In this document: positions 1 to 64,000 of the stretch, one piece after another
How the letters are laid out: every line of letters starts with the position of its first letter
Numbering within the stretch: the stretch's first letter is position 1
Assembly (NCBI GenBank): GCA_000002445.1
Contig: CP000071.1
Coordinates: 608,001 to 672,000, forward strand
Length of the DNA stretch: 64,000 nucleotides
Direction of reading: 5' to 3'
Origin: Trypanosoma brucei
Lineage: Eukaryota
Translations under genes and position numbers: made by a program
The notes under the pieces: generated by a model
The model's database searches: none
What the model was told of the DNA's origin: nothing
What the model saw: the letters and a program-made list of their open reading frames with translations, nothing else

Positions 1-897
1 ATTAAGTGGTCCCTCCATGGTCACTCTCTTTGGCTCTGCGAAGCGGTTCTTCTCTGCCAAACCAAAAACAGCAACGACCTCGCCCCTTTCAAACGATGAG
101 AAGTACTCATTTAGGGTGGCCATCCAACTCCCAGGGTTCTGCTCACCGTAGGTAATGGTAATGCTGTTGGTAGGGTGGTAGTGCCTCTTATGGAAAGCCA
201 CCAGCTCCTCGTATGTGAGCTTCAGCACCTCCGGCGGATAACCACCAGATATATGTTCGTAATGAGTGTTGGGGAGCATAGTCTTCATGAGTGAGTGGGC
301 GTAGTGCTGGGAGGGCTCCGAGACAACGCCACGCATCTCGTTGAAGACGACCCCATTATACACGAGTCGCCTTTTCGCCGAATCATCTTCCTCCACCTCC
401 ACACGGTGTCCCTCCTGCTTGAAGTCTTCGAGGCGCAACAATGGGTGGAACACCGCGTCCAGGTAAACATCAAGAAGGTTACAAAAATCTCGTGCATTTG
501 TTGTGGCAAAGGGGTACAACGTGTAATCAGCCCCTGTCATCGCATTCATAAAGTTGTTTAAGGATCGCTTTAGCATCATAAAGAAAGGGTCCCTAACGGG
601 ATACTTCTTGCTTCCACAGAGCGTGGTATGCTCCAACACGTGTGAAATGCCTTTATTATCTTTGGCCGGGGTGCGGAAGCCGATGCAGAAGGTGCAATTG
701 CGATCGTTAGTATCGAGGTGATAGTAAAGGGCCCCGGTAGAGTCGTGTTGCCATTCGTAAGCCGTAATATTGAGCTCGTCAAACCTGCGCGTCGACTTAT
801 GCGTGAAACCATGGGCGTTCTTCAACTTCAGGAGAGGGTGCCCACCGCGCGGCATGGCGCTCGCAGCACAAAGCGGAACAGCACAACGTCGAATCAT
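1..897 (-). CDS. Mitochondrial presequence protease (M16C pitrilysin family, PreP/PITRM1-like), N-terminal about 299 codons. The gene continues beyond the window start (3' end missing).
   Basis: Hand translation of the minus strand from ATG (complement of 897-895) gives MIRRCAVPLCAASAMPRGGHPLLKLKNAHGFTHKSTRRFDEL...GISHVLEHTTLCGSKKYPVRDPFFMMLKRSLNNFMNAMTGADYTLYPF...VVFNEMRGV. The inverted zinc motif HxxEH (HVLEH) and surrounding residues closely parallel the PITRM1/PreP N-domain. The frame stays open to position 1, which is why it is absent from the ORF track. The N-terminus is basic, as expected for a mitochondrial presequence. Confidence 0.8.
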   Translation of the reverse strand, partial: MIRRCAVPLCAASAMPRGGHPLLKLKNAHGFTHKSTRRFDELNITAYEWQHDSTGALYYHLDTNDRNCTFCIGFRTPAKDNKGISHVLEHTTLCGSKKYPVRDPFFMMLKRSLNNFMNAMTGADYTLYPFATTNARDFCNLLDVYLDAVFHPLLRLEDFKQEGHRVEVEEDDSAKRRLVYNGVVFNEMRGVVSEPSQHYAHSLMKTMLPNTHYEHISGGYPPEVLKLTYEELVAFHKRHYHPTNSITITYGEQNPGSWMATLNEYFSSFERGEVVAVFGLAEKNRFAEPKRVTMEGPLN

Positions 898-1583
898 GTC
901 GCTAACCTTCTTGACGGTACCACCAATTTCACGTGACTTGTCTACAGTTTTCTTGATCACACTCCTTATTACCCCCTCTTCCTTCTTTGCTCTTGCTCCG
1001 TCACTACACAATATAACGGGAAAAGGATCAACACAACGACGACAGCAAGGGAAGGAGAAACAACATAATCGGACATTATTATTGTGAACACAGAGTCAAA
1101 GCAAGTGGCTCCCCCGCAAGCCTCCTCACAACCGCTAGTGCCCATGCTACCAGCGCTGCATGACATGCGAGAGGGCTGGCACACGAACATGTATCCCTCA
1201 GTTTATTTGTTGCCTACAACAGGAGGGGAGACAATGTGGCGTCCACCCCAAGCGGAGAAGAGCCAATAGGTCATTCATAAAAGTACTAAAAAACAATGGG
1301 AACAACTGCGTGCCAACTTCAGTAGAGAAGCAGGATAATAGGGAGGAAAAGCGTACGATAAGTGGTACAAGAGGAAGACAAAAATGAAGGAAACATTAAC
1401 GTTGTTGGTGGGGACCGTGGAAGACCCCGTTTGAATGAAGCAAGAGAAGATAAGGACCAATCATCCCAGAAAATGACATCAGCATCCACTTGCAAACACT
1501 TGCGGTTGCTCACCTCTCCCTCTTCCCTTTCCCACACTAATTTGTTCCCCTCTCAAATCCCTGTAACACACGCTGTCCTTCTA

Positions 1584-1598
1584 CCCCCCCCCCCCCCC
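1584..1598. repeat. C15 homopolymer (G15 on the transcribed minus strand) in an intergenic region
   Basis: Direct count: run of 15 C at 1584-1598 in 'ctaccccccccccccccccag'. Confidence 0.9.
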
Positions 1599-2149
1599 AG
1601 TGACCTCATGCGAAAAGTCTCGCACCCCGATGCCATCCAACGAAACCTTCTCAGGGGGGCCCGGAAGCAAAAGGAGGTTTAAGTAAGAGTCCGTGGAGTG
1701 CGTTTTGAAAGCACCTTACAGTCGATTGTTTCCTTCCGCAGAAGGTTTTGGCTTTTTATCACACAACTCCACTTCTTCAGGAGCACACAGTCGTGCCTCC
1801 CCACCCACAATTCTCTGGGTTACGTATTCCTTTTTTGACTGTTTATGTCTTATGTTGTTCATTCAGCTCTTGGATTCTTTGACACCTTGTTTTTGCATAG
1901 CATTTCATTTCGTATGAATAAGATTGTTCCGTTTCCTTAGTTTCCCTTTTTTCTTTACAATGTCTGTTGGGAGGGATGTTTCACCCTGATATTTTAGTTT
2001 CTTTCTCCCTTTCTTCCTTTCACCTATTTGATGTTGTTTGACGATTTGAAATTTAGGTCCATCTGCCACTCCGCTCCCGCATTTCTGCTGCCTATCCGTG
2101 TAGTACACCAACCGTACCACATCCAACACCCTTCATCAATTTACCTAGA

Positions 2150-2470
2150 TCTTAAAAAGCATTTTCTTCTTTTTATTTTATGTGGAGGCATCTCCCCGGA
2201 ACACCCTAGACATTTTTCTCTCCACTTTAAGTACAGGCAGAACGCATACGCTGTGTTTCCCTTTTCTTTTTTTTTTTAAACCCCCCGATAGGCCCTTCCT
2301 TTTTGCCCTCCCTTTAGTTTTGTTTGTTCGCTTTTCATTTCGCCTTCATACCCCACCTGCCCGTACTCTCAATCACACTACAAAATTTCCCCCTTTCCGC
2401 CTTCTCCATGCTTTTCTTTTTTTTTTCTCCCTTAAACATTTTTTCCTCGTTCCGGAAGGGTCCATGTTCT
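2150..2470. promoter_or_regulatory. Extended CT-rich low-complexity intergenic tract between two minus-strand genes. On the minus strand this reads as AG-rich, so it may be sequence drift rather than a splice signal.
   Basis: Long runs such as ttttctttttttttttctccc, cttttctttttttttttaaacccccc. No credible ORF: the 2182-2722 plus-strand ORFs are F/L/P low-complexity. Confidence 0.4.
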
Positions 2471-2512
2471 TCAAACACCCACTGCTACCTGGTACTCTCG
2501 TCAACCGTTCAA

Positions 2513-4363
2513 CTAATCCTCCACCTCAATGACGGAGCCTTTCGTACCGGCCGAGTTCACCGCCGCACCGGCGGTTGGGATGTTGGAGATGTACATATCA
2601 TCCACATCCTCGTCTTCGACTCCAAAGTTGACGAAGTACTGACGGTTTTCACGATACTTAAGCACTCCGTAGACCACAAGGCAGGCGACGGCAACCACTG
2701 TACCACATATTGCAAAGATTGAAAGTACGCGACCCCAACCCATCCTAGGGTTAGGGTCGTCACCGAGCGCGAACATATCCCTGCTTCCTTCTGCTGATTC
2801 GATGCCTGCCGCCGCAAGCGCTTCCGAACCCTGCTTTGATGCAGATATGATGTAATTTTGACGCTCTACTGTGTCACATGTGCGGTCTTCACCCAGTTCC
2901 TCACAGAAGATTGATATGAACAGCCGCACACGGCCGTCCTTTCCGTGTGTGACGCGAGACAGGGCCATTGCCGTACGTGGCACGCACAGAGCCTTACTCA
3001 GGGTCTGCAGATAGTTGGACGGTAACGTTTTACTTTTCAGGGTTAGCATAATACTGTTGTACATGCTCCACCTATTCTCCGGAGTGTTGGGTGGTGCCAT
3101 TGGGCAGAGTTCTTTTGTCACAGGGTCAACGGGCTGTCTGTAAGTGATGTTACCGTCGGCATTGGTGATGTCGGCAGCACTGTTGACGATGTCGATACTT
3201 GGCACCTCTACCCACGGCATTCCTGTGCGCTTGAAGCATACCTTATAGGCTCCCCCACGTTTGAGCACCCATGACCATAGCACAGAAGTCGCCTTTGGTC
3301 CAAATCTATCTTCAGGTTCAAGAGCAAGAGTTTCTGGCACGCCACCTGCAGCGGACGCGTCGCAATCCTCGGTATCTGAGACAAATTTTGCCTGGTTCCT
3401 TCGGGGGCGTGTGTCCAAATCGGATCCATAGAACTTGATGGTCGTACGCTTCATAACGTATACTTTTCCGTCAGCATTCTGGCCACCAACTACCTGGTAG
3501 TACGAAGGATTGACCTCAAAGCTGCGGACAACACCAACCTCTGTCACATCTTCCGTGTTTGCCTTGCGGCTACAGATACGATAGGCGCGTGCGGTATCGA
3601 TGAAGACATCTCGGGCGGCGAACGTAGAAGTGTTAGCTCCGGTGAAGTCTTCGTCAAACAGTGGCGGGCTGGAAGGGTGACTCATCAAATAGCTATTGGA
3701 ACCGGTGCTTGTTGAGCATTCTTCTTTTGCGCTGATAAGGAAAAACTCCTCGCGTTCTGAGACACCCCCTTTCGTACTGTCTGAGCTTCGGAAGATGAAG
3801 CGAGTCGGAACACTGTTCTTTGCGTGAACAATTCGCGGTTGAACACCAACCAGTACAGGAACGTCACTAACCGCTGCCACCTTAGCGTCATGTGTAAACC
3901 TGAAGGAGACGCGCGCCTCCAGACCACACTCATGGTTAGCCGCCGTATTAGCGAACACCAACGAAAGGTCTGACTTATGCGCAAGTCGAATTGCCACATC
4001 GGAGAGCGATCCACCTGCCATATCCTTCACATCGTATTCCTCCGTAACCTGCTCTCCAGACTTACTGTCCTTGTACGTGGCACGTACAAACAGGCGGAAC
4101 GAGAATTCCGTCTGGTGGTCAATTTGGCACGGCCCGGGGCCCATGTCTTTTGCGTTAGTGGTATCAACCGGTTTCACTTCGTACGCAAGACAGTGAATCG
4201 TTAGATTCCGCCCAGGTTTGTCAAACCTTTGCACCACCCACTCTTTGCCTGGAAGCCCACCCCCTGTGTATTCATTTTCCGAGCAAGTAGGAAACAGACT
4301 CAGCGCCCGCACAGAGGCGTGCGACAGTTGGAGAAGTAGAGCAACAAAGAAAGAACGCCGCAT
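2513..4363 (-). CDS. Hypothetical type I membrane protein (616 aa): N-terminal signal peptide, large ectodomain, single C-terminal TM helix and an acidic cytoplasmic tail
   Basis: ORF track. The N-terminus MRRSFFVALLLQLSHASV is hydrophobic (signal-like). The C-terminal VLSIFAICGTVVAVACLVVYGVL is followed by KYRENRQYFVNFGVEDEDVDDMY. Same strand as its neighbours. Confidence 0.6.
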   Translation of the reverse strand: MRRSFFVALLLQLSHASVRALSLFPTCSENEYTGGGLPGKEWVVQRFDKPGRNLTIHCLAYEVKPVDTTNAKDMGPGPCQIDHQTEFSFRLFVRATYKDSKSGEQVTEEYDVKDMAGGSLSDVAIRLAHKSDLSLVFANTAANHECGLEARVSFRFTHDAKVAAVSDVPVLVGVQPRIVHAKNSVPTRFIFRSSDSTKGGVSEREEFFLISAKEECSTSTGSNSYLMSHPSSPPLFDEDFTGANTSTFAARDVFIDTARAYRICSRKANTEDVTEVGVVRSFEVNPSYYQVVGGQNADGKVYVMKRTTIKFYGSDLDTRPRRNQAKFVSDTEDCDASAAGGVPETLALEPEDRFGPKATSVLWSWVLKRGGAYKVCFKRTGMPWVEVPSIDIVNSAADITNADGNITYRQPVDPVTKELCPMAPPNTPENRWSMYNSIMLTLKSKTLPSNYLQTLSKALCVPRTAMALSRVTHGKDGRVRLFISIFCEELGEDRTCDTVERQNYIISASKQGSEALAAAGIESAEGSRDMFALGDDPNPRMGWGRVLSIFAICGTVVAVACLVVYGVLKYRENRQYFVNFGVEDEDVDDMYISNIPTAGAAVNSAGTKGSVIEVED

Positions 4364-4940
4364 CTCCCACCTTTTCTCTCACCTTCACGTTGTCTGTCAC
4401 AATTCTTAACTGTCTTTCCACCCACACAATTTCCTTTCTTGTTTCGTTTCCTAATGTTTGATACTTGCACCGTCGAATCCTTCTCCCCACTCTTCCGGTT
4501 TTTGTCGGTTACTCTGCGTTGTGCTTCGCTCACACACACGTTCTTGGAGGCACGACCGTGTTTGCATGGTCAATATAGCACGAAGAGCAAGAAAAAGAAC
4601 AAAGATGAGGGTGCAGAAGAGTCCACGGGTATGGAGGGCCGGAAAAGGGGAAATATGGTACAAATCAAAATGTGACACTTTATTTACTCACAAAGCGTGT
4701 GTGAAGAACGGACTTGCTTGTGTGTAAAAGCAAGCATGTGGTCACACACACACATACCACAAAACTCCTCGCGCCGACTCGTTCGAGGGAAGGGGCTTAA
4801 AGATTGCGTGGTGGGGGCGCTTTTCAGGCAGCACTGATGAGAGCAACCCAATGGGAAGCAACGATCTCGAAATGCAGGAAACTAGTCGCCTAATCCCCTC
4901 CCCTGTCAGCATGCTTTGTGATTACGTCCACCCCTTTTTC

Positions 4941-5570
4941 TCACTTCTTTCCACCCCCATCCTTACCCTTTTCTCCCGCACCGCCGGACCGCCTTGACGA
5001 TCCACGCTCCTTTTGAAACAAATCCACAGCCTTCATGTTCACTTGGCGCATGCGGAACATAACTTTCGCCATCCTTCGTTTCACCTGATTGTCAAGTATC
5101 TGCTGCTGCCACGGCGATTCAAACGCCTCCTTGCTCTCTTTGTCGAACAACTCCTCCGTGTACCAGTGCTGTGCGGCTATTTTATTTTCATAAATGCCTG
5201 GGTATGTCCACTCCGGGCCAATAACCGGGTCTTTTTGGTCCTTGAAAATAGCTATGGGGAGCGACATACCCTCTTTCCCGTACGTATACACATTCAAGGG
5301 CACTTCCTTGACCTCTACAAGTTTACGGTGCTCCATGCGTCCATGGTGCGCCTGCTTGAAGCGGCGCCGCTCCCTCTCCAACTCCCGTTCAGTGGGGGCC
5401 GCATCGTATGGCAAATAGACCTGTTTATAGTCTGGCGTATCCGCCGGCTTGCCGGTACGTTTCAGGAGGAAAGGAGTTGCCCTCACCAACTTGAACGCGT
5501 TTATTTGCAGCATATCAATCCAACCATGAAGACGGTTGAGTTGCTGCAGCGGTGGCAAAGGAAGAAACAA
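4941..5570 (-). CDS. Hypothetical conserved basic protein (209 aa), possibly mitochondrial. The true start may be an internal Met (MLQINAFKL...).
   Basis: ORF track. Lys/Arg-rich, no low complexity. The antisense ORF 5013-5609 was judged spurious. Co-oriented with the minus-strand unit. Confidence 0.45.
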   Translation of the reverse strand: MFLPLPPLQQLNRLHGWIDMLQINAFKLVRATPFLLKRTGKPADTPDYKQVYLPYDAAPTERELERERRRFKQAHHGRMEHRKLVEVKEVPLNVYTYGKEGMSLPIAIFKDQKDPVIGPEWTYPGIYENKIAAQHWYTEELFDKESKEAFESPWQQQILDNQVKRRMAKVMFRMRQVNMKAVDLFQKERGSSRRSGGAGEKGKDGGGKK

Positions 5571-6629
5571 ACAAGTGGAATAAAATTAAACGCGCGAAGG
5601 TGGGGATAACACAAGTACAACTGAAACAGACAATGAAAAACTGATCATTCATCCTTCCTCACATCTCTGTTCAAACCAAGCCCATGTTTTTCACCGTTAC
5701 TGCTGTTTCCCCGCTGTATCTTTTGTTGCGAACCGAAACAGTACAACAAGGCGCCGTATCGAAAACTTCAACAAACAACAACACACGAGTGCGCAACGAA
5801 GTCCCCTAAATCCTAACACCCTTCACCTTTGCAGTCCCCCCCCCGGTGCATTAAATTTATCTATACCCGGAAACTACAAAATGAGGAAACGCCCTCTTCA
5901 ACATCTCAAGCACGTTTTAATGCCCCTTCAGTTCTCTCAACATTTCTTCCTTATTCCCGCAAATTTACGGAACTGCGCCACTTGTTCGCAGCAACAAGTT
6001 CCCCCAACCCTTCATTACGACCAAGGCTCCACCCACCCCGGCCACACAGGTACTTTCATATACATGCCTCCATCTAATTTTCCTTGCTATAGTCTCTTGC
6101 TTATAATCACTACTTTCCTCTCTCCAACTTCCGCCCCCTGAGCACTCACCCGCTTCCTTTCGTTGCCACCGGCCACCCCAAGTATATGCACGGTGTGCAT
6201 ATATTAGCACAGCCTGTTCCTATTTGTTTTGGTGCAGTGCATATAAATGAACATACTGCTACGATTGTAGTAATGTTTGCTGTTGTCAATTTAACCCAGC
6301 GAGAAGCTCCCTAAAAGAAATAACGAACGGATGGGAATATTTAAAAGGAAAAGAATTACATTGTGATATCTATCTTCGTCCGCTACCTGGTCAAAGACTA
6401 ACTGATAAAAAATTAGGTTAAGTAAACGTTCCCACAATCAAACGAATAGCAAAACATTCCTTTTGTTGTGTTAAGACGAACCCACGGACGAAAGAGAAAG
6501 CGGCCAGATCAGCCGGGAAAAAATAAGATTAGAAAGGGGGAGGAATAATTTCCATCGGGTGACATTTTGCCCGAATACCTATCCTCTCCCCTCTCGCTCC
6601 ACATCATACAGGCTCCATACGATACACCA

Positions 6630-7406
6630 TTACCATGTCTTCTTCCAGTAGCGGAAGGTTGTCCGTCCGTAAATGCGCCAGTTTGTGTTCTTCTGGCAGT
6701 AATGTAGCAGAATGCAGTTCACCAGACCCAGTGTAGTGAAACACTTCCAAAACATAACGCGACGGTCGTCGTACTCCGACTCAGCAGACCACCGAAGGAA
6801 GTTGACGACGTCCTTCGCCATTTGACTTATCGTTGCGGGCGTGCCATCCTCATAATCCACCATCCCGTCAGAGAGCGGGGGCGGCATAGAGAGGACGCAG
6901 TCCTTAAAGTACGGGTTCCAGAACTGGCCAGGTTTCAACTCAGGCGCAAAAGGGGGGATTTCCATCAACTCACCGTTGCCCCAGTTGTAGCCTGTGATGA
7001 GAGAAAAGATGTAATCCGGACCCCCCTCCTTGCCAAACACCGAATGTTGAAGATCCGGCGGCTCAGAGCCATTGTTGGCAAACTGCGCCGCGCGCTGGTT
7101 CGGAAACGGAATGGGAAGCGTGTCTGTCGGTTTGCCAGGTCGTGGGTTCAACATTCCCTGTGCATCCGGAGCTGAATCAACCACTTCATACTGCGAGGCC
7201 AACTGTTTGATCTCTTCACGTGTCATGAAGCCTTGAAAGTGCGTGAAAGTCATGCGACCCAGGGGGTGACACGGTGCGAACACTTCAGTGTATATTTGGC
7301 GGCCACGTCGTACGGAGGGCCAATCCAAGCTGTGCCAGATCTCAAAGCGATCGTTGTGATTCCAGTACCAATCCCTTTTGATGGGGTGAGCTTTCTTACC
7401 TGCCAT
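6630..7406 (-). CDS. Cytochrome c1 (ubiquinol-cytochrome c reductase subunit), kinetoplastid type with a single-cysteine heme-binding motif
   Basis: Within ORF 6630-7559, an internal Met 51 codons in (complement of 7406-7404) gives MAGKKAHPIKRDWYWNHNDRFEIWHSLDWPSVRRGRQIYTEVFAPCHPLGRMTF..., about 258 aa. The FAPCH motif (AxxCH instead of CxxCH) is the kinetoplastid cytochrome c/c1 hallmark. The C-terminal TM anchor TLGLVNCILLHY is present. Confidence 0.85.
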   Translation of the reverse strand: MAGKKAHPIKRDWYWNHNDRFEIWHSLDWPSVRRGRQIYTEVFAPCHPLGRMTFTHFQGFMTREEIKQLASQYEVVDSAPDAQGMLNPRPGKPTDTLPIPFPNQRAAQFANNGSEPPDLQHSVFGKEGGPDYIFSLITGYNWGNGELMEIPPFAPELKPGQFWNPYFKDCVLSMPPPLSDGMVDYEDGTPATISQMAKDVVNFLRWSAESEYDDRRVMFWKCFTTLGLVNCILLHYCQKNTNWRIYGRTTFRYWKKTW

Positions 7407-8278
7407 GTTTGTTATGTTCTGCAGACTACAGAAAAGAGGGTAAAAGTGTTGTCTCATTTTCCGCGGTAGATGACGAAAAACGACAGAAACCATGGATTGA
7501 ACCAATGGGTAAAGAACGCGAGCACCAAACTCATGCATATAAACTTCAATTACAAGCAACGAAATCTACGAGAGGCGTCGACGAGATAGGTGAAAGAGTT
7601 TTAAAAAAAAAAAACGTTTTAAATCGAGCGTCGTCAGTGGACTACGGTTGCGATAGCTCATACAACGACCACTACAGCCGTTGCCGATGTTCCAGTTGCG
7701 GTAAACAAGTGCACAACTCAAAAAATATGCCTCGATGGTCTACACGCCACTAAGCAGTGTGAATGCCAGCAGGTACGCACCTTGACGTTGGCATTGTGCC
7801 CGTGGATTGGGGGCACACGTTAGAACACCATTCTCAGAGTTCTTGTGCTCCCGCGTGTCCTCTTTCTAGTGTAATGCTCACGATGGTGGCACTTACCGCA
7901 GAGTTGCATCGTCCACAAACATCGCTCCTACTCAATTTACCATTTGGCATTTTTGTATACCCCGCCCACTGCGTACTCAGCGGGAGGGCCCACTTTGAAA
8001 GAAGAGCAAAAGGCTCTAAGCCAATCAAGCCCACAATTATGAAGGCGCCACCTTTCGAGCTTCAAATTTAATCCACGCGCAAGTTTGTACCTGCGCGCTT
8101 GCATATAAACAATCTATGGTATAGCGTGGAGGGACACTAAACACCTTTTAGCCACTTTGTTTCTTTTCCCACCTACTACACTGTTTCTATTCTATCAAAA
8201 ACCTAGAGGTTGCTGTCCTCGCTCCCTCGGGTTGCCCAGTGTACGGGCACAAGCGCAATACGTGCTCACTTCCTACCG

Positions 8279-9481
8279 CTACTTTTTAATCCCTGGAGCA
8301 CAAGGCTCCATTTCGTCACGCGTTAAGCGCGACGGCGATGGTGGGACAACAGTTCCATCAGAACATACCCTTTTCCGTACCGGGCTCTCTGTCGCCAACA
8401 CCTCTGTGTCGCTATCGTCCCCCGCCGAGGACTGCGTATCTGGCGTCACCGGCAAGTTGTTTTCCTCAGTCCCAGCTATTTCCCTGCCCCCGCATCCCAC
8501 TGTTGCTCGCGGTGCAGCCCCTGGTTTCCACTTCCTTAGCATATATGCGGGCAAGCTGCGGGTGGGGTGCATGGGTAAAGGATTTTTGATGTTCGCTGGA
8601 ATGGTTGCGGCTTTCGCCCCGAACATCTCATGCTTCGCGGCCCCACGGAGTGTGCTTCTTCCGCTGCGCAAGGATTTGGGAGCTGACCGAGCGACACAGA
8701 CACTAGAGCCGTCAACCGAAGCTCCAACATTCACAGTGTCGACTGTTGAGGAAACAACAGCTCCCGGAGCTGCGGAACTTTCACACGTTAGCGCTGCGAT
8801 GTCGCTGGTGGCGTTGCTTTTTGTGGAGCGGGACACCCCTGTGTCAGTCAGTGCGGAGGCGGGGTAAGCGGGAAGAGGCAGCTCAACGTCCACTCGACAA
8901 TTATGGAGAAAATCGCAGCCAAAATTGGTCCTCAGATCACTGAGTACCGTGGCTACCTGTGCAGGCACTGTACCGTGAGAGGTGGTTTGCACTCCATACT
9001 TCTGTGAGAAGAGACCCCATGGGGTCTTCAATAAAACGTCTCTCAAAGTTATGGGACTAATAGGAAGCTTCAGGAAGAACCGAGGCAATAGAAATACCTC
9101 GAGCTGCTCGGCATCTTCTTTAATCTCCCTTAACCTGTCACAACACAAGGACATTTCTTCCGGGTCACCCATTCCCCAGAGCAAAACCCGTGTCAGACGT
9201 GCGAGCAACTCCACTACTACGACACCTATAGACAACCGCATCGCGGCAGAACGCTTCCTTTTACCCAAGTTGCCCCCAATCCACTCAACAGCATTATTGC
9301 ACAGTGACAATAAATCGGAAGGTTTCAATGACTCTCCGCCGCCTTCGTTCGCACCGAACACACTTCGATGAATATCCCCCAGGATACTTTCCAACGTTTG
9401 TTCATCACGCGAGGTGCACCGAGATAGGGCAGAAACGCACTTCATAAGGTCCTCTTCGTGCATTCTATGACTACCAACCAC
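8279..9481 (-). CDS. Hypothetical protein (400 aa) with a Ser/Thr/Ala-rich low-complexity central region
   Basis: ORF track. Co-oriented with the minus unit. The overlapping plus-strand ORF 8157-8867 was judged spurious (antisense). Confidence 0.45.
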   Translation of the reverse strand: MVGSHRMHEEDLMKCVSALSRCTSRDEQTLESILGDIHRSVFGANEGGGESLKPSDLLSLCNNAVEWIGGNLGKRKRSAAMRLSIGVVVVELLARLTRVLLWGMGDPEEMSLCCDRLREIKEDAEQLEVFLLPRFFLKLPISPITLRDVLLKTPWGLFSQKYGVQTTSHGTVPAQVATVLSDLRTNFGCDFLHNCRVDVELPLPAYPASALTDTGVSRSTKSNATSDIAALTCESSAAPGAVVSSTVDTVNVGASVDGSSVCVARSAPKSLRSGRSTLRGAAKHEMFGAKAATIPANIKNPLPMHPTRSLPAYMLRKWKPGAAPRATVGCGGREIAGTEENNLPVTPDTQSSAGDDSDTEVLATESPVRKRVCSDGTVVPPSPSRLTRDEMEPCAPGIKK

Positions 9482-9920
9482 AGGTACTGTAAAAAAAAAA
9501 AAAGTGATAAAGCTAATAATACGAGAATAGGAAGGTAAAAAGAACGATCAGCGAGAGTTCGTGCACCTCTATGACCAGGGAGGGGGGAGGGGAGGGGAAA
9601 GCACCCTTGAGCACGAATCTAAACTGGTACCACCGAAGCGCAAATCACTTACATATTTCTTCCGCAGCGCGAACCTTCTGTTCGATAAGGGCGGCCGCCA
9701 ACAAGTCAATATGTGGAAAAAAAAAAAACAAAGGAACCGCGCCCAACAAATAAATAAATAATAATAATAGCACACCATTTGGTGTTCATCTTCCATTTTC
9801 CCCATTGGAATACCGAGGATGAACGGATACGCATGAGCCCGTCTATCAAACCATGCACCACCACAGTGAAGGGTAGCGCACGCGGCCACCCTGCCGACAA
9901 AACACATCGATCTGTGTCTC

Positions 9921-11105
9921 CTACAAATGCGGTTTTCTTCCAATATCGCCGTCTTGCGCAACCTCACGAATAATTTTAGCACAACCTTCGAGCTGCTCGA
10001 GGGTGACGAATTCGTTAGCTCCATGCGCCTGCAGAATCGAGCCAGGGCCGCAAACACCAACAGGGATACCGATACCCTGGTAATGTCCAGCTTCCGTGGC
10101 ATACGCAACCTTACGTACCGCGTTATCCCTTGCAATACGACGAAGCAAAATGAGAAAAGGATCTTCCTCATCCGCCTGCTTCAGAGGTGGTGCGCCGACC
10201 ATCTTCACAATTTCAATGCTTGCGCAATCGAATTCCGTCTTCATTAGTGGGAGGAGTTCACCTTCTGCATAGGTTTTGATTTGTTTTTCAATCAAACCCA
10301 AGTCAGTATTTGTTAGGTAACGCATCTCAAATACGAATTCACAAACTGCGGGTACGGTGTTCTCAGCGTTACCACCAGTCACAAGATTGGTTGATATCGT
10401 CGTGTTGGGAACGTCAAAGTATGAATCACACGTTCCGTTGCACCGGAAATCCTCGGCGATTTCGCGTATCTTCACAATGAGTTTAGCGGCATAGTCGATG
10501 GCATTGCAGCTCCGGCGTGTAAGTGCATACGAAGAGTGTGCCGCCTTCCCCTGCACACGAGCGCGGTAAACTGCTATTCCCTTGTGTGCAACAACAACCT
10601 GATTGGATGTTGGCTCCCCAACAATGCATCCGTAAGCCTTGACCCCTTGTTCACGAAGAAACTGGGTTAATACTTGGCCGCCAATACACCCCACTTCCTC
10701 ATCGTACGTCCACGCAAGGTGAATAGGTTTCCTTCGCTTCATTTGAAGAAGCTCTGGTACAAGAGACATGCAAACCGCGATGAAACCCTTCATATCACAC
10801 GTGCCTCGTCCATAGAACTTCCCATCTCTTTCTGTTAGAGTGAAGGGGTCACTCTCCCATTTCTGGCCATCTACCGGGACTACATCTGTATGACCGGAGA
10901 GGATAATTCCACCATCTGTTATCCCACCCTCACCTGCCAACGTTGCCCATAGATTCGCTTTTGTTTTCTCGTCGTTGTACACTAACGTGCTCGGTACGCC
11001 AAGGGCCGTAAGGTAGCTTCTTATGCAGTAAATGAGCTCGAGGTTCGAATTTCGGCTGGTAGTGTCATACGAAACAAGTTTCGCCAACCACTCTCTGCAG
11101 TTCAT
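9921..11105 (-). CDS. M20 family metallopeptidase (acetylornithine deacetylase ArgE/DapE-like)
   Basis: 394-aa ORF with M20 motifs: LSGHTDVVPVDGQKWESDPF (metal-binding His/Asp region), GRGTCDMKG, a catalytic Glu region (YDEEVGCIGG) and the C-terminal HGANEFV. Confidence 0.8.
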   Translation of the reverse strand: MNCREWLAKLVSYDTTSRNSNLELIYCIRSYLTALGVPSTLVYNDEKTKANLWATLAGEGGITDGGIILSGHTDVVPVDGQKWESDPFTLTERDGKFYGRGTCDMKGFIAVCMSLVPELLQMKRRKPIHLAWTYDEEVGCIGGQVLTQFLREQGVKAYGCIVGEPTSNQVVVAHKGIAVYRARVQGKAAHSSYALTRRSCNAIDYAAKLIVKIREIAEDFRCNGTCDSYFDVPNTTISTNLVTGGNAENTVPAVCEFVFEMRYLTNTDLGLIEKQIKTYAEGELLPLMKTEFDCASIEIVKMVGAPPLKQADEEDPFLILLRRIARDNAVRKVAYATEAGHYQGIGIPVGVCGPGSILQAHGANEFVTLEQLEGCAKIIREVAQDGDIGRKPHL

Positions 11106-12029
11106 CTTAGAAAAAGTTTATAGGTGGCCTATCCTAACAAATGTGCGTCCCTTACCTTCTTATATAAGCTGCCTCTAGGTGGTGCACATACAACAAATGA
11201 AAATATATATCATTTTCCTTTTTGTGGCGACAACCCGGCCGCTGTAACGGAGGTTTACGGCACCTTCTCCGAGAACGTAGTGGGGACACAGTCGTTACGA
11301 CAGCCTTGTTCACATCGCCATTGTCATATGCCCGCTATGATGCGACGTAACGGGAGAAATAAAAATGAATGCACCATAAACCCTTAAGAAAATAATGCAT
11401 TCCAACAGACCGAAAAATCCGACGCCACCTGCTGTCTGGTCCCTATTCCACTACAGCCACACACGGTGCACATGATAGAGAGCGGCAAACTTCATAGTGC
11501 GTTAAGTAACAAATGCGATAATTGTTCAATAACAACTCAGAAGCGAACTGCCTGGCGTGAGTAAAGAAATCAGCCCCCCCTCAACTTACCACATTTTTTC
11601 GCCCGCCCATTGTTCGTCACACCCCATGAGCAATGGTGCCTGAGTTCTTTCGGAGCAAACGTCTGCAAATAATAAGGGGGGTTTCGCCGTCTATATCAAT
11701 CGACACAGTGATCGGTAGGTTACCGGGAACTAAACAAAAACATTTTGGGCCTTTTCCAGTTGTGTGGGTCCATACTCGACAAGCACATTCACCTCCTACC
11801 TATCATTTGCAAAAAACAAGTCGAAGCACAAAGTTATTTTGTATATCATCCGATGTTCGTACACGTCTGCCTTCGCATTAACGCAGGGAATAGCAAATAT
11901 ATGCACATTTGCTTTTGAACGCAAAGGAGATACACAATGGATACAAAAACACGTAGCAGGTAACATACCACTTGATAAGTTGAATAGCTGAAGTGAGCTA
12001 TCCAAAAAGATATATGTCAGACGTGTGGT

Positions 12030-12917
12030 TCATCTCCGTCGGTGAATGAAAAAAGGGCCATCCCTCGTACACCATTCCACGCTGCACTCCTGCCAGCGAT
12101 AATCGGTCATGGCGAAAAGCCGGAACGCCTCTGGGTCACGGATCGCAGCGACAGAGCGGCTATGCGGATAAAGATCGTCAAAACATAGTATCCTCGTTCC
12201 GCTTGGAACCCGCCTGAAACGTTCGGAGAGATAGTGAGTCAGGGACTTTGGAAACAACAAGTTCGATAGAAGAATTACGGTTTTACCCCTTTCTGACTCA
12301 AAAAGTCTTTCATCCGCCAAAATCTTTGTCATATCGGAAGTAATTATGTTAACTTCCGGCATGCTTCGTCCCGAAGACCCCTCAAGTTCCGGTCTGATGA
12401 CCTCCCAAGCCTTTTTTGCAACTTTAGCGTTGTGTTCACTTATTTCAATTCCAACACAACGAGCACCAGTTAAAAAAGCTACCTGAAACAAAATAGATCC
12501 ATTACCACACCCCAGGTCGTAAAAGGTGTCTTCGGACGTTATTTCCATTAGGCGAACCATTCGCGAGACAAAGGTAGGTAGCAGGGACTTGGCACATAGA
12601 TGACGTGACCCTGACACTTCCGTTATGCGCTTGATATCTAAGCGTCTGAATGTGGCGTCCAAGAGACGTTCGAAGAAGACGCAGTGGCACTGGTCTGCTA
12701 GACAGTGGTGACAACCGCTTTTGTTGGGGTTACCCCGCAGAGGCAGATTGTACGGTTCATGAGGTGTCCCAGCTCCAAGTTCACCCTTGGGTACCAGTTC
12801 CCCCAATGGTGGTTTAAGTGCTTGTACACGATTCTCAGCCACACATTTGATTTCCCCTATCGGCTTACCTGAAGCCTCGCTTCTGGTACGTTTCCGGGAT
12901 ATTAGCAATCCAGGCAT
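12030..12917 (-). CDS. DOT1A: DOT1-family histone lysine methyltransferase (H3K76 methylation). Size, 295 aa, and synteny suggest DOT1A.
   Basis: 295-aa ORF. SAM-binding motif [28 protein letters not shown] matches the DOT1 motif I (xDLGSGxGxxVxQ). The protein is DOT1-core sized with no SET domain. The symbol rests on remembered T. brucei chromosome 8 synteny and is unverified. Confidence 0.65.
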
Positions 12918-13145
12918 AGATGTATGTAGTTTATAACTATTCTCACTACCACAATGTCATAATTATGAGGCAGATGCATGTTGCCAAGGTAGGATGACAT
13001 CAGAAAAACAATAAGTTTGAAGTTGTAAGCATAAAAAAAAAAGAAGCAAACAGGGTACGAGAAGCCACATAGAAAGAAATTTGCAACAATTATACAGGAA
13101 AATCCGGTAATCGCCCAAACAAAAGAATCTTAGTGGACACACGCA

Positions 13146-13976
13146 CTAATTCTTGAGTGCATCAAGGCGCTTCTGAATTGCCTGTTTTCTCCTTTCAAGA
13201 TGTTTTATGCGAAATTCTTCTTCAGTTGGTAACACGACATCAACAATGAAGGTTTCCTCAGCCATTTGGCTACGCCCAGGCGACGACTCGCTGCCGTGTG
13301 AATACACTGACCTAAGGTTACGCTCGGCCTCAGTTTCAATGCAGCGTAATAAGTCCTCGGAACCGCGTGAAGCAAGCTCCTCGCGGTAGAGAGTAGATGG
13401 TTTTGGCGCATCATCGTCGTCATCATCGGAATTCGATGAAGCATGTGAACCAGACTCCCAACCATCCTCTTCATTTTCCACATGGGCAACGACCTCCTTT
13501 GCATCGTCCCTTTTAGCCTCTGGTAGTCCAGCAGCGCACCCGAAGTAGATCTTTCGTGGAGCAGCCCTTCTGTGGGTTTCACCGTTTAGAGTGGCCAACC
13601 TGCGCTCCCATAAATTCTTCTTGGAAATTAGTTGATTTACTTCATCGTTTTTAGCGCGGACGACGACCTCGCCATGGGTTTCGATACTGACCAACTCAGG
13701 GTTCCGAAGTCGGGCAACCTTGTCTCCAATTTCTTGCTTGGTCTTGAAAATAACAAACTTCACAACATTGACATCGGCAGTTTCGAGTGGGCTAGAGGGA
13801 AGACTGCGTATTCCAAGGCTCGATAACCGCTTCTCATCAGCCTTGCGCTTCGCTAATCGGTAAAGGACGGTATTTTGTCTCTCTCTTTTCCTCGCTAATC
13901 TACCCTCGATTTCCCGCAAGTAGTCTTGCATACTATAAAAATACTGGAAATGAGCAAGTTGCGGATATATATGCAT
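13146..13976 (-). CDS. ISY1-like pre-mRNA splicing factor (NTC-associated), 276 aa
   Basis: Segments resemble ISY1: [43 protein letters not shown] versus human [45 protein letters not shown] versus YKYFGAAKDLPG; the C-terminus [35 protein letters not shown] versus QQKFIAHVPVPSQQEIEEALVRRKKMELLQKY. An acidic D-rich insert is also present. Based on my recollection of human ISY1. Confidence 0.5.
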   Translation of the reverse strand: [276 protein letters not shown]

Positions 13977-14213
13977 TTTTTTTAAAAAAAGAAAAACACG
14001 TTCCCCCTAAAGTAACGTGCAGCGACAAGTTAAACAGAAGAGGCATTGTACCATATAAATGTAGTCCCAGTTAAATCTGTACTAAGGAGGGAAGAGGAAA
14101 AACACTTCTTACCGCTGATTTGCTGAGTACTACTACCCCACTCCCCTCTAATCTTAAGTCAGCGACCTGCCGTACAACTCCCCCAGCGAATCACAGGTTA
14201 TGGGCCGACGCCC

Positions 14214-16103
14214 TTAGTCGGCCTTTCCATAACGATATATCCATCGAACAAACAAAAAACAGGCCAAGAAGCCTACAGATCCAGCTGCTACCGAAAAGAG
14301 AAAACTTAGTAAACCCATATAACCGACATACAAAACTGTGGGAACCATGCCCTCTATTTTCACACTTCCCTCCGTGGCGTAGTAGAGAGTGTAGAGGAAC
14401 AGGTACAACCCTGAGCTTGATCCAATGAAAAACGACTTCCACCACCAACGGTGATCCTCTGCACAAAGAGAATAGTAAATAAAAACTATCGCGGTCTCTG
14501 CGGTAATAATGACAAATAGAACGCCAACTAGGAAGAGGAAGCCGAAAATATAGTAAAATCTGTTCAGCCAGATTGCACCCAAAATAAAATAAGTCTCGAA
14601 AAAAACGGCAGCAAAAGGCGGGACGCCTGCTGATAAAACTGCCAGTGTTGACGAATACCAAGGCTGGGCGGGTATGTGGCGCGGAATCTGGTTGTAATTT
14701 GATGGAACGGATATGGTTCCCTGTTTGAATCCCAACACAGCACCGAAGTACACTAGTGGGAGACTGACAAAGAACCAGATACATACCACCAAAACAACTG
14801 AAGAAAACGGAACGGCGGCACTACTCGACTGAGACCAAACGAGTAGGTTTACCACAAAAAATATGGCAAATGATGACGCCGGTACAATGGTCCCGGTAAG
14901 AAAAACATACATCCACTTTGTTCTATTCCATAGTTTCAGCAGACGCGCTGAAACATACCCACCAGTAACACCAAGGAGAGCAAAGCAAACGAGGAGTGCT
15001 GTGAAAAGGCTGCCGCGGTTTTGTGGGGAGAAAAAGCCCATGGTGGCAAACACGACGACGGTGAACGACATACCTAATAGTTGTACACCAGCGCCGGTAA
15101 AGCACGCAAGAAGCCACCCATTGGGTGGCGGCCGAAAAACATCGCGACACAGTAACTTCCAGCCTATGTCATCTAAATATTCCGTTTCATCTATGTCCAC
15201 ATCGGCTAACTTGCCCAGGTCGCGGCGAACGATACGGACCAGCAAGACAGCAATAACGATTGTGAGAAAGATGACGAGTAAAGTAGAGTTCATAATGGAG
15301 TACCAGTGGTTTTTTTCCTTGTGAACACTTAAATAAATATCCCACCTAGTAGACCATTTTTCTTTACTCTCGATCCACGAAACGCCATAGCTCCATATGA
15401 TCCGGTCGGTATCCGCTGGGAGTGGCGCTATGTTAGATGCAAGGTGACCGTCGAGCGGTTGTGCACAAGGCGCTTCAGATTTGTGCGCTACAGAAGAAGC
15501 CTCAGCAACAAATGTCAAAATACGGTACTTTTCTTCGCCTCCATTTTGTTTAACGTTGTCTGGCGTATAACTGATAGTAAAATGTATGTGGTTGTTAACG
15601 TAACTTCTCCCATCGCGCATAAAACCGAGTGGAACTCCCATTACAAAATTATTGTTCCCACTCGCCTCGGCAAGAGGAAGACCGTCCATGAGAAGGTTAA
15701 TACGGTAATTTTTCTCAATGGCCTTCTTAAGGAACCTCGTCTGCTTATCTTTGTCCACCCCTTTTTCACAGACAACGCTGCAGCTGACGTTGCTGAGCAA
15801 ACGGATGTTTTCATAAGGAGATGTCTTAATCCGATCGCCCATAAGGGAACCTCCAATATTGTTTGATTTCTTTGAGATAGGTTCCTTTGGGCGGCATGTC
15901 GGAAGGGCTTTGTAGTAGTCATACGGTAAGTGGGTTCTGAGTGACGTCAGAACATTAACCTCAATCGGTACCACCTCATTCCGCGCAAATGCATGAGGGT
16001 TGATGCTTGGTAAAAGACAATCAACACTTCCACAAACGGCAATCAACCAAACGGTTAAGCTAACAAGATGTCCATATAGATTGTTGAGAAGCATCGCCAT
16101 CAA
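14214..16103 (-). CDS. Transmembrane 9 superfamily protein (TM9SF/EMP70 nonaspanin)
   Basis: 629-aa ORF with a signal peptide, a luminal N-domain, then nine hydrophobic helices in the C-terminal half. Conserved TM9SF blocks: RPP..GWLLACFTGAGVQLLGM, GGYVSARLLK, FLFLVGVLFVIITAETAIVFIYYSLCAEDHRWWWKSF, LYATEGS. Confidence 0.85.
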   Translation of the reverse strand: MMAMLLNNLYGHLVSLTVWLIAVCGSVDCLLPSINPHAFARNEVVPIEVNVLTSLRTHLPYDYYKALPTCRPKEPISKKSNNIGGSLMGDRIKTSPYENIRLLSNVSCSVVCEKGVDKDKQTRFLKKAIEKNYRINLLMDGLPLAEASGNNNFVMGVPLGFMRDGRSYVNNHIHFTISYTPDNVKQNGGEEKYRILTFVAEASSVAHKSEAPCAQPLDGHLASNIAPLPADTDRIIWSYGVSWIESKEKWSTRWDIYLSVHKEKNHWYSIMNSTLLVIFLTIVIAVLLVRIVRRDLGKLADVDIDETEYLDDIGWKLLCRDVFRPPPNGWLLACFTGAGVQLLGMSFTVVVFATMGFFSPQNRGSLFTALLVCFALLGVTGGYVSARLLKLWNRTKWMYVFLTGTIVPASSFAIFFVVNLLVWSQSSSAAVPFSSVVLVVCIWFFVSLPLVYFGAVLGFKQGTISVPSNYNQIPRHIPAQPWYSSTLAVLSAGVPPFAAVFFETYFILGAIWLNRFYYIFGFLFLVGVLFVIITAETAIVFIYYSLCAEDHRWWWKSFFIGSSSGLYLFLYTLYYATEGSVKIEGMVPTVLYVGYMGLLSFLFSVAAGSVGFLACFLFVRWIYRYGKAD

Positions 16104-18550
16104 CCTGAAGAGGATCTAAATGCAGATTGCAGTGGTAAACGAAAGGAGTTGTTCATTCATAAACACACGTGTATTCACGTACGTATACAGGCCGACAAAC
16201 ATATCCACGGATATGTTCACGTATGCAAGTGCTAAAGAGAATTCATTTTATGAAACGAAAGGACATATTTACAAACAGAACGCTGCACCACAAGGGCAGC
16301 CGCATGAAAGACTCGAGAGTGTCGAAAGAAAGAAAGAAAGGAAACTAACTGTACCGCTCCGGTTTTATTACACAAGCTTGATGTCCAGTAACCACGGTGC
16401 ATGCATCACGCCAACAACACTACCTCACGAACGCCATATTTTCGAGAAGGCCTAACAACAATAAAAGGAGGACCTCCTGCCCAAATCGCAGACGCCGCCC
16501 TACGGTCCAACAACATCAGAAGGGGAGCACCTGTGGTTTCGACCTCCCACGAGGGCCATGGCGGTAGCATCGCTCCGCGACCTTTACATGCAAACGAAGA
16601 ACTTGCGTGTGAGCCAGGTGCCTGGGGAGTGTTGTCCTAGCTGCCTGCCCCCGGGGCTCTGCGCTTACTCACTCCGGCCCCCACGCTGTGTGGCTGGGGG
16701 AGGGGTCGGAGGGCTGACCTGGCCGCCCTTTTATCACTCTCCTCCATCTCCTCCTCCCACTTCCGTTTTGAAACTATCGCCCTGGAAGCGGCGTCGGCGT
16801 TACGGCATGCAAGATCCAAGTCGATCGGAATGCGACTGGGGCGATTCCCAGAAAAAAAAACCAGGCGGCACGAAGTAAAACTTCTTAAACAAAAGGGTCC
16901 CAAAGAGCAGTCAACCAGGTGGGGACATTCAAGATATGGCTTGCGAATGCATTTCTAGGCTAAATATGGAGCCACAGGGACATAATAAAAGCACTAGCTA
17001 GCACAATTTTGATACTTCGGTTGCGCTTGCTTGGTTAACCAGTTGGGCGCGTGGTGCCCGCCAGCTGGTTGGACGGGGTTCTATGGAGTCACCTGGCCGT
17101 CCGTGGAACAACCAAGGGTTTCTGCCCGTTGTACGCGATGCCACCCTTGTGGGGCTCAACTGCCGGGCCCAGTGGCGTTTTTGCTTAGAGATTTCGTCTT
17201 TATAAATGGAGACTCCTGTATCCCCTCCCCACGAGCGGCCGCCGTGGGTTGTGGGCCGAATTGTCGGTGCCCAGCACCCCGTCCTTCGGAATGCACCCAG
17301 AGGTCGTCAATTCCTTTGAGAAGGCTATGTCCGGCCTGGTGGTCGGTGTCCGGCAACCTGATTGGTGGCAGGGTCCGCCGTACTCGCGGAGGGGCACGGC
17401 ATGTACGCCACTTCCTTTGCACAAGCAAGGTGAGTGTTTTTCCCTTGCGTGCCCGTATGTGTTTATCGTGCTCATTTCTTTTTTACGATACTCATTTTTG
17501 TTGGGACAGGGGGGTTGGTGAGTAGATGGGTAGGCCCGTGTGTGGCTGAATAATGGCGTTTGTGTTTTTACCTTTATAGGTAATGTAGGAGGGGAACGAA
17601 TGATTGGACTGAGTTACAATGAAGAAGACTGCTCACTGTTCCGTAGGTGCTAGCGAACCGTGGTTTGAGATGCGTTTTTTTGTTTTTGCGTAGAATTCAA
17701 TTTTCGATGGTTACCGAGGGAGGTCTAGCTGGTGAGCAGTGATCTCGTCGCGACTATTGATGAAAACGACATCAGTTTTATTTTTGTACTTCGCGATCAG
17801 TAGCGTACACCTACGTTATTTATATCTTTATTCCTTTTCGTGGAACCTCGTGAATCCCTTGTGTTTCTGGGGATGGGGTCGTTCCTGCGTTGATGGCAAC
17901 TTGTGGAAGGTTCTTCGTATTTTCAATGATTGACCGTTTTGCGTTTTGATGTTGGGATCTCAGTGCCGAAGAACTGAATGAAGGGAAATCCTTGGACACT
18001 GATAAAGCATATCAATGGTGTTCCAACGGACGGTTAGTCATTTGCCTTTATTGTACATATTCTTTTTTTAAGGTTTGAAAATCTTGGCTGCCTCACCGTT
18101 GAAGTATCAAAGCGGGGCCACATTTGCTTTTGTTACTTATGTTGGATCAGATAGGTTCTGCTGTGTCGGAGCGTTTCACCCCGCCACCGTGCCCGCTTGG
18201 ATGCATGCTTGTCTCCATTGAGTGTGAGAGTCCCAGAAAATAAGGGGTTGGTATATGCTGACGGCACATACCGTTTTTACCTATTCTTTAAAATGTAAGC
18301 AGGGGTTTACCTGTTTCTTACTTACCTATTCTTAACGATGCTGCCTCCTCCCAACGTTGGCCGTGGACATATACTGAAAATATTTTGGAGGAGTGCGCAG
18401 TACAAGATGGAACTTTGGTTGCAGTCCTGCTGATCCATCCATATGCTGTGACAGTGTCAACCGATCTTTTCGGAAAAAGCACGTTGGCTATGACTATTTT
18501 TCATTTGCCATCCCCAACTCTTTTGAAGCCATTGTTGTAATCTAGTCTGC
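16104..18550. promoter_or_regulatory. Divergent strand-switch region between the minus-strand and plus-strand polycistronic units; putative bidirectional RNA Pol II transcription start region
   Basis: All convincing CDS left of 16103 are on the minus strand and all right of 18551 are on the plus strand. The 2.4 kb between has no protein-like ORF. Composition is strand-asymmetric: AC-rich on plus (GT-rich on minus) at 16100-16560, a GC-rich core (>60% GC) with G-tracts at 16560-17430, and GT-rich on plus at 17430-18000. The GT-rich tract lies on the coding strand on each side, consistent with the reported GT-rich Pol II promoter architecture of T. brucei. Confidence 0.6.
16324..16341. repeat. 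(GAAA)4 microsatellite
   Basis: gaaagaaagaaagaaagg read directly. Confidence 0.8.
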
Positions 18551-18988
18551 ATGTTTTCGTTACGGGAGATACTTTCGCAACTTCCCTCCGACGGTGCAAC
18601 TAAATGGATACGGGTTGAGAATGTTAAATCCCCCATGTCAAGTTTGGATGTTTCCCAGTTGTTTCCCGATGCAGTGAGTTGGGATTTTTTGTCGAGTGTT
18701 CAAAGGACAGACTATCTCGTCACTTTTCGGAGTGAATCATTCGCTAGAAAAGCGATGCGAAGTGCATGCGGGTTTTCATACCTTGGTGAGAGGCTCAAGT
18801 TTTCATATGCGGAGCCTGGCGACATTGCAGAAGGCGCATCACCCGCGCGAGTGACAATTGCCCACCCCCGTCTATATTTGCTGCCTCCAGAGTTTTCTTA
18901 TGAGGAGCGAGTAGCTGAAGCAGATCGTATTATTGCATCTGTGAGCACAACCGATTCGTATAACAACGCCTGGGTAGATACCTACTAG
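18551..18988 (+). CDS. Hypothetical small protein (145 aa); first gene of the plus-strand unit
   Basis: ORF track. No recognisable domain. Positioned right after the strand switch. Confidence 0.4.
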   Translation: MFSLREILSQLPSDGATKWIRVENVKSPMSSLDVSQLFPDAVSWDFLSSVQRTDYLVTFRSESFARKAMRSACGFSYLGERLKFSYAEPGDIAEGASPARVTIAHPRLYLLPPEFSYEERVAEADRIIASVSTTDSYNNAWVDTY

Positions 18989-19301
18989 TTGGGCGCACTG
19001 CGGTTACAAGCCGTTTCCCCAATTTTTACCTTTTTGTTTCAATGCGTAACCACTTAATGCAGCAAAAGCGCTTGATCTACTTGTTGAGGCTTATAACCAC
19101 TGTGAATTACGCAATCAAGTAGTATCCACACCAGTCTAAGGTTGAGGTGGCATCTCTACTGTCTACCACTCCCCTCTTTAAAGCTGCCGCTGTTGTTGAT
19201 GTTTTCTCTTCATCTTTGGATACACGGCAAAACAAGTGTGGTTTAGATTATCACTTGCAAGTAAAGAACTTAACTGTGTGTGTTTTTTTAAAGCAACTAA
19301 C

Positions 19302-21434
19302 ATGCTCTCGTGGAATCCCGAAAGTTATGTCTCTGAAGCCGTTTCGCGCATTCTTGCAGAGGAAGCGAAACAGGGACGAGGTGGGGCGATACCATCTTAC
19401 TATGATGCAGTCACGTCACACCTGGAGGCACACGAATTATCCAAATCAATCAAAGTTGCATTAGAGGAGCAGAGAAGGCAAAACATTGGTATTTCCTGCG
19501 ATATTGGAGGAAACGTGTTGGAAATCTTATTTAACCCTGTCGACATCGAGGACGCTGGTGTTGCAGAAGAGCGTGTTAAAAAATGCGTAGCGGATATCGG
19601 ATGTCTTTTTGGGAACGTGTCGGATGAGTTGAATTCATTAAATGGAAAGAGTGGCTTAGTCGCCGTGTCTGAGGATGTTCTTGACATATTACACCATTTG
19701 CAAAGCATGGGTTTGTTGACAAATTTTCGTTTCAATCCAGTTTCAGAGAAGTTGGGGTGCATTCTGTCAGCGACCGATAGGTCAAGTATTTTAAAATCAA
19801 TGGTTCTGTACAACTCGCAGGTGGAATGGCCAAAAGGTATGACTCTGAATTTCACTGACTACATGAAGGCATGGCTTGTTGACAGAGTTGCTGCCCGATT
19901 GGAAGTTTTAAATGAGCACCGTGGTTGTTTGATCAGACTTGAGGATTTCGCGCGTGTATTTGGTACATCACGAGGCAGTTCAGTGTGGAAGTACGGTGTG
20001 TCTGTTTCCGACCTCGACGGCGAGCAAAAGTTTATTGGTTGCTTGGAGTTGGATGCACTCCGTCCCACTGCCGCCGCACATGCTGTTGAAGACCCGTTTT
20101 TTGATCATTTGGGCATGCAGTCCTGTGTTGCGTGCTGCCGAACGACAACTACGTCGTATTGCCTGGCCAATGCTCTCTCCGTGTGCTCCCACGGAGAAAA
20201 GGCGCTATTTTTCGTGCGTGAGTGGAGGGAAGTCAACGGTCCCGAGTCGAAGGACTCGCTTTTGAGTTTCACACTTTACTTTGGGTATGGAAAGCCCATA
20301 TCTGATGAAGGGGACGTACGTATAGGGGAAAATGATGATAAGCGAATCTACCTCCATAGTGAGAAAGACCAAATTGTTCGTACTTACAAACAGATGGGAG
20401 ACGTCAAACGGTACGAATCGCATGTGGAAACCGTTATTGCAAATAGCAAAAATGCTGATTTATTTCACAACATATCGGGTTACATCGGCGAAACAACGTG
20501 TGAGAACTTGGAAAGAGCCATGTCTTTGTTTCCTCGTATGTGTGTTGTTGCCTCTTGCATTGGCAACGAGAATGCTGTTTGTGTTTCTGTTCTTAAGGCG
20601 GCTGATGTTCTGAGGGGAGACGCTACGTTCGTATTTTGTATATCACAAAGATCACCATTGTTCAACCATGTGTTCGCACCACGATCGCAGGTAACGTTGA
20701 ATTTTCTGTTCGACAATGCACAGGCGGTGTGCCAAGCTATAAATGACACGTATCCCCTATGGATCAATGAGACCGGAAATGAGCCCGTCGTCTTTGAGAG
20801 TGAATCGAGGACTTACGTTACAACAAAAGCTTTGATGGACATCTCCAAGCAGGTCGCCTTTGAAACTGCGGAGTCGTTTCTTGTTGGTGAAGAAGTGCTG
20901 GTTGTGGGCCGGTGCCTTGACAGTATCCCAAGTACAGTAGTAATAAATGTGAAAAACACACTTGTTCTGCAAGACCACGTTCCCCCACAGGAATTCTACC
21001 CCTTTCTCTTCACGATCGTTCACAAGATATATGGTACTGTTGGCTTCGTTGGGTATGGGTGCCAATTGTGTTCCCTGTCTCCTCTGACAATGTACATTTA
21101 TTCTCCAATTGAGTCATCTCAGTTTGCTTTGGACGAAGTGTATACGGGTCCAAAATGTAATTTGACTTTTCTTTCGAGTTTTGGAGCACCAATTTTTGAC
21201 GGCAAAGATTTCGAAGAACTGGGTTGTGGCATGCCAATGGCTGCCAGCAGCGTCTCCTCACTGCCTCAGCAGAACATTTATTTTCAAGTAGAGGGCATGC
21301 TGATACGCATCGTGCGAGACATCAGCGACAAATACGTTATCTGTGTGGTGGCTGCTAACGAGTGCAGGTTTAATCAGACCGATCCTTGTAAGCTGCTTGT
21401 GCGCCCGGATGATGAGCGCCTCATCCCAGCTTAA
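19302..21434 (+). CDS. Hypothetical protein, about 710 aa (ORF from 19236; likely start at Met 19302, MLSWNPESYV...)
   Basis: Long ORF of non-repetitive composition. Polypyrimidine tract plus AG at about 19200-19235 upstream of ATG 19302. The antisense ORF 19400-19855 was judged spurious. Confidence 0.55.
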   Translation: MLSWNPESYVSEAVSRILAEEAKQGRGGAIPSYYDAVTSHLEAHELSKSIKVALEEQRRQNIGISCDIGGNVLEILFNPVDIEDAGVAEERVKKCVADIGCLFGNVSDELNSLNGKSGLVAVSEDVLDILHHLQSMGLLTNFRFNPVSEKLGCILSATDRSSILKSMVLYNSQVEWPKGMTLNFTDYMKAWLVDRVAARLEVLNEHRGCLIRLEDFARVFGTSRGSSVWKYGVSVSDLDGEQKFIGCLELDALRPTAAAHAVEDPFFDHLGMQSCVACCRTTTTSYCLANALSVCSHGEKALFFVREWREVNGPESKDSLLSFTLYFGYGKPISDEGDVRIGENDDKRIYLHSEKDQIVRTYKQMGDVKRYESHVETVIANSKNADLFHNISGYIGETTCENLERAMSLFPRMCVVASCIGNENAVCVSVLKAADVLRGDATFVFCISQRSPLFNHVFAPRSQVTLNFLFDNAQAVCQAINDTYPLWINETGNEPVVFESESRTYVTTKALMDISKQVAFETAESFLVGEEVLVVGRCLDSIPSTVVINVKNTLVLQDHVPPQEFYPFLFTIVHKIYGTVGFVGYGCQLCSLSPLTMYIYSPIESSQFALDEVYTGPKCNLTFLSSFGAPIFDGKDFEELGCGMPMAASSVSSLPQQNIYFQVEGMLIRIVRDISDKYVICVVAANECRFNQTDPCKLLVRPDDERLIPA

Positions 21435-21739
21435 TATATATTGCAACTTAGGAGGGCGTTGCCCTGGGGTAAGGTGTGAGAGAATAACGGGGAGGTAATG
21501 CCTTTTGCGGTTAAAAAACCGCTTTCTTTTATACGGCGTCGTCAGCGTTGTTTTTTTTTTTTTTTAACAGAGGAAATTGTTATTATTATTTTTTTTCGAA
21601 TGTTTTCCTCCCCCTTTTTGATGTATCTGCCAAACCTCTTGCTGTTCCAGGTTGTGTTTATCATTGACGGTTGTTGTTACTATTTTTAACGTCCGATGAC
21701 AATGCCAATGCCACTTCTTCGTGCATAGTAAGGTAGAAT

Positions 21740-23044
21740 ATGGTGGTGGAGTACCTTGGTCCAGCAGACGTGCAGCGTTTGCTTGCGCTCCTTAGCGAAG
21801 GGAATTGTAAGTTTTCTTTCGTAGAGAAAGAATTTAAGGAAACGTTTTCTAAAGACACTTTCGCTAAGGTGTCAAGGGCCATACAACGAATGATTCATGA
21901 TATGATTGCCTCACCTGACGGTGTTGGACTAGTGTCATCTTTTTTCGTTCTTGATGTTATGTGCAAGATGAACTGTGAACAGGCGAAGTCAGCGTTTTAT
22001 GATGCGTTGCTAGAGTTGGAGCGAATCATGCGGCAAGACGTTTGCGTCATGGAGCAGATCAAGTATGCCTCAAAGGAAGCAAAGGAAGGAAGAAGAGCAC
22101 ACGAATCTGTTAATTCAGAGAGATACCGTCTACGTTCAGCGGTGAAGAGTTTTGCCTTTCGGTTACTTGCCAACAGGGTTGCGCCTGATGAAACACCACT
22201 CATGGCCATAAGTGACAAGCAAGAACAAATCGACACCGCCCTAAACGCATGGGAGAGCAACAGTATATGTCTCAAGGAACCCATTGCGGGTGTTGCAGAG
22301 GCGTGGACGCTAGAGGCAGAGAAAAATGCATGTGGAACCCTTTCCAGGATTTCTGCAACCCTTGATAATGGAGGACGGGCTGCGCTGGTACTGAAACCGG
22401 TAACACCCCAACTTCCTTCGTTGTCCCTGGTGTCTGGTGAGCTTCAGTTTCTGCTGCCGGCTTCTCCTCTAAACGATCTCCTTTTAATTAACAGTGAGGT
22501 TCCAACGGAGGAGTGGAAAACTGCAAAAAGAATGGTTGCCGCAGGTTGCAAGGGGCTACTTAATAAAGAGGAGCAGCAAAAATTGCTCCAAACACTTTTG
22601 GCAGGGGACGTCTTTGCGCGTGTTGGAATAAGCAGTGTGGTACTCAGTCGCATGGCCGAACACAATCCAGATGTTGCCGCCTCGCTAATACTGAAGCTTC
22701 CAGCCCAGGAGGCAAACCAATGCGTTCAGAGTATACTAAAGAGTTCTGTGCCATCGGAGCATGTAGAAACTGTCTTGTTACATGCTTCAAAAGTGCTGCA
22801 GCAAGCGAGCTTTCGTGCATACATTACCAACAAGCTTCATCATTTCAAAGAAAAGACGACACTATCCAACGAGGACAAAGATGAGGTGAAAAATTTTGTC
22901 AGGACTCTTCACCAGCTTTTAACAAAAGCGTCGAAAGAAAACAAGGAGTTATACGTTGCTGACACGCTAAAGACTGATATAACTCGACTTTGTGAGAGGT
23001 GTGATATTCCTGAAGTGGTTACGAGATGGGATGAACTAAAGTAA
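21740..23044 (+). CDS. Hypothetical conserved helical protein (434 aa)
   Basis: ORF track. Composition is mostly alpha-helical (L/A/E/K rich). A T15 polypyrimidine tract at 21551-21565 lies upstream. No confident family assignment. Confidence 0.5.
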   Translation: MVVEYLGPADVQRLLALLSEGNCKFSFVEKEFKETFSKDTFAKVSRAIQRMIHDMIASPDGVGLVSSFFVLDVMCKMNCEQAKSAFYDALLELERIMRQDVCVMEQIKYASKEAKEGRRAHESVNSERYRLRSAVKSFAFRLLANRVAPDETPLMAISDKQEQIDTALNAWESNSICLKEPIAGVAEAWTLEAEKNACGTLSRISATLDNGGRAALVLKPVTPQLPSLSLVSGELQFLLPASPLNDLLLINSEVPTEEWKTAKRMVAAGCKGLLNKEEQQKLLQTLLAGDVFARVGISSVVLSRMAEHNPDVAASLILKLPAQEANQCVQSILKSSVPSEHVETVLLHASKVLQQASFRAYITNKLHHFKEKTTLSNEDKDEVKNFVRTLHQLLTKASKENKELYVADTLKTDITRLCERCDIPEVVTRWDELK

Positions 23045-23388
23045 CGAATACTTTCTTTGGTAAACAAACGATGAGTACAGTTCGATAAGGAGGCTGAGAT
23101 GATTTCCCCCCTGTCTGTTGTCGAATGCGCAGAAGCCAAACTGTTGCTCGGTGGTGTCTCAGGCAGCAAAGAGCGTCACATCCATGTCTGTTTAATCCCT
23201 TTCTTCATTCTACTTTTGTCACTTATTCCCCTCCAGACCTTACGTCAACGTGACCGTGGATGCATATATAAATATATACATAGTTTTGAAGGGCACATAA
23301 TTACTGGGCAGTTTTGTTTGCTCGTTCTATACTTGATTGTGAGTCCTGAAGGGACACACCAACAAAAAGACTTCTATTCTGTTGTGGC

Positions 23389-24303
23389 ATGATCGGCGAG
23401 TCAGAAGCATTCGTTAGTTTCGTATATTTAACACCTGCGGAAGGCCTTCCGTGTGAAACTGTTGATCGTTACCCGCAAGCTCAACTGAAGGAAGGAAGCT
23501 CCTGCTCTGAAACGTCTGCCTTGTCTAGGAGCGACGCTTCGGCTGAAGTCACGCCCGGTAAGGAGAATTGGGAAAGCAAGGTGTACGTAAAATTTTTCGA
23601 TGCACTTCGGAAGATAGCAAAAGTGCAGTGGTTTTCCGTTGAGGCTGGTACAAAAATGATGTACTTATACGAAATGATACGCGCCTGGCTCCCAGAGGTG
23701 ACTAACGTAGTGTGTTATACAGCCCATAGTGATAACTGGGGGAGACATTTCCCCCTTATCAAAGATGTGCTGTCACCTGGGACAGACGTTCCAGAAAGGG
23801 TCTTCTGCCAAGAGGTTTTTCTTCCACCGTGCAGAGATATGTGGAACTGGGGCATAGTTAATGTTGTTGTTATGCAACCACATGGTGATTTTACAACTGG
23901 CTATGTTCCCTTGGTGGTGCATGGATTGTTCATGCGCAGTAGGGAAACATTGGAGGAACAGATCAGTCAGATGTGCTGTACTTCGTCTGCAGAGATCAGC
24001 TACATGAGGATGCTGCCCTTGCTTAATTGTTCGATTCGTGACGGACTCGTAGAACTGACATCGTTTTTTCAAGAAAATGAGGAGGTTGAAGCTCTTTCAC
24101 AAGTGGCTGTTGTTTACCCGGCGCTTACAACTGGGGATTTGGTGTGTGCTGATGTTGAAAGTCGAGTAGGGCAAAGATACACTATGCAAGGCATGATAAA
24201 GCGTTGCCATCATAAAAATGGGATTGTTTGCTACGATGTGGAGGACACTGTTCTCGGTTACGTTGCAGAGGGCCTGACATGTGTCCAAGTTTTACCGCTG
24301 TAG
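23389..24303 (+). CDS. Hypothetical protein (304 aa)
   Basis: ORF track. Co-oriented. No domain recognised. Confidence 0.45.
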   Translation: MIGESEAFVSFVYLTPAEGLPCETVDRYPQAQLKEGSSCSETSALSRSDASAEVTPGKENWESKVYVKFFDALRKIAKVQWFSVEAGTKMMYLYEMIRAWLPEVTNVVCYTAHSDNWGRHFPLIKDVLSPGTDVPERVFCQEVFLPPCRDMWNWGIVNVVVMQPHGDFTTGYVPLVVHGLFMRSRETLEEQISQMCCTSSAEISYMRMLPLLNCSIRDGLVELTSFFQENEEVEALSQVAVVYPALTTGDLVCADVESRVGQRYTMQGMIKRCHHKNGIVCYDVEDTVLGYVAEGLTCVQVLPL

Positions 24304-24486
24304 GAAAACGGCGACAGTCAGTTGTTCTGCATAAGTTGTTACGTTATTTCCTTCCTCATTCATCATTTTTACTTACCCGTGTTTGTGGAATGGCTGTCAA
24401 ACGCACATGTCTAGTGCACTCTTTGCTCGTGCATTCGGAACTCTTTTTTCATTGGTGCTTCCGTGCACTGTAGGTAGGTTGAGGAC

Positions 24487-25920
24487 ATGCAAAATAAGTC
24501 TTGGGCCCTGCCTATCAAACAAGTTCCTGTTGTGGAGAAGCTTGACCGGTCTATTGTGTGGAACAATGTTCGCTTATGCTATGAGCAAAAGCTTTTCGGT
24601 CAGATCTCGTGCATTCGGTACAACAATGCTGGGACGGTCGTTGGTTGTGCCTCTACAAACCAGCTCTCCCTTTTACGAGTACCCCAGACAGAGGGCGTGA
24701 TTACTAACGAACAGCGCGAGAGGAAATGTTTCTCGCTTCGGTTCAGGGATGACGACAAAATGACTATTATGTCTGTTGACCAACGTGTTGTTATTCGGTC
24801 AACCGAAACGCTGTTCGAACGGCAGTTTCCTGGCCATGTTAGGGAGGTACGAGACGCTCTTTTTCTTGATCGCCGCAGCTTTGTGTCTGGAAGTGATGAC
24901 ACAACTATAAAACTCTGGGATGTTATGGGCGAGTGTGAACTAGCTGTGGGAAAAGCTCACACCGACTACGTGCGTTGTCTCGAAAACCGCTCACCAGGCT
25001 GCTTCTTCAGTGGCTCTTATGACCACGTTATCAACTTGTGGGACACACGGGCTGGGTTTTCGTGCCCGACTCAGACAAGCGGCCAAGCAGTTCCGAACCC
25101 TGTCGAGTCATTACTTTGCTTGGACACCAACCTACTGGTTTGTGGCGCGTCCGACCAAATAATACTATTCGATATCCGAAAAGGTCTTTCGTTGCCTCTT
25201 ACTCAGGATTCTTACCATACAAAGACCGTGGTTGCGCTTGGCTACTCCAAAAAATACAACGTGCTTCTCAGTGGGTCACTCGATCAACGAGTGAAAATAT
25301 TTTCCCTAGAGAGAGGATGCCCGGACCCTGTTGCCAGTAAAAAGTTTGACGCTCCGGTAACCGCGGTGGCGGTTCACCCTCGTTCGTCCGAATTTGCTGT
25401 GGGCACGGCGAGCGGCGACCTTCGTATCATGAAACTGGGAAGCGCTTCTGATGGAGACGAGATGGGTGGTGGGAAAGACGAGGAAAGTAGGGGGCGCCAA
25501 AAAGATGAGGAGCTCATAGCTATGAAAGTAAATGATGTGCGTCGTCAGCTTGTATCCTATCAGTACAACCGGGCATTGAAGACTGCGCTTTACTCTCGTC
25601 ATGCCGACGTCGTGGTTTCCACTCTTGAAGAACTTCTTCGCCGCGGGGCGTTGCACGTGGCATTGAGTGGTCAAAATGATAGGACGATAGCGCGCATCCT
25701 TCGTTTTGCGCTCGGTTTTATTGACACCCCACAATTCTGTGAGTCAATGATGGTCGTGTTGGACACGATCTTCGATATCTATGGAACGTGCGTGGGCAAA
25801 AGTATATTTTTGCATAGGGAACTGATGAAGGCCCATCGCCGGCTCGGCAGTGTCCTTGCAAACCTCCAAAGAATGGCGGGCACACTGAGTATAATGGAGT
25901 TAATAGTAAATGACGTATAA
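24487..25920 (+). CDS. U3 snoRNP protein UTP15 homologue (WD40 repeats plus UTP15 C-terminal domain), SSU processome
   Basis: The N-terminal half has WD repeats (SGSDDTTIKLWDV, SGSYDHVINLWDT, SGSLDQRVKIFSL). The C-terminus LVSYQYNRALKTALYSRHADVVVSTLEELLRRGALHVALSGQNDRTIARILRFALGFIDTPQFCESMMVVLDTIFDIYG parallels the human UTP15 C-domain (KKYQYSKALDAALKTRSPEVVVAVLEELVRRRGL...ILKFLVRYVTDPRF...). Based on recollection. Confidence 0.7.
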   Translation: MQNKSWALPIKQVPVVEKLDRSIVWNNVRLCYEQKLFGQISCIRYNNAGTVVGCASTNQLSLLRVPQTEGVITNEQRERKCFSLRFRDDDKMTIMSVDQRVVIRSTETLFERQFPGHVREVRDALFLDRRSFVSGSDDTTIKLWDVMGECELAVGKAHTDYVRCLENRSPGCFFSGSYDHVINLWDTRAGFSCPTQTSGQAVPNPVESLLCLDTNLLVCGASDQIILFDIRKGLSLPLTQDSYHTKTVVALGYSKKYNVLLSGSLDQRVKIFSLERGCPDPVASKKFDAPVTAVAVHPRSSEFAVGTASGDLRIMKLGSASDGDEMGGGKDEESRGRQKDEELIAMKVNDVRRQLVSYQYNRALKTALYSRHADVVVSTLEELLRRGALHVALSGQNDRTIARILRFALGFIDTPQFCESMMVVLDTIFDIYGTCVGKSIFLHRELMKAHRRLGSVLANLQRMAGTLSIMELIVNDV

Positions 25921-26172
25921 GGAGCGTTAAACAGGAAGTAATAATCGTGGATTTGCGATGCACCTAGTTGAGTTCTACCCGTCACGCAGCCGTAAGACGT
26001 GGCGGTTCCCTAAGACTTGCTGCGAAATAGTTTTTCGCAGCCGCTTGTTTTTACTGCACCCATCAAACTGATTGCACGGTCTACTATGCTCTATTTAGGA
26101 GGACAATCAAAAACGATAAGGGGTAAAGTTACTTTAAAATAAAGACAAAGTATTGCTAAAGGGAAAAAGAAA

Positions 26173-26853
26173 ATGCTTCGCCGTTTCTCCATGTTGCCAT
26201 TATCTGGTGGCATTGCCCGCCGCTCCTTCTTCCGGACGGCACCACTGTTTAACCTCGACTATCAGGCATACCGAACAGCTACTGTACGCGAAGCAGCGCC
26301 TGAGTTCGCTGGAAAGGCTGTGGTGGACGGAAAGATCAAGGACATCAGCATGAACGACTACAAGGGAAAATATATTGTTCTCTTTTTCTACCCTCTTGAC
26401 TTCACGTTTGTCTGCCCAACGGAAATTGTTTCCTTCTCAGATTCTCACGCTGAGTTTGAAAAACTGAACACGCAAGTCATAGCCGTGTCCTGTGACAGTC
26501 ACTTTTCACATCTCGCGTGGGTTGAAACTCCCCGAAAAAAGGGGGGTCTGGGAGAAATGAAGATTCCCTTGCTATCCGACTTCACAAAGGAGATATCTCG
26601 GGACTATGGGGTGTTGGTCGAAGAACAGGGACTTTCACTGCGCGCTTTGTTCGTCATTGATGACAAAGGGATTCTTCGCCATGTGACCATCAACGATTTG
26701 CCCGTCGGTCGGAATGTTGACGAGGTGCTCCGCGTCGTGCAAGCGTTCCAATACGCCGATAAGACTGGCGACGTTATTCCTTGCAACTGGAAGCCAGGGA
26801 AGGAGACGATGAAGGTGGAAGCAGCGAAGGAATACTTTGAGAAGAATCTATAG
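26173..26853 (+). CDS. mTXNPx: Mitochondrial tryparedoxin peroxidase (typical 2-Cys peroxiredoxin with N-terminal presequence)
   Basis: Peroxiredoxin core [15 protein letters not shown] (peroxidatic Cys) and C-terminal [11 protein letters not shown] (resolving Cys in the IPC context typical of the trypanosomatid mitochondrial isoform). Basic N-terminus [22 protein letters not shown]. Confidence 0.9.
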
Positions 26854-27143
26854 GAAATAACATCTTTCTGGGGCACCGGTGTTGGGGGAACTCTTGTCTC
26901 ACACGGGCATAAACTTACACAAGATTGAATATTTCTGTGTTAACTGTATCTTGGCTTGGCTATTCAAGCCATGGGTATGTAGTTTTGTTTTTGCCCCGGT
27001 CGCGGCCACCTACTGTGCCAGCTTGCTGGTGCAGCTACGATGGGGAGGGAAAAAGGTGAAAAAAATACCCAGTGAGAGGTGACAGTTTTACAGGAGCATA
27101 ATACAACGCCCGTATATATAAATACGTTTTTTTTTTCTTTTAT

Positions 27144-27158
27144 TGTGTGTGTGTGTGT
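27144..27158. repeat. (TG)7 microsatellite preceded by T10
   Basis: ttttttttttcttttattgtgtgtgtgtgtgtt read directly. Confidence 0.8.
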
Positions 27159-27300
27159 TGAGGTGTTGCTCTGAGCTGGGAAAGTGAGATGGGGGAACAA
27201 AACCCGGAGCGGCTATGCTAAAGAGCCCGCAAAATTTTCGGAAGTGTGGTCTGTTATTTGTGTCAACGTTTGATTTTTTGTATGCGTGTAACCTCTTTCC

Positions 27301-27320
27301 CCCCGTTTTATTTTCTTCAG
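27301..27320 (+). promoter_or_regulatory. Polypyrimidine tract plus AG: probable spliced-leader acceptor for the cyclophilin gene
   Basis: ccccgttttattttcttcag lies immediately 5' of ATG 27332. The upstream in-frame Met at 27215 sits before this signal and the stretch between is F/L-rich, implying non-coding. Confidence 0.5.
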
Positions 27321-27331
27321 GTAAGGAGTCA

Positions 27332-28120
27332 ATGCCCAAGGTAAGCGTCCCACCTAAGACGGAGCGCCACGGGAAGATCGAGGCGCCAGAGACTAATAAT
27401 CCCAAAGTCTTCTTTGATGTGTCTATAAATGAGAAAGCAGCGGGACGGATTGTTATGGAATTGTACGCGGACACTGTGCCGAGGACAGCGGAGAATTTCC
27501 GTGCACTATGCACGGGCGAGAAGGGTCGTGGGAAGAGTGGAAAGCCGCTGCATTACAAGGGGTGCATTTTCCACCGAGTTATACCAGGTTTCATGCTACA
27601 AGGGGGTGACATCACACGTGGAAATGGCACCGGTGGAGAGTCCATATACGGCACAACGTTTCGTGACGAGAGTTTTGCCGGAAAAGCCGGAAAGCATACC
27701 GGACTCGGTTGCCTGTCCATGGCTAACGCGGGACCCAACACCAACGGTTCGCAGTTTTTCATCTGTACAGCCAACACACCGTGGTTGAACGGAAAGCACG
27801 TTGTGTTTGGTCGTGTTACTGAGGGAATTGACGTGGTGAAGAGCATTGAACGGTTGGGTTCCGATTCGGGGAAAACGCGCGGTCGAATCATCATCGCGAA
27901 TTGTGGTGAGCTGCAGACGCAGAAGGAAGGTGCAGCCAAAAAGGAGAAGGTTAAGGCGAAGGAAGGAAACAATGCAGGGAAGCTGTCCACCATTGTCGAA
28001 GGGACCGGTGGAGCAAAGCGTCCACGTGAAGATGTGGAGGATTTGGAAGAACGGAAGAAACGCATCCGAGAGAAGAGGGAGAGGATAGCGAAACTCCGCG
28101 CCCAGGCGGAAGAGAAATAA
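27332..28120 (+). CDS. Cyclophilin-type peptidyl-prolyl cis-trans isomerase with a C-terminal Lys/Glu-rich tail
   Basis: Classical cyclophilin blocks: [93 protein letters not shown]. The catalytic Arg/Phe/Gln/His/Trp positions are conserved. Start chosen at 27332, after the splice signal. Confidence 0.85.
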
Positions 28121-28420
28121 GCGGGAAAAACCGACGTATGGTGGTGCTGTATGAAGGGCATTATCTTGAAATGAACACGCCACGGGGAGGGGGATATCAA
28201 GATCACGTTTAACACTTATTTGATTACTATTTCACCAGGCAACCTTCTTGACCCCTCCTTTTCACCTTAACAGTCTAAAGGAAAAGGATGTGGGAGGCAT
28301 CATCGCGATCGCTTTATTCCCACAGACCCTTTCCCACCTGTGACATCCATCTCTGTCTTTCCCTTTCCTCATCCGCATCATTCCTTTCTTTAGTAAATCA
28401 GATATATCATTGCTGGTCCC

Positions 28421-28981
28421 ATGCTGAGGGGAAGGTGGGGTATTTTCCAATGTACGTTGATATTCCGCGCGAGCTTTCATGATGTGAGGTCGAAGAAAAT
28501 GTGGGAGCGGCGACAAAGGGAGTTGCAAAAAGCTGGGGAGCAGATGGAATTAGATGAGGATGTGACGCCACCACCAAGTATACCGCGATCATCGAGGGTA
28601 GCAACCCGTGACGAAAGCTGTGAAGGGGATAAGGAAGCCATGTTGGCGCTTCTCCAAGAGCAATGGCAGCGCCGAGTTGCCCGCCGAGAAGCTTTTATCC
28701 AGTGGCAAGCAGGGCAGCGTGAAAAGGGTGCGGCACAGCGGCTGGTGCGCCAGGCCAAAACACAAGAGAAATTCAAGTCTCATCGTTACCACACACAAAG
28801 TGGGAGGATCATTTCTGTGGGCCTCGCCCGGGAAGACGGCACAAGTAGTAATTCTGACGCCTCTGTTGACTTGTACTCGGTGGGAATGTGCGGCTCCCAG
28901 CTGCGTTCTGCTGACTTTCTTGTCCAACCTGGTTCTCGAAACACCCATGGAACCGTCAACCTTGTTCTTCAGAAGCGGTGA
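28421..28981 (+). CDS. Hypothetical small charged protein (up to 186 aa; possible start at Met 28499, MWERRQRELQK...)
   Basis: ORF track. Gln/Arg/Glu-rich helical composition. Low confidence that it is expressed as annotated. Confidence 0.35.
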   Translation: MLRGRWGIFQCTLIFRASFHDVRSKKMWERRQRELQKAGEQMELDEDVTPPPSIPRSSRVATRDESCEGDKEAMLALLQEQWQRRVARREAFIQWQAGQREKGAAQRLVRQAKTQEKFKSHRYHTQSGRIISVGLAREDGTSSNSDASVDLYSVGMCGSQLRSADFLVQPGSRNTHGTVNLVLQKR

Positions 28982-29306
28982 GGTTGCATTTGTCAAAGGG
29001 GAGAGAAACCACGGTCTGCCCCACGCTACTTGTAGCACTTTTTTCTTCTTCCACACTTTGTTATGTCGAAAAGAAGTGGGGGAAACTACACATATGTGTG
29101 TGCTACCTGCCGGAGGCTGCGTAAAGCTACAACGATGGACTATTCTTTAGCTTTAATACCGTTCTTGTTTTCTCTTTTTTTCTCGTGGCACTTCCCCATT
29201 TTTTTGCCCCTATTTTGTGGGGGCAAAGTGATTTGGTGGCAGTTACTGTCATCGTGCTAACCACATTCTAAGCGCGACCAAAGTCAAGCTAACGTGCATA
29301 TATGGG

Positions 29307-30308
29307 TTGCACATGTTCTCCAAGTTCCTGATGAACGTTAAGGGTGTGACGCCCCGTGGGAGCGATTGGGCCAATCGACTCGGTCCTGTGGCTCTCTTTG
29401 GTTACGGGGCAGGCATGCCACGGCGGGCTCCACTCCTAGACTTTTTTCTTCAATCACCACGCGACTGTGACCATTACGCGGAGTTAACTATTCATGATAA
29501 GGGCCCAATTGAGTGCCCTCCTGAAACTGTTATGTTTATGCCCGTTTTAAATTGTGGTCAAATGTTGGATGAAGCAGCGGGAACAGAGACTCCCACAAGC
29601 GACGAGTGGTACCTGGGATCACTCGAGGCGTCAACGGAGCTGTTAGAAAAGGGCTATGTTCCGGTCAGCGTGGGCGGGGATGGCTCAGCGACGCTTTCAA
29701 TGGTTGAGGCGTACAAGCGACTGTTCCCATCTGACGACATTGTTATTGTTCACTTTTCGGCACGTCCATCTGTGAGCGACCCACGGTCGCCGCTGAGAGT
29801 GCTTTTGGATAAGGGGTTGCTAAAGGGCGTTGTTAGCGTGGGTAACCGTCAAGTGTCATCGGAGGACAGGAAGGTTCGGAAGCTTCATAAGATGTTTTAC
29901 ATGGATATGCACGCCATATACTCCAAGGGACTTTTTTGCATACGTGATATCAGGAATGACTACCCCGTTTTCATAAGCATTGATGCCAGCGTGTTAGACC
30001 CCGCGTTTGCCCCCGCCGTTGACAGCCCCGTTGCTGGAGGGCTCTCGACACGCGATTTGCTTCACATAATGAACGGCATCCGTGGACCCAAGGTGGTAGG
30101 AATTGACGTTTACGGCTACAACCCCGACCTTGATGTGTACAGGAAGGACAATGTCGGCCTTACCGCAATTGCGTTATCGAAAATAATAAAAGAGGGAATA
30201 CTTAAGGCATACAGCATATCGACTCACACGGAGGAAGAGGGGATGGAACGGGTTAAGATGCTACAGCGTCAGGGGACCGTCTCTGAAAATCCGTACCCCG
30301 ATCATTGA
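29307..30308 (+). CDS. Arginase/agmatinase-fold (ureohydrolase) protein with degenerate metal-binding motifs; likely a non-catalytic arginase-like pseudoenzyme
   Basis: 333-aa ORF alignable to the arginase family (VSVGGDGSATL ... SIDASVLDPAFAP ... GIDVYGYNPDLD). Canonical Mn ligand motifs are altered: GGDHS is GGDGS; DAHxD is IVHFSARPS; SxDxDxxDP is SIDASVLDP. Confidence 0.8.
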   Translation: MHMFSKFLMNVKGVTPRGSDWANRLGPVALFGYGAGMPRRAPLLDFFLQSPRDCDHYAELTIHDKGPIECPPETVMFMPVLNCGQMLDEAAGTETPTSDEWYLGSLEASTELLEKGYVPVSVGGDGSATLSMVEAYKRLFPSDDIVIVHFSARPSVSDPRSPLRVLLDKGLLKGVVSVGNRQVSSEDRKVRKLHKMFYMDMHAIYSKGLFCIRDIRNDYPVFISIDASVLDPAFAPAVDSPVAGGLSTRDLLHIMNGIRGPKVVGIDVYGYNPDLDVYRKDNVGLTAIALSKIIKEGILKAYSISTHTEEEGMERVKMLQRQGTVSENPYPDH

Positions 30309-30853
30309 GTCATTCAAGGCTGCGTCAGTTTCGGATCTCGCTGCGGTACCGCTTACCGCGATATCACTGTTTCGGGAGTGGTGTCGTATTATTTTTTTTT
30401 GTTACCGTTCTTGGACTTCGTGGTTCTTATTTTGCTCAGGTCTTACTTCCTTTCGTTTAGTGATCCGCGACTTCTTACTCCAGTAGCTACATCTTGTTAT
30501 TGGATCCATGCACGTTTACTCCCACATTTGCACAGGTTCTTACTCTTTCCCATTGTCTCCCTTCGTCCATCAAATTCAACTTTTTGTTAAACACCGGATA
30601 CTCTTCTGCTTTACTACCCACCTGCAATTATCATTCGATCCTCAAAATAGCCACGTAGTGATAAAACATTATTTATCAGTTTTCAGGTTGTGGAGGATTC
30701 AAGAGGAAATATTTAAGCACAAGGGACGGTGGAGAGAAGAAAGGTATAGCAATAGCATAGAGTAGGGTCATATACTCATATATTTCGCCAGGGAGAAACT
30801 AAGGGGAGGCCTGTAAAAGATATACAAGGGACACATCTTGAAAGGGGCTGCAA

Positions 30854-32119
30854 ATGGCCGATTCAAATGCTGTCGTGGAACACCGGGAGGAGTCTGATGT
30901 AAACATCCAACTTGAGCAACGGAGAAGTCAGGTGCGGGGCCTCGAGATCCAACTGACGAGAAAGGAGGCCGAGCTCCGCCGCGCAAAGGAAGAACAGGCG
31001 CTTCTGAAGGAGCTTCACGCGGTGAATGAGGTGACGCTTCGCAAGAAGCAGCAGAAGGAGTCCGATGGCGCTGGAAGTCGTCTCAAGATCCCTCGGGAGT
31101 CGTTGGATGAAATTCTTCGCCTCGAAGGTGAAATTAAATGTGCGAACAGGCGCACCGTTGAGCTGCAAAATGAGGCCAGCACAACGTCCGTCCAGCTGAA
31201 CGATGTGGAAAAAGGAATTGAAAGCATATGTAACCGTACAGCCCTGGTGAAGCAGGTAACCGGGTGGATAAGTTCCGGCAGTCAATCAAGCAGTGTAGTT
31301 GGAGTGTCGAGCGAGTGGATAATGAGAAAAAAGGTTTTGACGGAGCTTCAGGATGAACAGAACGCCATTAAGGCATTGACAGCGCTATTGGACAAGCAGG
31401 CTGAATTTTACACAAAGCGGCTGGAAGAACAGAGGACCAAGGACGAGGAATTCGCCGAGGCACAGCGCGTCCTTCGTGAGAAAACTGTTCAGTACGAAAA
31501 TCTGCTGGGTGAACTGAAGTCTTTCGAACGCCTTACGAAGAAGAAGGAGCGCCTTCTCGATACCGCTAGTGGGAAGGTGACCGATGATTACAAGACCGTT
31601 AAGATGATTGAGGGAGACAAAAAAGTTTTGTACGCCAACTTGTCCAAACTTCAGGAGGCAAATGTAAGGAACTCAAAGTCAATCCTCTCCCTTGAGATGC
31701 GTCTACGACAGCTGGAGACCAAACTCGAGGCAGTAAACCTCTTCCTGCAGCAGGTGTTCGCGGACGTTGAAGAAGAGGACGAGCACATCGAAAATATACC
31801 TGAGGGTGCCACTGAGGTACCACTTGAGCAGTTCGAGGAACTTTGCCGGGAGCTAGAACTCTCTCGTGCCACGCTTCTTCATCGTGAAGAGCAACTCAAT
31901 GCCGGTGACGCGAAGGTTGAGCAACTAGAGCGGAAGACCACAATTCTCGAAAATGCCATCGCTTCTCACGCTGTATCAGCTCAACTTCAGGTGAAGGGTA
32001 AAGAGAGAGAGTTCGAGACGTTAATGTCACATGTGGATTATATGAAGGCGGAGTTTGATGAAGAATATAAAAGGCTTACGAAGGAAAACGCTGCACTTGT
32101 AAGTAAGTTGGGTAAGTAG
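30854..32119 (+). CDS. Coiled-coil protein (421 aa), hypothetical
   Basis: Heptad-rich, E/K/L/Q-dominated sequence throughout (LEIQLTRKEAELRRAKEEQALLKELHAVNEV...). No enzymatic motifs. Confidence 0.55.
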   Translation: MADSNAVVEHREESDVNIQLEQRRSQVRGLEIQLTRKEAELRRAKEEQALLKELHAVNEVTLRKKQQKESDGAGSRLKIPRESLDEILRLEGEIKCANRRTVELQNEASTTSVQLNDVEKGIESICNRTALVKQVTGWISSGSQSSSVVGVSSEWIMRKKVLTELQDEQNAIKALTALLDKQAEFYTKRLEEQRTKDEEFAEAQRVLREKTVQYENLLGELKSFERLTKKKERLLDTASGKVTDDYKTVKMIEGDKKVLYANLSKLQEANVRNSKSILSLEMRLRQLETKLEAVNLFLQQVFADVEEEDEHIENIPEGATEVPLEQFEELCRELELSRATLLHREEQLNAGDAKVEQLERKTTILENAIASHAVSAQLQVKGKEREFETLMSHVDYMKAEFDEEYKRLTKENAALVSKLGK

Positions 32120-32604
32120 TGTAACTGTGCGCTCACCCTTCCCGTTTACTCTTTCGTATATTACTGTTATCGCACCTCTTGAACCAGTGAAATGTGACCG
32201 CAACTTGAGGGGGGAGAGAGTAAAGTAGTGAGTAAAAGGAAGAGATCAATTAGATGTGAACAGACTCACGCTGCCCAGCAGCCGCTGCTGGACACGTATT
32301 ACTTCAGAGGGTGTAAAAAGTATTTTTATTTTTGTATGTGTAACCCCTTTGGTGTTTACCTTTTTTTTTAAAAAATGCTGCCCTCCTCGGCATTGCACTT
32401 CCGTTCGGATGCCACTCTTTTGTCGGTTCCTGTTGTCCAGTAGCCTTTTATCCCCCCCTTTCAGCATCATTTTTTTCTCCCACACGTTGTTATACGGTTG
32501 AATTTGTATTACTTCTCGATCACATGGACTCTGAATATGTCTTCCCTTCTCAATAACTTCTCTTTGCATGCCTTTACCCCCAATATCTGTAGTACGTCCC
32601 GGCG

Positions 32605-33360
32605 ATGGCGGCTCTCCACGAGGAAGTGCGGACTCGCTACCACATCGCTGTGTGCACGCGGTTTGTTGAACGAGTTTGCGTAGATACCCCTAGTCCTACA
32701 GCGGAGTTTATTTACAAGATGGCTCTTAACGAAAACCTGAAGGATATTACGGATGTATGCACACTTCCTCGTGTGTCTCTTTTGCAGCTTAACTCTCTAC
32801 CCTGCTCTTTAGTGTTGCAGGTGAGCAGTTCCAGGGACGTGACTCAGCCGCTGCGGCCCTGTTTGGATGCAAGCGAGGAGGAACCGATCTTGACAGCAGC
32901 TTTTCAAAAAAACCTCAAAACACGTCTTCTGCGGCTTGTTCTAAGTGATGGGCACTCTGAGGTACCCGCTGTTGAGTTGTCTACGCTCAGCGTGTTTCGT
33001 TCCATACCAGTTCCCGGGGAAAAGCTACTCGTAAAGGAAGGTGCCGAAATAAAAAATGGTGCTATTATAATGACAGACGATTGTGTTGTGCCCCTCGGTG
33101 GTGGGGTACAACAACTGAAAAAGGAGGTACTCATCCAACAGAGCAGAAGCGACGCGCCACGATTCCAACCCCTGCGGTTTGGTGTTTCCACACCAGCAGG
33201 GGCCCGTGCGGCAGCTGGGCCACTCTCCGATTCTTTCGATAGGGATCGTGGGGGAAATGTTGGGCGTGCGAGGGGAAGAGGATTAGGCTACCGCGGGGGA
33301 AGGGGGTCAGGGTATCGGGGCCAACGACCTCATAACCACCACTATAACCGACCTCAGTAG
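32605..33360 (+). CDS. Hypothetical protein with a C-terminal RGG/RG repeat tail (putative nucleic-acid binding) and an N-terminal domain of possible OB-fold/DUF1767-like type
   Basis: C-terminus DRDRGGNVGRARGRGLGYRGGRGSGYRGQRPHNHHYNRPQ. The N-terminal 170 aa are a globular region. Domain assignment is tentative. Confidence 0.45.
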   Translation: MAALHEEVRTRYHIAVCTRFVERVCVDTPSPTAEFIYKMALNENLKDITDVCTLPRVSLLQLNSLPCSLVLQVSSSRDVTQPLRPCLDASEEEPILTAAFQKNLKTRLLRLVLSDGHSEVPAVELSTLSVFRSIPVPGEKLLVKEGAEIKNGAIIMTDDCVVPLGGGVQQLKKEVLIQQSRSDAPRFQPLRFGVSTPAGARAAAGPLSDSFDRDRGGNVGRARGRGLGYRGGRGSGYRGQRPHNHHYNRPQ

Positions 33361-34644
33361 TGATCACCAAACTAATTGAATGCATGATTGCATTTGCGGT
33401 TACCGTGGTGATGCTTGACCTCTATCTGGGAAATGGCGTGTTCGTGAAGGAGACTTTGTCTAGAAACGGATGTGTCGTTCTAAAGAAGGGGAAGGGGGAC
33501 GACCGGCCACATTGCTATGTCTGGGCAGTATCCCCACTGCGGCACTGCGGCAGCCCAGTCCTTGCCATTTTGCATGTTGTTCTTCTCACACATACTTCTG
33601 ACCGTGGCCGAACTGAGGTGGAGGAAGCCACTGGGGCATTTATTGAAGTAGCTGGATTATCCGTTACGTGGTGCTCATCGTCGCTAGATGGAACACAGTA
33701 GCGAAGGTGAAATAATTTGATTCTGAGGGCAAAAGGTTACCCTCGTTACCCTTTGTTTCCGGTTTGGACGTTCTGCGCTTGTTCTCCTCGGTACCCGAAC
33801 TGTAAGAAGCTTTCAAGGGGCTCGCTGCCTTGGAGGAACACAAAACCCGGCAACTAAAGCCTCCCCAGTGTGCGGCGCTTTTGATGGAGAACTGTCAGAT
33901 TATCGATGCGGTCGCTTGACTTCACCATTGTTTGTGGAGGTGTGGGGGTGATGGGCCAATTAAGTCGGTTGGCCGCGCAGCATTACACTACGTTCGCTTA
34001 CAGAAGTGCGACACATACGGGGTGTCGCGCAAGCGTTAGCACATCCATTGAGGTTGTTGGTGTAATGCGTGTATGCTCCTTTCTTGGGTGTATTGCCCCC
34101 AAGTGTTGAGACATGTAGTTTTGTATGACCAAACGCTTACGCATTGGAGGGAGGGGGTGCGACATGTTCTGTGCGATAAGTGGAACGGAGACCGAATAGA
34201 GCCTGGTGCGATGCGTGATCGATGGGATAGTTCTGGTTCTTTCTTTCCCCGATCATACAGTCATCCTGCGGTGGGCAGCAGAGCCAACATGAAGGTTACG
34301 CTCGGACTAGCCCCCTGATGGTATCACCATCTGAACTGTTCCCCAGTCTTTTGGTATGCTTTCCTTTCCTTGCAAGCGCTTTTGCGTTTGCTGCTGTAAC
34401 TGCATACTTTTGTTCGCGTGGGTGATACACACCACATAATTGTTGCCAGCACTCTGTCTTTATCTTCTGTTTGCCCAAGTCGGTGAGCTAAGTGAGGCAA
34501 TTTGTTGCAGGTAAAGTGACAAAAAGGCAAGCAGAAGGGTAGGTGTCTAATAAGGTGAGGTAATTCTAAAATTGGGTTGGGAAGGCTTTATAGGACGAAC
34601 GGGCTAAATAAATACCAACTGAACGGCCGTTTTGTTCCCCCGGA

Positions 34645-35754
34645 ATGAGGGCCGTCATTCTTGTTGGAGGATATGGCACCAGGCTGCGGCCGCTAACCCT
34701 TACCACACCGAAGCCCTTGGTACCATTCTGTAACAAATCCATAACCCTCCGGCAACTGGAAGCACTCCGTGACGTTGGCGTTACACAGGTGGTGTTAGCG
34801 GTGGCTTATCGGTCAGAGGTGATGGCGGAAGTTACCCAGAAATGGGCACGAGAGCTCGGCATTTCCGTCGTATGTTCCCTGGAGGTGGAGCCACTTGGCA
34901 CCGCTGGGCCGCTGGCTCTTGCTCGGGAGTACCTTTTGCAGGACGACAAACCGTTCTTCGTCTTCAACGCCGATGTTATCTGCACTTTTCCGCTTCAGAA
35001 GCTTCTCGATTTCCATCTGAGTCACGGGAGGGAAGGAACCATTGCGGTGACGAAGGTGAAGGATTGGAGAAAATATGGGGTCGTGGTGCACGACGAGGTC
35101 ACGGGTGCAATCAAGCAATTTGTGGAGAAGCCCCCCGAGTTCGTTGGAGACAGGATAAACGCCGGCATATACATATTTAACAAAAGCATCCTTAACCGCA
35201 TCAAGCTAGAGAAGACGTCCATCGAGCGACAAGTGTTTCCAATGATGGCAAGCGATTCACAACTAAGTGCTTTTCACCTTGAGGGGTTTTGGATGGATAT
35301 CGGTGTGCCAAAGGACTACATAGAAGGTATGGGTAAGTATCTTGATTCACTTGCTGGTACGTCGACCGAAGTGGGGTTCAGCTGTGATGAGCGCAGGGTA
35401 TCCGATCGGAGCTACGTGCTCAAGGGCTGTGTGATGATTCACCCCACGGCGAAAATTGGTGAGGGATCCGTTATCGGTCCGCACGTTTCGATCGGACCAG
35501 GTTGCGTCATTGGGCCCTGCTGCCGCATCCAGCGTACCGCCATACTGGATAACAGCACTGTTGGTCGCGGGACTCTAATAGAGTCCAGCATCGTGGGATG
35601 GAATGGAAGGATTGGTTCGTGGTGCAGGATAGTCAACGATACGGTACTTGGTGAGGATGTCCGTGTGGATGATGGAAAGTACCTGAATGGTGTTAAAGTG
35701 CTTCCAAACAAGGAAATTACCCAAAATCACCCCGAACCAGAAGTGGTCATGTAA
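34645..35754 (+). CDS. GDP-mannose pyrophosphorylase (mannose-1-phosphate guanylyltransferase)
   Basis: N-terminal nucleotidyltransferase motif MRAVILVGGYGTRLRPLTLTTPKPLVPFCNK and a C-terminal left-handed beta-helix with hexapeptide repeats (IGEGSVIGPHVSIGPGCVIGPCCRI). 369 aa is typical for GMPP. Confidence 0.9.
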   Translation: MRAVILVGGYGTRLRPLTLTTPKPLVPFCNKSITLRQLEALRDVGVTQVVLAVAYRSEVMAEVTQKWARELGISVVCSLEVEPLGTAGPLALAREYLLQDDKPFFVFNADVICTFPLQKLLDFHLSHGREGTIAVTKVKDWRKYGVVVHDEVTGAIKQFVEKPPEFVGDRINAGIYIFNKSILNRIKLEKTSIERQVFPMMASDSQLSAFHLEGFWMDIGVPKDYIEGMGKYLDSLAGTSTEVGFSCDERRVSDRSYVLKGCVMIHPTAKIGEGSVIGPHVSIGPGCVIGPCCRIQRTAILDNSTVGRGTLIESSIVGWNGRIGSWCRIVNDTVLGEDVRVDDGKYLNGVKVLPNKEITQNHPEPEVVM

Positions 35755-36202
35755 GGGCAGTGCGTGGAAAGTGGTACTTGCCTTTTCGAAAAGCTCCCTG
35801 AAGGCAAAGTTGTCTCTGGATTAACACAAAAGACGACGCCGAAAATATTTACGTCTACTGCGCATCTTCTACATAGACTGTCACCCAATATTTTGGCTTT
35901 CCGTGAGAAGTGCTACCTGAGACGACCCCCGCTGATCGTTTGGAAGCGGTTTCGGCTTTTACCCCTCCATTTCATAACATCCATTTCGTTGTCGGGGGTT
36001 TTATCTTCCATCTTCTTCTTGTCCTCCCGAGCAATCCTTATTTCGGCCGTGAAAGAACGCTCTTCCAAAAAGAGAGGGTCTTCATGGAACGTTTCAGAAC
36101 TCTGGCTCGCCTAACACAAGTTTCTCCGTTAAATATTTACTTTCTATCTGTGCTGTTTAGTAGGTACCACCAACTATTATTTCGTCAAGTGCAGACGGAA
36201 GC

Positions 36203-39200
36203 GTGGGTGGTGGCGAAGGTGCCACCCCGCTTCTCTATCAGCTTCATGAGGTGTTGCAGGAAAAACAAGCAGACCGCCGTCTTCAGCTTCTTTGCTTGTT
36301 TCTGGAACATTTCCTGGCTGAGTGCCCAAATGCCGGCGCCGCGCCATTCAAAAAATACTTTGGCACAGGAGCCACGCTTATCGAGTCGCTTGTTTGTTTG
36401 GTTACGTCGCTTATCGAGTCTGTTCTCTTCGGCGCACATGTGCGTGAGGGTGTCACCATGCTGGCGGAGAGTCCTGGTTTCGCAAAGGCCCTTTCTACAC
36501 TGACACTCCTAGGAACGGAAAGTTTCTACAGCACAACTTTGGAATGGAGAAAGCGCGTTACGGATATTATTCACATGACCTCCGATGAACAACTTCCAGC
36601 ACTACTTATGAGGGTATACGATGTACTCTTGCAAGTGTTGCTTGATGACGGAAGGAAGCAGCCGAACTACCTGGAGCTTGCTTCAACAGCTGTTGCTGTA
36701 ATGTGCTTCGTTCATCGGCTGTTCCTACACTACAGGGAAGAACGGCTGTTGTTGGATGAGTATCGCCGCTGGGTATTTCTCCGCGCAGTTGTTCGTACTT
36801 TTGAGTTCACGCTTTCTAATCACTTCGAAGGAAGTGCAGCACTATCAGATGCATCTCGGGGGGTTATTGCTTTGATGTTTTTACCAGATGCAGATTTGAG
36901 CAGACTTTCAGTGGGCGAAGCTGAGTTCAGCGCGGAGGACGCATCTTTTCAACGGGCGCTTCATTTGGCCCATTCGTTTATGCCCTCTGCGAAAGATTTA
37001 GGTGCGTTTTTGGAATGTTTGGTGTGTTGTATCGAAAGTTTGCTAAGCGTTCGTAGTGTCTTGGGCCACCCGGAAGTGGAAACTACAGACTTCGGGGTTG
37101 TGTTTTCAGTTCTTTTCCCTCTTCAAAGTGCTATGGCTCAGCGCTATGAACACGCAGAGAGGCTGTTTCGGTCTATTTGTTCAATAGCTTCCGCGATACG
37201 CGGGCCGCCTTCGGCCACAACATCGTCGGGAACTGCGAAAGGTGTGGCTAATTTCTTCTCTGCAGTCTTCACACCGTCACAGGTTAACACGATACAGCGG
37301 TTTGTAAGCTCCGTTGGTGCATCTGGATCACCGAAGCGTAGTCCTATCACATGTCGCGAGGCTGTGGAATGCGTAACGAGCTTTTTCGTTTGCGCAACCG
37401 AAGAAATGGCTATAGAGGCATGTGCTCGCCCTCTGTTTGACTTGGTTTGTCTTGATGATGTGGAGGAGGAGCTGGTCCGCTTTGTGCTCTATTCATGCAC
37501 CGAAAATCTCCTATTACTCAAACCGTGTCAACTACAACGTGTAACGCAGTTGCTGCTCACCGCCGTAAAGCGCGGCATTGCCATCTCAGAGACCGTTTCC
37601 TCGGTTGCAGCAGTGCTAAGGAAGGAATCCAAAGCGGTGGTTGAGGTGAAGATTTTTGTGCTAGAGTTTCTTAGCTTTTATTCAACGGCAGTAAGTCATG
37701 CATCTGAGGTAGAAACACTGCATAGCGTCTTCAAGTGGACGCTTGAGGAGGTGACATCGATAAGCGACTGGGTCCAACCGCAGGCAGTTTCATATCTGGC
37801 AGCGGTGACGCAATTCGTGAGATCGGCACTCGCATCCGCACCGTTGGTAGCACTACTGGCAAGGCTTGAATGGCCCCACGAGGTGCTGCTTCTGCTGTTG
37901 CGTGCTCATGGTGATGGTGTAAGGGAAGTAGCAGTCACATTTCGGAATCTCTTTTGTTCAATGGTATTCAACGAGGGGCAGTTTGTGGATGTTCTTATTA
38001 GCGAATTGAGGGCAATGGGCGGCCAGAGCCCCTGGCCTTCACAAATTTCCATCCTGTTGTGTGTATTCGTGTACCTGCTGCAGGATAAACGGGGTGCATG
38101 GGCTGCGATAAGAAGTAACGACATCTACGTGTGCCTTTACCTGCTTCACTACCTGGACCAAAGTACCTGCATTGAGGAGGATGCGCATCTTATTGGAACA
38201 TCGTTGGCATTGTTGTTGTCGCACCTGCGGTGGAGTGAAGCTGGAGGAATTGTCGCACACTATGTTGATGCTGTCAGAACCCCTTGGATGGTCCAACTTC
38301 TGGTTGATCTTGCCACAGGGTTTTACACCACCACAAAAAACTTGATTGCTGCCGATGCTATGCGTGTAGAAACTGTAAAAACGATGACGCCGGGCAGTCG
38401 ACTGTGCTGTGAAGTAGTGGGGGGGTTTTCCATACCTTTGTCCTGCCGCTTCGAGCACACCTTTCCTTTTGGTGTGCTTCTTCGTTGGATAGTGGAACCA
38501 GGAAATCAATCCGGCGATTGGCAGAAAAACTTGATGGAGCTCCTATCTGGCATGCTCCACCGCCGCTGCCTACCTCTCGTTGACGACGCGTTCACCTCTA
38601 CGGTGGTGAAACAAAAACTTTATGAGCTGCTTCCATACGTGGCCGATGTTTCGAGAAGGGATGTGCTCGCATTGCTTTCGTCTTCGAAGGAGTATCTAAC
38701 ACTTGAAGATGTCTCGAACGCTCAAGCCATCTGGGAGAGACTAGCATACGGTAGAATCGGGGAAGGTTTGCAGCATGAATTCCACGATTATATCACATGG
38801 TACGGAAACGGCGCATTGCATGGGGTGCTGCGGGGTGTGCAAAAGGGTTGTTCTCTCAACGACCGCTTCACGACGGCTGTGTGGGTGTATTGGGAATCAT
38901 GCATAGGGACGGATACGGGTTCGATGATTCAGCTTTGGGAGTTGCTCTGGCCGGGCGCTGAGGGCTCTACGAAAGTGTCATTGTCGGTTGACACGATGCA
39001 AAGAAAGGTCATTTTTGCAGTTTCCCCGGCGGACGAAGCGCAACAAGTTGTCACCCTTCCCTTCATTCCGCCAGGCCAGTGGATGCACGTAGTAGTGAGC
39101 TTTTTATGCAACCGATTATTTTCCTCCACTGTGACGGCGTTCTACGATGGAGTTCGCACCCTTCAGACCGATATAACCGTACCTGGGTCCCACACATTCC

Positions 39201-42200
39201 TTCCGTACCCTGGAGGCCCCTCATTTATGGCAAGGATTCTCTCTGAAAGCACCTATGATTTCACTTGCACCGTGGGGTTTTCACACGAAGGGAGCTCTGA
39301 GGGCTGCATGCAGCGTTTTGTGTCGTTTCAGCTGTTTAATGCAGCTTTATCACAATTGGAAGTAATGTCGCTTTTTTGTGTGGACCCGTATTCGCTCACA
39401 GGTCTGAGGGCTGCGAAGAGGTGCCCGCTGGAGTTGCCGCTGCTGAGACCAGAGGCGCTGCGGTACTTAGTTGCTAGCGCTGCCCATGGGGAGCTTCAAG
39501 AACTTACTAGCTCAAGAGCGCTTAATTTCGCTCCGTTTCCTGCAGAATTCCTGATATTATCATTACATGTGCAGAACGCGGAGTTGGTCGAGTGCTCCCA
39601 GTTACAGTCCCTCCACAATAAGAGGTGGGTGGTCCCTGACTCTGCGGGGAGAAATGGAGTGACGAACTTTTTATTACACGGCTCACACAGCGAGCCCGTG
39701 GCTACGGGTGGAAACATAACCAAGGTGCTTATCTCACATAACGTCCCCTGCGAGTGGCTGCGCTGGCTTTGTGTAATCTCCTGTGCATACGATGAGGTTA
39801 CAATGCCTAACACAAAAAACGTGCTTGATAGTGCTGACGCGAAGATGGCTGTTCTGCAGAGAATAGCAGCAACGACACTGAGAATAATTGCCACGTATTA
39901 TTGGAAGGCGGAGGAGGTAAGTGACGGCAATGTGGCAATATTCATCAATTATGTAACTCTGCAAGTGAAGCAACGGCCACAGGTTTATCTGGCTACTACG
40001 GACGGGGTGGACGCAGTTTTTGGTCTTGGTGCAGCGAAGGAATCCACAGGTGAGCACTGCGTCGTGTATAACACAGTACCGGTTGAGGACGTCTTTTTTA
40101 ACTGGAAAGTTACTTCGTTTCTCCCGGAGCAGTGTCAACAACGTATTTTGTTTCATCTTACTGCACTCCTACAAAAGAGCAACCCGTTTAGGGCGGTAAA
40201 TGCCTTACGTTTGCAACATTCCAGTTTTTTTGACGGTTTCATATGCGGACTTGTGAGGGAGTATGTATGGCCCCCGGTACTAGAATCCGCTGTTGCTGTC
40301 ATTGCGCTGTACATTGAGTGCATCGCAGGCGATGCTGTTGCGCTCCGGGAGGTTCTCAACTTATGTGCGTCTATAGTTCCCGTGGAGCGTGATGTGCTAA
40401 CCGTTGCCAAGCGCCTTGTGTCCAAGATACCACTGGTAGCATTCGAGTGCATAGTTGTTGTTGTGCTCAACCACCTGCTGAAAGTGCTCTGTGGCGCTTG
40501 TGTCAGTCTCCACAATGAGGGACTAATGTTTGCTGAGGCCCTGTCGCACGCAATGCCGCAGTGCTGGTTTCACATTTTGACGAGTGAGTGGGCACATCCA
40601 GTTTCCGTAACCATGGCGATGCACCTCTTTACTCTTTGTTACAAACGGAGTGAAACGTTTAGAAGACGCTTCGGAGACGTCATCCCTTTATTGTACGAAA
40701 ACTTGCGTCACCACGCACACCAGAGTGACCTGTTGATTGTCCTAATCAGTGGCTTCTGGGGGAGCGACTGGGACCAACAGAAACCTCCATATGCTTTGCT
40801 AAACCAATTGTATACCACTTCTGAAGGGACAGTGCCGTCCTTCTTGCAACTTGCTATGCATCTGCTTGGTAGGAGTGCTTCGTTGTTGCTGCGACCTGAC
40901 GCGGCGGTGAATTACCCTCACATCACATGCGCTTCATTCTACGCTGCGATGGGCGCAGCTGCCACCGCTGAACATTGTAGGGCACGGTCACAACTAAGGT
41001 GCTACATCTCTGTGGTTGTGTTCTGCGCACGGCTGCGTCGGGGACAGAAGATACCCGACGACGGCGCGAATAGAATTTCGTTCACAAAGAGGGAATCGGC
41101 TGATCACGGGGAGATGAGGCGGACTGTAGTTGCCATTTTGCAGTGGGTTGCGCGCAGATACCCGAGCGACCGCCGCGTCTCGAAGGCTATGTACGTTTCA
41201 CAAAAATCATACAACCCAATGGATATGGCGCTGCTTTGTCTGTTTCCCGCATTGCCTATGGACAAGGATGTGGGGAGCGTTGGGAATATGCCGTTGCCTC
41301 TTCTTGACGTGGTAGAGGGTTTAGGAACCACTGTTGGGCATCGAGATATTTTTGATGGAGGCTACTCTGGCACAGGCGGCTTTGACTTCGATGACTGTGA
41401 CGACGAGAGGGAGGAACTAGTCTGTGATGCGCGGGGCCCTAATACCTCACCGGCTACCGAGGCACGGGACTGTGATTTCGATGCTCTACTGCATCAACCA
41501 GAAAGTGAGCTGTACAATGCTTGTCGTGCGCTATTTGTTGCGCACATCAAGCGATACGCACGTAGTGCCAAATGTCAGCCCTTCGTGACGGGTAGGAAGT
41601 CGGTGCGTTCTCCGCCAAAACTCGTGCTCGCGCTGCAACGGGCGCTTGCTCTCTGCCCAAGCGGCATAGGACTCAGGGCAAGATATATGTTCTGTGTGGC
41701 GGTTTGTTGTTTTTGTCTTAAGGCTCTAACGGATATGCTTCGTGAGGAGCAACCTGGTGAGACCGGCCAGTGCGTCCTTGACAACATGGTAGCCACGGGG
41801 AAGTACCTTGCTGATCGGTTGGTAAGCGGGGCCGCTACCCCCACAATGGCGGTGACGAAGTTTTTGCAGCACTTACTCAAGTTACATCTTAACACCGAGC
41901 AAGTCAAAGATTTGTGTGAATCTCTTTCTGAGTGCTTACTTCTTTTAATGGACTCAGTAAGCTGCGGGAGAGATGCTCGGTCCGCAGCATCGGTGATTGA
42001 TTCTCTGCACGACGAGCACATTGGTGTCTTCGGCTACCGGATTCCGTCTGAAGAGCTTCTTCGGTTGACCACGCATAGGTTGTTAGATATTTCAGAGGTG
42101 TTATTAGCCTCAGACGTGGACAGGCATTCCGTTAATATGGAAAAGTTGGTTGGTTTGTGGCGCACATTTTTGGTTGCCAACAGGGAGGTCCCCTTCTTTC

Positions 42201-50335: not shown

Positions 50336-50651
50336 TGAGGACGAATATGCGGGTTTTTACGATCTGGTGAGCCTTTAGAGTCCCTCACCTTTGTTTTGTT
50401 CCCTTTAAGATTGTCTTGGGTAAATTTAAATGGACACCATGTGACTGCCTTGGTTGATGAAAGCAATACCGGTTGTGCTTTCCGTTGTAGAATTACACGA
50501 AACTAATCATTACTTCTCCTTTGTTGCTTTCCGTTTCCTTTATTGCTTGGCTTCTACACCCTCGCCGTTGGAGGTGAGTGAGCAGAGTTGGACACTTCCT
50601 ACATATATATATTTTTGCTTCCTGTTTGCTTCTTCTCTCGTGTGAAGCCAT

Positions 50652-51149
50652 ATGCTAAGTGACGATACCTGTCAACCAGAGGCGGTGCTCTTTGGCATGC
50701 TGGGTGCGGCTGCCTCTTTGGCGCTCTCCAACATTGGGGCCGCTTACGGTACAGCGAAATCTGGCGTTGCCGTTGCTCATCTCGGCATTGTGGAACCATC
50801 ACGTGTAATGCGTGGCATTGTGCCTGTTGTCATGGCAGGTATTCTTGGTATATACGGCCTTATTGTCTCAGTTATTATCAGCAACAACCTCAAGCTGTCG
50901 GGCTACGCAATGTTCTCCGGCTTCATGCACCTTGGCGCTGGTCTTGCCGCCGGCTTTGCTTCTCTGGCGAGTGGTTATGCTATTGGTATTGTGGGTGACA
51001 TTTGTTGTTTTGCATACGCCAAGACAGAAAAGATATTTGTCCCAATGATTTTGATGCTCATTTTTGCTGAGGCGCTTGGGCTCTATGGGCTCATCATGGC
51101 CCTCTTAATGAACAACCGTGCCACATCCTATACGGGTGGTTGCTCTTGA
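50652..51149 (+). CDS. V-type H+-ATPase 16-kDa proteolipid subunit c
   Basis: Four TM helices with [48 protein letters not shown] and the essential Glu in helix 4 ([18 protein letters not shown]). 165 aa is canonical. Confidence 0.9.
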
Positions 51150-51960
51150 CCAAGTTAGACGGAGCGAGGGCTAACGGAGAGAATAACCCCCCTAGGAAGA
51201 ATGGGAAAGAAAGAAAGAGAGAAAAGGTTGGATGAAGAATAGTTGCTCTGGTGCCAAACCATGCGACACAGAGTGGAGGGGATTTGAGTGGCGGGCTGAA
51301 GCACGAGAGGTAAAGTTCGTGAAAAGGATGACCAACAACTTGTGAGAATGTATCAATAAAGGTGTTGGTCCCGACAGAAGGTGAAAAAACTGGGTGTATC
51401 TGATTCGGGAACAGCACCGAAAGAAGGGGGAAATGCATTACTTTTGACAGGTTTCCGGGATGGTTAGAGGAAAACAACACTGTAGGAGAGTATTTTTGAG
51501 TGAATTCTGCAAAGTGTGTCATCTTTGTTGGCATGACCGCGTGGCTGCCTGTTTCCCCGTCTGTATCTACTTTTTGTGTGCGTATGTGTACATGTGCTTT
51601 TCTTCACTCCTATGTGCTTGTGCTGACAGTGCTGCTCGCCCCTTCACTTCCCGAGAAAAGGAATGTTGTACACCACTTGCTCGTTACCCAGATGTGTGGC
51701 TAACTTCTTCTTCACTCAATATTTGATGCGAAAGTCTATGCCATATAACGGGAAGTAAAAATTTACGTAGCAGCCCCGTGAGAGAACTTTGCATCGTGTA
51801 GTATATTAGGAGAGGAGGGGACGGGAGGCAATAAATCCGCAAGTTCCTCACAGAGTGGAAAAAAAACAAGGGGAAGGGAAAGCGAGAACGCAAGGACACA
51901 CGTGGGGAAGCGTGCACGGTTTCTCCCACGGTTATTTCACCCTTGTGTACAAGCTGAAAT

Positions 51961-53034
51961 ATGCAGGGCGCGACAGTCAGCGCGCCGAATTTTCGCCCGC
52001 CGACGGAGCTTTTGGATGAAGTACCGCAACCAGAAGGCTCCTCGTGGTGGCTGCAGACAAGTGCCGCACGGCTTCAATCCTTCGAATTACGCATGCTGCA
52101 CGCCATAAAATATAGGCAGGGGTTCGTCGCTGGATTGAACACAATTACGACACTGGGACTGCAACAGAGCGCTGCTAACAGCAGTAAGGAAATCATGGTC
52201 CTGATTCATGGTTTTGCAGGAGGATTAGCCTGTTGGGCACAGAATTGGGAGTTTCTCTCTGAGCATTATATTCTTTGTGCCCTCGATTTACCCGGTTTCG
52301 GCCGAAGTATGCGGCCTAATGTGACTGCAAGAACCCCGAGGGAGGTACTGGATTTTTTCTGTCAGTGCCTTGATGACTGGTTTGGTGAGATGAGGTTCAA
52401 AATTCCTGTCATTTTGGTTGGCCACTCCTTTGGTGCCTATATAGCGGCGCATTATTCCATGCGTCGTGGCCCATCTTGTGTGCGACTGTTAGTGTTTGTG
52501 GATCCGTGGGGTGTAAACAGAAGGGACCAATCTGGATCCAAAAGGGTTCCATTCACGTGGCGCCTCGCCCTCAGTATTGCTAATAGAATGAACCCGCTTA
52601 CACTCGTACGTGCAGCTGGTCCTTTGGGTCCACTTTTCTTCCGGCTAATACGACCGGATTTCGCAAACCGCTGGCGTGGTTATCTGCCGGACCCCGTTAC
52701 CTTCTACGAGTATACATATCACTGCAACGCGCAGCTGCCGCCGCTTGGAGAAGAACTATTTAAGATTTGCTATCATCATGACATTACTGCTAAGGAGCCG
52801 CTGGAAGATGAACTACCATCATCTTTGTCTAAAGATATACCGTTGGTACTGCTGTACGGAAGTGAGACGTGGATGGACGCAGAGCGGGGCACCACCATGG
52901 CCGACAAAATGGAAGGCATGGGTTTCAAGGTGGAAGTAGACACAGTGATGAGTGCAGGCCACCAGGTGTTTACAGATAATCCGTCTGAGTTCAACAACAA
53001 ACTTTTGCTGGCACTTGCTGAGTTGTTGGCCTAA
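51961..53034 (+). CDS. Alpha/beta-hydrolase fold protein (ABHD4/5-like lipase/acyltransferase family)
   Basis: Nucleophile elbow ILVGHSFGAYIAAHY (GxSxG) and an HG oxyanion motif (IMVLIHGFAGG). C-terminal His in MSAGHQVFTDNP. 357 aa. Confidence 0.7.
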   Translation: MQGATVSAPNFRPPTELLDEVPQPEGSSWWLQTSAARLQSFELRMLHAIKYRQGFVAGLNTITTLGLQQSAANSSKEIMVLIHGFAGGLACWAQNWEFLSEHYILCALDLPGFGRSMRPNVTARTPREVLDFFCQCLDDWFGEMRFKIPVILVGHSFGAYIAAHYSMRRGPSCVRLLVFVDPWGVNRRDQSGSKRVPFTWRLALSIANRMNPLTLVRAAGPLGPLFFRLIRPDFANRWRGYLPDPVTFYEYTYHCNAQLPPLGEELFKICYHHDITAKEPLEDELPSSLSKDIPLVLLYGSETWMDAERGTTMADKMEGMGFKVEVDTVMSAGHQVFTDNPSEFNNKLLLALAELLA

Positions 53035-53501
53035 ACAGGTAGTGACGGTCTCAGAGTAAACTGCGCTTCCCAATGAAGGGGTGAAAAATGCTGTGCACGT
53101 AGATGAAAGGTGCAGCGCGATGAGGCACATTCGATGCAGAAACTTCAACCATGATGTATTGTACTTGATCTACTGCTAGTTTCTGTCATTTTTATCCTTA
53201 GCTTTCCTTTTTTATTATTATTCCCGTTAGTTTTTGTTTTATAGCGGGGTGGTAAAAAAAAAATTGTGTGTGTTCACACCTCTTCCCAGATCATTTTATA
53301 TCATTACTTGCACAGCCGAAGCTAATTTCACAGTTCCGTATTCCATCATTCTTGCTGCCGCCACACCGGAAAAATTGAAGTTGCAAATACACTTATCGTC
53401 TTCTTTTTTTTTCAGCAGCTTCCCCTTACGCAACAAATAGAAGCATAGGGCATACATATATCACTGTTTGTATATAGAAGTTGCAGGGTTTATTGCCTTG
53501 A

Positions 53502-54602
53502 ATGTGGGAAGAAACGTACGTACGCGCCTGCGCGAACCTCGGCGTGCAGCCGCGAAATGAGGTTCTTGCGGCTGTGGGTGGCACTGCGCAGTTATGTGGA
53601 AACACATTTGCGAACTTTGAAAACCGCTTAACCGATGAGGAGCTCGCTGCCCTATGCGAAACCTGCCGTCAGATTTCTCTTGTAGCCGTCGTCCGCCTTC
53701 CCTACAATAACATCACTTGTCGGGGCGCGACCGCTTTGGCAAAAGCTATGAAAGAAGGGTTCAGTACACTACAGTACCTTGACTTGTCCTACAACTCTAT
53801 TAATGAAGAGGGTGCAAACGCTATTGCCGCGGCGGCAACTAATTATGAAATGTTGTCAACACTGTTACTAAATGGCAATCCCATTGGCGGTGGGTCAGGT
53901 CCATGTCTAAAGACTCTTCTGGAAAGCGAGAATACCCAACTGGTGACACTTGACCTCGAACAAACTGACCAGGGCTTAAAGTCGCTCGTCCACATTGCGA
54001 GAGGTTTGGTCCACAACACGACGCTCACTACGTTGAACCTTGGCCGCCCCCTCATGACGAACCCGATGGATGTGAGCTACGTCGTGGAGCATCTTTCTCT
54101 CGCCCTGAAAGAAAACCGAACACTACGGTTTTTGGGGTTGAGCCACTTCAATATGGCAGATTGTGATCTGGCATTATTACTCTCTACGCTGCGCGACTCG
54201 GCGGTAACAACACTCTCACTGAAAGGCAACAAATTATCTCAAGCTTCAGGTGAACCTCTCGCCCAACTACTGGCGCACAGGCCTGACTTTCTTTCGCTGG
54301 ACGTAACGGCGAATCGGCTGCGGGATGTCGGCGCACTCGCAATTGCTGCAGTCATCGCCAATCATCCAGGGTTGCGCGAGCTGCAGATTGGCTTTAACAC
54401 AATCGGTGGAGTCGGCATTTCCGCACTCGCTCAGTCGCTGGCGGCAAATGCCTCAATCACTACATTAAAGCTGTGGGGTAATGATCTCACCGATGAGTCG
54501 GTGAGGGACCTATATGCTATACGAGGCCGATTCGAATCGATGGAAGTTACAGACTTCAGTTTCTATGTTGTGGATGGTTGTCCTATGGTGGCAAGGGAGT
54601 AG
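53502..54602 (+). CDS. RNI-like leucine-rich repeat protein with an LRRC45-like N-terminal motif (366 aa)
   Basis: The N-terminus YVRACANLGVQPRNEVLAAV resembles the LRRC45 N-terminal YRRLCEESGAEPQEAVLQQL. It is followed by about 28-residue RNI-type repeats (LDLSYNSINEEGANAIAAA..., LDVTANRLRDVGALAIAAVI..., LQIGFNTIGGVGISALAQSL...). Confidence 0.7.
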   Translation: MWEETYVRACANLGVQPRNEVLAAVGGTAQLCGNTFANFENRLTDEELAALCETCRQISLVAVVRLPYNNITCRGATALAKAMKEGFSTLQYLDLSYNSINEEGANAIAAAATNYEMLSTLLLNGNPIGGGSGPCLKTLLESENTQLVTLDLEQTDQGLKSLVHIARGLVHNTTLTTLNLGRPLMTNPMDVSYVVEHLSLALKENRTLRFLGLSHFNMADCDLALLLSTLRDSAVTTLSLKGNKLSQASGEPLAQLLAHRPDFLSLDVTANRLRDVGALAIAAVIANHPGLRELQIGFNTIGGVGISALAQSLAANASITTLKLWGNDLTDESVRDLYAIRGRFESMEVTDFSFYVVDGCPMVARE

Positions 54603-54994
54603 CGGGGTGATGTAGTAAAGTGTTGAGGAACAAGTAGATTGGGGACCTTACAGGCTTGAGTTTTGTTCTCCAAAGAAAGAAAAGGAGAAAGGAGTTCAGA
54701 AAAGCGGGTCTCCTCCTTAGTTATGTTCCACCCGTGTGTACATTGCGCTGCGCCATACCTGAAGAGGCGGTAGCGTCCCCTCTGGTTGCGTTTTCTCTTT
54801 ACTTTACCTCTAAAGTTGTCTTGGAGACCTTTGTTCTCGTTTTATTCATTACTGATCGTCACTACACTGTCCCATGTGATCCTATTTCTTTTGTGCCTTT
54901 CTCCTTCCTCCCCTGTGAATACTGCCCCCTGCCATCAACTCAGGCCCCTGGAGCTGCTGGTGCTTTCAATATAGTACTTTCCGTTACCTGGTCG

Positions 54995-55010
54995 TATATA
55001 TATATATATA
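54995..55010. repeat. (TA)8 microsatellite
   Basis: tatatatatatatata read directly in the intergenic region upstream of 55075. Confidence 0.8.
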
Positions 55011-55074
55011 TCGTTAGAGGAGGCCCCCCGTCTTGTAGTCGTTCTCTCGGTCCATCTATACTTGCCGTCAAAAC

Positions 55075-56613
55075 ATGTGGACTGTTTTTGCTCCAGATCA
55101 AAATCAACTGTATGCGCTGTATATGCATCGCTGCGGTGCGCATGGCGTTGGCAAGCCGAGTAGGGAGATGCTTGCATTACTCACGGAGGATGACAAGGCG
55201 TGGCAATCGCGAGTGACGGAAGAGGCCCATCAGCGCGGCGTAAAGGTAGAAGATCTACAGGAAATAGAGGGCGATACGGTGGAGCGCCAAAGAGAGCGTG
55301 AGTCGGTTACACCACTGGCATTTCATCGCGTGTTTCGGTTGACCCCTTTCATTGCAAATAACGAGAGGGACGGCTCAGCTGCCCGTATACATGTGGGAGC
55401 TCGTGGGTTGTTAGCTATATTAGACGTGGTTCGTGAGTTACCCTTCCTTGAAGTTCTTGACCTTTCGAACCTCACTTCACTGTTCCTCGCGGACACGTAC
55501 CAGTATGACGGTGTGAAGGGGAACGATGTGATCTCTGCGTTGTGCTCAATAGCCGCGACGCATCCGTCACTTCGAGTGATTGATGTACGGGGCCAACCAC
55601 TCGGAACGTTGGCTGCCCATCATTTTCTAGAGCTACTGAAAGAAAATACCCGTATTCAAGAGGTACACTATGATACCGATGCAGTTGCCTGCCACCTCGT
55701 TGCAGCCATTAACAAACAACAGGAAAAAAACGCTGCCACCCCTCGGCAGCCGCCGAAACTTCCGCAGGAACCTTCGGATATGATACGGCGTATGCCTTTT
55801 CTTGATCGTAAGACCGTTAAAGAACAGCAATTGCTGAGGCGCCTTGTGGAGTCGGAGACCGGCATAGGTGATGTGATGTCTGAGGAGGAGGTCAGCACGT
55901 TTGTGCTGTATGCTCGCACGATGTCCACAACGGAAGTTATTACGCGCAGTAGGGGACTACTCGGCGACGGCATTCACCTATTTCTGCTTAAATCTGGTGT
56001 CATCCGCGCCGCAGCTGAAGCGCGTGGCTTCGAGATGCGTCGTGGTGACTTTTTCGGTGATACACACGGTGACATACTCTTTAGTCAAAATCTTCTTCAA
56101 GAGGTTGAGCGTGGCGTGGTGTACGCCATTCCTATTGAACACTGTGGCGCACTGCGTGCTGTTTGGGCACGCCGTGTGGCTGCACACTATAGCACACTAA
56201 AATACAACACATTGCTTCAAGCAGTCGATGTGTGGACGAGGCTACGCACCTGCTGTTGTTCTGTGTCCCGCGTGTTCGAAGAAGGGGAGGAAGTTATTGC
56301 AAAGGGTGATCCCTTCAAGGGGCTGTTCCTCGTCGTCTCGGGTGTTTTTAGTGTTATTGGCTGTGCAGGTGCTCGAGTAGGTGGGAAGGAATTTACCGTC
56401 GGGGATGCCTTCGGTGAGGAGCCGCTATTGACTAGACGTGAATGCAGCTCTGTGACGATTGTTGCTGGCAAAAATGAAAGCAGCGGTGAGAACTGCTGTT
56501 TAGTTGTGGAGGGGTGTGCGGCTCGAATACTCTTCAATTACCTTCGGCCGGTGCTGCTGACGCTCGTCTCGGCATATTCCCAACATGAGGAACTGCAACC
56601 CGTCCAAAAGTGA
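55075..56613 (+). CDS. LRRC45-like LRR protein fused to a C-terminal cyclic-nucleotide-binding (CAP-family) domain (512 aa)
   Basis: N-terminus LYALYMHRCGAHGVGKPSREMLALL (same motif as its upstream neighbour) plus RNI-type LRRs. The C-terminal 150 aa carry cNMP-binding domain hallmarks (FEEGEEVIAKGDPFKGLFLVVSGVFSV ... GKEFTVGDAFGEEPLL ... VTIVAG). Confidence 0.65.
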   Translation: MWTVFAPDQNQLYALYMHRCGAHGVGKPSREMLALLTEDDKAWQSRVTEEAHQRGVKVEDLQEIEGDTVERQRERESVTPLAFHRVFRLTPFIANNERDGSAARIHVGARGLLAILDVVRELPFLEVLDLSNLTSLFLADTYQYDGVKGNDVISALCSIAATHPSLRVIDVRGQPLGTLAAHHFLELLKENTRIQEVHYDTDAVACHLVAAINKQQEKNAATPRQPPKLPQEPSDMIRRMPFLDRKTVKEQQLLRRLVESETGIGDVMSEEEVSTFVLYARTMSTTEVITRSRGLLGDGIHLFLLKSGVIRAAAEARGFEMRRGDFFGDTHGDILFSQNLLQEVERGVVYAIPIEHCGALRAVWARRVAAHYSTLKYNTLLQAVDVWTRLRTCCCSVSRVFEEGEEVIAKGDPFKGLFLVVSGVFSVIGCAGARVGGKEFTVGDAFGEEPLLTRRECSSVTIVAGKNESSGENCCLVVEGCAARILFNYLRPVLLTLVSAYSQHEELQPVQK

Positions 56614-57113
56614 GGCAAGCGCACCTCTTGATTGGTGTAGCCGGTGACTGTTGGGGCGGGTGGTGAGATGGAAGGGAGGGACATGTATATTTCTCGGCGT
56701 TTTTGTTTTCACTCCATGGATGAATGAAGCGTTTTTGTTGTTTATGCTTCGCTGCCTAAGATGCGTATTACCCCTCCCAGCGCGTGCAGGGGCTCGGGAA
56801 TGAATTACGCGGCGCACGGTTTCTCCGCTGTCCGCTTTTTAATTATCTCTGGAGCCAGTCGTTCTCGTGGTTGCCTGTTTCTGTCGACCGCATTCCCGCT
56901 GACGGCGAAGGGGAATTGGGATATGTGTGGGTGGGTAATCTCGCCACAAGATGCGTATATGTAGCTGTGAAGTCTTTTTTTCAGATTTGGATCGTGAGTA
57001 ATTTGAGAAAATTCCTGGTATTTAACTTTAACCTCTCCCCGTTTGCGAATCTCACGTTTGCCCCTTATCCCGTTTGTACCCCATTTTTTTTTTTGTTGCT
57101 GAGGCCGCACATC

Positions 57114-57812
57114 ATGGCTTGTGGTGCGATTGTGCTCTTACAAGACTCGTGCAGTGCCATTGCCGTACTTGAGGAGGTGCGCAAGCATGTCAGAATGAGG
57201 GGTAACGAAGCTGAGGCGATATGCAGCAACATCAACGACTACGTGTACCATTCTCTAGCCGCACAGGCAACATTTGTGTTAGGTGAAACGGAGGTGCCGC
57301 GCATGTTGGCGCGCGCAGGCGTTGGCGAGTTGCAAGCATACACAATTAACTGTAGTGGTGGTAAAGCGGAGCTGTGTCTTTTCTGCGTGGGCACTTCTTC
57401 CACAGTCTTGCCATGTTTTGTTGCGTTACCCTCGTCGCGTGGTCGCGTATTTTTGGACATGTGTTTGACCTGGGCGTTTCGTGCGCATTATGAGCAGGCG
57501 CGCCAATGCGCCTCACGCTTTAAATTAGCGTTGCTCCAGACAATTGGTGGTGGATGGGCATCACTTCGTCGCGTGGATAAAGCGCTGCGGTGCGCTTTGC
57601 TTCTTCGTGAAACCGCCGCGGAGCTTAATGACGCTGTGACGGAGCGAAAGTCCCGCGTGTTTGTTGGCTGGGCTCTTTTGTGGAGCGGAGATGTGCGGCA
57701 AGCGGTTACCATATTTGAGCAAGAATGCAAGGAGGCGCGATGTGAAGGCGACACCGCGCAGGAACGGAGGTGTGTGGCAGCTTTACATTACGTGCGTCAC
57801 AACGCGTTCTAA
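57114..57812 (+). CDS. Hypothetical protein (about 232 aa; ORF from 56784, but a polypyrimidine tract and AG precede Met 57114)
   Basis: ORF track. ccattttttttttttgttgctgag lies just upstream of ATG 57114, so the upstream in-frame portion is likely non-coding. Confidence 0.4.
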   Translation: MACGAIVLLQDSCSAIAVLEEVRKHVRMRGNEAEAICSNINDYVYHSLAAQATFVLGETEVPRMLARAGVGELQAYTINCSGGKAELCLFCVGTSSTVLPCFVALPSSRGRVFLDMCLTWAFRAHYEQARQCASRFKLALLQTIGGGWASLRRVDKALRCALLLRETAAELNDAVTERKSRVFVGWALLWSGDVRQAVTIFEQECKEARCEGDTAQERRCVAALHYVRHNAF

Positions 57813-58461
57813 GCACAGGTGAAGGAAGCAGGGGCAGCGTGGAGAGTCCTTCACTCTTCGCCTAACAGCGAATGTTGTTGCGGTGAGAGCACTAATGACG
57901 CCTCAGAGGGACATTGGAAGCACAGTTGCTTTCTAGCGAGGTGGTGGTGGTGATGCTGGTAAATGTTAAGAAGCGGAGAGGGAGAGAGTTGCTCGTGCAT
58001 GTTGCCAGTGGTAATGTTCCACTGTCATCGGTCGTGAAGTCTTGCATTTCTTTGGCCGAACGTGATCTCAGTGGGATAATGGTTGTTATGGAGAGATATG
58101 CACTTGGTTGCGGCTGCCGTATTGGTTGTCTTCAGTGTACTCTCGTTGCTGATGTCTGCACGGCGGGTAGCTCAATATGATAACTGATGTGTGAGGAAGA
58201 GAGGAGATAAGTTAAGCGCTGAGACCTTTTCTGTTCGAGGTAATTCTCCTCTATTATTTTGTTCGACTCTTTGATTGCAAGTGCTAGCTCAGTAGGACAG
58301 CATCTTCCTCAAAGGAATCAAGAGAAACGCGGTGAAGGCGCGCGGGACGGCGTGAAACGACACCTAGTTGCACTTCCTAAAGTGCCGACCTCCGTGTGTG
58401 TTTAGTCTCAAATAAACCGAGTAAACGACCGAGAAACGGCAGAGCTGGTATTTGCACGTAA

Positions 58462-58827
58462 ATGACATGTAATGTGACGCCAGAGCAGGAGCTACAAGTG
58501 CTGCAGATGATATTGAAACTTTGTGCTGCAGGTGCTGAAGAGTCTGGTGAAAAGTTTCGCCTTAAAGTTCGAAAGGCTCTGCAAGAGTCAGCAAATGACG
58601 AGGCAGCCATTGAAGCAGTAGCATCACTGTTACGTCACTACGGAAAGGTGCTGAAGAAGCTCGATGGCTCTTACGAAAAGGAACGTGAGTTGAAGCGGCT
58701 CCGATCCGAACGTGGGGCTTTGCGAGCATCTCGGTTTGTGGATGATCAAGCGGAGAGCGGGGACGAGGACGAGGACGAAGATGTAAGTGGGGATGAGGAG
58801 GTCGAGGACGTCGAGGTGGAAACATAG
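58462..58827 (+). CDS. Small acidic protein (121 aa) with a C-terminal poly-Asp/Glu tail
   Basis: ORF track. C-terminus SGDEDEDEDVSGDEEVEDVEVET. Helical N-terminus. Confidence 0.4.
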   Translation: MTCNVTPEQELQVLQMILKLCAAGAEESGEKFRLKVRKALQESANDEAAIEAVASLLRHYGKVLKKLDGSYEKERELKRLRSERGALRASRFVDDQAESGDEDEDEDVSGDEEVEDVEVET

Positions 58828-59612
58828 AAATGTGAGTGGTAATGAAATGGTGAAATGGGTGTGAAGGGATATTGAAGATAGGACGCAGAGGCGCTTGCAG
58901 TGGGCGACCCACAGCTACGTTCCCCCGTGACCAACATTCTTTCACTTTTGCTTTAAAGAAGGAATGCGTTACATATTAGAGGCTCTTATCGATGTACAGA
59001 AAAAGGGGTATCACTTGCAACTTATCATTGGCCCGTACGGTGGAAACGAAGCCTACTGTGAAATTGGAGAAACGTTAAGTGCGTGTGCGTACGCCGCACG
59101 CCGCACGAGTGGTTGTGTGTCATGCAGAGACTCGAAAAACAACTCGTGTAGGTTCCGGTAGTGGCGGCAATAAGCTACTTCTCCTCTGATAGGCAGTGTT
59201 TTCCCGTCGTCGGACCACCTTAATACCCCAGATGTGCATCACCAATTTCTTCTGTTCGCTAAACTGGAGATACCTTACGAAAGGCAAATTCTGTTCACCT
59301 GCGCTAAACAGTACTTGTAATGATGCTGACCCCACTTTGAGGCGGTGAGGGGAGTGAGAGCAATACGTCCTGCATTTGTGTGCAGTTTCCCCTCTCGTAT
59401 ATCAGTCTATGGATAGTTGCGGGGTGCACTCTCTTTGGACTCACATGCCGATGCAGCACTCCCCAGCTGTTGTTGTTGTTTCGCATCCCCGTCGCATGGC
59501 GCGCCAACGTTTTTGTTTGCTTGTCATCAACGTGGGTCTCTTCCATTTCATTGGCGGAGGAACGATACGATTCTCGTATAAACTAATATGCTCTTCGTTC
59601 TTTTATTTCTCG

Positions 59613-59634
59613 TATTATCATTATTATTATTATT
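59613..59634. repeat. (TTA)n microsatellite (about 7 units)
   Basis: attatcattattattattattg read directly. Confidence 0.75.
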
Positions 59635-59840
59635 GATTTTTTGGAGACACAACTCGCTGTAGTAAAGAAGTAACTGAGGAAAAGGAAGAAAGAGGAAGCG
59701 TATACTTCTTTTGGGGCGTCCTGACTACTTTCCGTTTGCCCATCAACTAGCAAAAAAAAATATTGAAGCATCCATTGATTATCATTGTTTGCTCGTTAGG
59801 CAATTGCGTCGGAAGTTTGTGAAGTCGACCGCCTGTGCAT

Positions 59841-62800
59841 ATGACCCCCAATAAAACACCTGTGGGTGACATCAAGCTAGACGATAACACTGAGACCAAT
59901 TATCCGATCAATACGTCTGGCGGGGAGCCAACTGAGAATCACGCAGACACCGACCTCGACACACAATACAAGATACATGAGTATGATACTCGACATGCAG
60001 AGTTGAAGCAACGGCTGATGCAAATATGGGGTGATGATGTTGAGTATGTTGCTCGGGGTGAGGAGAATGCGAATTGGCTTCAGAAGATAACGTACACATG
60101 GGTAAAGAAGTACATCCGCACGGCCGTCAAAGAAGAGTTAACGTTGGAGGGCCTTCCCACAGCTCAAAGTGATCACAGAGCACATAAATGCGGTCGGCAA
60201 CTTTCAGCCGTAACGGCCGAAAGCTACTACCGCCGCCATCTGTGGGATCCCATTGTGGGGGCTGGGGTTTCGAGGAGAGGAGATTCTCAGAGCCGTGGGA
60301 CGCTACGATGGGTTGGTGTACTTCAGTCAGGCCGATACAAAGAGGTAATGGCCGCAGTGACCTGGCAAACACCACCCCTGCAGCGGCTTTCCGAGCACGA
60401 GAATGGTGTGTCACCTTTCTTTAGCGGCGCGGTACACGGTGAAGTGCTTTTTCCTCCGGAAGCAAGTAACAACTCCACAATGGAGAAACCGGAGGATTTG
60501 CAGCTGCTCGGTTGTGGGTCGGTCTCAGCTAACGTTGTGGATCAACTCGCATTCCCTGGGCGAATATCAGCTGCACGCAACCTTTTCAATGCAAAACGGG
60601 GAATCATACTATGGCAGTTTCCTCTCAGAGTCCTTGGTGACCTGCTAACCCTCACTGTTCCGTTGATTTTAAAGGAATACGTCCGATACCTCGATGCCCC
60701 TTCACACACGTGGGGGAGAGGCATGCTTCTTGCCTTCGGCCTATTCGTGGCTCACTGTGTGCAATCCGTTGTGTTACACTGGTTCTACCACATGGGCATA
60801 AAGGGCGGACTGTGCTGGCGGAGCGCCCTGTCGGCTGTCATACTGGAGAAGTGTTTCGTTATATCTCCCAAGGCGTTAGCTCTTCCAGAGATGAACACAG
60901 GGCGTATCCTTAACATGCTGACTACTGATGTGGAGCGTGCCAACGAGTTCGTGCAGTTATGCTTGTACCTATGGAGCTCACCCGTCATATTCATTGCGTC
61001 GACATTTCTCTTGTACAGTTTGGTTGGGTGGAGCGCACTGGTTACTGTTGTGGTTCTCCCACTAACATTGACCCTAAATGGATACATCGTACGGCAAGCC
61101 ATGAAAATACAGCGGAAAATTATGAAAGTTGCCGACTCTCGCGTGAAGGCCACTAACGAATTTATTTCTGGTATTCGCATTGTGAAATTCATGGCATGGG
61201 AACCTTCCTTCATCGCGGCCATTGAGAAGCAAAGGGACACGGAGCTGAGGTACCTCAGGCGGCTGCAGCGGTGCCACACACTTACGTCCTTCCTTAACAA
61301 TGCGATGCCACCGCTTACGATCGCCATCGTGTTTGTTACGTACCATCTTCTCGGTAACAAGCTCACACCTGAAGTCGTTTTCCCAACACTGATGCTTCTT
61401 TCAGTGATACGCATGCCATTCCTGTTGCTCCCCATGACGTTGAGGACCGTCACGCAGTTTGTCATTTCAATGAAACGTGTTTCTGTCTTCCTCGAGTGCG
61501 AGAACACCGTGAAGGGTGTGGGTGACGTTACTGAACTTCTTGCCACACAGAAGAACGCCCCTCCGTGCTGGTGCGAAGCCGCTGCCGTGTTTGACAACGC
61601 GGAGGTAACAGCGCTCTTTCCAGTAAAACTACCGCGTATTCCCACCGTCGTTACCTCACTTTGTGGTCGTATAATGGCGCGGCTATGCTGCTGTGGAGCA
61701 TGCCAACCTAAACGGCATTCACTTTCACCTCTGGAGGTGATTGACAGCGAGGATGAGGGAGAAGGCTCCGCACAAGCAGGGAACGAAAAGCCTCCGGGGC
61801 GACCCGGAGGTAACCAGAAACAACCGTCGCCTGAAGAAACTCCACGAGGCGTCAATAAAAAGGTTGGAGAAGCGCGCTACCAGCTAAGGCCGAAAAAACT
61901 CCTTAGAGACATTAGCATTGAGGTGCCAAAGGGAAAACTTACTGTTGTGCTTGGTGCCACGGGAAGTGGTAAGTCAACACTACTAGAGACGCTGTTGGGT
62001 AACTTTGAGGTGACGCATGGCAGTGTGTTAGCAGCGAAGAGCTTTGCATACGTTCCACAACAACCGTGGATCATGAATGCAACGCTACGCGACAACATCC
62101 TTTTTTTTACTCCGGAAAACGAAGAACGACTGCATAAAGCCGTGCGTGTGTGCCAACTGGAGGCAGATTTGCAGCAGCTCCCTGCCGGGATGGAAACAGA
62201 AATTGGAGAAAAAGGAATCAACCTGAGCGGCGGTCAAAAGGCGCGGGTAAGTCTTGCTCGCGCAGTATACGCTGACCGCGACTTTTATATACTGGATGAT
62301 CCTCTTTCCGCACTCGATGCGCATGTGGGCGAACTAATCGTACGGGATTTGATTCTGGGCCATTTGGCATGTAAGACTCGGGTGCTGGCGACACATCAGT
62401 TGCATGTCTTACCACACGCTGATTTTGTGGTTGCCATGGAGGATGGCACCGTGAAATTCGCTGGGGAGAGCAAGGACTTTATGCGATCACCTTTATGCAA
62501 AAAGCTTGCTGCTGAGGGCTGTGAGAGAAAACACGAGGGATCAAGTGACAGGGAGGTAGACGAAAGTGATATACTGGATGGCAAGCCGGTACACTCGAAT
62601 GGCAACGAGCCCACGCAAGATGGTGGAAATGAGGGTGGTGAAAAGAAGAATACGGAGGCTGTGGATGGACGGCTCACCCTGATGGAAGAGAAAGCTGTTG
62701 GGTCTGTGCCGTGGAAAACATACAAGAGGTATGTTGGTGCATGTGGCGGCGGATGCAAAGCTTTGTTGGTTATTTTTACCTACTTCTTCACAGAGTTACT

Positions 62801-64000
62801 TACCGTAGCAGCTAATCTGTGGTTGTCTATGTGGTCTACTAATAAGTTCAAACTTGATGAAACAACGAATTTGTACGTGTACTTGGGCATTGTTATCGCT
62901 GGGACTATTTCCGTACCACTGCGCTACACAACGACGTTTGGTTCGATGCGCCACGGATCACGTACCCTCCACAGGTTTCTTCTACGATCTATTTCCACTG
63001 GAAAAATGTCATTCTTCGATACGACACCTCTGGGCCGCATTGTAAACCGATTCAGCCGTGATATTGACCGGCTTGACAACTCACTTCCAATGACGTTCAT
63101 ATTTTTGATGCAGGTGACATTTTCGATTATATCGGCGATAGCGGTGTATATCGGATCACAACCCTACGTCCTTGTTGCCCTAATCCCAGTCTGCTACGTA
63201 TACTATAGGCTAACTTTGTTCTACAGTGCTTCCAACAGGGAAATCCGGCGTGTTGGAAGCACCGCAAAGGCGCCCTTAATGTCATTAGTGGGTGAAGCGC
63301 TTGTCGGCTCTAGCACGATATCGGCATATGGTTGTCAGACTGCGATTATGAAGAAAGCACTAGCGTACATCGACCTTGTCTACGCCTCCTCACTTCTAGA
63401 GAATGCAGCAAATCGGTGGATTGGCTTGCGTGTGGAGTTTCTGAATACTGTGGTTATTCTGGTCATCGCTCTTACTGGTGTCATTGGAGCGATGTTGGGT
63501 GTTGATTCACACGACATTGCCCTCGTGTCTCTCAGTCTTACAATGGCGCTGATGACAACAGCTGCTCTGAACTGGCTCGTGCGTATGTGCGGTTCGATGG
63601 AGGCTGATATGAATAGCGTTGAGCGTATCCTATACTATACAGACAACATTGAAAACGAGGACATGCCTGAACTAGACGAGCTCGTTCGGGCGGCGAAGAA
63701 AGCGGAGGAAACGACACCGAGACCAAAAGCGTCAAGTGCCACGACGACTGCGGTACATGTGCCAGTAAATGGTCCAGTCGAAAGAAACGTAGTACCAGGC
63801 TGGGTGGAGTTTCGTGATGTGGACCTGCGCTACCGTGACGGGTTGCCGCTTGTGTTGAACAAAGTCTCTTTTCGTGTGAACCCTGGGCAGAAGGTGGGCA
63901 TCGTTGGCCGCACTGGGAGTGGCAAGTCGACCCTGCTGCTCACTTTTATGAGGATGATTGATACGTGTGGTGGTGAGATTATTGTTTCTGGCCGCCCAAT
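59841..64000 (+). CDS. ABC transporter, ABCC/MRP subfamily (MRPA-like), N-terminal about 1386 codons; continues beyond the window end
   Basis: Hand translation from ATG 59841 stays open to position 64000; it is absent from the ORF track because no stop lies in the window. L0/lasso motif NANWLQKITYTWVKKYIRTAVKEELTLEGLP. TMD1 with ABCC block NTGRILNMLTTDVERANEF. NBD1 Walker A GATGSGKSTLLE (61953), signature LSGGQKARVSLARAVY, Walker B ILDDPLSALD. TMD2, then NBD2 Walker A GRTGSGKSTLL (about 63910). Confidence 0.9.
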   Translation, partial: MTPNKTPVGDIKLDDNTETNYPINTSGGEPTENHADTDLDTQYKIHEYDTRHAELKQRLMQIWGDDVEYVARGEENANWLQKITYTWVKKYIRTAVKEELTLEGLPTAQSDHRAHKCGRQLSAVTAESYYRRHLWDPIVGAGVSRRGDSQSRGTLRWVGVLQSGRYKEVMAAVTWQTPPLQRLSEHENGVSPFFSGAVHGEVLFPPEASNNSTMEKPEDLQLLGCGSVSANVVDQLAFPGRISAARNLFNAKRGIILWQFPLRVLGDLLTLTVPLILKEYVRYLDAPSHTWGRGMLLAFGLFVAHCVQSVVLHWFYHMGIKGGLCWRSALSAVILEKCFVISPKALALPEMNTGRILNMLTTDVERANEFVQLCLYLWSSPVIFIASTFLLYSLVGWSALVTVVVLPLTLTLNGYIVRQAMKIQRKIMKVADSRVKATNEFISGIRIVKFMAWEPSFIAAIEKQRDTELRYLRRLQRCHTLTSFLNNAMPPLTIAIVFVTYHLLGNKLTPEVVFPTLMLLSVIRMPFLLLPMTLRTVTQFVISMKRVSVFLECENTVKGVGDVTELLATQKNAPPCWCEAAAVFDNAEVTALFPVKLPRIPTVVTSLCGRIMARLCCCGACQPKRHSLSPLEVIDSEDEGEGSAQAGNEKPPGRPGGNQKQPSPEETPRGVNKKVGEARYQLRPKKLLRDISIEVPKGKLTVVLGATGSGKSTLLETLLGNFEVTHGSVLAAKSFAYVPQQPWIMNATLRDNILFFTPENEERLHKAVRVCQLEADLQQLPAGMETEIGEKGINLSGGQKARVSLARAVYADRDFYILDDPLSALDAHVGELIVRDLILGHLACKTRVLATHQLHVLPHADFVVAMEDGTVKFAGESKDFMRSPLCKKLAAEGCERKHEGSSDREVDESDILDGKPVHSNGNEPTQDGGNEGGEKKNTEAVDGRLTLMEEKAVGSVPWKTYKRYVGACGGGCKALLVIFTYFFTELLTVAANLWLSMWSTNKFKLDETTNLYVYLGIVIAGTISVPLRYTTTFGSMRHGSRTLHRFLLRSISTGKMSFFDTTPLGRIVNRFSRDIDRLDNSLPMTFIFLMQVTFSIISAIAVYIGSQPYVLVALIPVCYVYYRLTLFYSASNREIRRVGSTAKAPLMSLVGEALVGSSTISAYGCQTAIMKKALAYIDLVYASSLLENAANRWIGLRVEFLNTVVILVIALTGVIGAMLGVDSHDIALVSLSLTMALMTTAALNWLVRMCGSMEADMNSVERILYYTDNIENEDMPELDELVRAAKKAEETTPRPKASSATTTAVHVPVNGPVERNVVPGWVEFRDVDLRYRDGLPLVLNKVSFRVNPGQKVGIVGRTGSGKSTLLLTFMRMIDTCGGEIIVSGRP

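What the first reader, a model, noticed from the sequence alone, without database searches (positions are those of the whole stretch)
16104..18550. Divergent strand-switch region with a tripartite composition: AC-rich, then a GC-rich core with G-tracts, then GT-rich
Coding polarity flips here, with leftward genes up to 16103 and rightward genes from 18551. The 2.4-kb ORF-free interval has strand-asymmetric skew. The region next to the minus unit is AC-rich on the plus strand, which is GT-rich on its coding strand. The region next to the plus unit (17430-18000) is GT-rich on the plus strand. Between them lies a GC-rich core of about 900 bp (16560-17430) with G-runs such as ggctgggggaggggtcggagggctg (potential G-quadruplex) and a spurious Cys/Arg/Pro-rich ORF. 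This matches bidirectional Pol II initiation zones marked by GT-rich elements and H2A.Z/H4K10ac in T. brucei. The GC-rich core is also a candidate location for a small Pol III or non-coding RNA gene, but I could not recognise a tRNA, snRNA or 7SL by eye.
Basis: partly seen in the sequence, partly recalled or inferred. Interest (0 to 1): 0.5.

Follow-up and report, generated by a model that had tools for sequence, protein, structure and literature searches.

The report
Known trypanosome divergent transcription start region
This is the already-catalogued head-to-head boundary on Trypanosoma brucei chromosome 8 from which RNA polymerase II transcribes two gene arrays in opposite directions; its skewed arms and GC-rich centre are real, but I found no sign of a hidden RNA or protein gene in the centre.

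Summary
The window is T. brucei TREU927 chromosome 8, 608,001-672,000. The interval 16104-18550 lies between Tb927.8.1940 (EMP70/TM9SF, minus strand) and the plus-strand genes Tb927.8.1945 and Tb927.8.1950.

The composition claims hold:
- AC-rich left arm, keto skew -0.18.
- GC-rich centre with the highest GC of the 64 kb. It is really two ~60% GC lobes around an A-rich spacer.
- GT-rich right arm, keto skew +0.28.

Kolev et al. 2010 (Table S14) already list Tb927.8.1940 and Tb927.8.1950 as first ORFs of two 'Divergent' putative Pol II units. The main interpretation is therefore supported, and known.

Corrections:
- The right 480 bp is not spacer. It holds a mapped trans-spliced transcript, Tb8.NT.36 (18073-18434).
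- There is no canonical G4 motif, although the G-run scores 2.08 on G4Hunter.
- GT-rich 10-mers are strand-pure, but several internal intergenic regions are equally dense. There is no poly-G.
- Rfam, ARAGORN, folding, Pfam and conservation give no support for a small RNA or protein gene in the core.

One extra result: six Trypanosoma species carry a GC-rich block upstream of EMP70. They share no sequence there, and the far side of the boundary is a synteny break.

The parts
14214..16100 (-). Tb927.8.1940, endosomal integral membrane protein (EMP70/TM9SF). It is the first ORF of the leftward Pol II unit.
   Evidence: Exact protein match to XP_847027/AAZ12961. Pfam EMP70 is recorded on its orthologues. 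Kolev Table S14.
16101..16345 (-). Predicted 5' UTR of EMP70 (about 211 nt), the AG acceptor at 16313-16312, and a polypyrimidine tract at 16345-16320, which reads as (GAAA)n on the plus strand.
   Evidence: Read from the sequence. TRF finds (GAAA)4 at 16324-16340. A 21-nt polyY run lies at -244 from the ATG. The splice site is inferred; it is not in the held part of the published tables.
16104..16399 (-). AC-rich arm on the plus strand, which is GT-rich on the EMP70 coding strand.
   Evidence: Keto skew -0.18 to -0.25. AC 10-mers number 19-21 per 400 bp, about the 95th percentile.
16400..16830 (.). GC-rich lobe A. C5 runs at 16648 and 16678 switch to G5/G4/G3 runs at 16696-16713. It contains the highest-GC windows of the 64 kb. 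The 106-codon ORF 16558-16878 that T. b. gambiense annotates as CBH13209 starts here and runs 48 bp past the lobe end.
   Evidence: GC 0.59, GC skew -0.11. GC rank. Run positions. ORF annotated only in gambiense, as a singleton cluster. A positional counterpart exists in five other Trypanosoma species.
16687..16718 (+). It is a non-canonical G4 candidate.
   Evidence: G4Hunter 2.08. It has only three G3+ tracts, so it fails the canonical regex. No hairpin beyond shuffles.
16831..17010 (.). A-rich spacer with an A9 run (16852-16860). The keto-skew inversion point is at about 17006.
   Evidence: GC 0.44, AT skew +0.32. Cumulative skew minimum at +906 from the ATG.
17011..17430 (.). GC-rich lobe B. 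It carries most of the chance 164-codon R/G/P/C-rich ORF 17031-17525, which runs on to 17525.
   Evidence: GC 0.605. No Pfam hit in any frame. ORF length is within the shuffle distribution.
17431..18072 (+). GT-rich arm. It is the likely dispersed promoter / initiation zone of the rightward unit. It ends in the polyY tract 18040-18070 and the AG at 18071-18072.
   Evidence: Keto skew +0.28. There are 43-45 GT 10-mers per 400 bp and no AC 10-mers. Exact Wedel 10-mers lie at 17674-17688 and 17775-17787, on the plus strand only. G6 at 17509, G4Hunter 1.68.
18073..18434 (+). Tb8.NT.36, a published 361-nt trans-spliced and polyadenylated transcript. It is the first mapped RNA of the rightward unit.
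   Evidence: Kolev Table S7 gives 626073-626434 (+). The coordinate falls exactly after the AG at 18071-18072.
18529..19112 (+). Tb8.NT.37, which I equate with the mRNA of Tb927.8.1945. It holds a 145-aa 'T. brucei spp.-specific protein' (CDS 18551-18988).
   Evidence: Kolev Table S7 gives 626529-627112 (+). An AG lies at 18527-18528. The protein is an exact match to CBH13210. The equation with Tb927.8.1945 is inferred from gene order and accession order; no source consulted states it.
19302..21434 (+). Tb927.8.1950, the first annotated ORF of the rightward Pol II unit.
   Evidence: Exact match to XP_847028. Kolev Table S14.

Best explanation
The interval is the divergent strand-switch region at T. 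brucei TREU927 chromosome 8, about 624.1-626.6 kb. From it RNA polymerase II transcribes two polycistronic units in opposite directions: Tb927.8.1940 to 8.1670 leftward, and Tb8.NT.36 / 8.1945 / 8.1950 to 8.2660 rightward.

**Shown.**
- The gene polarity.
- The catalogue entry of both units as 'Divergent' Pol II units.
- The positions of the first processed RNAs on the plus strand.
- The skew inversion.
- The strand-pure GT-rich 10-mers.

**Inferred from the published model of such regions.** Each half is a separate, largely unidirectional, dispersed promoter, ordered outward from the centre:
1. a GC-rich block;
2. coding-strand G/T-rich DNA, which favours H2A.Z/H2B.V deposition and directional initiation;
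3. a polypyrimidine tract and splice acceptor of the first transcript.

On this reading the arms are skewed because each is transcribed in one direction only and carries polyY and UTR signals. The roughly 1-kb GC-rich, nearly skew-neutral centre would be the inter-promoter zone. In most T. brucei divergent SSRs this zone lies between the twin H4K10ac peaks and is where ORC1/CDC6 binds. The core shows no sign of an RNA or protein gene.
For: **Identity and coordinates.**
- Exact protein matches to TREU927 chromosome 8 genes.
- An offset of 608,000 is fixed by four independent checks. Poly(A) site plus 3'UTR length gives the stop codons of Tb927.8.1940 and Tb927.8.1960. The splice sites of Tb8.NT.36 and Tb8.NT.37 fall exactly after AG dinucleotides.

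**Published status.**
- Kolev 2010 Table S14 lists both units as 'Divergent'.
- Table S7 puts the first plus-strand RNA at 18073, so rightward initiation must lie upstream of it, in or beside the GT-rich arm.

**Composition.**
- Skew and GC numbers.
- Wedel Dataset EV1 10-mers: 10 exact hits on the plus strand at 17674-17787 and none on the minus strand there. With up to one mismatch, 24 against 1 in 17501-18000.

**Model.**
- Directional GT-rich promoters, and a non-transcribed centre between divergent units (Wedel 2017).
- Two unidirectional promoters per divergent SSR (Cordon-Obras 2022, as summarised in PMC13532274).
- ORC1/CDC6 binds centrally between the twin H4K10ac peaks, and 62 of 88 divergent SSRs are bound (Tiengwe 2012).

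**No gene in the core.**
Against: - No nucleotide-resolution TSS, Pol II, H2A.Z, H4K10ac or ORC1 data for this locus could be inspected. Table S14 names units, not start coordinates.
- The GT-rich signal is not locus-specific. Several internal intergenic regions of the same window score as high or higher.
- Poly-G, the strongest Wedel 10-mer, is absent. The longest G run is 6.
- The leftward arm has only two exact Wedel 10-mers, both within the splice-site polyY tract.
- The role assigned to the GC-rich centre is inferred from general statements about divergent SSRs, not from this locus.
Confidence: 0.9

Rival explanations
1. The GC-rich block, especially lobe A next to EMP70, is itself a functional and positionally conserved promoter-architecture element. 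It could be a CpG-island-like core promoter, a nucleosome-organising platform or an ORC-binding platform, kept by selection on composition rather than on sequence.
For: **GC maximum in every species examined.** A 200-bp GC maximum lies upstream of the EMP70 ATG, 2.8-6.8 sd above the downstream unit. It is at +250 to +650 in five species and at about +1150 to +2900 in T. vivax.

| Species | z |
|---|---|
| T. brucei | 3.5 |
| T. grayi | 5.2 |
| T. theileri | 3.8 |
| T. melophagium | 4.7 |
| T. vivax | 6.8 |
| T. cruzi | 2.8 |

- In four of the six species it exceeds every window of the unit.
- It persists although the gene on the far side is different in each lineage, i.e. across a synteny break.
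- It persists although BLASTN and k-mer sharing find no common sequence beyond poly-T.
Against: - This is one orthologous locus only. Generality across divergent SSRs was not testable here.
- T. theileri and T. melophagium are close relatives, so there are fewer than six independent lineages.
- The T. cruzi signal is weak.
- Within Trypanozoon the core is not less polymorphic than coding sequence: 14.9 variants per kb against 4-12.
- A neutral origin is equally compatible.
Confidence: 0.3
2. The GC-rich centre is a neutral by-product. It is the only stretch not transcribed in a fixed direction, so it lacks transcription-coupled skew and polyY/UTR constraints. It may also be driven GC-rich by GC-biased repair or gene conversion at a break-prone, rearrangement-prone boundary.
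For: - Near-zero keto skew in the core, flanked by opposite skews.
- No conserved motifs.
- Intermediate polymorphism.
- The boundary is a synteny breakpoint among Trypanosoma species.
Against: - The amplitude is large: 0.64-0.77 GC against 0.37-0.43 in neighbouring genes in T. grayi, T. vivax and T. theileri.
- The distance from the first gene is consistent across species.
- No direct evidence for biased gene conversion in trypanosomes was examined.
Confidence: 0.3
3. The core hides a small Pol III-transcribed or other structured non-coding RNA gene.
For: The only matches are weak mir-like and PreQ1-like Rfam hits at E = 3-5.
Against: - No Rfam family reaches gathering score anywhere in 15900-18800, while the same scan finds two snoRNAs elsewhere in the window.
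- ARAGORN finds no tRNA.
- MFE z-scores are -0.5 and -0.1 for the two strands of the core and -0.4 to +0.5 for sub-regions.
- No nucleotide conservation outside Trypanozoon.
- No novel transcript is listed between 16104 and 18072 in Kolev Table S7.
Confidence: 0.03
4. The core encodes a Trypanozoon-specific protein, either the 106-aa ORF 16558-16878 (annotated in T. b. gambiense as CBH13209) or the 164-aa ORF 17031-17525.
For: - The 106-aa ORF is an annotated 'T. brucei spp.-specific protein' in DAL972.
- Six of the ten variable sites in the 164-codon ORF fall at third codon positions. I counted this by hand from the variant list, and it is not significant.
Against: - No Pfam hit.
- The ORF is not annotated in TREU927 or the T. 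equiperdum genomes.
- It forms a singleton cluster.
- None of the four variable sites in the 106-codon ORF is at a third position.
- The ORF length is reached by 5% of shuffles at this GC content.
- The 164-codon ORF has no ATG start.
- No spliced transcript is mapped there.
Confidence: 0.04
5. The G-runs form G-quadruplexes that are the operative element of the region, affecting initiation, base J or R-loop formation.
For: - G4Hunter scores 2.08 at 16687-16718 and 1.68 at 17496-17534.
- G4 ChIP-seq in T. brucei reports enrichment at transcription start sites (PMC13316426).
Against: - No canonical four-tract motif.
- PQS density of the interval is 2.45 per kb, and 21% of equal-sized windows match or exceed it.
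- The strongest site is on the template strand for the adjacent EMP70 unit.
- No locus-level G4 data are available.
Confidence: 0.1

Closest known systems
Divergent transcription start regions of T. brucei Pol II polycistronic units (Siegel et al. 2009; Kolev et al. 2010)
   Same: - Head-to-head units.
- A gene-poor gap of about 2 kb.
- Coding-strand G/T skew that flips in the gap.
- This very boundary is listed in Kolev Table S14.
   Different: Nothing that sets it apart. Chromatin marks were not inspected for this locus.
GT-rich dispersed promoters (Wedel et al. 2017, PMC5579346)
   Same: - Strand-biased G/T-rich 10-mers sit on the coding strand at the 5' end of the unit.
- The orientation is correct on both sides.
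   Different: - No poly-G tract, which is the most enriched 10-mer in that study.
- Density is no higher than in some internal intergenic regions.
- The leftward arm is weak.
- Promoter activity was not tested.
Sequence-specific unidirectional core promoters in divergent SSRs (Cordon-Obras et al. 2022, Cell Rep 38:110221)
   Same: A two-half, mirror-like layout is compatible with two separate unidirectional promoters, each just upstream of the first transcript (summary).
   Different: The paper is not held. Its motifs could not be compared with this sequence.
Leishmania major chromosome 1 strand-switch region (Martinez-Calvillo et al. 2003; PMC1805754)
   Same: A short divergent region from which both units start. 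From my own knowledge, its G/C tracts switch strand near the centre, as the runs here do at about 16685.
   Different: A different genus with no sequence relation. Here the tracts are short (5-6 nt).
T. cruzi GC-rich strand-switch centromeric domain (Obado et al. 2005)
   Same: A GC-rich strand-switch domain in a trypanosome.
   Different: - That domain is 16 kb and, from my own knowledge, is made of degenerate retroelements.
- Here the region is about 1 kb with no retroelement or protein-domain trace.
- None of the chromosome 8 origins named in the passages I read is near 0.62 Mb. No centromere annotation for this position was checked.
Metazoan CpG-island dispersed promoters
   Same: A GC-rich, motif-poor, broad initiation zone flanked by H2A.Z nucleosomes. 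The analogy was drawn by Wedel et al.
   Different: CpG observed/expected in the lobes is 0.83-0.84, not enriched. Transcription here is polycistronic, and initiation is reported to be strand-biased.

Membership tests
Trypanosomatid divergent strand-switch / Pol II transcription start region | Two gene arrays point away from each other across a gene-poor gap. | tested here: met
   Minus-strand genes run 2513-16100 and plus-strand RNAs and genes run from 18073 onward.
Trypanosomatid divergent strand-switch / Pol II transcription start region | Experimental evidence of Pol II initiation in both directions (5'-triphosphate RNA). | tested here: met
   This was a look-up of published results, not a re-analysis. 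Kolev 2010 Table S14 lists Tb927.8.1940 (-) and Tb927.8.1950 (+) as first ORFs of 'Divergent' putative Pol II units.
Trypanosomatid divergent strand-switch / Pol II transcription start region | Coding-strand G-over-C and T-over-A skew that inverts in the gap. | tested here: met
   Keto skew goes from -0.18 to +0.28, with the cumulative minimum at about 17006.
Trypanosomatid divergent strand-switch / Pol II transcription start region | Twin peaks of H2A.Z/H2B.V, H4K10ac, H3K4me3 and BDF3. | not testable with these tools
   No ChIP-seq tracks are available. This is a general property of such regions according to the literature.
GT-rich promoter element (Wedel 2017) | 10-mers at least 6-fold enriched on the coding strand, concentrated at the 5' end of the start region. 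| tested here: inconclusive
   - Rightward arm: 10 exact hits on the plus strand against 0 on the minus strand, and 24 against 1 with one mismatch (+2.1 sd).
- Four internal bins score higher.
- Leftward arm: only 2 exact hits, both within the polyY tract.
GT-rich promoter element (Wedel 2017) | Long poly-G tracts (G10 is the top-ranked 10-mer). | tested here: not met
   The longest G runs in the interval are 6 (at 17509) and 5 (at 16696).
GT-rich promoter element (Wedel 2017) | Drives orientation-dependent reporter transcription and H2A.Z deposition. | not testable with these tools
   This needs a luciferase reporter and MNase-ChIP. The fragments tested in that paper are on chromosome 10, not here.
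Sequence-specific 75-bp core promoter (Cordon-Obras 2022) | Three functional motifs within 75 bp upstream of the first gene, under a focused Pol II peak. | not tested
   The paper is not held, so the motif sequences are unknown to me.
G-quadruplex-forming sequence | Four G3+ tracts with loops of 1-7 (or up to 12) nt. | tested here: not met
   None lies in 16104-18550. The window has such motifs only at 1584, 2281, 8471, 8549, 9578, 33242, 33295, 38883 and 56910.
G-quadruplex-forming sequence | G4Hunter score of at least 1.2 to 1.8 (window 25), as used for T. brucei by Monti et al. 2026. | tested here: met
   16687-16718 scores 2.08 and 17496-17534 scores 1.68. Overall density is not exceptional.
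G-quadruplex-forming sequence | Folded G4 detected in chromatin or in vitro. | not testable with these tools
   No supplement with peak coordinates is held.
Small structured RNA gene (tRNA, snRNA, 7SL, snoRNA and others) | A match to a covariance model or tRNA detector. | tested here: not met
   The Rfam gathering scan gives no hit in the interval. The E-value scan gives only E = 3-5 noise. ARAGORN finds none.
Small structured RNA gene (tRNA, snRNA, 7SL, snoRNA and others) | Thermodynamic stability beyond shuffles, and conservation. | tested here: not met
   z-scores run from -0.5 to +0.5. There is no BLASTN similarity in five other Trypanosoma species.
Protein-coding gene in the core | Domain or homologue, a codon-position substitution pattern, an ORF longer than chance, and a processed mRNA. 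| tested here: not met
   - No Pfam hit in six frames.
- The only annotation is a singleton.
- ORF length is within shuffles.
- No transcript is listed.
- A remote-homology search of the large protein databases was not spent on these ORFs.
ORC1/CDC6-bound site or replication origin | An ORC1/CDC6 ChIP signal central in the SSR, or an MFA-seq peak. | not testable with these tools
   - General rule: 62 of 88 divergent SSRs are bound, centrally.
- The chromosome 8 origins named in the passages I read are at 0.86, 1.45 and 1.9 Mb, not 0.62 Mb.

The most novel reading that the evidence does not exclude
[quoted passage not shown] It would be maintained by composition rather than sequence.

At this locus the block has stayed attached to the EMP70 unit in six Trypanosoma species. 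That holds despite complete sequence turnover and despite a different neighbouring unit in each lineage.

If this is general and functional (core promoter, nucleosome organiser or ORC platform), it would add a third compositional element to the current 'GT-rich plus chromatin' picture of these promoters.
Probability: 0.25. Interest if true: 0.5.

Novelty: already known. Interest (0 to 1): 0.18.

Why it matters
As it stands, this is a correct recognition, from raw sequence alone, of a catalogued divergent Pol II start region. It adds nothing new about T. brucei transcription.

Two practical results:
- **Corrected anatomy.** The first plus-strand RNA starts at 18073, not 18551. The 106-aa gambiense gene model in the core is probably spurious.
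- **A cheap, testable lead.** The GC-rich block upstream of EMP70 recurs in six species without sequence conservation and across a synteny break. If a meta-analysis over all divergent SSRs shows the same block, it would bear on the open question of what defines Pol II promoters in trypanosomatids.

Tried and rejected
1. **Small RNA gene in the core.** Rfam at gathering and E-value thresholds, ARAGORN, and RNA and DNA folding against shuffles were all negative.
2. **Protein or retroelement relic in the core.** Pfam on all ORFs and on six-frame translations found nothing.
3. **Lobe A and lobe B as a duplicated or inverted pair.** The local alignment score is no better than shuffles. The 27-nt direct repeat from the repeat finder is chance-level.
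4. **Nucleotide conservation outside Trypanozoon.** BLASTN against the T. vivax, T. theileri, T. cruzi, T. melophagium and T. congolense loci found nothing.
5. **Shared k-mers upstream of EMP70 in six species.** Only poly-T / polyY was shared.
6. **Orthologue of Tb927.8.1950 as a second anchor.**
   - The search found only T. b. gambiense and T. congolense.
   - The T. congolense protein has no contig on record.
   - The T. congolense EMP70 contig stops before the SSR.
7. **Canonical G4 regex.** No match in the interval.
8. **VSG 3'UTR 16-mer, to explain the CFB2 dependence of Tb927.8.1945 mRNA.** Absent, and I gave the 16-mer from memory.
9. **EMP70 splice-site coordinate.** The relevant tables of Kolev 2010 are truncated as stored, and the Nilsson 2010 supplements lack the gene.
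10. **Papers and supplements not held.** Cordon-Obras 2022 and Siegel 2009 are not held. No supplements are held for the 2026 G4 ChIP-seq paper.
11. **A metagenomic kinetoplastid EMP70 locus (L013/L014).** EMP70 is internal to a unit there, so it is irrelevant.
Full report
**Identity of the window.** Five ORFs around the interval are exact matches to proteins on record, four of them in T. brucei brucei TREU927 chromosome 8:

| Window position | Strand | Product | Accession |
|---|---|---|---|
| 12030-12917 | - | DOT1-type H3K79 methyltransferase | AAZ12959 |
| 14214-16100 | - | EMP70/TM9SF | XP_847027 |
| 18551-18988 | + | 145-aa 'T. brucei spp.-specific protein' | CBH13210 in gambiense |
| 19302-21434 | + | conserved hypothetical | XP_847028 |
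| 21740-23044 | + | CNOT11 | AAZ12963 |

The supplementary tables of Kolev et al. 2010 (PMC2936537) fix the coordinates.
- The poly(A) site of Tb927.8.1940 (622048) plus its 3'UTR length (166) gives 622214. That is the stop codon at window 14214.
- For Tb927.8.1960, 631132 minus 88 gives 631044, which is window 23044.
- The 5' ends of the novel transcripts Tb8.NT.36 (626073) and Tb8.NT.37 (626529) fall on window 18073 and 18529. Each is the first base after an AG dinucleotide.

The window is therefore Tb927_08_v4:608,001-672,000. The finding is chr8:624,104-626,550.

**Check of the observation.**
- Coding polarity flips as described.
- Keto skew (G+T-A-C)/N is -0.18 in 16104-16559, +0.04 in 16560-17430 and +0.28 in 17431-18000. 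The core is 57.6% GC, and its 300-bp windows (up to 0.62) are the highest of the whole 64 kb, about 3 sd above the mean.
- The cumulative keto skew reaches its minimum at about 17006.
- The quoted G-run and the R/G/P/C-rich 164-codon ORF are present.

1. The core is two unrelated lobes. Lobe A is 16400-16830 (GC 0.59, slightly C-rich on the plus strand). Lobe B is 17011-17430 (GC 0.605, slightly G- and T-rich). They are separated by an A-rich spacer, 16831-17010 (GC 0.44, with an A9 run).
2. The arms are strongly strand-pure, with 43-45 GT-type 10-mers per 400 bp and no AC-type 10-mers in 17300-17800. Comparable densities occur at internal intergenic regions near 26.8-27.2, 47.1-47.5 and 56.3 kb. 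The AC arm is only at the 95th percentile.
3. The interval is not empty. Kolev Table S7 lists a 361-nt trans-spliced, polyadenylated transcript, Tb8.NT.36, at window 18073-18434. It also lists Tb8.NT.37 at 18529-19112, which carries the 145-aa ORF and which I equate with Tb927.8.1945 from gene and accession order. The true non-genic gap is about 16350-18070.
4. No canonical G4 motif exists in the interval. G4Hunter gives 2.08 for 16687-16718, one of five sites at or above 1.8 in the window, and 1.68 for 17496-17534. The overall density of predicted sites is unremarkable.

[quoted passage not shown] It lists two units, both of type 'Divergent':
- Tb927.8.1940 to Tb927.8.1670, minus strand;
- Tb927.8.1950 to Tb927.8.2660, plus strand.

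The anatomy fits the published model of such regions.
- Initiation is strand-biased, and coding-strand G/T-rich DNA drives it directionally. The centre between divergent units is non-transcribed (Wedel et al. 2017).
- Two separate unidirectional promoters sit in one divergent SSR (Cordon-Obras et al. 2022, as summarised in PMC13532274).
- ORC1/CDC6 binds centrally between the twin H4K10ac peaks in most divergent SSRs (Tiengwe et al. 2012).

I scanned the window with the 157 usable 10-mers of Wedel's Dataset EV1.
- The rightward arm has 10 exact hits (17674-17688 and 17775-17787), all on the plus strand. That is 10 of 82 plus-strand hits in 64 kb.
- With one mismatch, 17501-18000 has 24 plus-strand hits against 1 minus-strand hit (+2.1 sd).
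- The leftward arm has only two exact hits, both in the (GAAA)n polypyrimidine tract that I take to be the EMP70 splice signal.
- Poly-G, the top-ranked 10-mer of that study, is absent.
- Membership in the 'GT-rich promoter' class is therefore met in orientation but not in strength. Activity is untested.

**What the GC-rich core is not.**
- Rfam finds two TB8Cs3H1 snoRNAs elsewhere in the window but nothing in 15900-18800 above noise. ARAGORN finds no tRNA.
- Both strands of the core fold no better than dinucleotide shuffles, with z = -0.5 and -0.1. Sub-regions around the G-run give z between -0.4 and +0.5.
- Pfam finds nothing in any ORF or in any of the six frames.
- The longest stop-free stretch (170 codons) is reached by 5% of shuffles at this composition.
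- The 106-codon ORF 16558-16878 is annotated only in T. b. gambiense (CBH13209) and forms a singleton cluster. None of its four variable sites lies at a third codon position.
- Among four Trypanozoon genomes, variant density is as follows:

| Segment | Variants per kb |
|---|---|
| Core | 14.9 |
| Left arm | 30.5 |
| GT arm | 24.6 |
| Coding sequences | 4-12 |
| 145-aa ORF | 2.3 |

The core is not strongly constrained. No transcript is listed between 16104 and 18072.

**Comparative result.** I fetched the EMP70 locus from T. b. gambiense, T. vivax, T. congolense, T. theileri, T. melophagium, T. cruzi and T. grayi.
- The EMP70-Isy1-DOT1-M20 side is syntenic everywhere.
- The gene on the far side of the boundary differs in each lineage and is not Tb927.8.1950. 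The boundary is therefore a synteny breakpoint.
- BLASTN finds no similarity of the SSR outside Trypanozoon.
- The only k-mers shared upstream of EMP70 are poly-T / polyY.
- Even so, every species has the same order: an AC-rich stretch next to the ATG, then a local GC maximum.

| Species | GC maximum (200 bp) | Position from ATG | z against downstream unit |
|---|---|---|---|
| T. brucei | 0.66 | +525 | 3.5 |
| T. grayi | 0.715 | +550 | 5.2 |
| T. theileri | 0.65 | +550 | 3.8 |
| T. melophagium | 0.67 | +350 | 4.7 |
| T. vivax | 0.765 | +2000 | 6.8 |
| T. cruzi | 0.61 | +250 | 2.8 |

- In four of the six species the maximum exceeds every window of the 5.7-16 kb of downstream unit that I scanned.
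- In five of six species the block nearest the ATG has zero-to-positive G-over-C skew and positive T-over-A skew on the EMP70 sense strand. The automatic block definition used there was crude.
- The block thus travels with the EMP70 unit.

Whether this is a functional promoter-architecture element or a neutral consequence of being the one stretch without unidirectional transcription cannot be decided from one locus. GC-biased repair at a break-prone boundary is another possibility. I did not find the feature described in the papers I could search. That is not proof that it is undescribed.

**Mechanism, with status of each step.**
- Shown: head-to-head units; published designation as divergent Pol II units; the first plus-strand processed RNA at 18073; skew inversion at about 16700-17000; strand-pure GT-rich DNA on the rightward arm.
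- Inferred from general knowledge of these regions: two unidirectional dispersed promoters; H2A.Z/H2B.V/H4K10ac nucleosomes over the arms; a non-transcribed centre that may bind ORC1/CDC6.
- Inferred from sequence only: the EMP70 splice acceptor at 16313-16312 after the polyY tract 16345-16320, giving a 5'UTR of about 211 nt.
- Speculative: lobe A acts as the core of the leftward promoter and lobe B as the core of the rightward promoter.

**Verdict.** This is a real feature, correctly read by the first stage, and already known. Interest is low. The only element that might repay further work is the positionally conserved GC block.

Noticed in passing
window 18073-18434 (+): Tb8.NT.36 is a published 361-nt trans-spliced and polyadenylated transcript (0.55 RNA per cell). 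It lies inside the supposedly empty interval and holds only a roughly 34-codon ATG ORF. Together with the 145-aa ORF, it is the least polymorphic part of the region among Trypanozoon genomes.
   Followed up: partly
window 18529-19112 (+): The mRNA of Tb927.8.1945 (which I equate with Tb8.NT.37) is reported to fall, together with VSG2 mRNA, on CFB2 depletion (PMC8051951). The VSG 3'UTR 16-mer, which I gave from memory, is absent from the whole window even with 3 mismatches.
   Followed up: partly
window 46057-46119 and 47719-47781 (+): Two identical copies of the H/ACA snoRNA TB8Cs3H1 (80.5 bits each) lie 1662 bp apart. This indicates a tandemly repeated snoRNA cluster.
   Followed up: no
window 1584-1598: A C15 tract, i.e. 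G15 on the coding strand of the leftward unit. Poly-G is the most strand-enriched 10-mer at the 5' ends of T. brucei start regions in Wedel's data set, yet this tract lies inside a unit with no internal start listed by Kolev.
   Followed up: no
window 9578-9597 and 33242-33320 (+): These are the only canonical three-tetrad G4 motifs on the plus strand with loops of 7 nt or less. Both lie outside the strand-switch region.
   Followed up: no
window 45001-45400 (+): This is the strongest AC-rich 10-mer peak of the window. It lies on the plus strand inside the plus-strand unit, i.e. with the opposite skew to its surroundings. It sits at the end of the 3034-codon ORF, just upstream of the snoRNA cluster.
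   Followed up: no
L002 (T. vivax) about 5000-6900: At least 1.7 kb of 65-77% GC lies upstream of EMP70. It carries an annotated 385-aa gene with no Pfam hit and long ORFs in all six frames. The gene model is probably spurious.
   Followed up: partly
L007 (T. melophagium) 451-1275: The divergent neighbour is an RNase_PH gene model. Its low-complexity N-terminal extension runs into the GC-rich block only about 250 bp from EMP70. The start codon is probably mis-called.
   Followed up: no
window 16324-16340: The (GAAA)n tract, which is the polypyrimidine tract of EMP70 on the minus strand, differs by one 4-nt unit among the four Trypanozoon genomes.
   Followed up: no
window 16104-18550 compared with L002, L005, L006, L007 and L012: The strand-switch region is a synteny breakpoint. 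The EMP70-Isy1-DOT1-M20 side is conserved across Trypanosoma. The opposite unit starts with a different gene in each lineage: a trans-sialidase in T. cruzi, a 661-aa protein in T. theileri, and RNase_PH in T. melophagium.
   Followed up: partly
window 60785-61855 (-): A 356-codon TTG-start ORF lies on the minus strand, inside a unit that Kolev lists as plus-strand through to Tb927.8.2660. It is probably spurious or antisense.
   Followed up: no

What the first reader, a model, noticed from the sequence alone, without database searches (positions are those of the whole stretch)
29307..30308. Arginase-fold protein with all three manganese-ligand motifs mutated (pseudoenzyme)
The ORF aligns with arginase/agmatinase, but the signature motifs read GGDGS (His to Gly), VHFSA (DAHxD lost) and SIDASVLDP (second Asp to Ser). 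These changes remove most binuclear Mn ligands. Trypanosomes lack a urea cycle. An arginase-like protein that evolved without the Mn cluster has been described structurally for T. brucei; this ORF appears to be that type, and its real ligand and function remain open.
Basis: partly seen in the sequence, partly recalled or inferred. Interest (0 to 1): 0.55.

Follow-up and report, generated by a model that had tools for sequence, protein, structure and literature searches.

The report
Known metal-free arginase-like protein TbARG

Summary
The observation and the interpretation both hold, but the finding is already known. The coding sequence runs from the ATG at 29313 to the stop at 30308 on the + strand and encodes 331 aa. 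The protein is 100% identical to the crystallised T. brucei "arginase" (PDB 4RHI/4RHJ/4RHK) and to UniProt Q581Y0, which is Tb927.8.2020.

I aligned it with rat arginase I, whose sequence I checked against 1RLA. The ligand positions read H101→G124, D124→S149, H126→R151, D128→S153 and D234→S226. Only D232 (D224) is kept. The guanidinium-binding Glu277 is Gly268.

New here:
- The gene lies in a ten-gene block that is syntenic in T. vivax, T. cruzi and Leishmania mexicana.
- It is the second most conserved of those ten genes (68–80% identity; pN 0.12–0.22 while synonymous sites are saturated).
- Former ligand positions 151, 153 and 226 are among its most variable residues.
- Distant relatives down to about 31% identity also lack most or all of the ligands, and they share N- and C-terminal segments specific to this family.

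It is therefore a selected, metal-free protein with the arginase fold, not a decaying gene. Its function is still unknown in the literature up to 2024. Novelty: already known. Interest: low.

The parts
29313..30308 (+). Coding sequence of TbARG / Tb927.8.2020 (331 aa plus TGA stop), an arginase-fold protein
   Evidence: 100% identity to PDB 4RHI chains and to Q581Y0_TRYB2. PF00491 at 111 bits. Coordinates checked by translation.
29673..29687 (+). GGDGS (residues 121-125). It corresponds to arginase GGDHS, with ligand His101 replaced by Gly124.
   Evidence: Alignments A1 and A2 with rat arginase I. Gly in 20 of 23 family members in A1; Asn in P0045, Ala in P0039.
29751..29771 (+). HFSARPS (residues 147-153). 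It corresponds to arginase (W)VDAHTD: Asp124->Ser149, His126->Arg151, Asp128->Ser153.
   Evidence: H147 and S149 are invariant in 23 family members. Positions 151 and 153 are in the 95th percentile of variability.
29976..30002 (+). SIDASVLDP (residues 222-230). It corresponds to arginase SFDVDGLDP: Asp232 kept as Asp224, Asp234->Ser226.
   Evidence: Position 226 is S, N, D or G among orthologues, in the 80th percentile of variability.
30105..30125 (+). DVYGYNP (residues 265-271). It corresponds to arginase DIMEVNP, with the guanidinium-binding Glu277 replaced by an invariant Gly268.
29313..29474 (+). N-terminal segment specific to this family (residues 1-54). It lies outside the Pfam arginase match and is conserved in the clade (R15, W19, G24, P25, A27, D53).
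   Evidence: The Pfam match covers residues 55-295 only. Active ureohydrolases align only from about residue 90-110 onward. Invariant residues.
30198..30305 (+). C-terminal tail specific to this family (residues 296-331, ...ISTHTEEEGMERVKMLQRQGTVSENPYPDH). It is strongly conserved and carries no PTS1-like ending.
   Evidence: The tail is conserved down to relatives of 31-46% identity and absent from canonical agmatinases and arginases. 25% of its positions are invariant.
29160..29219 (+). Pyrimidine-rich tract about 100-150 nt upstream of the ATG, a likely trans-splicing signal (inference only)
   Evidence: Read directly from the sequence. Not tested.

Best explanation
The ORF is Tb927.8.2020 (TbARG), the published metal-free arginase-like protein of Trypanosoma brucei. 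Shown: it keeps the arginase/ureohydrolase fold, but it has lost five of the six ligands of the binuclear Mn centre and the Glu that holds the guanidinium group. The loop that carries the catalytic His141 also has no equivalent here. It therefore cannot carry out metal-activated hydrolysis of arginine or agmatine. Shown: it is not decaying. It is a syntenic single-copy orthologue in all trypanosomatids examined, it evolves as slowly as an essential peroxidase next to it, and it belongs to an older clade that lacks most or all of the ligands and has its own conserved N- and C-terminal segments. Inferred, at roughly 50-60%: it works as a non-catalytic pseudoenzyme. On this reading the oligomeric arginase scaffold and the conserved C-terminal tail are kept to bind a partner protein or a small ligand, and the old metal site is no longer the functional centre, because three former ligand positions now vary freely.
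For: - Identity: 100% to PDB 4RHI/4RHJ/4RHK and to Q581Y0. The gene name and 'lacks key arginase residues' come from PMC3341325. [quoted passage not shown]
- Ligand table.
- Synteny: WD40, peroxiredoxin, cyclophilin, hyp186, ARG-like, cc421, RMI1 and GDP-mannose pyrophosphorylase occur in the same order in T. b. gambiense, T. vivax, T. cruzi and L. mexicana.
- Constraint: protein identity is 80%, 78.5% and 68% to T. vivax, T. cruzi and L. mexicana. pN is 0.13, 0.12 and 0.22, while pS is 0.81-0.87 (saturated). Only the peroxiredoxin in the ten-gene block is comparable. The 3 nucleotide differences from T. b. gambiense are all synonymous.
- Old site relaxed: positions 151, 153 and 226 are in the 80th-95th percentile of variability, whereas H147, S149 and G268 are invariant.
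- Discrete clade: 17 cluster representatives at E<=1e-30, 12 of them aligning from the first 10 query residues to within 10 of its end. After a score gap come generic ureohydrolases that align only from about residue 90-110 to 295. The deep members lack most or all of the ligands.
Against: No partner or ligand is known, and nothing here identifies one. The loops that form the pocket (GGD, HFSA, S-x-D...LDPAFAP, GGLSTRE) remain highly conserved, which would also fit a remodelled active site. The primary paper could not be read in the library. Its knockout and metabolomics results (non-essential in cultured bloodstream forms) are therefore quoted from my memory of the abstract only. The invariant residues could not be mapped onto the crystal coordinates with these tools.
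Confidence: 0.9

Rival explanations
1. Neofunctionalised enzyme. The remodelled pocket catalyses a different, metal-independent (or differently metallated) reaction on an unknown substrate.
For: The segments that build the arginase active-site cleft are the most conserved parts of the protein. H147, S149, S222, D229, P230, G242-L244, R247, H251 and G268 are invariant in 23 relatives, and D224 is kept in 20 of 23 (Asn in the other three). Purifying selection is as strong as for a neighbouring essential enzyme.
Against: Three of the six former ligand positions, and the Thr246 equivalent, are among the most variable residues, so no conserved replacement site sits where the metals were. The crystallised wild-type protein is described as lacking a binuclear metal centre, and the function of such proteins is described as elusive. 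No activity has been reported in the literature searched.
Confidence: 0.25
2. Prozyme-type partner. The dead arginase-fold subunit activates or stabilises a catalytically active partner, as MetCb does for MetCa in metformin hydrolase.
For: There is a precedent within the same superfamily: metal-free MetCb is required for the activity of Ni-MetCa. Trypanosomatids are known for dead-paralogue activators such as AdoMetDC prozyme and deoxyhypusine synthase (my own knowledge, not tested here).
Against: There is no second arginase-family gene in the 64-kb window (tblastn). T. brucei is reported to have no canonical arginase. The family is also kept in species with and without an active arginase, for example Leishmania versus Trypanosoma. 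From my memory of the 2015 abstract, the protein crystallises as a homo-oligomer.
Confidence: 0.1
3. Active arginase or agmatinase, as the database names say ('arginase, putative'; 'agmatinase, putative').
For: Only the source annotations and family membership by Pfam.
Against: Five of six Mn ligands and Glu277 are absent. Published work reports no arginase activity and no role in making ornithine.
Confidence: 0.01
4. Decaying relic or pseudogene of a lost urea-cycle or polyamine enzyme.
For: Loss of catalytic residues in a parasite that imports ornithine.
Against: The ORF is intact and of equal length (329-333 aa) in the ten named trypanosomatid genera examined. pN is about 0.12-0.22 against saturated pS, making it the second most conserved of ten syntenic genes. 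Only synonymous differences separate it from T. b. gambiense.
Confidence: 0.01

Closest known systems
TbARG, arginase-like protein of T. brucei (PDB 4RHI/4RHJ/4RHK; Hai, Kerkhoven, Barrett & Christianson, Biochemistry 2015, 54:458; gene Tb927.8.2020)
   Same: It is the same protein: 331 of 331 residues identical.
   Different: Nothing, apart from the His-tag residues of the crystallised construct.
Kinetoplastid 'agmatinase-like protein' orthologues (T. congolense, T. vivax, T. cruzi, Leishmania, Phytomonas, Angomonas and others)
   Same: Syntenic orthologues at 65-83% identity. They share the N- and C-terminal extensions and have G, S and G at the His101, Asp124 and Glu277 positions.
   Different: The former ligand positions vary. 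Several lineages have His at the His126 position (Herpetomonas, Angomonas, Strigomonas, Phytomonas). The Leishmania group, Novymonas and Phytomonas keep Asp at the Asp234 position.
Canonical binuclear-Mn arginase (rat arginase I, PDB 1RLA)
   Same: Same fold and superfamily. Shared motifs are GGD, S-x-D, LDP and GGLS-x-R.
   Different: About 24% identity. 5 of 6 metal ligands, Glu277 and the His141 loop are missing. TbARG adds N- and C-terminal segments.
Agmatinase-type ureohydrolases (plant arginase 6VSU/6VSS, 3-guanidinopropionase 3NIP, E. coli-type agmatinase 7LOL)
   Same: These are the nearest active relatives by sequence among solved structures (E 3e-15 to 1e-11). Animal arginases match only around residues 214-277.
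   Different: They keep GGDH, DAHxD and DxD (see representatives P0068-P0076) and lack the family-specific termini.
MetCb, the metal-free arginase-fold subunit of Ni-dependent metformin hydrolase
   Same: An arginase-family protein that lost its metal ligands yet is retained for a function. The MetCaCb paper cites TbARG as an earlier example of this kind.
   Different: MetCb has an adjacent active paralogue (MetCa) and forms a hetero-hexamer with it. No such partner is evident for TbARG.
Leishmania arginase (PDB 4ITY)
   Same: Same superfamily and the same group of organisms.
   Different: It is a paralogue, not an orthologue: E=2.7e-8 over residues 175-276 only. T. brucei has no gene syntenic with it (PMC3341325). 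TbARG ends in -PDH rather than a PTS1-like tripeptide.

Membership tests
Arginase/ureohydrolase superfamily (Pfam PF00491) | Significant sequence match to the family profile and fold | tested here: met
   111 bits against a cut-off of 22, E=9e-32, residues 55-295. The solved structure itself is in the PDB as 4RHI.
Catalytically active arginase/agmatinase | Six ligands of the binuclear Mn(II) centre (rat H101, D124, H126, D128, D232, D234) | tested here: not met
   G124, S149, R151, S153, D224, S226: only one of six is kept.
Catalytically active arginase/agmatinase | Guanidinium-binding Glu277 and the catalytic His141 loop | tested here: not met
   Glu277 is Gly268, invariant in the family. The His141 loop aligns to a gap or to Pro157. 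The alignment of that loop is uncertain.
Catalytically active arginase/agmatinase | Measured hydrolysis of arginine or agmatine, and bound metal | not testable with these tools
TbARG-type metal-free arginase-like clade | Identity or orthology with the crystallised T. brucei protein | tested here: met
   100% identity. Conserved ten-gene synteny in four species.
TbARG-type metal-free arginase-like clade | Family-specific N-terminal segment and C-terminal '...QG.....YPDH' tail, with most or all metal ligands lost | tested here: met
   17 cluster representatives at E<=1e-30, 12 of them aligning from the first 10 query residues to within 10 of its end, separated by a score gap from generic ureohydrolases. 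Motifs and ligand table.
Pseudoenzyme-enzyme pair (MetCa/MetCb type, or trypanosomatid prozyme type) | A catalytically active paralogue or partner that requires the dead subunit | tested here: inconclusive
   No second PF00491-like sequence in the window, and T. brucei is reported to lack a canonical arginase. The whole genome and the protein's interaction partners could not be examined here.

The most novel reading that the evidence does not exclude
The TbARG family may be an ancient clade of strongly constrained, metal-free arginase-fold proteins that reaches beyond the trypanosomatids. Unnamed metagenomic and transcriptomic relatives at 31-46% identity already lack most or all of the ligands. 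Under this reading the family has a conserved non-hydrolytic job: either it binds or regulates a partner through its conserved C-terminal tail and arginine-rich invariant surface, or it is a metal-independent enzyme. Finding that job would explain why every kinetoplastid keeps the gene.
Probability: 0.3. Interest if true: 0.5.

Novelty: already known. Interest (0 to 1): 0.12.

Why it matters
The finding itself adds nothing new: the protein, its missing manganese ligands and its crystal structure were published in 2015. It still matters in three modest ways.

1. It confirms that T. brucei has no route of its own from arginine to ornithine. This underlies the parasite's dependence on ornithine import and its sensitivity to eflornithine.
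2. The conservation data gathered here show a strongly selected protein, not a relic, so the unanswered question of its function is a real one.
3. The Leishmania orthologue, annotated as 'agmatinase-like', lacks four of the six ligands and Glu277. Pathway diagrams that include an agmatinase step in Leishmania rest on an annotation the sequence does not support.

Tried and rejected
- The primary paper (PMC4303290) is not held in the library. Its content is taken from citing papers and from the PDB mutant sequences. The knockout and metabolomics statements come from my memory of the abstract and are marked as such.
- Formal dN/dS could not be calculated because synonymous sites are saturated in all three species pairs (pS above 0.75). 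I therefore compared pN and protein identity with nine syntenic neighbours as an internal control.
- I tried to name the organisms behind the deep relatives (P0045-P0047 and others). The cluster look-up gave no organism names, and the only contig for P0046 had no retrievable DNA.
- Literature searches for a later functional assignment found none (Tb927.8.2020, TbARG, agmatinase-like protein plus Leishmania, ureohydrolase plus pseudoenzyme, agmatinase plus Leishmania plus Trypanosoma).
- A search for a second arginase-family gene in the window found none.
- I considered and rejected three readings: active arginase/agmatinase, decaying pseudogene, and orthologue of Leishmania arginase.
- I did not run structure prediction or fold search, because an experimental structure of the identical protein exists.

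Full report
**The observation**

The window holds an intact + strand ORF at 29307-30308. Its translation contains the three quoted strings: GGDGS (29673-29687), HFSARPS preceded by V (29751-29771) and SIDASVLDP (29976-30002). The mechanical ORF begins with TTG-CAT. The first ATG is at 29313, and the 331-aa product from that ATG is the sequence held in the public databases. The stop is TGA at 30306-30308. A pyrimidine-rich tract lies about 100-150 nt upstream, as expected for a trans-spliced trypanosome gene; this last point is inference only.

**Identity**

The protein matches Pfam PF00491 (Arginase) at 111 bits, E=9e-32, over residues 55-295. A search of all PDB chains gives 100% identity over the full length to 4RHI/4RHJ/4RHK, deposited as 'Arginase'. 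An exact-sequence look-up returns AAZ12969.1 / Q581Y0_TRYB2 (T. brucei brucei TREU927), the identical proteins of T. b. gambiense and T. equiperdum, and the 4RH* chains.

The other PDB entries of the series differ from the window protein only at S149D/S153D (4RHQ) and S149D/R151H/S226D (4RHL). These are engineered restorations of the metal ligands.

The DNA around the gene (window 19313-40308) is 99.85% identical to T. equiperdum OVI and 99.4% identical to T. b. gambiense chromosome 8. Two Rfam hits to the snoRNA 'TB8Cs3H1' elsewhere in the window are consistent with a trypanosomatid origin. PMC3341325 names the gene Tb927.8.2020. It describes the gene as the orthologue of a second arginase-related gene of Leishmania that 'lacks key arginase residues'.

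**Ligand positions**

I recalled the rat arginase I sequence from memory and verified it as 100% identical to PDB 1RLA/1D3V. Two MAFFT alignments give the same register (A1 with 25 relatives; A2 with deep relatives and canonical agmatinases). The register was extracted by script.

| Rat arginase I | TbARG |
|---|---|
| His101 | Gly124 |
| Asp124 | Ser149 |
| His126 | Arg151 |
| Asp128 | Ser153 |
| Asp232 | Asp224 (kept) |
| Asp234 | Ser226 |
| Glu277 (binds the guanidinium group) | Gly268 |

The loop carrying His141 has no counterpart in TbARG. Canonical relatives in the same alignments (P0048, P0068-P0070) have all six ligands (P0076 has Glu at the Asp128 position) and all keep Glu277, so the register is sound.

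**What the literature says**

The primary paper is Hai, Kerkhoven, Barrett & Christianson, Biochemistry 2015, 54:458 (PMC4303290). It is not held in the library. Citing papers state the following:
- 'The protein lacked arginase activity', and the labelled ornithine seen in cells comes from serum arginase.
[quoted passage not shown] From my memory of the 2015 abstract, not verified here: the knockout is viable in cultured bloodstream forms and leaves arginine and ornithine metabolism unchanged. Five further searches found no later functional assignment.

**What was added here**

1. *Orthology by synteny.* The block WD40 protein, peroxiredoxin, cyclophilin, 186-aa protein, ARG-like, 421-aa coiled-coil protein, RMI1 and GDP-mannose pyrophosphorylase has the same order and orientation in T. 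b. gambiense, T. vivax, T. cruzi and L. mexicana chromosome 23.

2. *Constraint.* Against T. vivax, T. cruzi and L. mexicana the protein is 80.1%, 78.5% and 68.0% identical, with pN of 0.132, 0.124 and 0.221. Synonymous sites are saturated (pS 0.81-0.87). Among the ten syntenic genes only the peroxiredoxin is comparably conserved. Cyclophilin, GDP-mannose pyrophosphorylase and the WD40 protein all evolve faster. The three nucleotide differences from T. b. gambiense are all synonymous. This excludes a decaying pseudogene.

3. *The former metal site is no longer constrained.* In 23 family members, positions 151, 153 and 226 have 8, 8 and 4 residue types and fall in the 95th, 95th and 80th percentiles of variability. 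The Thr246 equivalent is in the 97th percentile. By contrast H147, S149 and G268 are invariant, along with many arginines (R15, R179, R186, R189, R211, R214, R247, R257, R277, R313).

4. *A discrete, older clade.* An exhaustive HMMER search of 1.84 billion cluster representatives gives 17 proteins at E<=1e-30; 12 of them align from the first 10 query residues to within 10 of its end. After a score gap come generic ureohydrolases that align only from about residue 90-110 to 295. The deep members (31-46% identity, organisms unnamed) share the N-terminal segment and the C-terminal '...QG.....YPD(H)' tail, and lack most or all of the ligands. The loss therefore predates the trypanosomatids.

5. 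*Nearest active relatives.* Among solved structures these are the agmatinase-type enzymes: plant arginase 6VSU, 3-guanidinopropionase and agmatinase, at E 3e-15 to 1e-11. Animal arginase and Leishmania arginase are more distant (E about 1e-8, partial). The gene is thus a paralogue of Leishmania arginase, in agreement with PMC3341325.

**Mechanism**

Shown: the protein cannot be a metal-dependent guanidino hydrolase, and it is under strong selection.

Inferred: the most likely role is non-catalytic. The oligomeric arginase scaffold with its conserved C-terminal tail would be retained to bind a partner or a small molecule. In rat arginase the C-terminal tail mediates trimer contacts (established knowledge, not tested here). 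I put this at about 50-60%.

The main rival is a remodelled, metal-independent enzyme (about 25%). It is supported by the continued conservation of the pocket-forming loops. It is weakened by the free variation at the old ligand positions.

A prozyme-type activator of an active enzyme, on the precedent of MetCb in metformin hydrolase, is possible (about 10%). However, no active paralogue is evident: none is in the window, and T. brucei is reported to lack a canonical arginase.

**Verdict**

The feature is already known: it is a published crystal structure of the identical protein, with the same conclusion. Interest as a scan finding is low. The residual interest lies in the still-unknown function of a strongly conserved protein family.

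Noticed in passing
window 16100-19240: All long ORFs from 2.5 to 16.1 kb are on the - strand, and all from 19.2 to about 57.8 kb are on the + strand. This is a divergent strand-switch region, the usual site where trypanosome polycistronic transcription starts.
   Followed up: no
window 46057-46119 and 47719-47781 (+): Two matches with identical scores (80.5 bits, full model length 1-63) to the trypanosomatid H/ACA snoRNA family TB8Cs3H1 (RF01550), 1662 bp apart. They indicate a tandemly repeated snoRNA cluster.
   Followed up: no
window 21740-35754 (+); loci L001, L004, L005, L006: A ten-gene block is collinear in T. brucei, T. vivax, T. cruzi and L. mexicana chr 23: 434-aa and 304-aa hypothetical proteins, WD40, peroxiredoxin, cyclophilin, 186-aa hypothetical, ARG-like, 421-aa coiled-coil, RMI1 and GDP-mannose pyrophosphorylase. 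L. mexicana has one extra methyltransferase gene inserted before the pyrophosphorylase.
   Followed up: partly
window 36203-45307 (+): A very long ORF (3034 aa by the mechanical ORF call) corresponds to a BEACH-domain protein, PF02138 in the syntenic loci.
   Followed up: no
L006 10001-10999 (L. mexicana orthologue, P0022): The Leishmania 'agmatinase-like protein' has G, S, R and A at the His101, Asp124, His126 and Asp128 positions and Gly at Glu277. A Leishmania review nevertheless draws an agmatine-to-putrescine step via 'agmatinase' on the basis of transcripts (PMC5775291). If that refers to this gene, the step is not supported by the sequence.
   Followed up: partly
window 27215-28120 (+): The cyclophilin ORF is 301 aa in the window and in T. 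b. gambiense. It is called as 251-262 aa in T. equiperdum, T. vivax and T. cruzi (290 aa in L. mexicana), so the N-terminal about 40 residues may come from an upstream ATG rather than the real start. It carries a Lys/Glu-rich C-terminal extension.
   Followed up: no

What the first reader, a model, noticed from the sequence alone, without database searches (positions are those of the whole stretch)
53502..56613. Adjacent LRRC45-like LRR paralogs, the second fused to a cyclic-nucleotide-binding domain
Two consecutive genes share an N-terminal motif (YxRxCxxxGVxPxxEVLA) like that of centrosomal-linker LRRC45/RNI-like LRR proteins, followed by RNI-type repeats, so they look like an ancient tandem duplication. 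The downstream copy replaces the tail with a CAP-family cNMP-binding domain (GDPFKGLFLVVSG ... FGEEPLL). Trypanosome PKA does not bind cAMP, and cAMP effectors (CARPs) remain poorly defined. An LRR scaffold carrying a cNMP-binding domain is therefore a candidate non-canonical cyclic-nucleotide effector, possibly cytoskeletal or flagellar.
Basis: partly seen in the sequence, partly recalled or inferred. Interest (0 to 1): 0.6.

Follow-up and report, generated by a model that had tools for sequence, protein, structure and literature searches.

The report
Orphan PKA-regulatory-subunit paralogue beside radial-spoke gene
The two neighbouring trypanosome genes are not duplicates of each other: the first is a known flagellar radial-spoke protein (RSP15/LRRC34 type). 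The second is an uncharacterised relative of the parasite's protein kinase A regulatory subunit that has lost the kinase-inhibiting site and the arginines that normally hold cAMP.

Summary
The window is Trypanosoma brucei-group DNA. Both ORFs exist as described.

**Gene 1** (53502-54602, 366 aa) is 100% identical to chain 3k of the T. brucei 96-nm axoneme cryo-EM structure (PDB 9e5c). Its best other matches are LRRC34 and Chlamydomonas RSP15. It is a radial-spoke-type LRR protein, not LRRC45-like.

**Gene 2** (55075-56613, 512 aa) does carry a Pfam cNMP_binding domain (E 6e-10). In fact it has two CNB domains in tandem behind a short RNI-type LRR domain. That is the known architecture of kinetoplastid PKAR1.
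- Profile comparison puts its LRR domain with PKAR1-type LRRs (E 7e-37), not with gene 1 (E 6e-9).
- BLASTP against TbPKAR1 gives 1e-16 over 395 residues. Against gene 1 it gives 0.035.
- The tandem-duplication idea is therefore not supported.

Gene 2 lacks the RRxT inhibitor sequence. A Cys sits at the canonical phosphate-binding Arg of CNB-B, and CNB-A has no Arg either. It also lacks PKAR1's Ala-to-Glu nucleoside signature, and it is not among CARP1-11.

The family spans Kinetoplastea and is not counted as a PKAR in the latest survey. The most likely reading is an orphan, kinase-uncoupled PKAR1 paralogue. Canonical cAMP binding is unlikely but not excluded. Interest is moderate.

The parts
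53502..54602 (+). Gene 1: 366-aa RNI-type LRR protein, the trypanosome RSP15/LRRC34-type axonemal (radial spoke) protein
   Evidence: ORF. Pfam LRR_6 2.3e-17. 100% identical over 366 aa to PDB 9e5c chain 3k. Next best matches are LRRC34 (9fqr_MA, 6.6e-35) and RSP15 (7ju4_l, 1.7e-32). The title of 9e5c is given. Orthologues are named 'leucine rich containing 34' in several Trypanosoma species.
55075..56613 (+). Gene 2: 512-aa PKAR1-like protein (LRR plus tandem CNB domains, no inhibitor site)
   Evidence: ORF. 100% identical to the T. equiperdum 'cyclic nucleotide-binding domain containing protein'. hhalign with the PKAR1-type family gives E 2.3e-43 over 423 columns. BLASTP with TbPKAR1 gives 1e-16.
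55099..55182 (+). N-terminal cap motif QNQLYALYMHRCGAHGVGKPSREMLALL (residues 9-36)
   Evidence: C20 and P28 are conserved in at least 90% of 27 family members. The motif aligns without a gap to the PKAR1-type motif Y..CK..GVKKPN, and with one gap to gene 1.
55183..55380 (+). Helical insertion (residues 37-102) between the cap motif and the first LRR, absent from PKAR1
   Evidence: 39-column gap in hhalign against the PKAR1 type. Helices 40-76 in the models.
55381..55737 (+). Short RNI-type LRR domain (residues 103-221, about four strand-helix units) with the PKAR1-specific 'L..aD....GN' insert
   Evidence: hhalign with the PKAR1-type N-terminus gives E 7.4e-37, against 5.9e-9 with the gene 1 family. 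AF2 model pLDDT 83. Foldseek hits are to tropomodulin/DRC5/NLR-type LRRs at rmsd 2.0-2.5 A over about 115 residues.
55738..55803 (+). Short linker (residues 222-243) where PKAR1 carries about 66 residues including the RRxT inhibitor sequence. No RRx[STAG] is conserved here.
   Evidence: hhalign alignment. Family alignment of the linker.
55804..56202 (+). CNB-A-like domain (residues 244-376). It starts with the invariant DRK[TS] motif, which aligns to the 'PK' start of the N3A helix.
   Evidence: hhalign. Foldseek hits to tandem CNB domains of PKA R subunits. The family profile matches RIalpha 77-267.
56053..56115 (+). Degenerate cassette of CNB-A: FGDTHGDILFSQNLLQEVERG (Gly-Asp, an insertion, no Arg at the canonical place)
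56203..56580 (+). CNB-B domain (residues 377-502), the part Pfam detects. W387 aligns with the RIalpha capping Trp in DKWERL.
   Evidence: Pfam PF00027 at 399-464. phmmer alignment to RIalpha CNB-B. 24 of 28 family members hit PF00027.
56410..56454 (+). Phosphate-binding-cassette equivalent of CNB-B: FGEEPLLTRRECSSV. Gly447-Glu448 are kept. Pro450 sits at the canonical Ala and Cys457 at the canonical Arg.
   Evidence: Residue-by-residue alignments to RIalpha, the PKAR1 type and Plasmodium PKG. Family table.

Best explanation
**Shown**
- Gene 1 encodes the trypanosome RSP15/LRRC34-type LRR protein, a structural component of the 96-nm axonemal repeat.
- Gene 2 is not its duplicate. It is a full-length paralogue of the euglenozoan LRR-type PKA regulatory subunit PKAR1.
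- The shared features are the same cap motif, the same short RNI-type LRR domain with its peculiar insert, an N3A helix, and then CNB-A and CNB-B.
- The gene 2 family is conserved across Kinetoplastea: Trypanosoma, Leishmaniinae, Phytomonas and Trypanoplasma.
- Compared with PKAR1, gene 2 has lost about 50 linker residues that carry the RRxT inhibitor sequence.
- It has no Arg at the phosphate-binding position of either CNB domain.
- It also lacks the Ala-to-Glu changes that mark the nucleoside-binding PKAR1/PKAR3 pockets.

**Inferred**
- It cannot inhibit a PKA catalytic subunit in the canonical substrate or pseudosubstrate way.
- It is unlikely to be a canonical cAMP/cGMP receptor.
- It most likely works as a kinase-uncoupled 'orphan' CNB protein.
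- The LRR domain would dock it on a partner, as proposed for PKAR1.
- The conserved tandem CNB module would act either as a sensor for a still unknown small ligand or as a ligand-free conformational/scaffold module.
- The adjacency to the radial-spoke gene is ordinary trypanosomatid synteny, not a functional or evolutionary link.
For: **Identity of gene 1**
- 100% identity to 9e5c_3k, LRRC34 6.6e-35, RSP15 1.7e-32. Also.

**Gene 2 as a PKAR1 paralogue**
- hhalign, N-terminus against the PKAR1-type N-terminus: score 229, E 7.4e-37, 157 columns. Against the gene 1 family: score 67, E 5.9e-9.
- Full-length family comparison: E 2.3e-43, 423 columns.
- BLASTP with TbPKAR1 P0220: 1e-16 over 395 residues. 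With gene 1: 0.035.
- The representative search returns diplonemid and kinetoplastid PKAR1-type proteins through the LRR part.

**Tandem CNB fold**
- Foldseek top 25 hits are almost all tandem CNB-A/B domains of PKA R subunits. RIalpha gives TMt 0.70-0.75; TbPKAR and TcPKAR are included.
- The family profile spans both domains of RIalpha and PKG.

**Loss of the inhibitor site**
-. DRK[TS] aligns to the PK motif of N3A, and the lengths agree (about 50 residues to the GDG...SG strand in both).

**Cassette residues**
-.

**Family breadth and synteny**
-.

**Literature**
- Gene 2 is not a CARP (PMC10354285 Table 1).
- It is not listed as a PKAR. T. brucei has only Tb927.11.4610 in S1 Table of PMC11006142.
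Against: - Function is inferred from sequence only. No localisation, binding or phenotype data were found.
- The cassette of CNB-B is poorly modelled (pLDDT below 50 for residues 449-458), so the pocket geometry is unknown.
- Loss of the Arg alone does not abolish cAMP action in RIalpha, and sequence did not predict the PKAR1 ligand (PMC6440977).
- The canonical Ala position is kept (Ala in most Trypanosoma, Pro in T. brucei), so there is no Glu clash with a cyclic phosphate.
- Leishmania PKAR3 binds PKAC3 with an imperfect inhibitor motif lacking the first Arg (10.1101/2023.11.08.566240). A non-canonical contact of the conserved DRKT-V with a kinase is therefore not excluded.
- Strong conservation of the structural Gly residues, FG(E/D), E449, W364 and W387 suggests a functional pocket rather than a dead one.
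Confidence: 0.65

Rival explanations
1. Gene 2 is a non-canonical cAMP/cGMP effector: the CNB-B domain binds a cyclic nucleotide, and the LRR scaffold relays this to cytoskeletal or flagellar partners.
For: - Pfam cNMP_binding above the gathering score.
- Gly447-Glu448 and a small residue at the canonical Ala position are kept in Trypanosoma.
- W387 aligns with the adenine-capping Trp260 of RIalpha.
- Two basic residues (R454, R455) lie just upstream of the Arg column.
- An RIalpha R333 mutant still responds to cAMP (PMC6440977).
Against: - The canonical Arg is Cys457 in all ten sequences of alignment A1 (the T. brucei protein plus nine orthologues, Trypanosoma and one unnamed trypanosomatid), and C/S/T/V/Q in most of the wider family.
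- The Glu after the Gly is V/I/A in Leishmaniinae and Phytomonas.
- CNB-A is degenerate.
- The two proven T. brucei cAMP binders, CARP1 and CARP11, keep the Arg (R320, R520). Gene 2 did not appear among CARP1-11 in the cAMP-resistance RNAi screen (PMC10354285).
- Its closest relatives, PKAR1 and PKAR3, do not bind cAMP (PMC6440977, PMC11006142).
Confidence: 0.12
2. Gene 2 is a genuine PKA regulatory subunit, as some T. cruzi records name it. It would hold a catalytic subunit through a non-canonical contact, for example the conserved D-R-K-T-V (Arg at P-2, Thr at P0, Val at P+1).
For: - Full-length homology to PKAR1.
- The source name 'protein kinase A regulatory subunit' for T. cruzi orthologues.
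- The DRK[TS] motif is nearly invariant in 28 sequences.
- PKAR3 binds PKAC3 although it lacks the first Arg of the motif (PMC11006142).
Against: - hhalign places DRKT on the PK motif that opens the N3A helix, not on RRxT. The distance to the first beta strands fits that placement.
- P-3 is an invariant Asp, which is unfavourable for PKA recognition (established PKA consensus R-R-x-S/T).
- The Thr is Leu in P0010.
- The published survey of kinetoplastid PKARs does not include this family.
Confidence: 0.1
3. Genes 1 and 2 arose by tandem duplication of one LRR gene, and the downstream copy later captured a CNB module.
For: - Adjacent, same strand, and both begin with a similar cap motif followed by RNI-type repeats.
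- The adjacency is conserved in Trypanosoma, Porcisia and an unnamed trypanosomatid.
Against: - The gene 2 LRR is 28 orders of magnitude closer to PKAR1-type LRRs than to gene 1. It shares with PKAR1 an insert that gene 1 lacks.
- The homology to PKAR1 continues through both CNB domains.
- There is no gene 1 homologue near the gene 2 homologue in L003 and L004.
- Conserved gene order is the rule in trypanosomatid polycistronic units (established knowledge).
Confidence: 0.03

Closest known systems
Kinetoplastid PKAR1 (T. brucei Tb927.11.4610, 499 aa), the cAMP-independent, nucleoside-activated PKA regulatory subunit
   Same: Same order of parts: cap motif C-xxx-GV-xx-PN, a short RNI-type LRR domain with the 'Y/F..D.....GN' insert, an N3A helix, CNB-A and CNB-B. 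The canonical Arg of both cassettes is replaced. Similar length.
   Different: - Gene 2 lacks the RRTTV inhibitor sequence and about 50 linker residues.
- It has a 65-residue helical insertion after the cap motif.
- It keeps Ala/Pro where PKAR1 has the ligand-switch Glu.
- Its CNB-A cassette is much more degenerate.
- It has Trp, not Tyr, at the RIalpha W260-equivalent position.
- Only 23% identity.
Leishmania/T. cruzi PKAR3 (LdPKAR3; TcCLB.510879.50)
   Same: A divergent kinetoplastid PKAR paralogue with tandem CNB domains lacking the Arg. It serves mainly as an anchoring subunit (PMC11006142).
   Different: PKAR3 has no LRR domain, keeps an inhibitor-like RGAIS motif, and binds PKAC3. It is absent from T. 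brucei, whereas the gene 2 family is present in T. brucei.
CARP1 (Tb927.11.16210) and CARP11 (Tb927.7.2320), the kinetoplastid cAMP-binding proteins
   Same: Kinetoplastid proteins with CNB domains that are not kinases or channels.
   Different: Their functional CNB domains keep the cassette Glu and Arg and bind immobilised cAMP. They have no LRR domain and were hits in the cAMP-resistance screen. Gene 2 lacks the Arg and is not a CARP (PMC10354285).
Chlamydomonas RSP15 / mammalian LRRC34 (radial spoke 2 stalk)
   Same: Gene 1 matches them over its full length (residues 23-361 against LRRC34 74-411; 48-360 against RSP15 3-322). It is itself resolved in the T. brucei axoneme structure.
   Different: Gene 2 shares with them only generic RNI-type LRR similarity.
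Mammalian PKA RIalpha
   Same: Tandem CNB-A/B fold (Foldseek TMt 0.70-0.75). W387 aligns with the capping Trp260.
   Different: Gene 2 has no dimerisation/docking domain, no RRGAI inhibitor site, and no R209/R333 equivalents.

Membership tests
CNB / CAP-family cyclic-nucleotide-binding domain (Pfam PF00027) | Profile match above the curated threshold and the beta-barrel fold | tested here: met
   PF00027 at 39.3 bits against a gathering score of 27.5, residues 399-464. 24 of 28 family members match. Foldseek hits to CNB domains.
CNB / CAP-family cyclic-nucleotide-binding domain (Pfam PF00027) | Cassette Gly-Glu that binds the ribose 2'-OH | tested here: inconclusive
   G447-E448 are present in T. 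brucei CNB-B, and G328-D329 in CNB-A. The Glu column is V/I/A/H/Q in many family members, whereas the next residue, E449, is conserved.
CNB / CAP-family cyclic-nucleotide-binding domain (Pfam PF00027) | Cassette Arg that neutralises the cyclic phosphate (R209/R333 of RIalpha) | tested here: not met
   Cys457 aligns with R333 in three independent alignments. No Arg at the equivalent place of CNB-A.
CNB / CAP-family cyclic-nucleotide-binding domain (Pfam PF00027) | Measured binding of cAMP or cGMP | not testable with these tools
   Needs recombinant protein and ITC or cAMP-agarose.
PKA regulatory subunit, kinetoplastid PKAR1 type | N-terminal RNI-type LRR domain homologous to that of PKAR1 | tested here: met
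   hhalign E 7.4e-37, 157 columns, cap motif included.
PKA regulatory subunit, kinetoplastid PKAR1 type | Two CNB domains in tandem with N3A and alphaB/C helices | tested here: met
PKA regulatory subunit, kinetoplastid PKAR1 type | Inhibitor (substrate or pseudosubstrate) sequence RRx[S/T/A/G] in the linker | tested here: not met
   The linker is 22 residues with no conserved RRx[STAG]. The PKAR1 segment carrying R(R/K)xT has no counterpart.
PKA regulatory subunit, kinetoplastid PKAR1 type | Ala-to-Glu substitutions in both pockets (nucleoside specificity) | tested here: not met
   Pro450 (Ala in other Trypanosoma) aligns with E435 of TbPKAR1, which is A326 of RIalpha (PMC6440977).
PKA regulatory subunit, kinetoplastid PKAR1 type | Forms a holoenzyme with a PKA catalytic subunit | not testable with these tools
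   Needs co-purification.
RSP15 / LRRC34 radial-spoke LRR protein (gene 1) | Full-length sequence similarity to RSP15 and LRRC34 | tested here: met
   9fqr_MA 6.6e-35, 7ju4_l 1.7e-32, 8j07_w 2e-27. Source names 'leucine rich containing 34'.
RSP15 / LRRC34 radial-spoke LRR protein (gene 1) | Physical component of the axonemal 96-nm repeat | tested here: met
   100% identity to PDB 9e5c chain 3k. Entry title 'Cryo-EM structure of 96 nm repeat of microtubule doublet from T. brucei flagellum'.
RSP15 / LRRC34 radial-spoke LRR protein (gene 1) | Position in the stalk of radial spoke 2 | not tested
   The coordinates of 9e5c were not inspected.
LRRC45 (centrosomal linker) | N-terminal LRR followed by a long C-terminal coiled coil; best reciprocal similarity to LRRC45 | tested here: not met
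   Gene 1 is LRR from end to end and best matches LRRC34/RSP15. The C-terminal half of gene 2 is two CNB domains. No LRRC45 sequence was available for a direct comparison. The coiled-coil feature is from general knowledge.
CARP (cAMP response proteins of T. brucei) | Knockdown gives resistance to PDE inhibitor NPD-001 (RIT-seq hit) | tested here: not met
   None of CARP1-11 is 512 aa. The only chromosome 8 entry is CARP9, at 385 aa (PMC10354285 Table 1). Chromosome 8 for the window is inferred from snoRNA TB8Cs3H1.

The most novel reading that the evidence does not exclude
Gene 2 defines a third, kinase-independent branch of the kinetoplastid PKAR family. It would be an orphan tandem-CNB receptor whose conserved but non-canonical pockets (G-x-E...C-S-S, capping Trp) bind a ligand other than cAMP, for example a purine nucleoside or another metabolite. 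Its LRR domain would compete with or complement PKAR1 at the same docking site, giving the nucleoside/cAMP signalling network of trypanosomes a second, non-kinase output.
Probability: 0.2. Interest if true: 0.65.

Novelty: new variant of a known kind. Interest (0 to 1): 0.35.

Why it matters
Trypanosome PKA is the textbook exception to cAMP control, and published surveys credit T. brucei with a single regulatory subunit, PKAR1. A second PKAR1-derived protein exists that is conserved from Trypanoplasma to Leishmania and Trypanosoma. It has lost the kinase-inhibitor site, yet it keeps a conserved tandem CNB module.

It is a natural candidate 'orphan CNB receptor' of the kind the PKAR1 authors predicted. 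It could explain some PKA-independent effects of nucleoside analogues, or act as a decoy for PKAR1 docking sites.

The finding also corrects two attractive but wrong readings: the link to LRRC45, and tandem duplication with the neighbouring radial-spoke gene.

Tried and rejected
1. **Tandem-duplication origin.** Rejected by pairwise BLASTP, hhalign comparisons and lack of linkage in distant loci.
2. **DRKTV as the PKA inhibitor site.** Considered because of R at P-2 and V at P+1. Rejected as the main reading because hhalign and the spacing put it on the PK motif of the N3A helix, and P-3 is an invariant Asp.
3. **Gene 2 as a CARP.** Rejected on protein lengths and gene identifiers.
4. **Gene 2 as a chain of the T. 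brucei or L. tarentolae axoneme structures.** No identical or CNB-containing chain of 9e5c or 9y6s matched.
5. **AFDB fold search.** Intended to recover the UniProt entry and the PKAR1 models. The library was not available.
6. **Literature.** The last three are not held. No paper on this gene was found, and the TriTrypDB gene number could not be established.
7. **Alternative cassette alignments** that would place E456 or S458 at the Arg column. None supplies an Arg.

Full report
**Origin and layout**

The window is from a Trypanosoma brucei-group genome. Both predicted proteins are 100% identical to T. equiperdum/T. brucei records. The window also carries two copies of the trypanosomatid snoRNA TB8Cs3H1.

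All ORFs of 200 aa or more from 19 kb to 58 kb lie on the + strand, apart from a few minus-strand ORFs that are probably spurious (27553-28215, inside a plus-strand ORF, and 46301-46999). This is as expected for a polycistronic unit.

The finding covers two consecutive ORFs: 53502-54602 (366 aa) and 55075-56613 (512 aa). Upstream lie a cyclophilin, the V-ATPase proteolipid subunit and an alpha/beta hydrolase.

**Gene 1**

- Pfam finds RNI-type repeats (LRR_6, 2.3e-17).
- A sequence search of the PDB finds a chain identical over all 366 residues: 9e5c chain 3k, 'Leucine-rich repeat protein (LRRP)'.
- The next matches are an orthologue in 9y6s, bovine and human LRRC34 (6.6e-35 and 2e-27) and Chlamydomonas radial spoke protein 15 (1.7e-32). 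All match over nearly the full length.
- The entry titles show that 9e5c is the 96-nm repeat of the T. brucei flagellar doublet microtubule and that 9y6s is the Leishmania tarentolae equivalent.
- Several Trypanosoma records already call the orthologue 'leucine rich containing 34'.
- LRRC34 is regarded as the RSP15 orthologue, a radial spoke 2 stalk protein (PMC10721216).

Gene 1 is therefore a known axonemal protein of the RSP15/LRRC34 type, not an LRRC45-like centrosomal linker.

**Gene 2: what is confirmed**

Pfam reports cNMP_binding at residues 399-464 (E 6.3e-10, 39.3 bits, above the gathering score of 27.5). Orthologues at 55-69% identity occur throughout Trypanosoma.

A profile search of 1.8 billion representatives finds about two dozen full- or near-full-length relatives. 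They include:
- Phytomonas and Leptomonas;
- Porcisia;
- the parabodonid Trypanoplasma (Cryptobia) borreli;
- several sequences on metagenomic contigs whose dense single-strand gene arrangement looks kinetoplastid.

Of 28 members, 24 hit PF00027. The family is thus an old, conserved kinetoplastid gene, not a lineage-specific fusion.

**Gene 2: architecture**

An AlphaFold model (pLDDT 74) shows N-terminal helices, alternating short strands and helices from 103 to 221, a linker, and two beta-rich domains.

Foldseek against the PDB returns, almost exclusively, tandem CNB-A/CNB-B modules of PKA regulatory subunits. These include RIalpha (TMt 0.70-0.75), Plasmodium and Toxoplasma PKA-R, and the T. 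brucei and T. cruzi PKAR crystal structures. The family profile aligns across both CNB domains of RIalpha and of PKG. So there are two CNB domains, not one.

A separate model of residues 1-235 (pLDDT 83) matches short RNI/tropomodulin-type LRR domains, DRC5, NLR LRRs and axonemal LRR proteins. The fit is 2.0-2.5 A over about 115 residues.

**Whose paralogue is it?**

The representative search also returned proteins of about 490-516 aa that matched the LRR part and the CNB parts. They carry R(R/K)xT followed by two CNB domains with the cassette changes typical of trypanosome PKAR1. They include diplonemid sequences named PKA regulatory subunit.

Profile-profile comparison is clear:

| Comparison | Score | E-value | Columns |
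|---|---|---|---|
| Gene 2 N-terminus (1-225) vs PKAR1-type N-terminus | 229 | 7.4e-37 | 157, end to end |
| Gene 2 N-terminus vs gene 1 family | 67 | 5.9e-9 | 167 |
| PKAR1 N-terminus vs gene 1 family | 90 | 5.8e-13 | 142 |
| Gene 2 family vs PKAR1-type family, full length | 336 | 2.3e-43 | 423 |

The third row shows the level of similarity expected between any two RNI-like domains.

The match to PKAR1 includes the cap motif without a gap. It also includes an unusual insert ('L..aD.....GN') that gene 1 lacks.

The real T. brucei PKAR1 (P0220, 499 aa) was recovered with a further search. It aligns with gene 2 by plain BLASTP at 1e-16 over 395 residues, from the first LRR to CNB-B. Gene 1 against gene 2 gives 0.035 over 40 residues.

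Adjacency of the two genes is conserved in Trypanosoma, Porcisia and an unnamed trypanosomatid. In two more distant loci no gene 1 homologue lies within 8 kb of the gene 2 homologue.

The tandem-duplication reading is therefore rejected. LRR plus CNB is the known PKAR1 architecture (PMC6440977; PMC11006142).

**How it differs from PKAR1**

1. *No inhibitor sequence.* In the alignment, the nearly invariant D244-R245-K246-T/S247 motif falls on the 'PK' motif that opens the N3A helix of CNB-A (FEKS in TbPKAR1, PKDY in RIalpha). The distance to the first beta strands is the same in both, about 50 residues. The PKAR1 segment of roughly 50 residues that holds RRTTV has no counterpart. The 22-residue linker of gene 2 has no conserved RRx[STAG].
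2. *Extra helices.* A 65-residue helical insertion follows the cap motif.
3. *Altered cassettes.*
   - CNB-B reads F446-G-E-E-P-L-L-T-R-R-E-C457-S-S-V.
   - Alignments to RIalpha, the PKAR1 type and Plasmodium PKG all put Cys457 at the phosphate-binding Arg (R333).
   - The same alignments put Pro450 (Ala in other Trypanosoma) at A326, the position that is Glu in PKAR1 and PKAR3.
   - Across 27 family members the Arg column is mostly C/S/T/V/Q. The Glu after the Gly is often V/I/A, while the next residue, E449, is conserved.
   - CNB-A has FG(D/E) followed by an insertion and no Arg.
   - The pockets are therefore neither of the cAMP type nor of the PKAR1 nucleoside type.
   - Still conserved are the structural glycines, F327, D444, W364 and W387. 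W387 aligns with the RIalpha capping Trp.

**Mechanism**

Shown: homology, architecture, the missing inhibitor site, and the cassette substitutions.

Inferred: without an inhibitor sequence the protein cannot occupy the active-site cleft of PKAC as R subunits do. Without the Arg it is unlikely to bind cAMP or cGMP with the usual affinity.

My best reading is a kinase-uncoupled, PKAR1-derived orphan CNB protein. Its LRR domain docks it to a partner. Its tandem CNB module is either a sensor for an unidentified ligand or a ligand-free scaffold.

Caveats:
- The cassette of CNB-B is poorly modelled.
- An RIalpha R333 mutant still responds to cAMP.
- The PKAR1 authors stress that sequence did not predict ligand specificity (PMC6440977).
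- PKAR3 binds PKAC3 with an imperfect motif.

**Comparison with what is known**

- The cAMP-resistance screens define CARP1-11. None is 512 aa, and the cAMP-binding members CARP1 and CARP11 keep the Arg (PMC10354285).
- The most recent survey of kinetoplastid PKARs lists only Tb927.11.4610 for T. brucei, and PKAR1 plus PKAR3 for T. cruzi (S1 Table of PMC11006142). The gene 2 family has therefore not been treated as a PKAR.
- Some automatic T. cruzi annotations do call it 'protein kinase A regulatory subunit', and T. brucei-group records call it a CNB-domain protein.
- I found no paper on it in ten searches. Three potentially relevant papers are not held, so prior description cannot be excluded.

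**Verdict**

- The cNMP-binding and LRR domains are real.
- The LRRC45 assignment and the tandem-duplication origin are wrong.
- The architecture is not new.

What remains of interest is an uncharacterised, kinetoplastid-wide PKAR1 paralogue without an inhibitor site. It is a new variant of a known kind, of moderate interest (0.35).

Noticed in passing
window 46057-46119 and 47719-47781 (+), within the AT-rich stretch 46-50 kb: Two equally scoring copies (80.5 bits) of the H/ACA snoRNA TB8Cs3H1 (Rfam RF01550) lie 1662 bp apart, in a region of GC 0.40-0.42. This looks like a tandemly repeated snoRNA cluster. The family name points to T. brucei chromosome 8.
   Followed up: partly
window about 16100-19200: Divergent strand-switch region. 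Nearly all ORFs of 200 aa or more are on the minus strand up to 16103 (the one exception, 8157-8867 +, lies inside a minus-strand ORF). From 19236 almost all are on the plus strand. GC skew changes sign at about 16 kb.
   Followed up: no
window 36203-45307 (+): A 3034-aa protein with a BEACH domain (Pfam PF02138, 7e-102) and a weak Laminin_G_3 match. A GDP-mannose pyrophosphorylase-like gene lies just upstream at 34645-35754.
   Followed up: no
window 51961-53034 (+) versus L001 4772-6001: An alpha/beta-hydrolase gene sits between the V-ATPase proteolipid gene and gene 1 in T. brucei. In Porcisia hertigi no gene is called in the syntenic interval, where ATP-synt_C is followed directly by the 366-aa LRR gene.
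   Followed up: no
proteins P0093, P0102, P0113, P0116, P0119: Proteins of unnamed origin, apart from one from the diplonemid Hemistasia, have a PKAR1-like LRR domain followed by very degenerate CNB-like regions and no DRKT motif. They match only the LRR part of gene 2. The LRR-CNB architecture seems to have diversified repeatedly in Euglenozoa.
   Followed up: no
P0007 (T. vivax orthologue of gene 2), alignment A1 columns 506-569: A 60-odd-residue acidic insertion lies inside CNB-B, just after the cassette strand. It shows that this loop tolerates large inserts, as CARP11 does within its CNB domain (PMC10354285).
   Followed up: no
PDB 9fqr (bovine sperm 96-nm repeat): The bovine sperm axoneme structure contains a PKA RIalpha chain. 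A regulatory subunit as a fixed axonemal component is therefore known in mammals. No CNB-containing chain of the T. brucei (9e5c) or L. tarentolae (9y6s) structures matched gene 2.
   Followed up: partly
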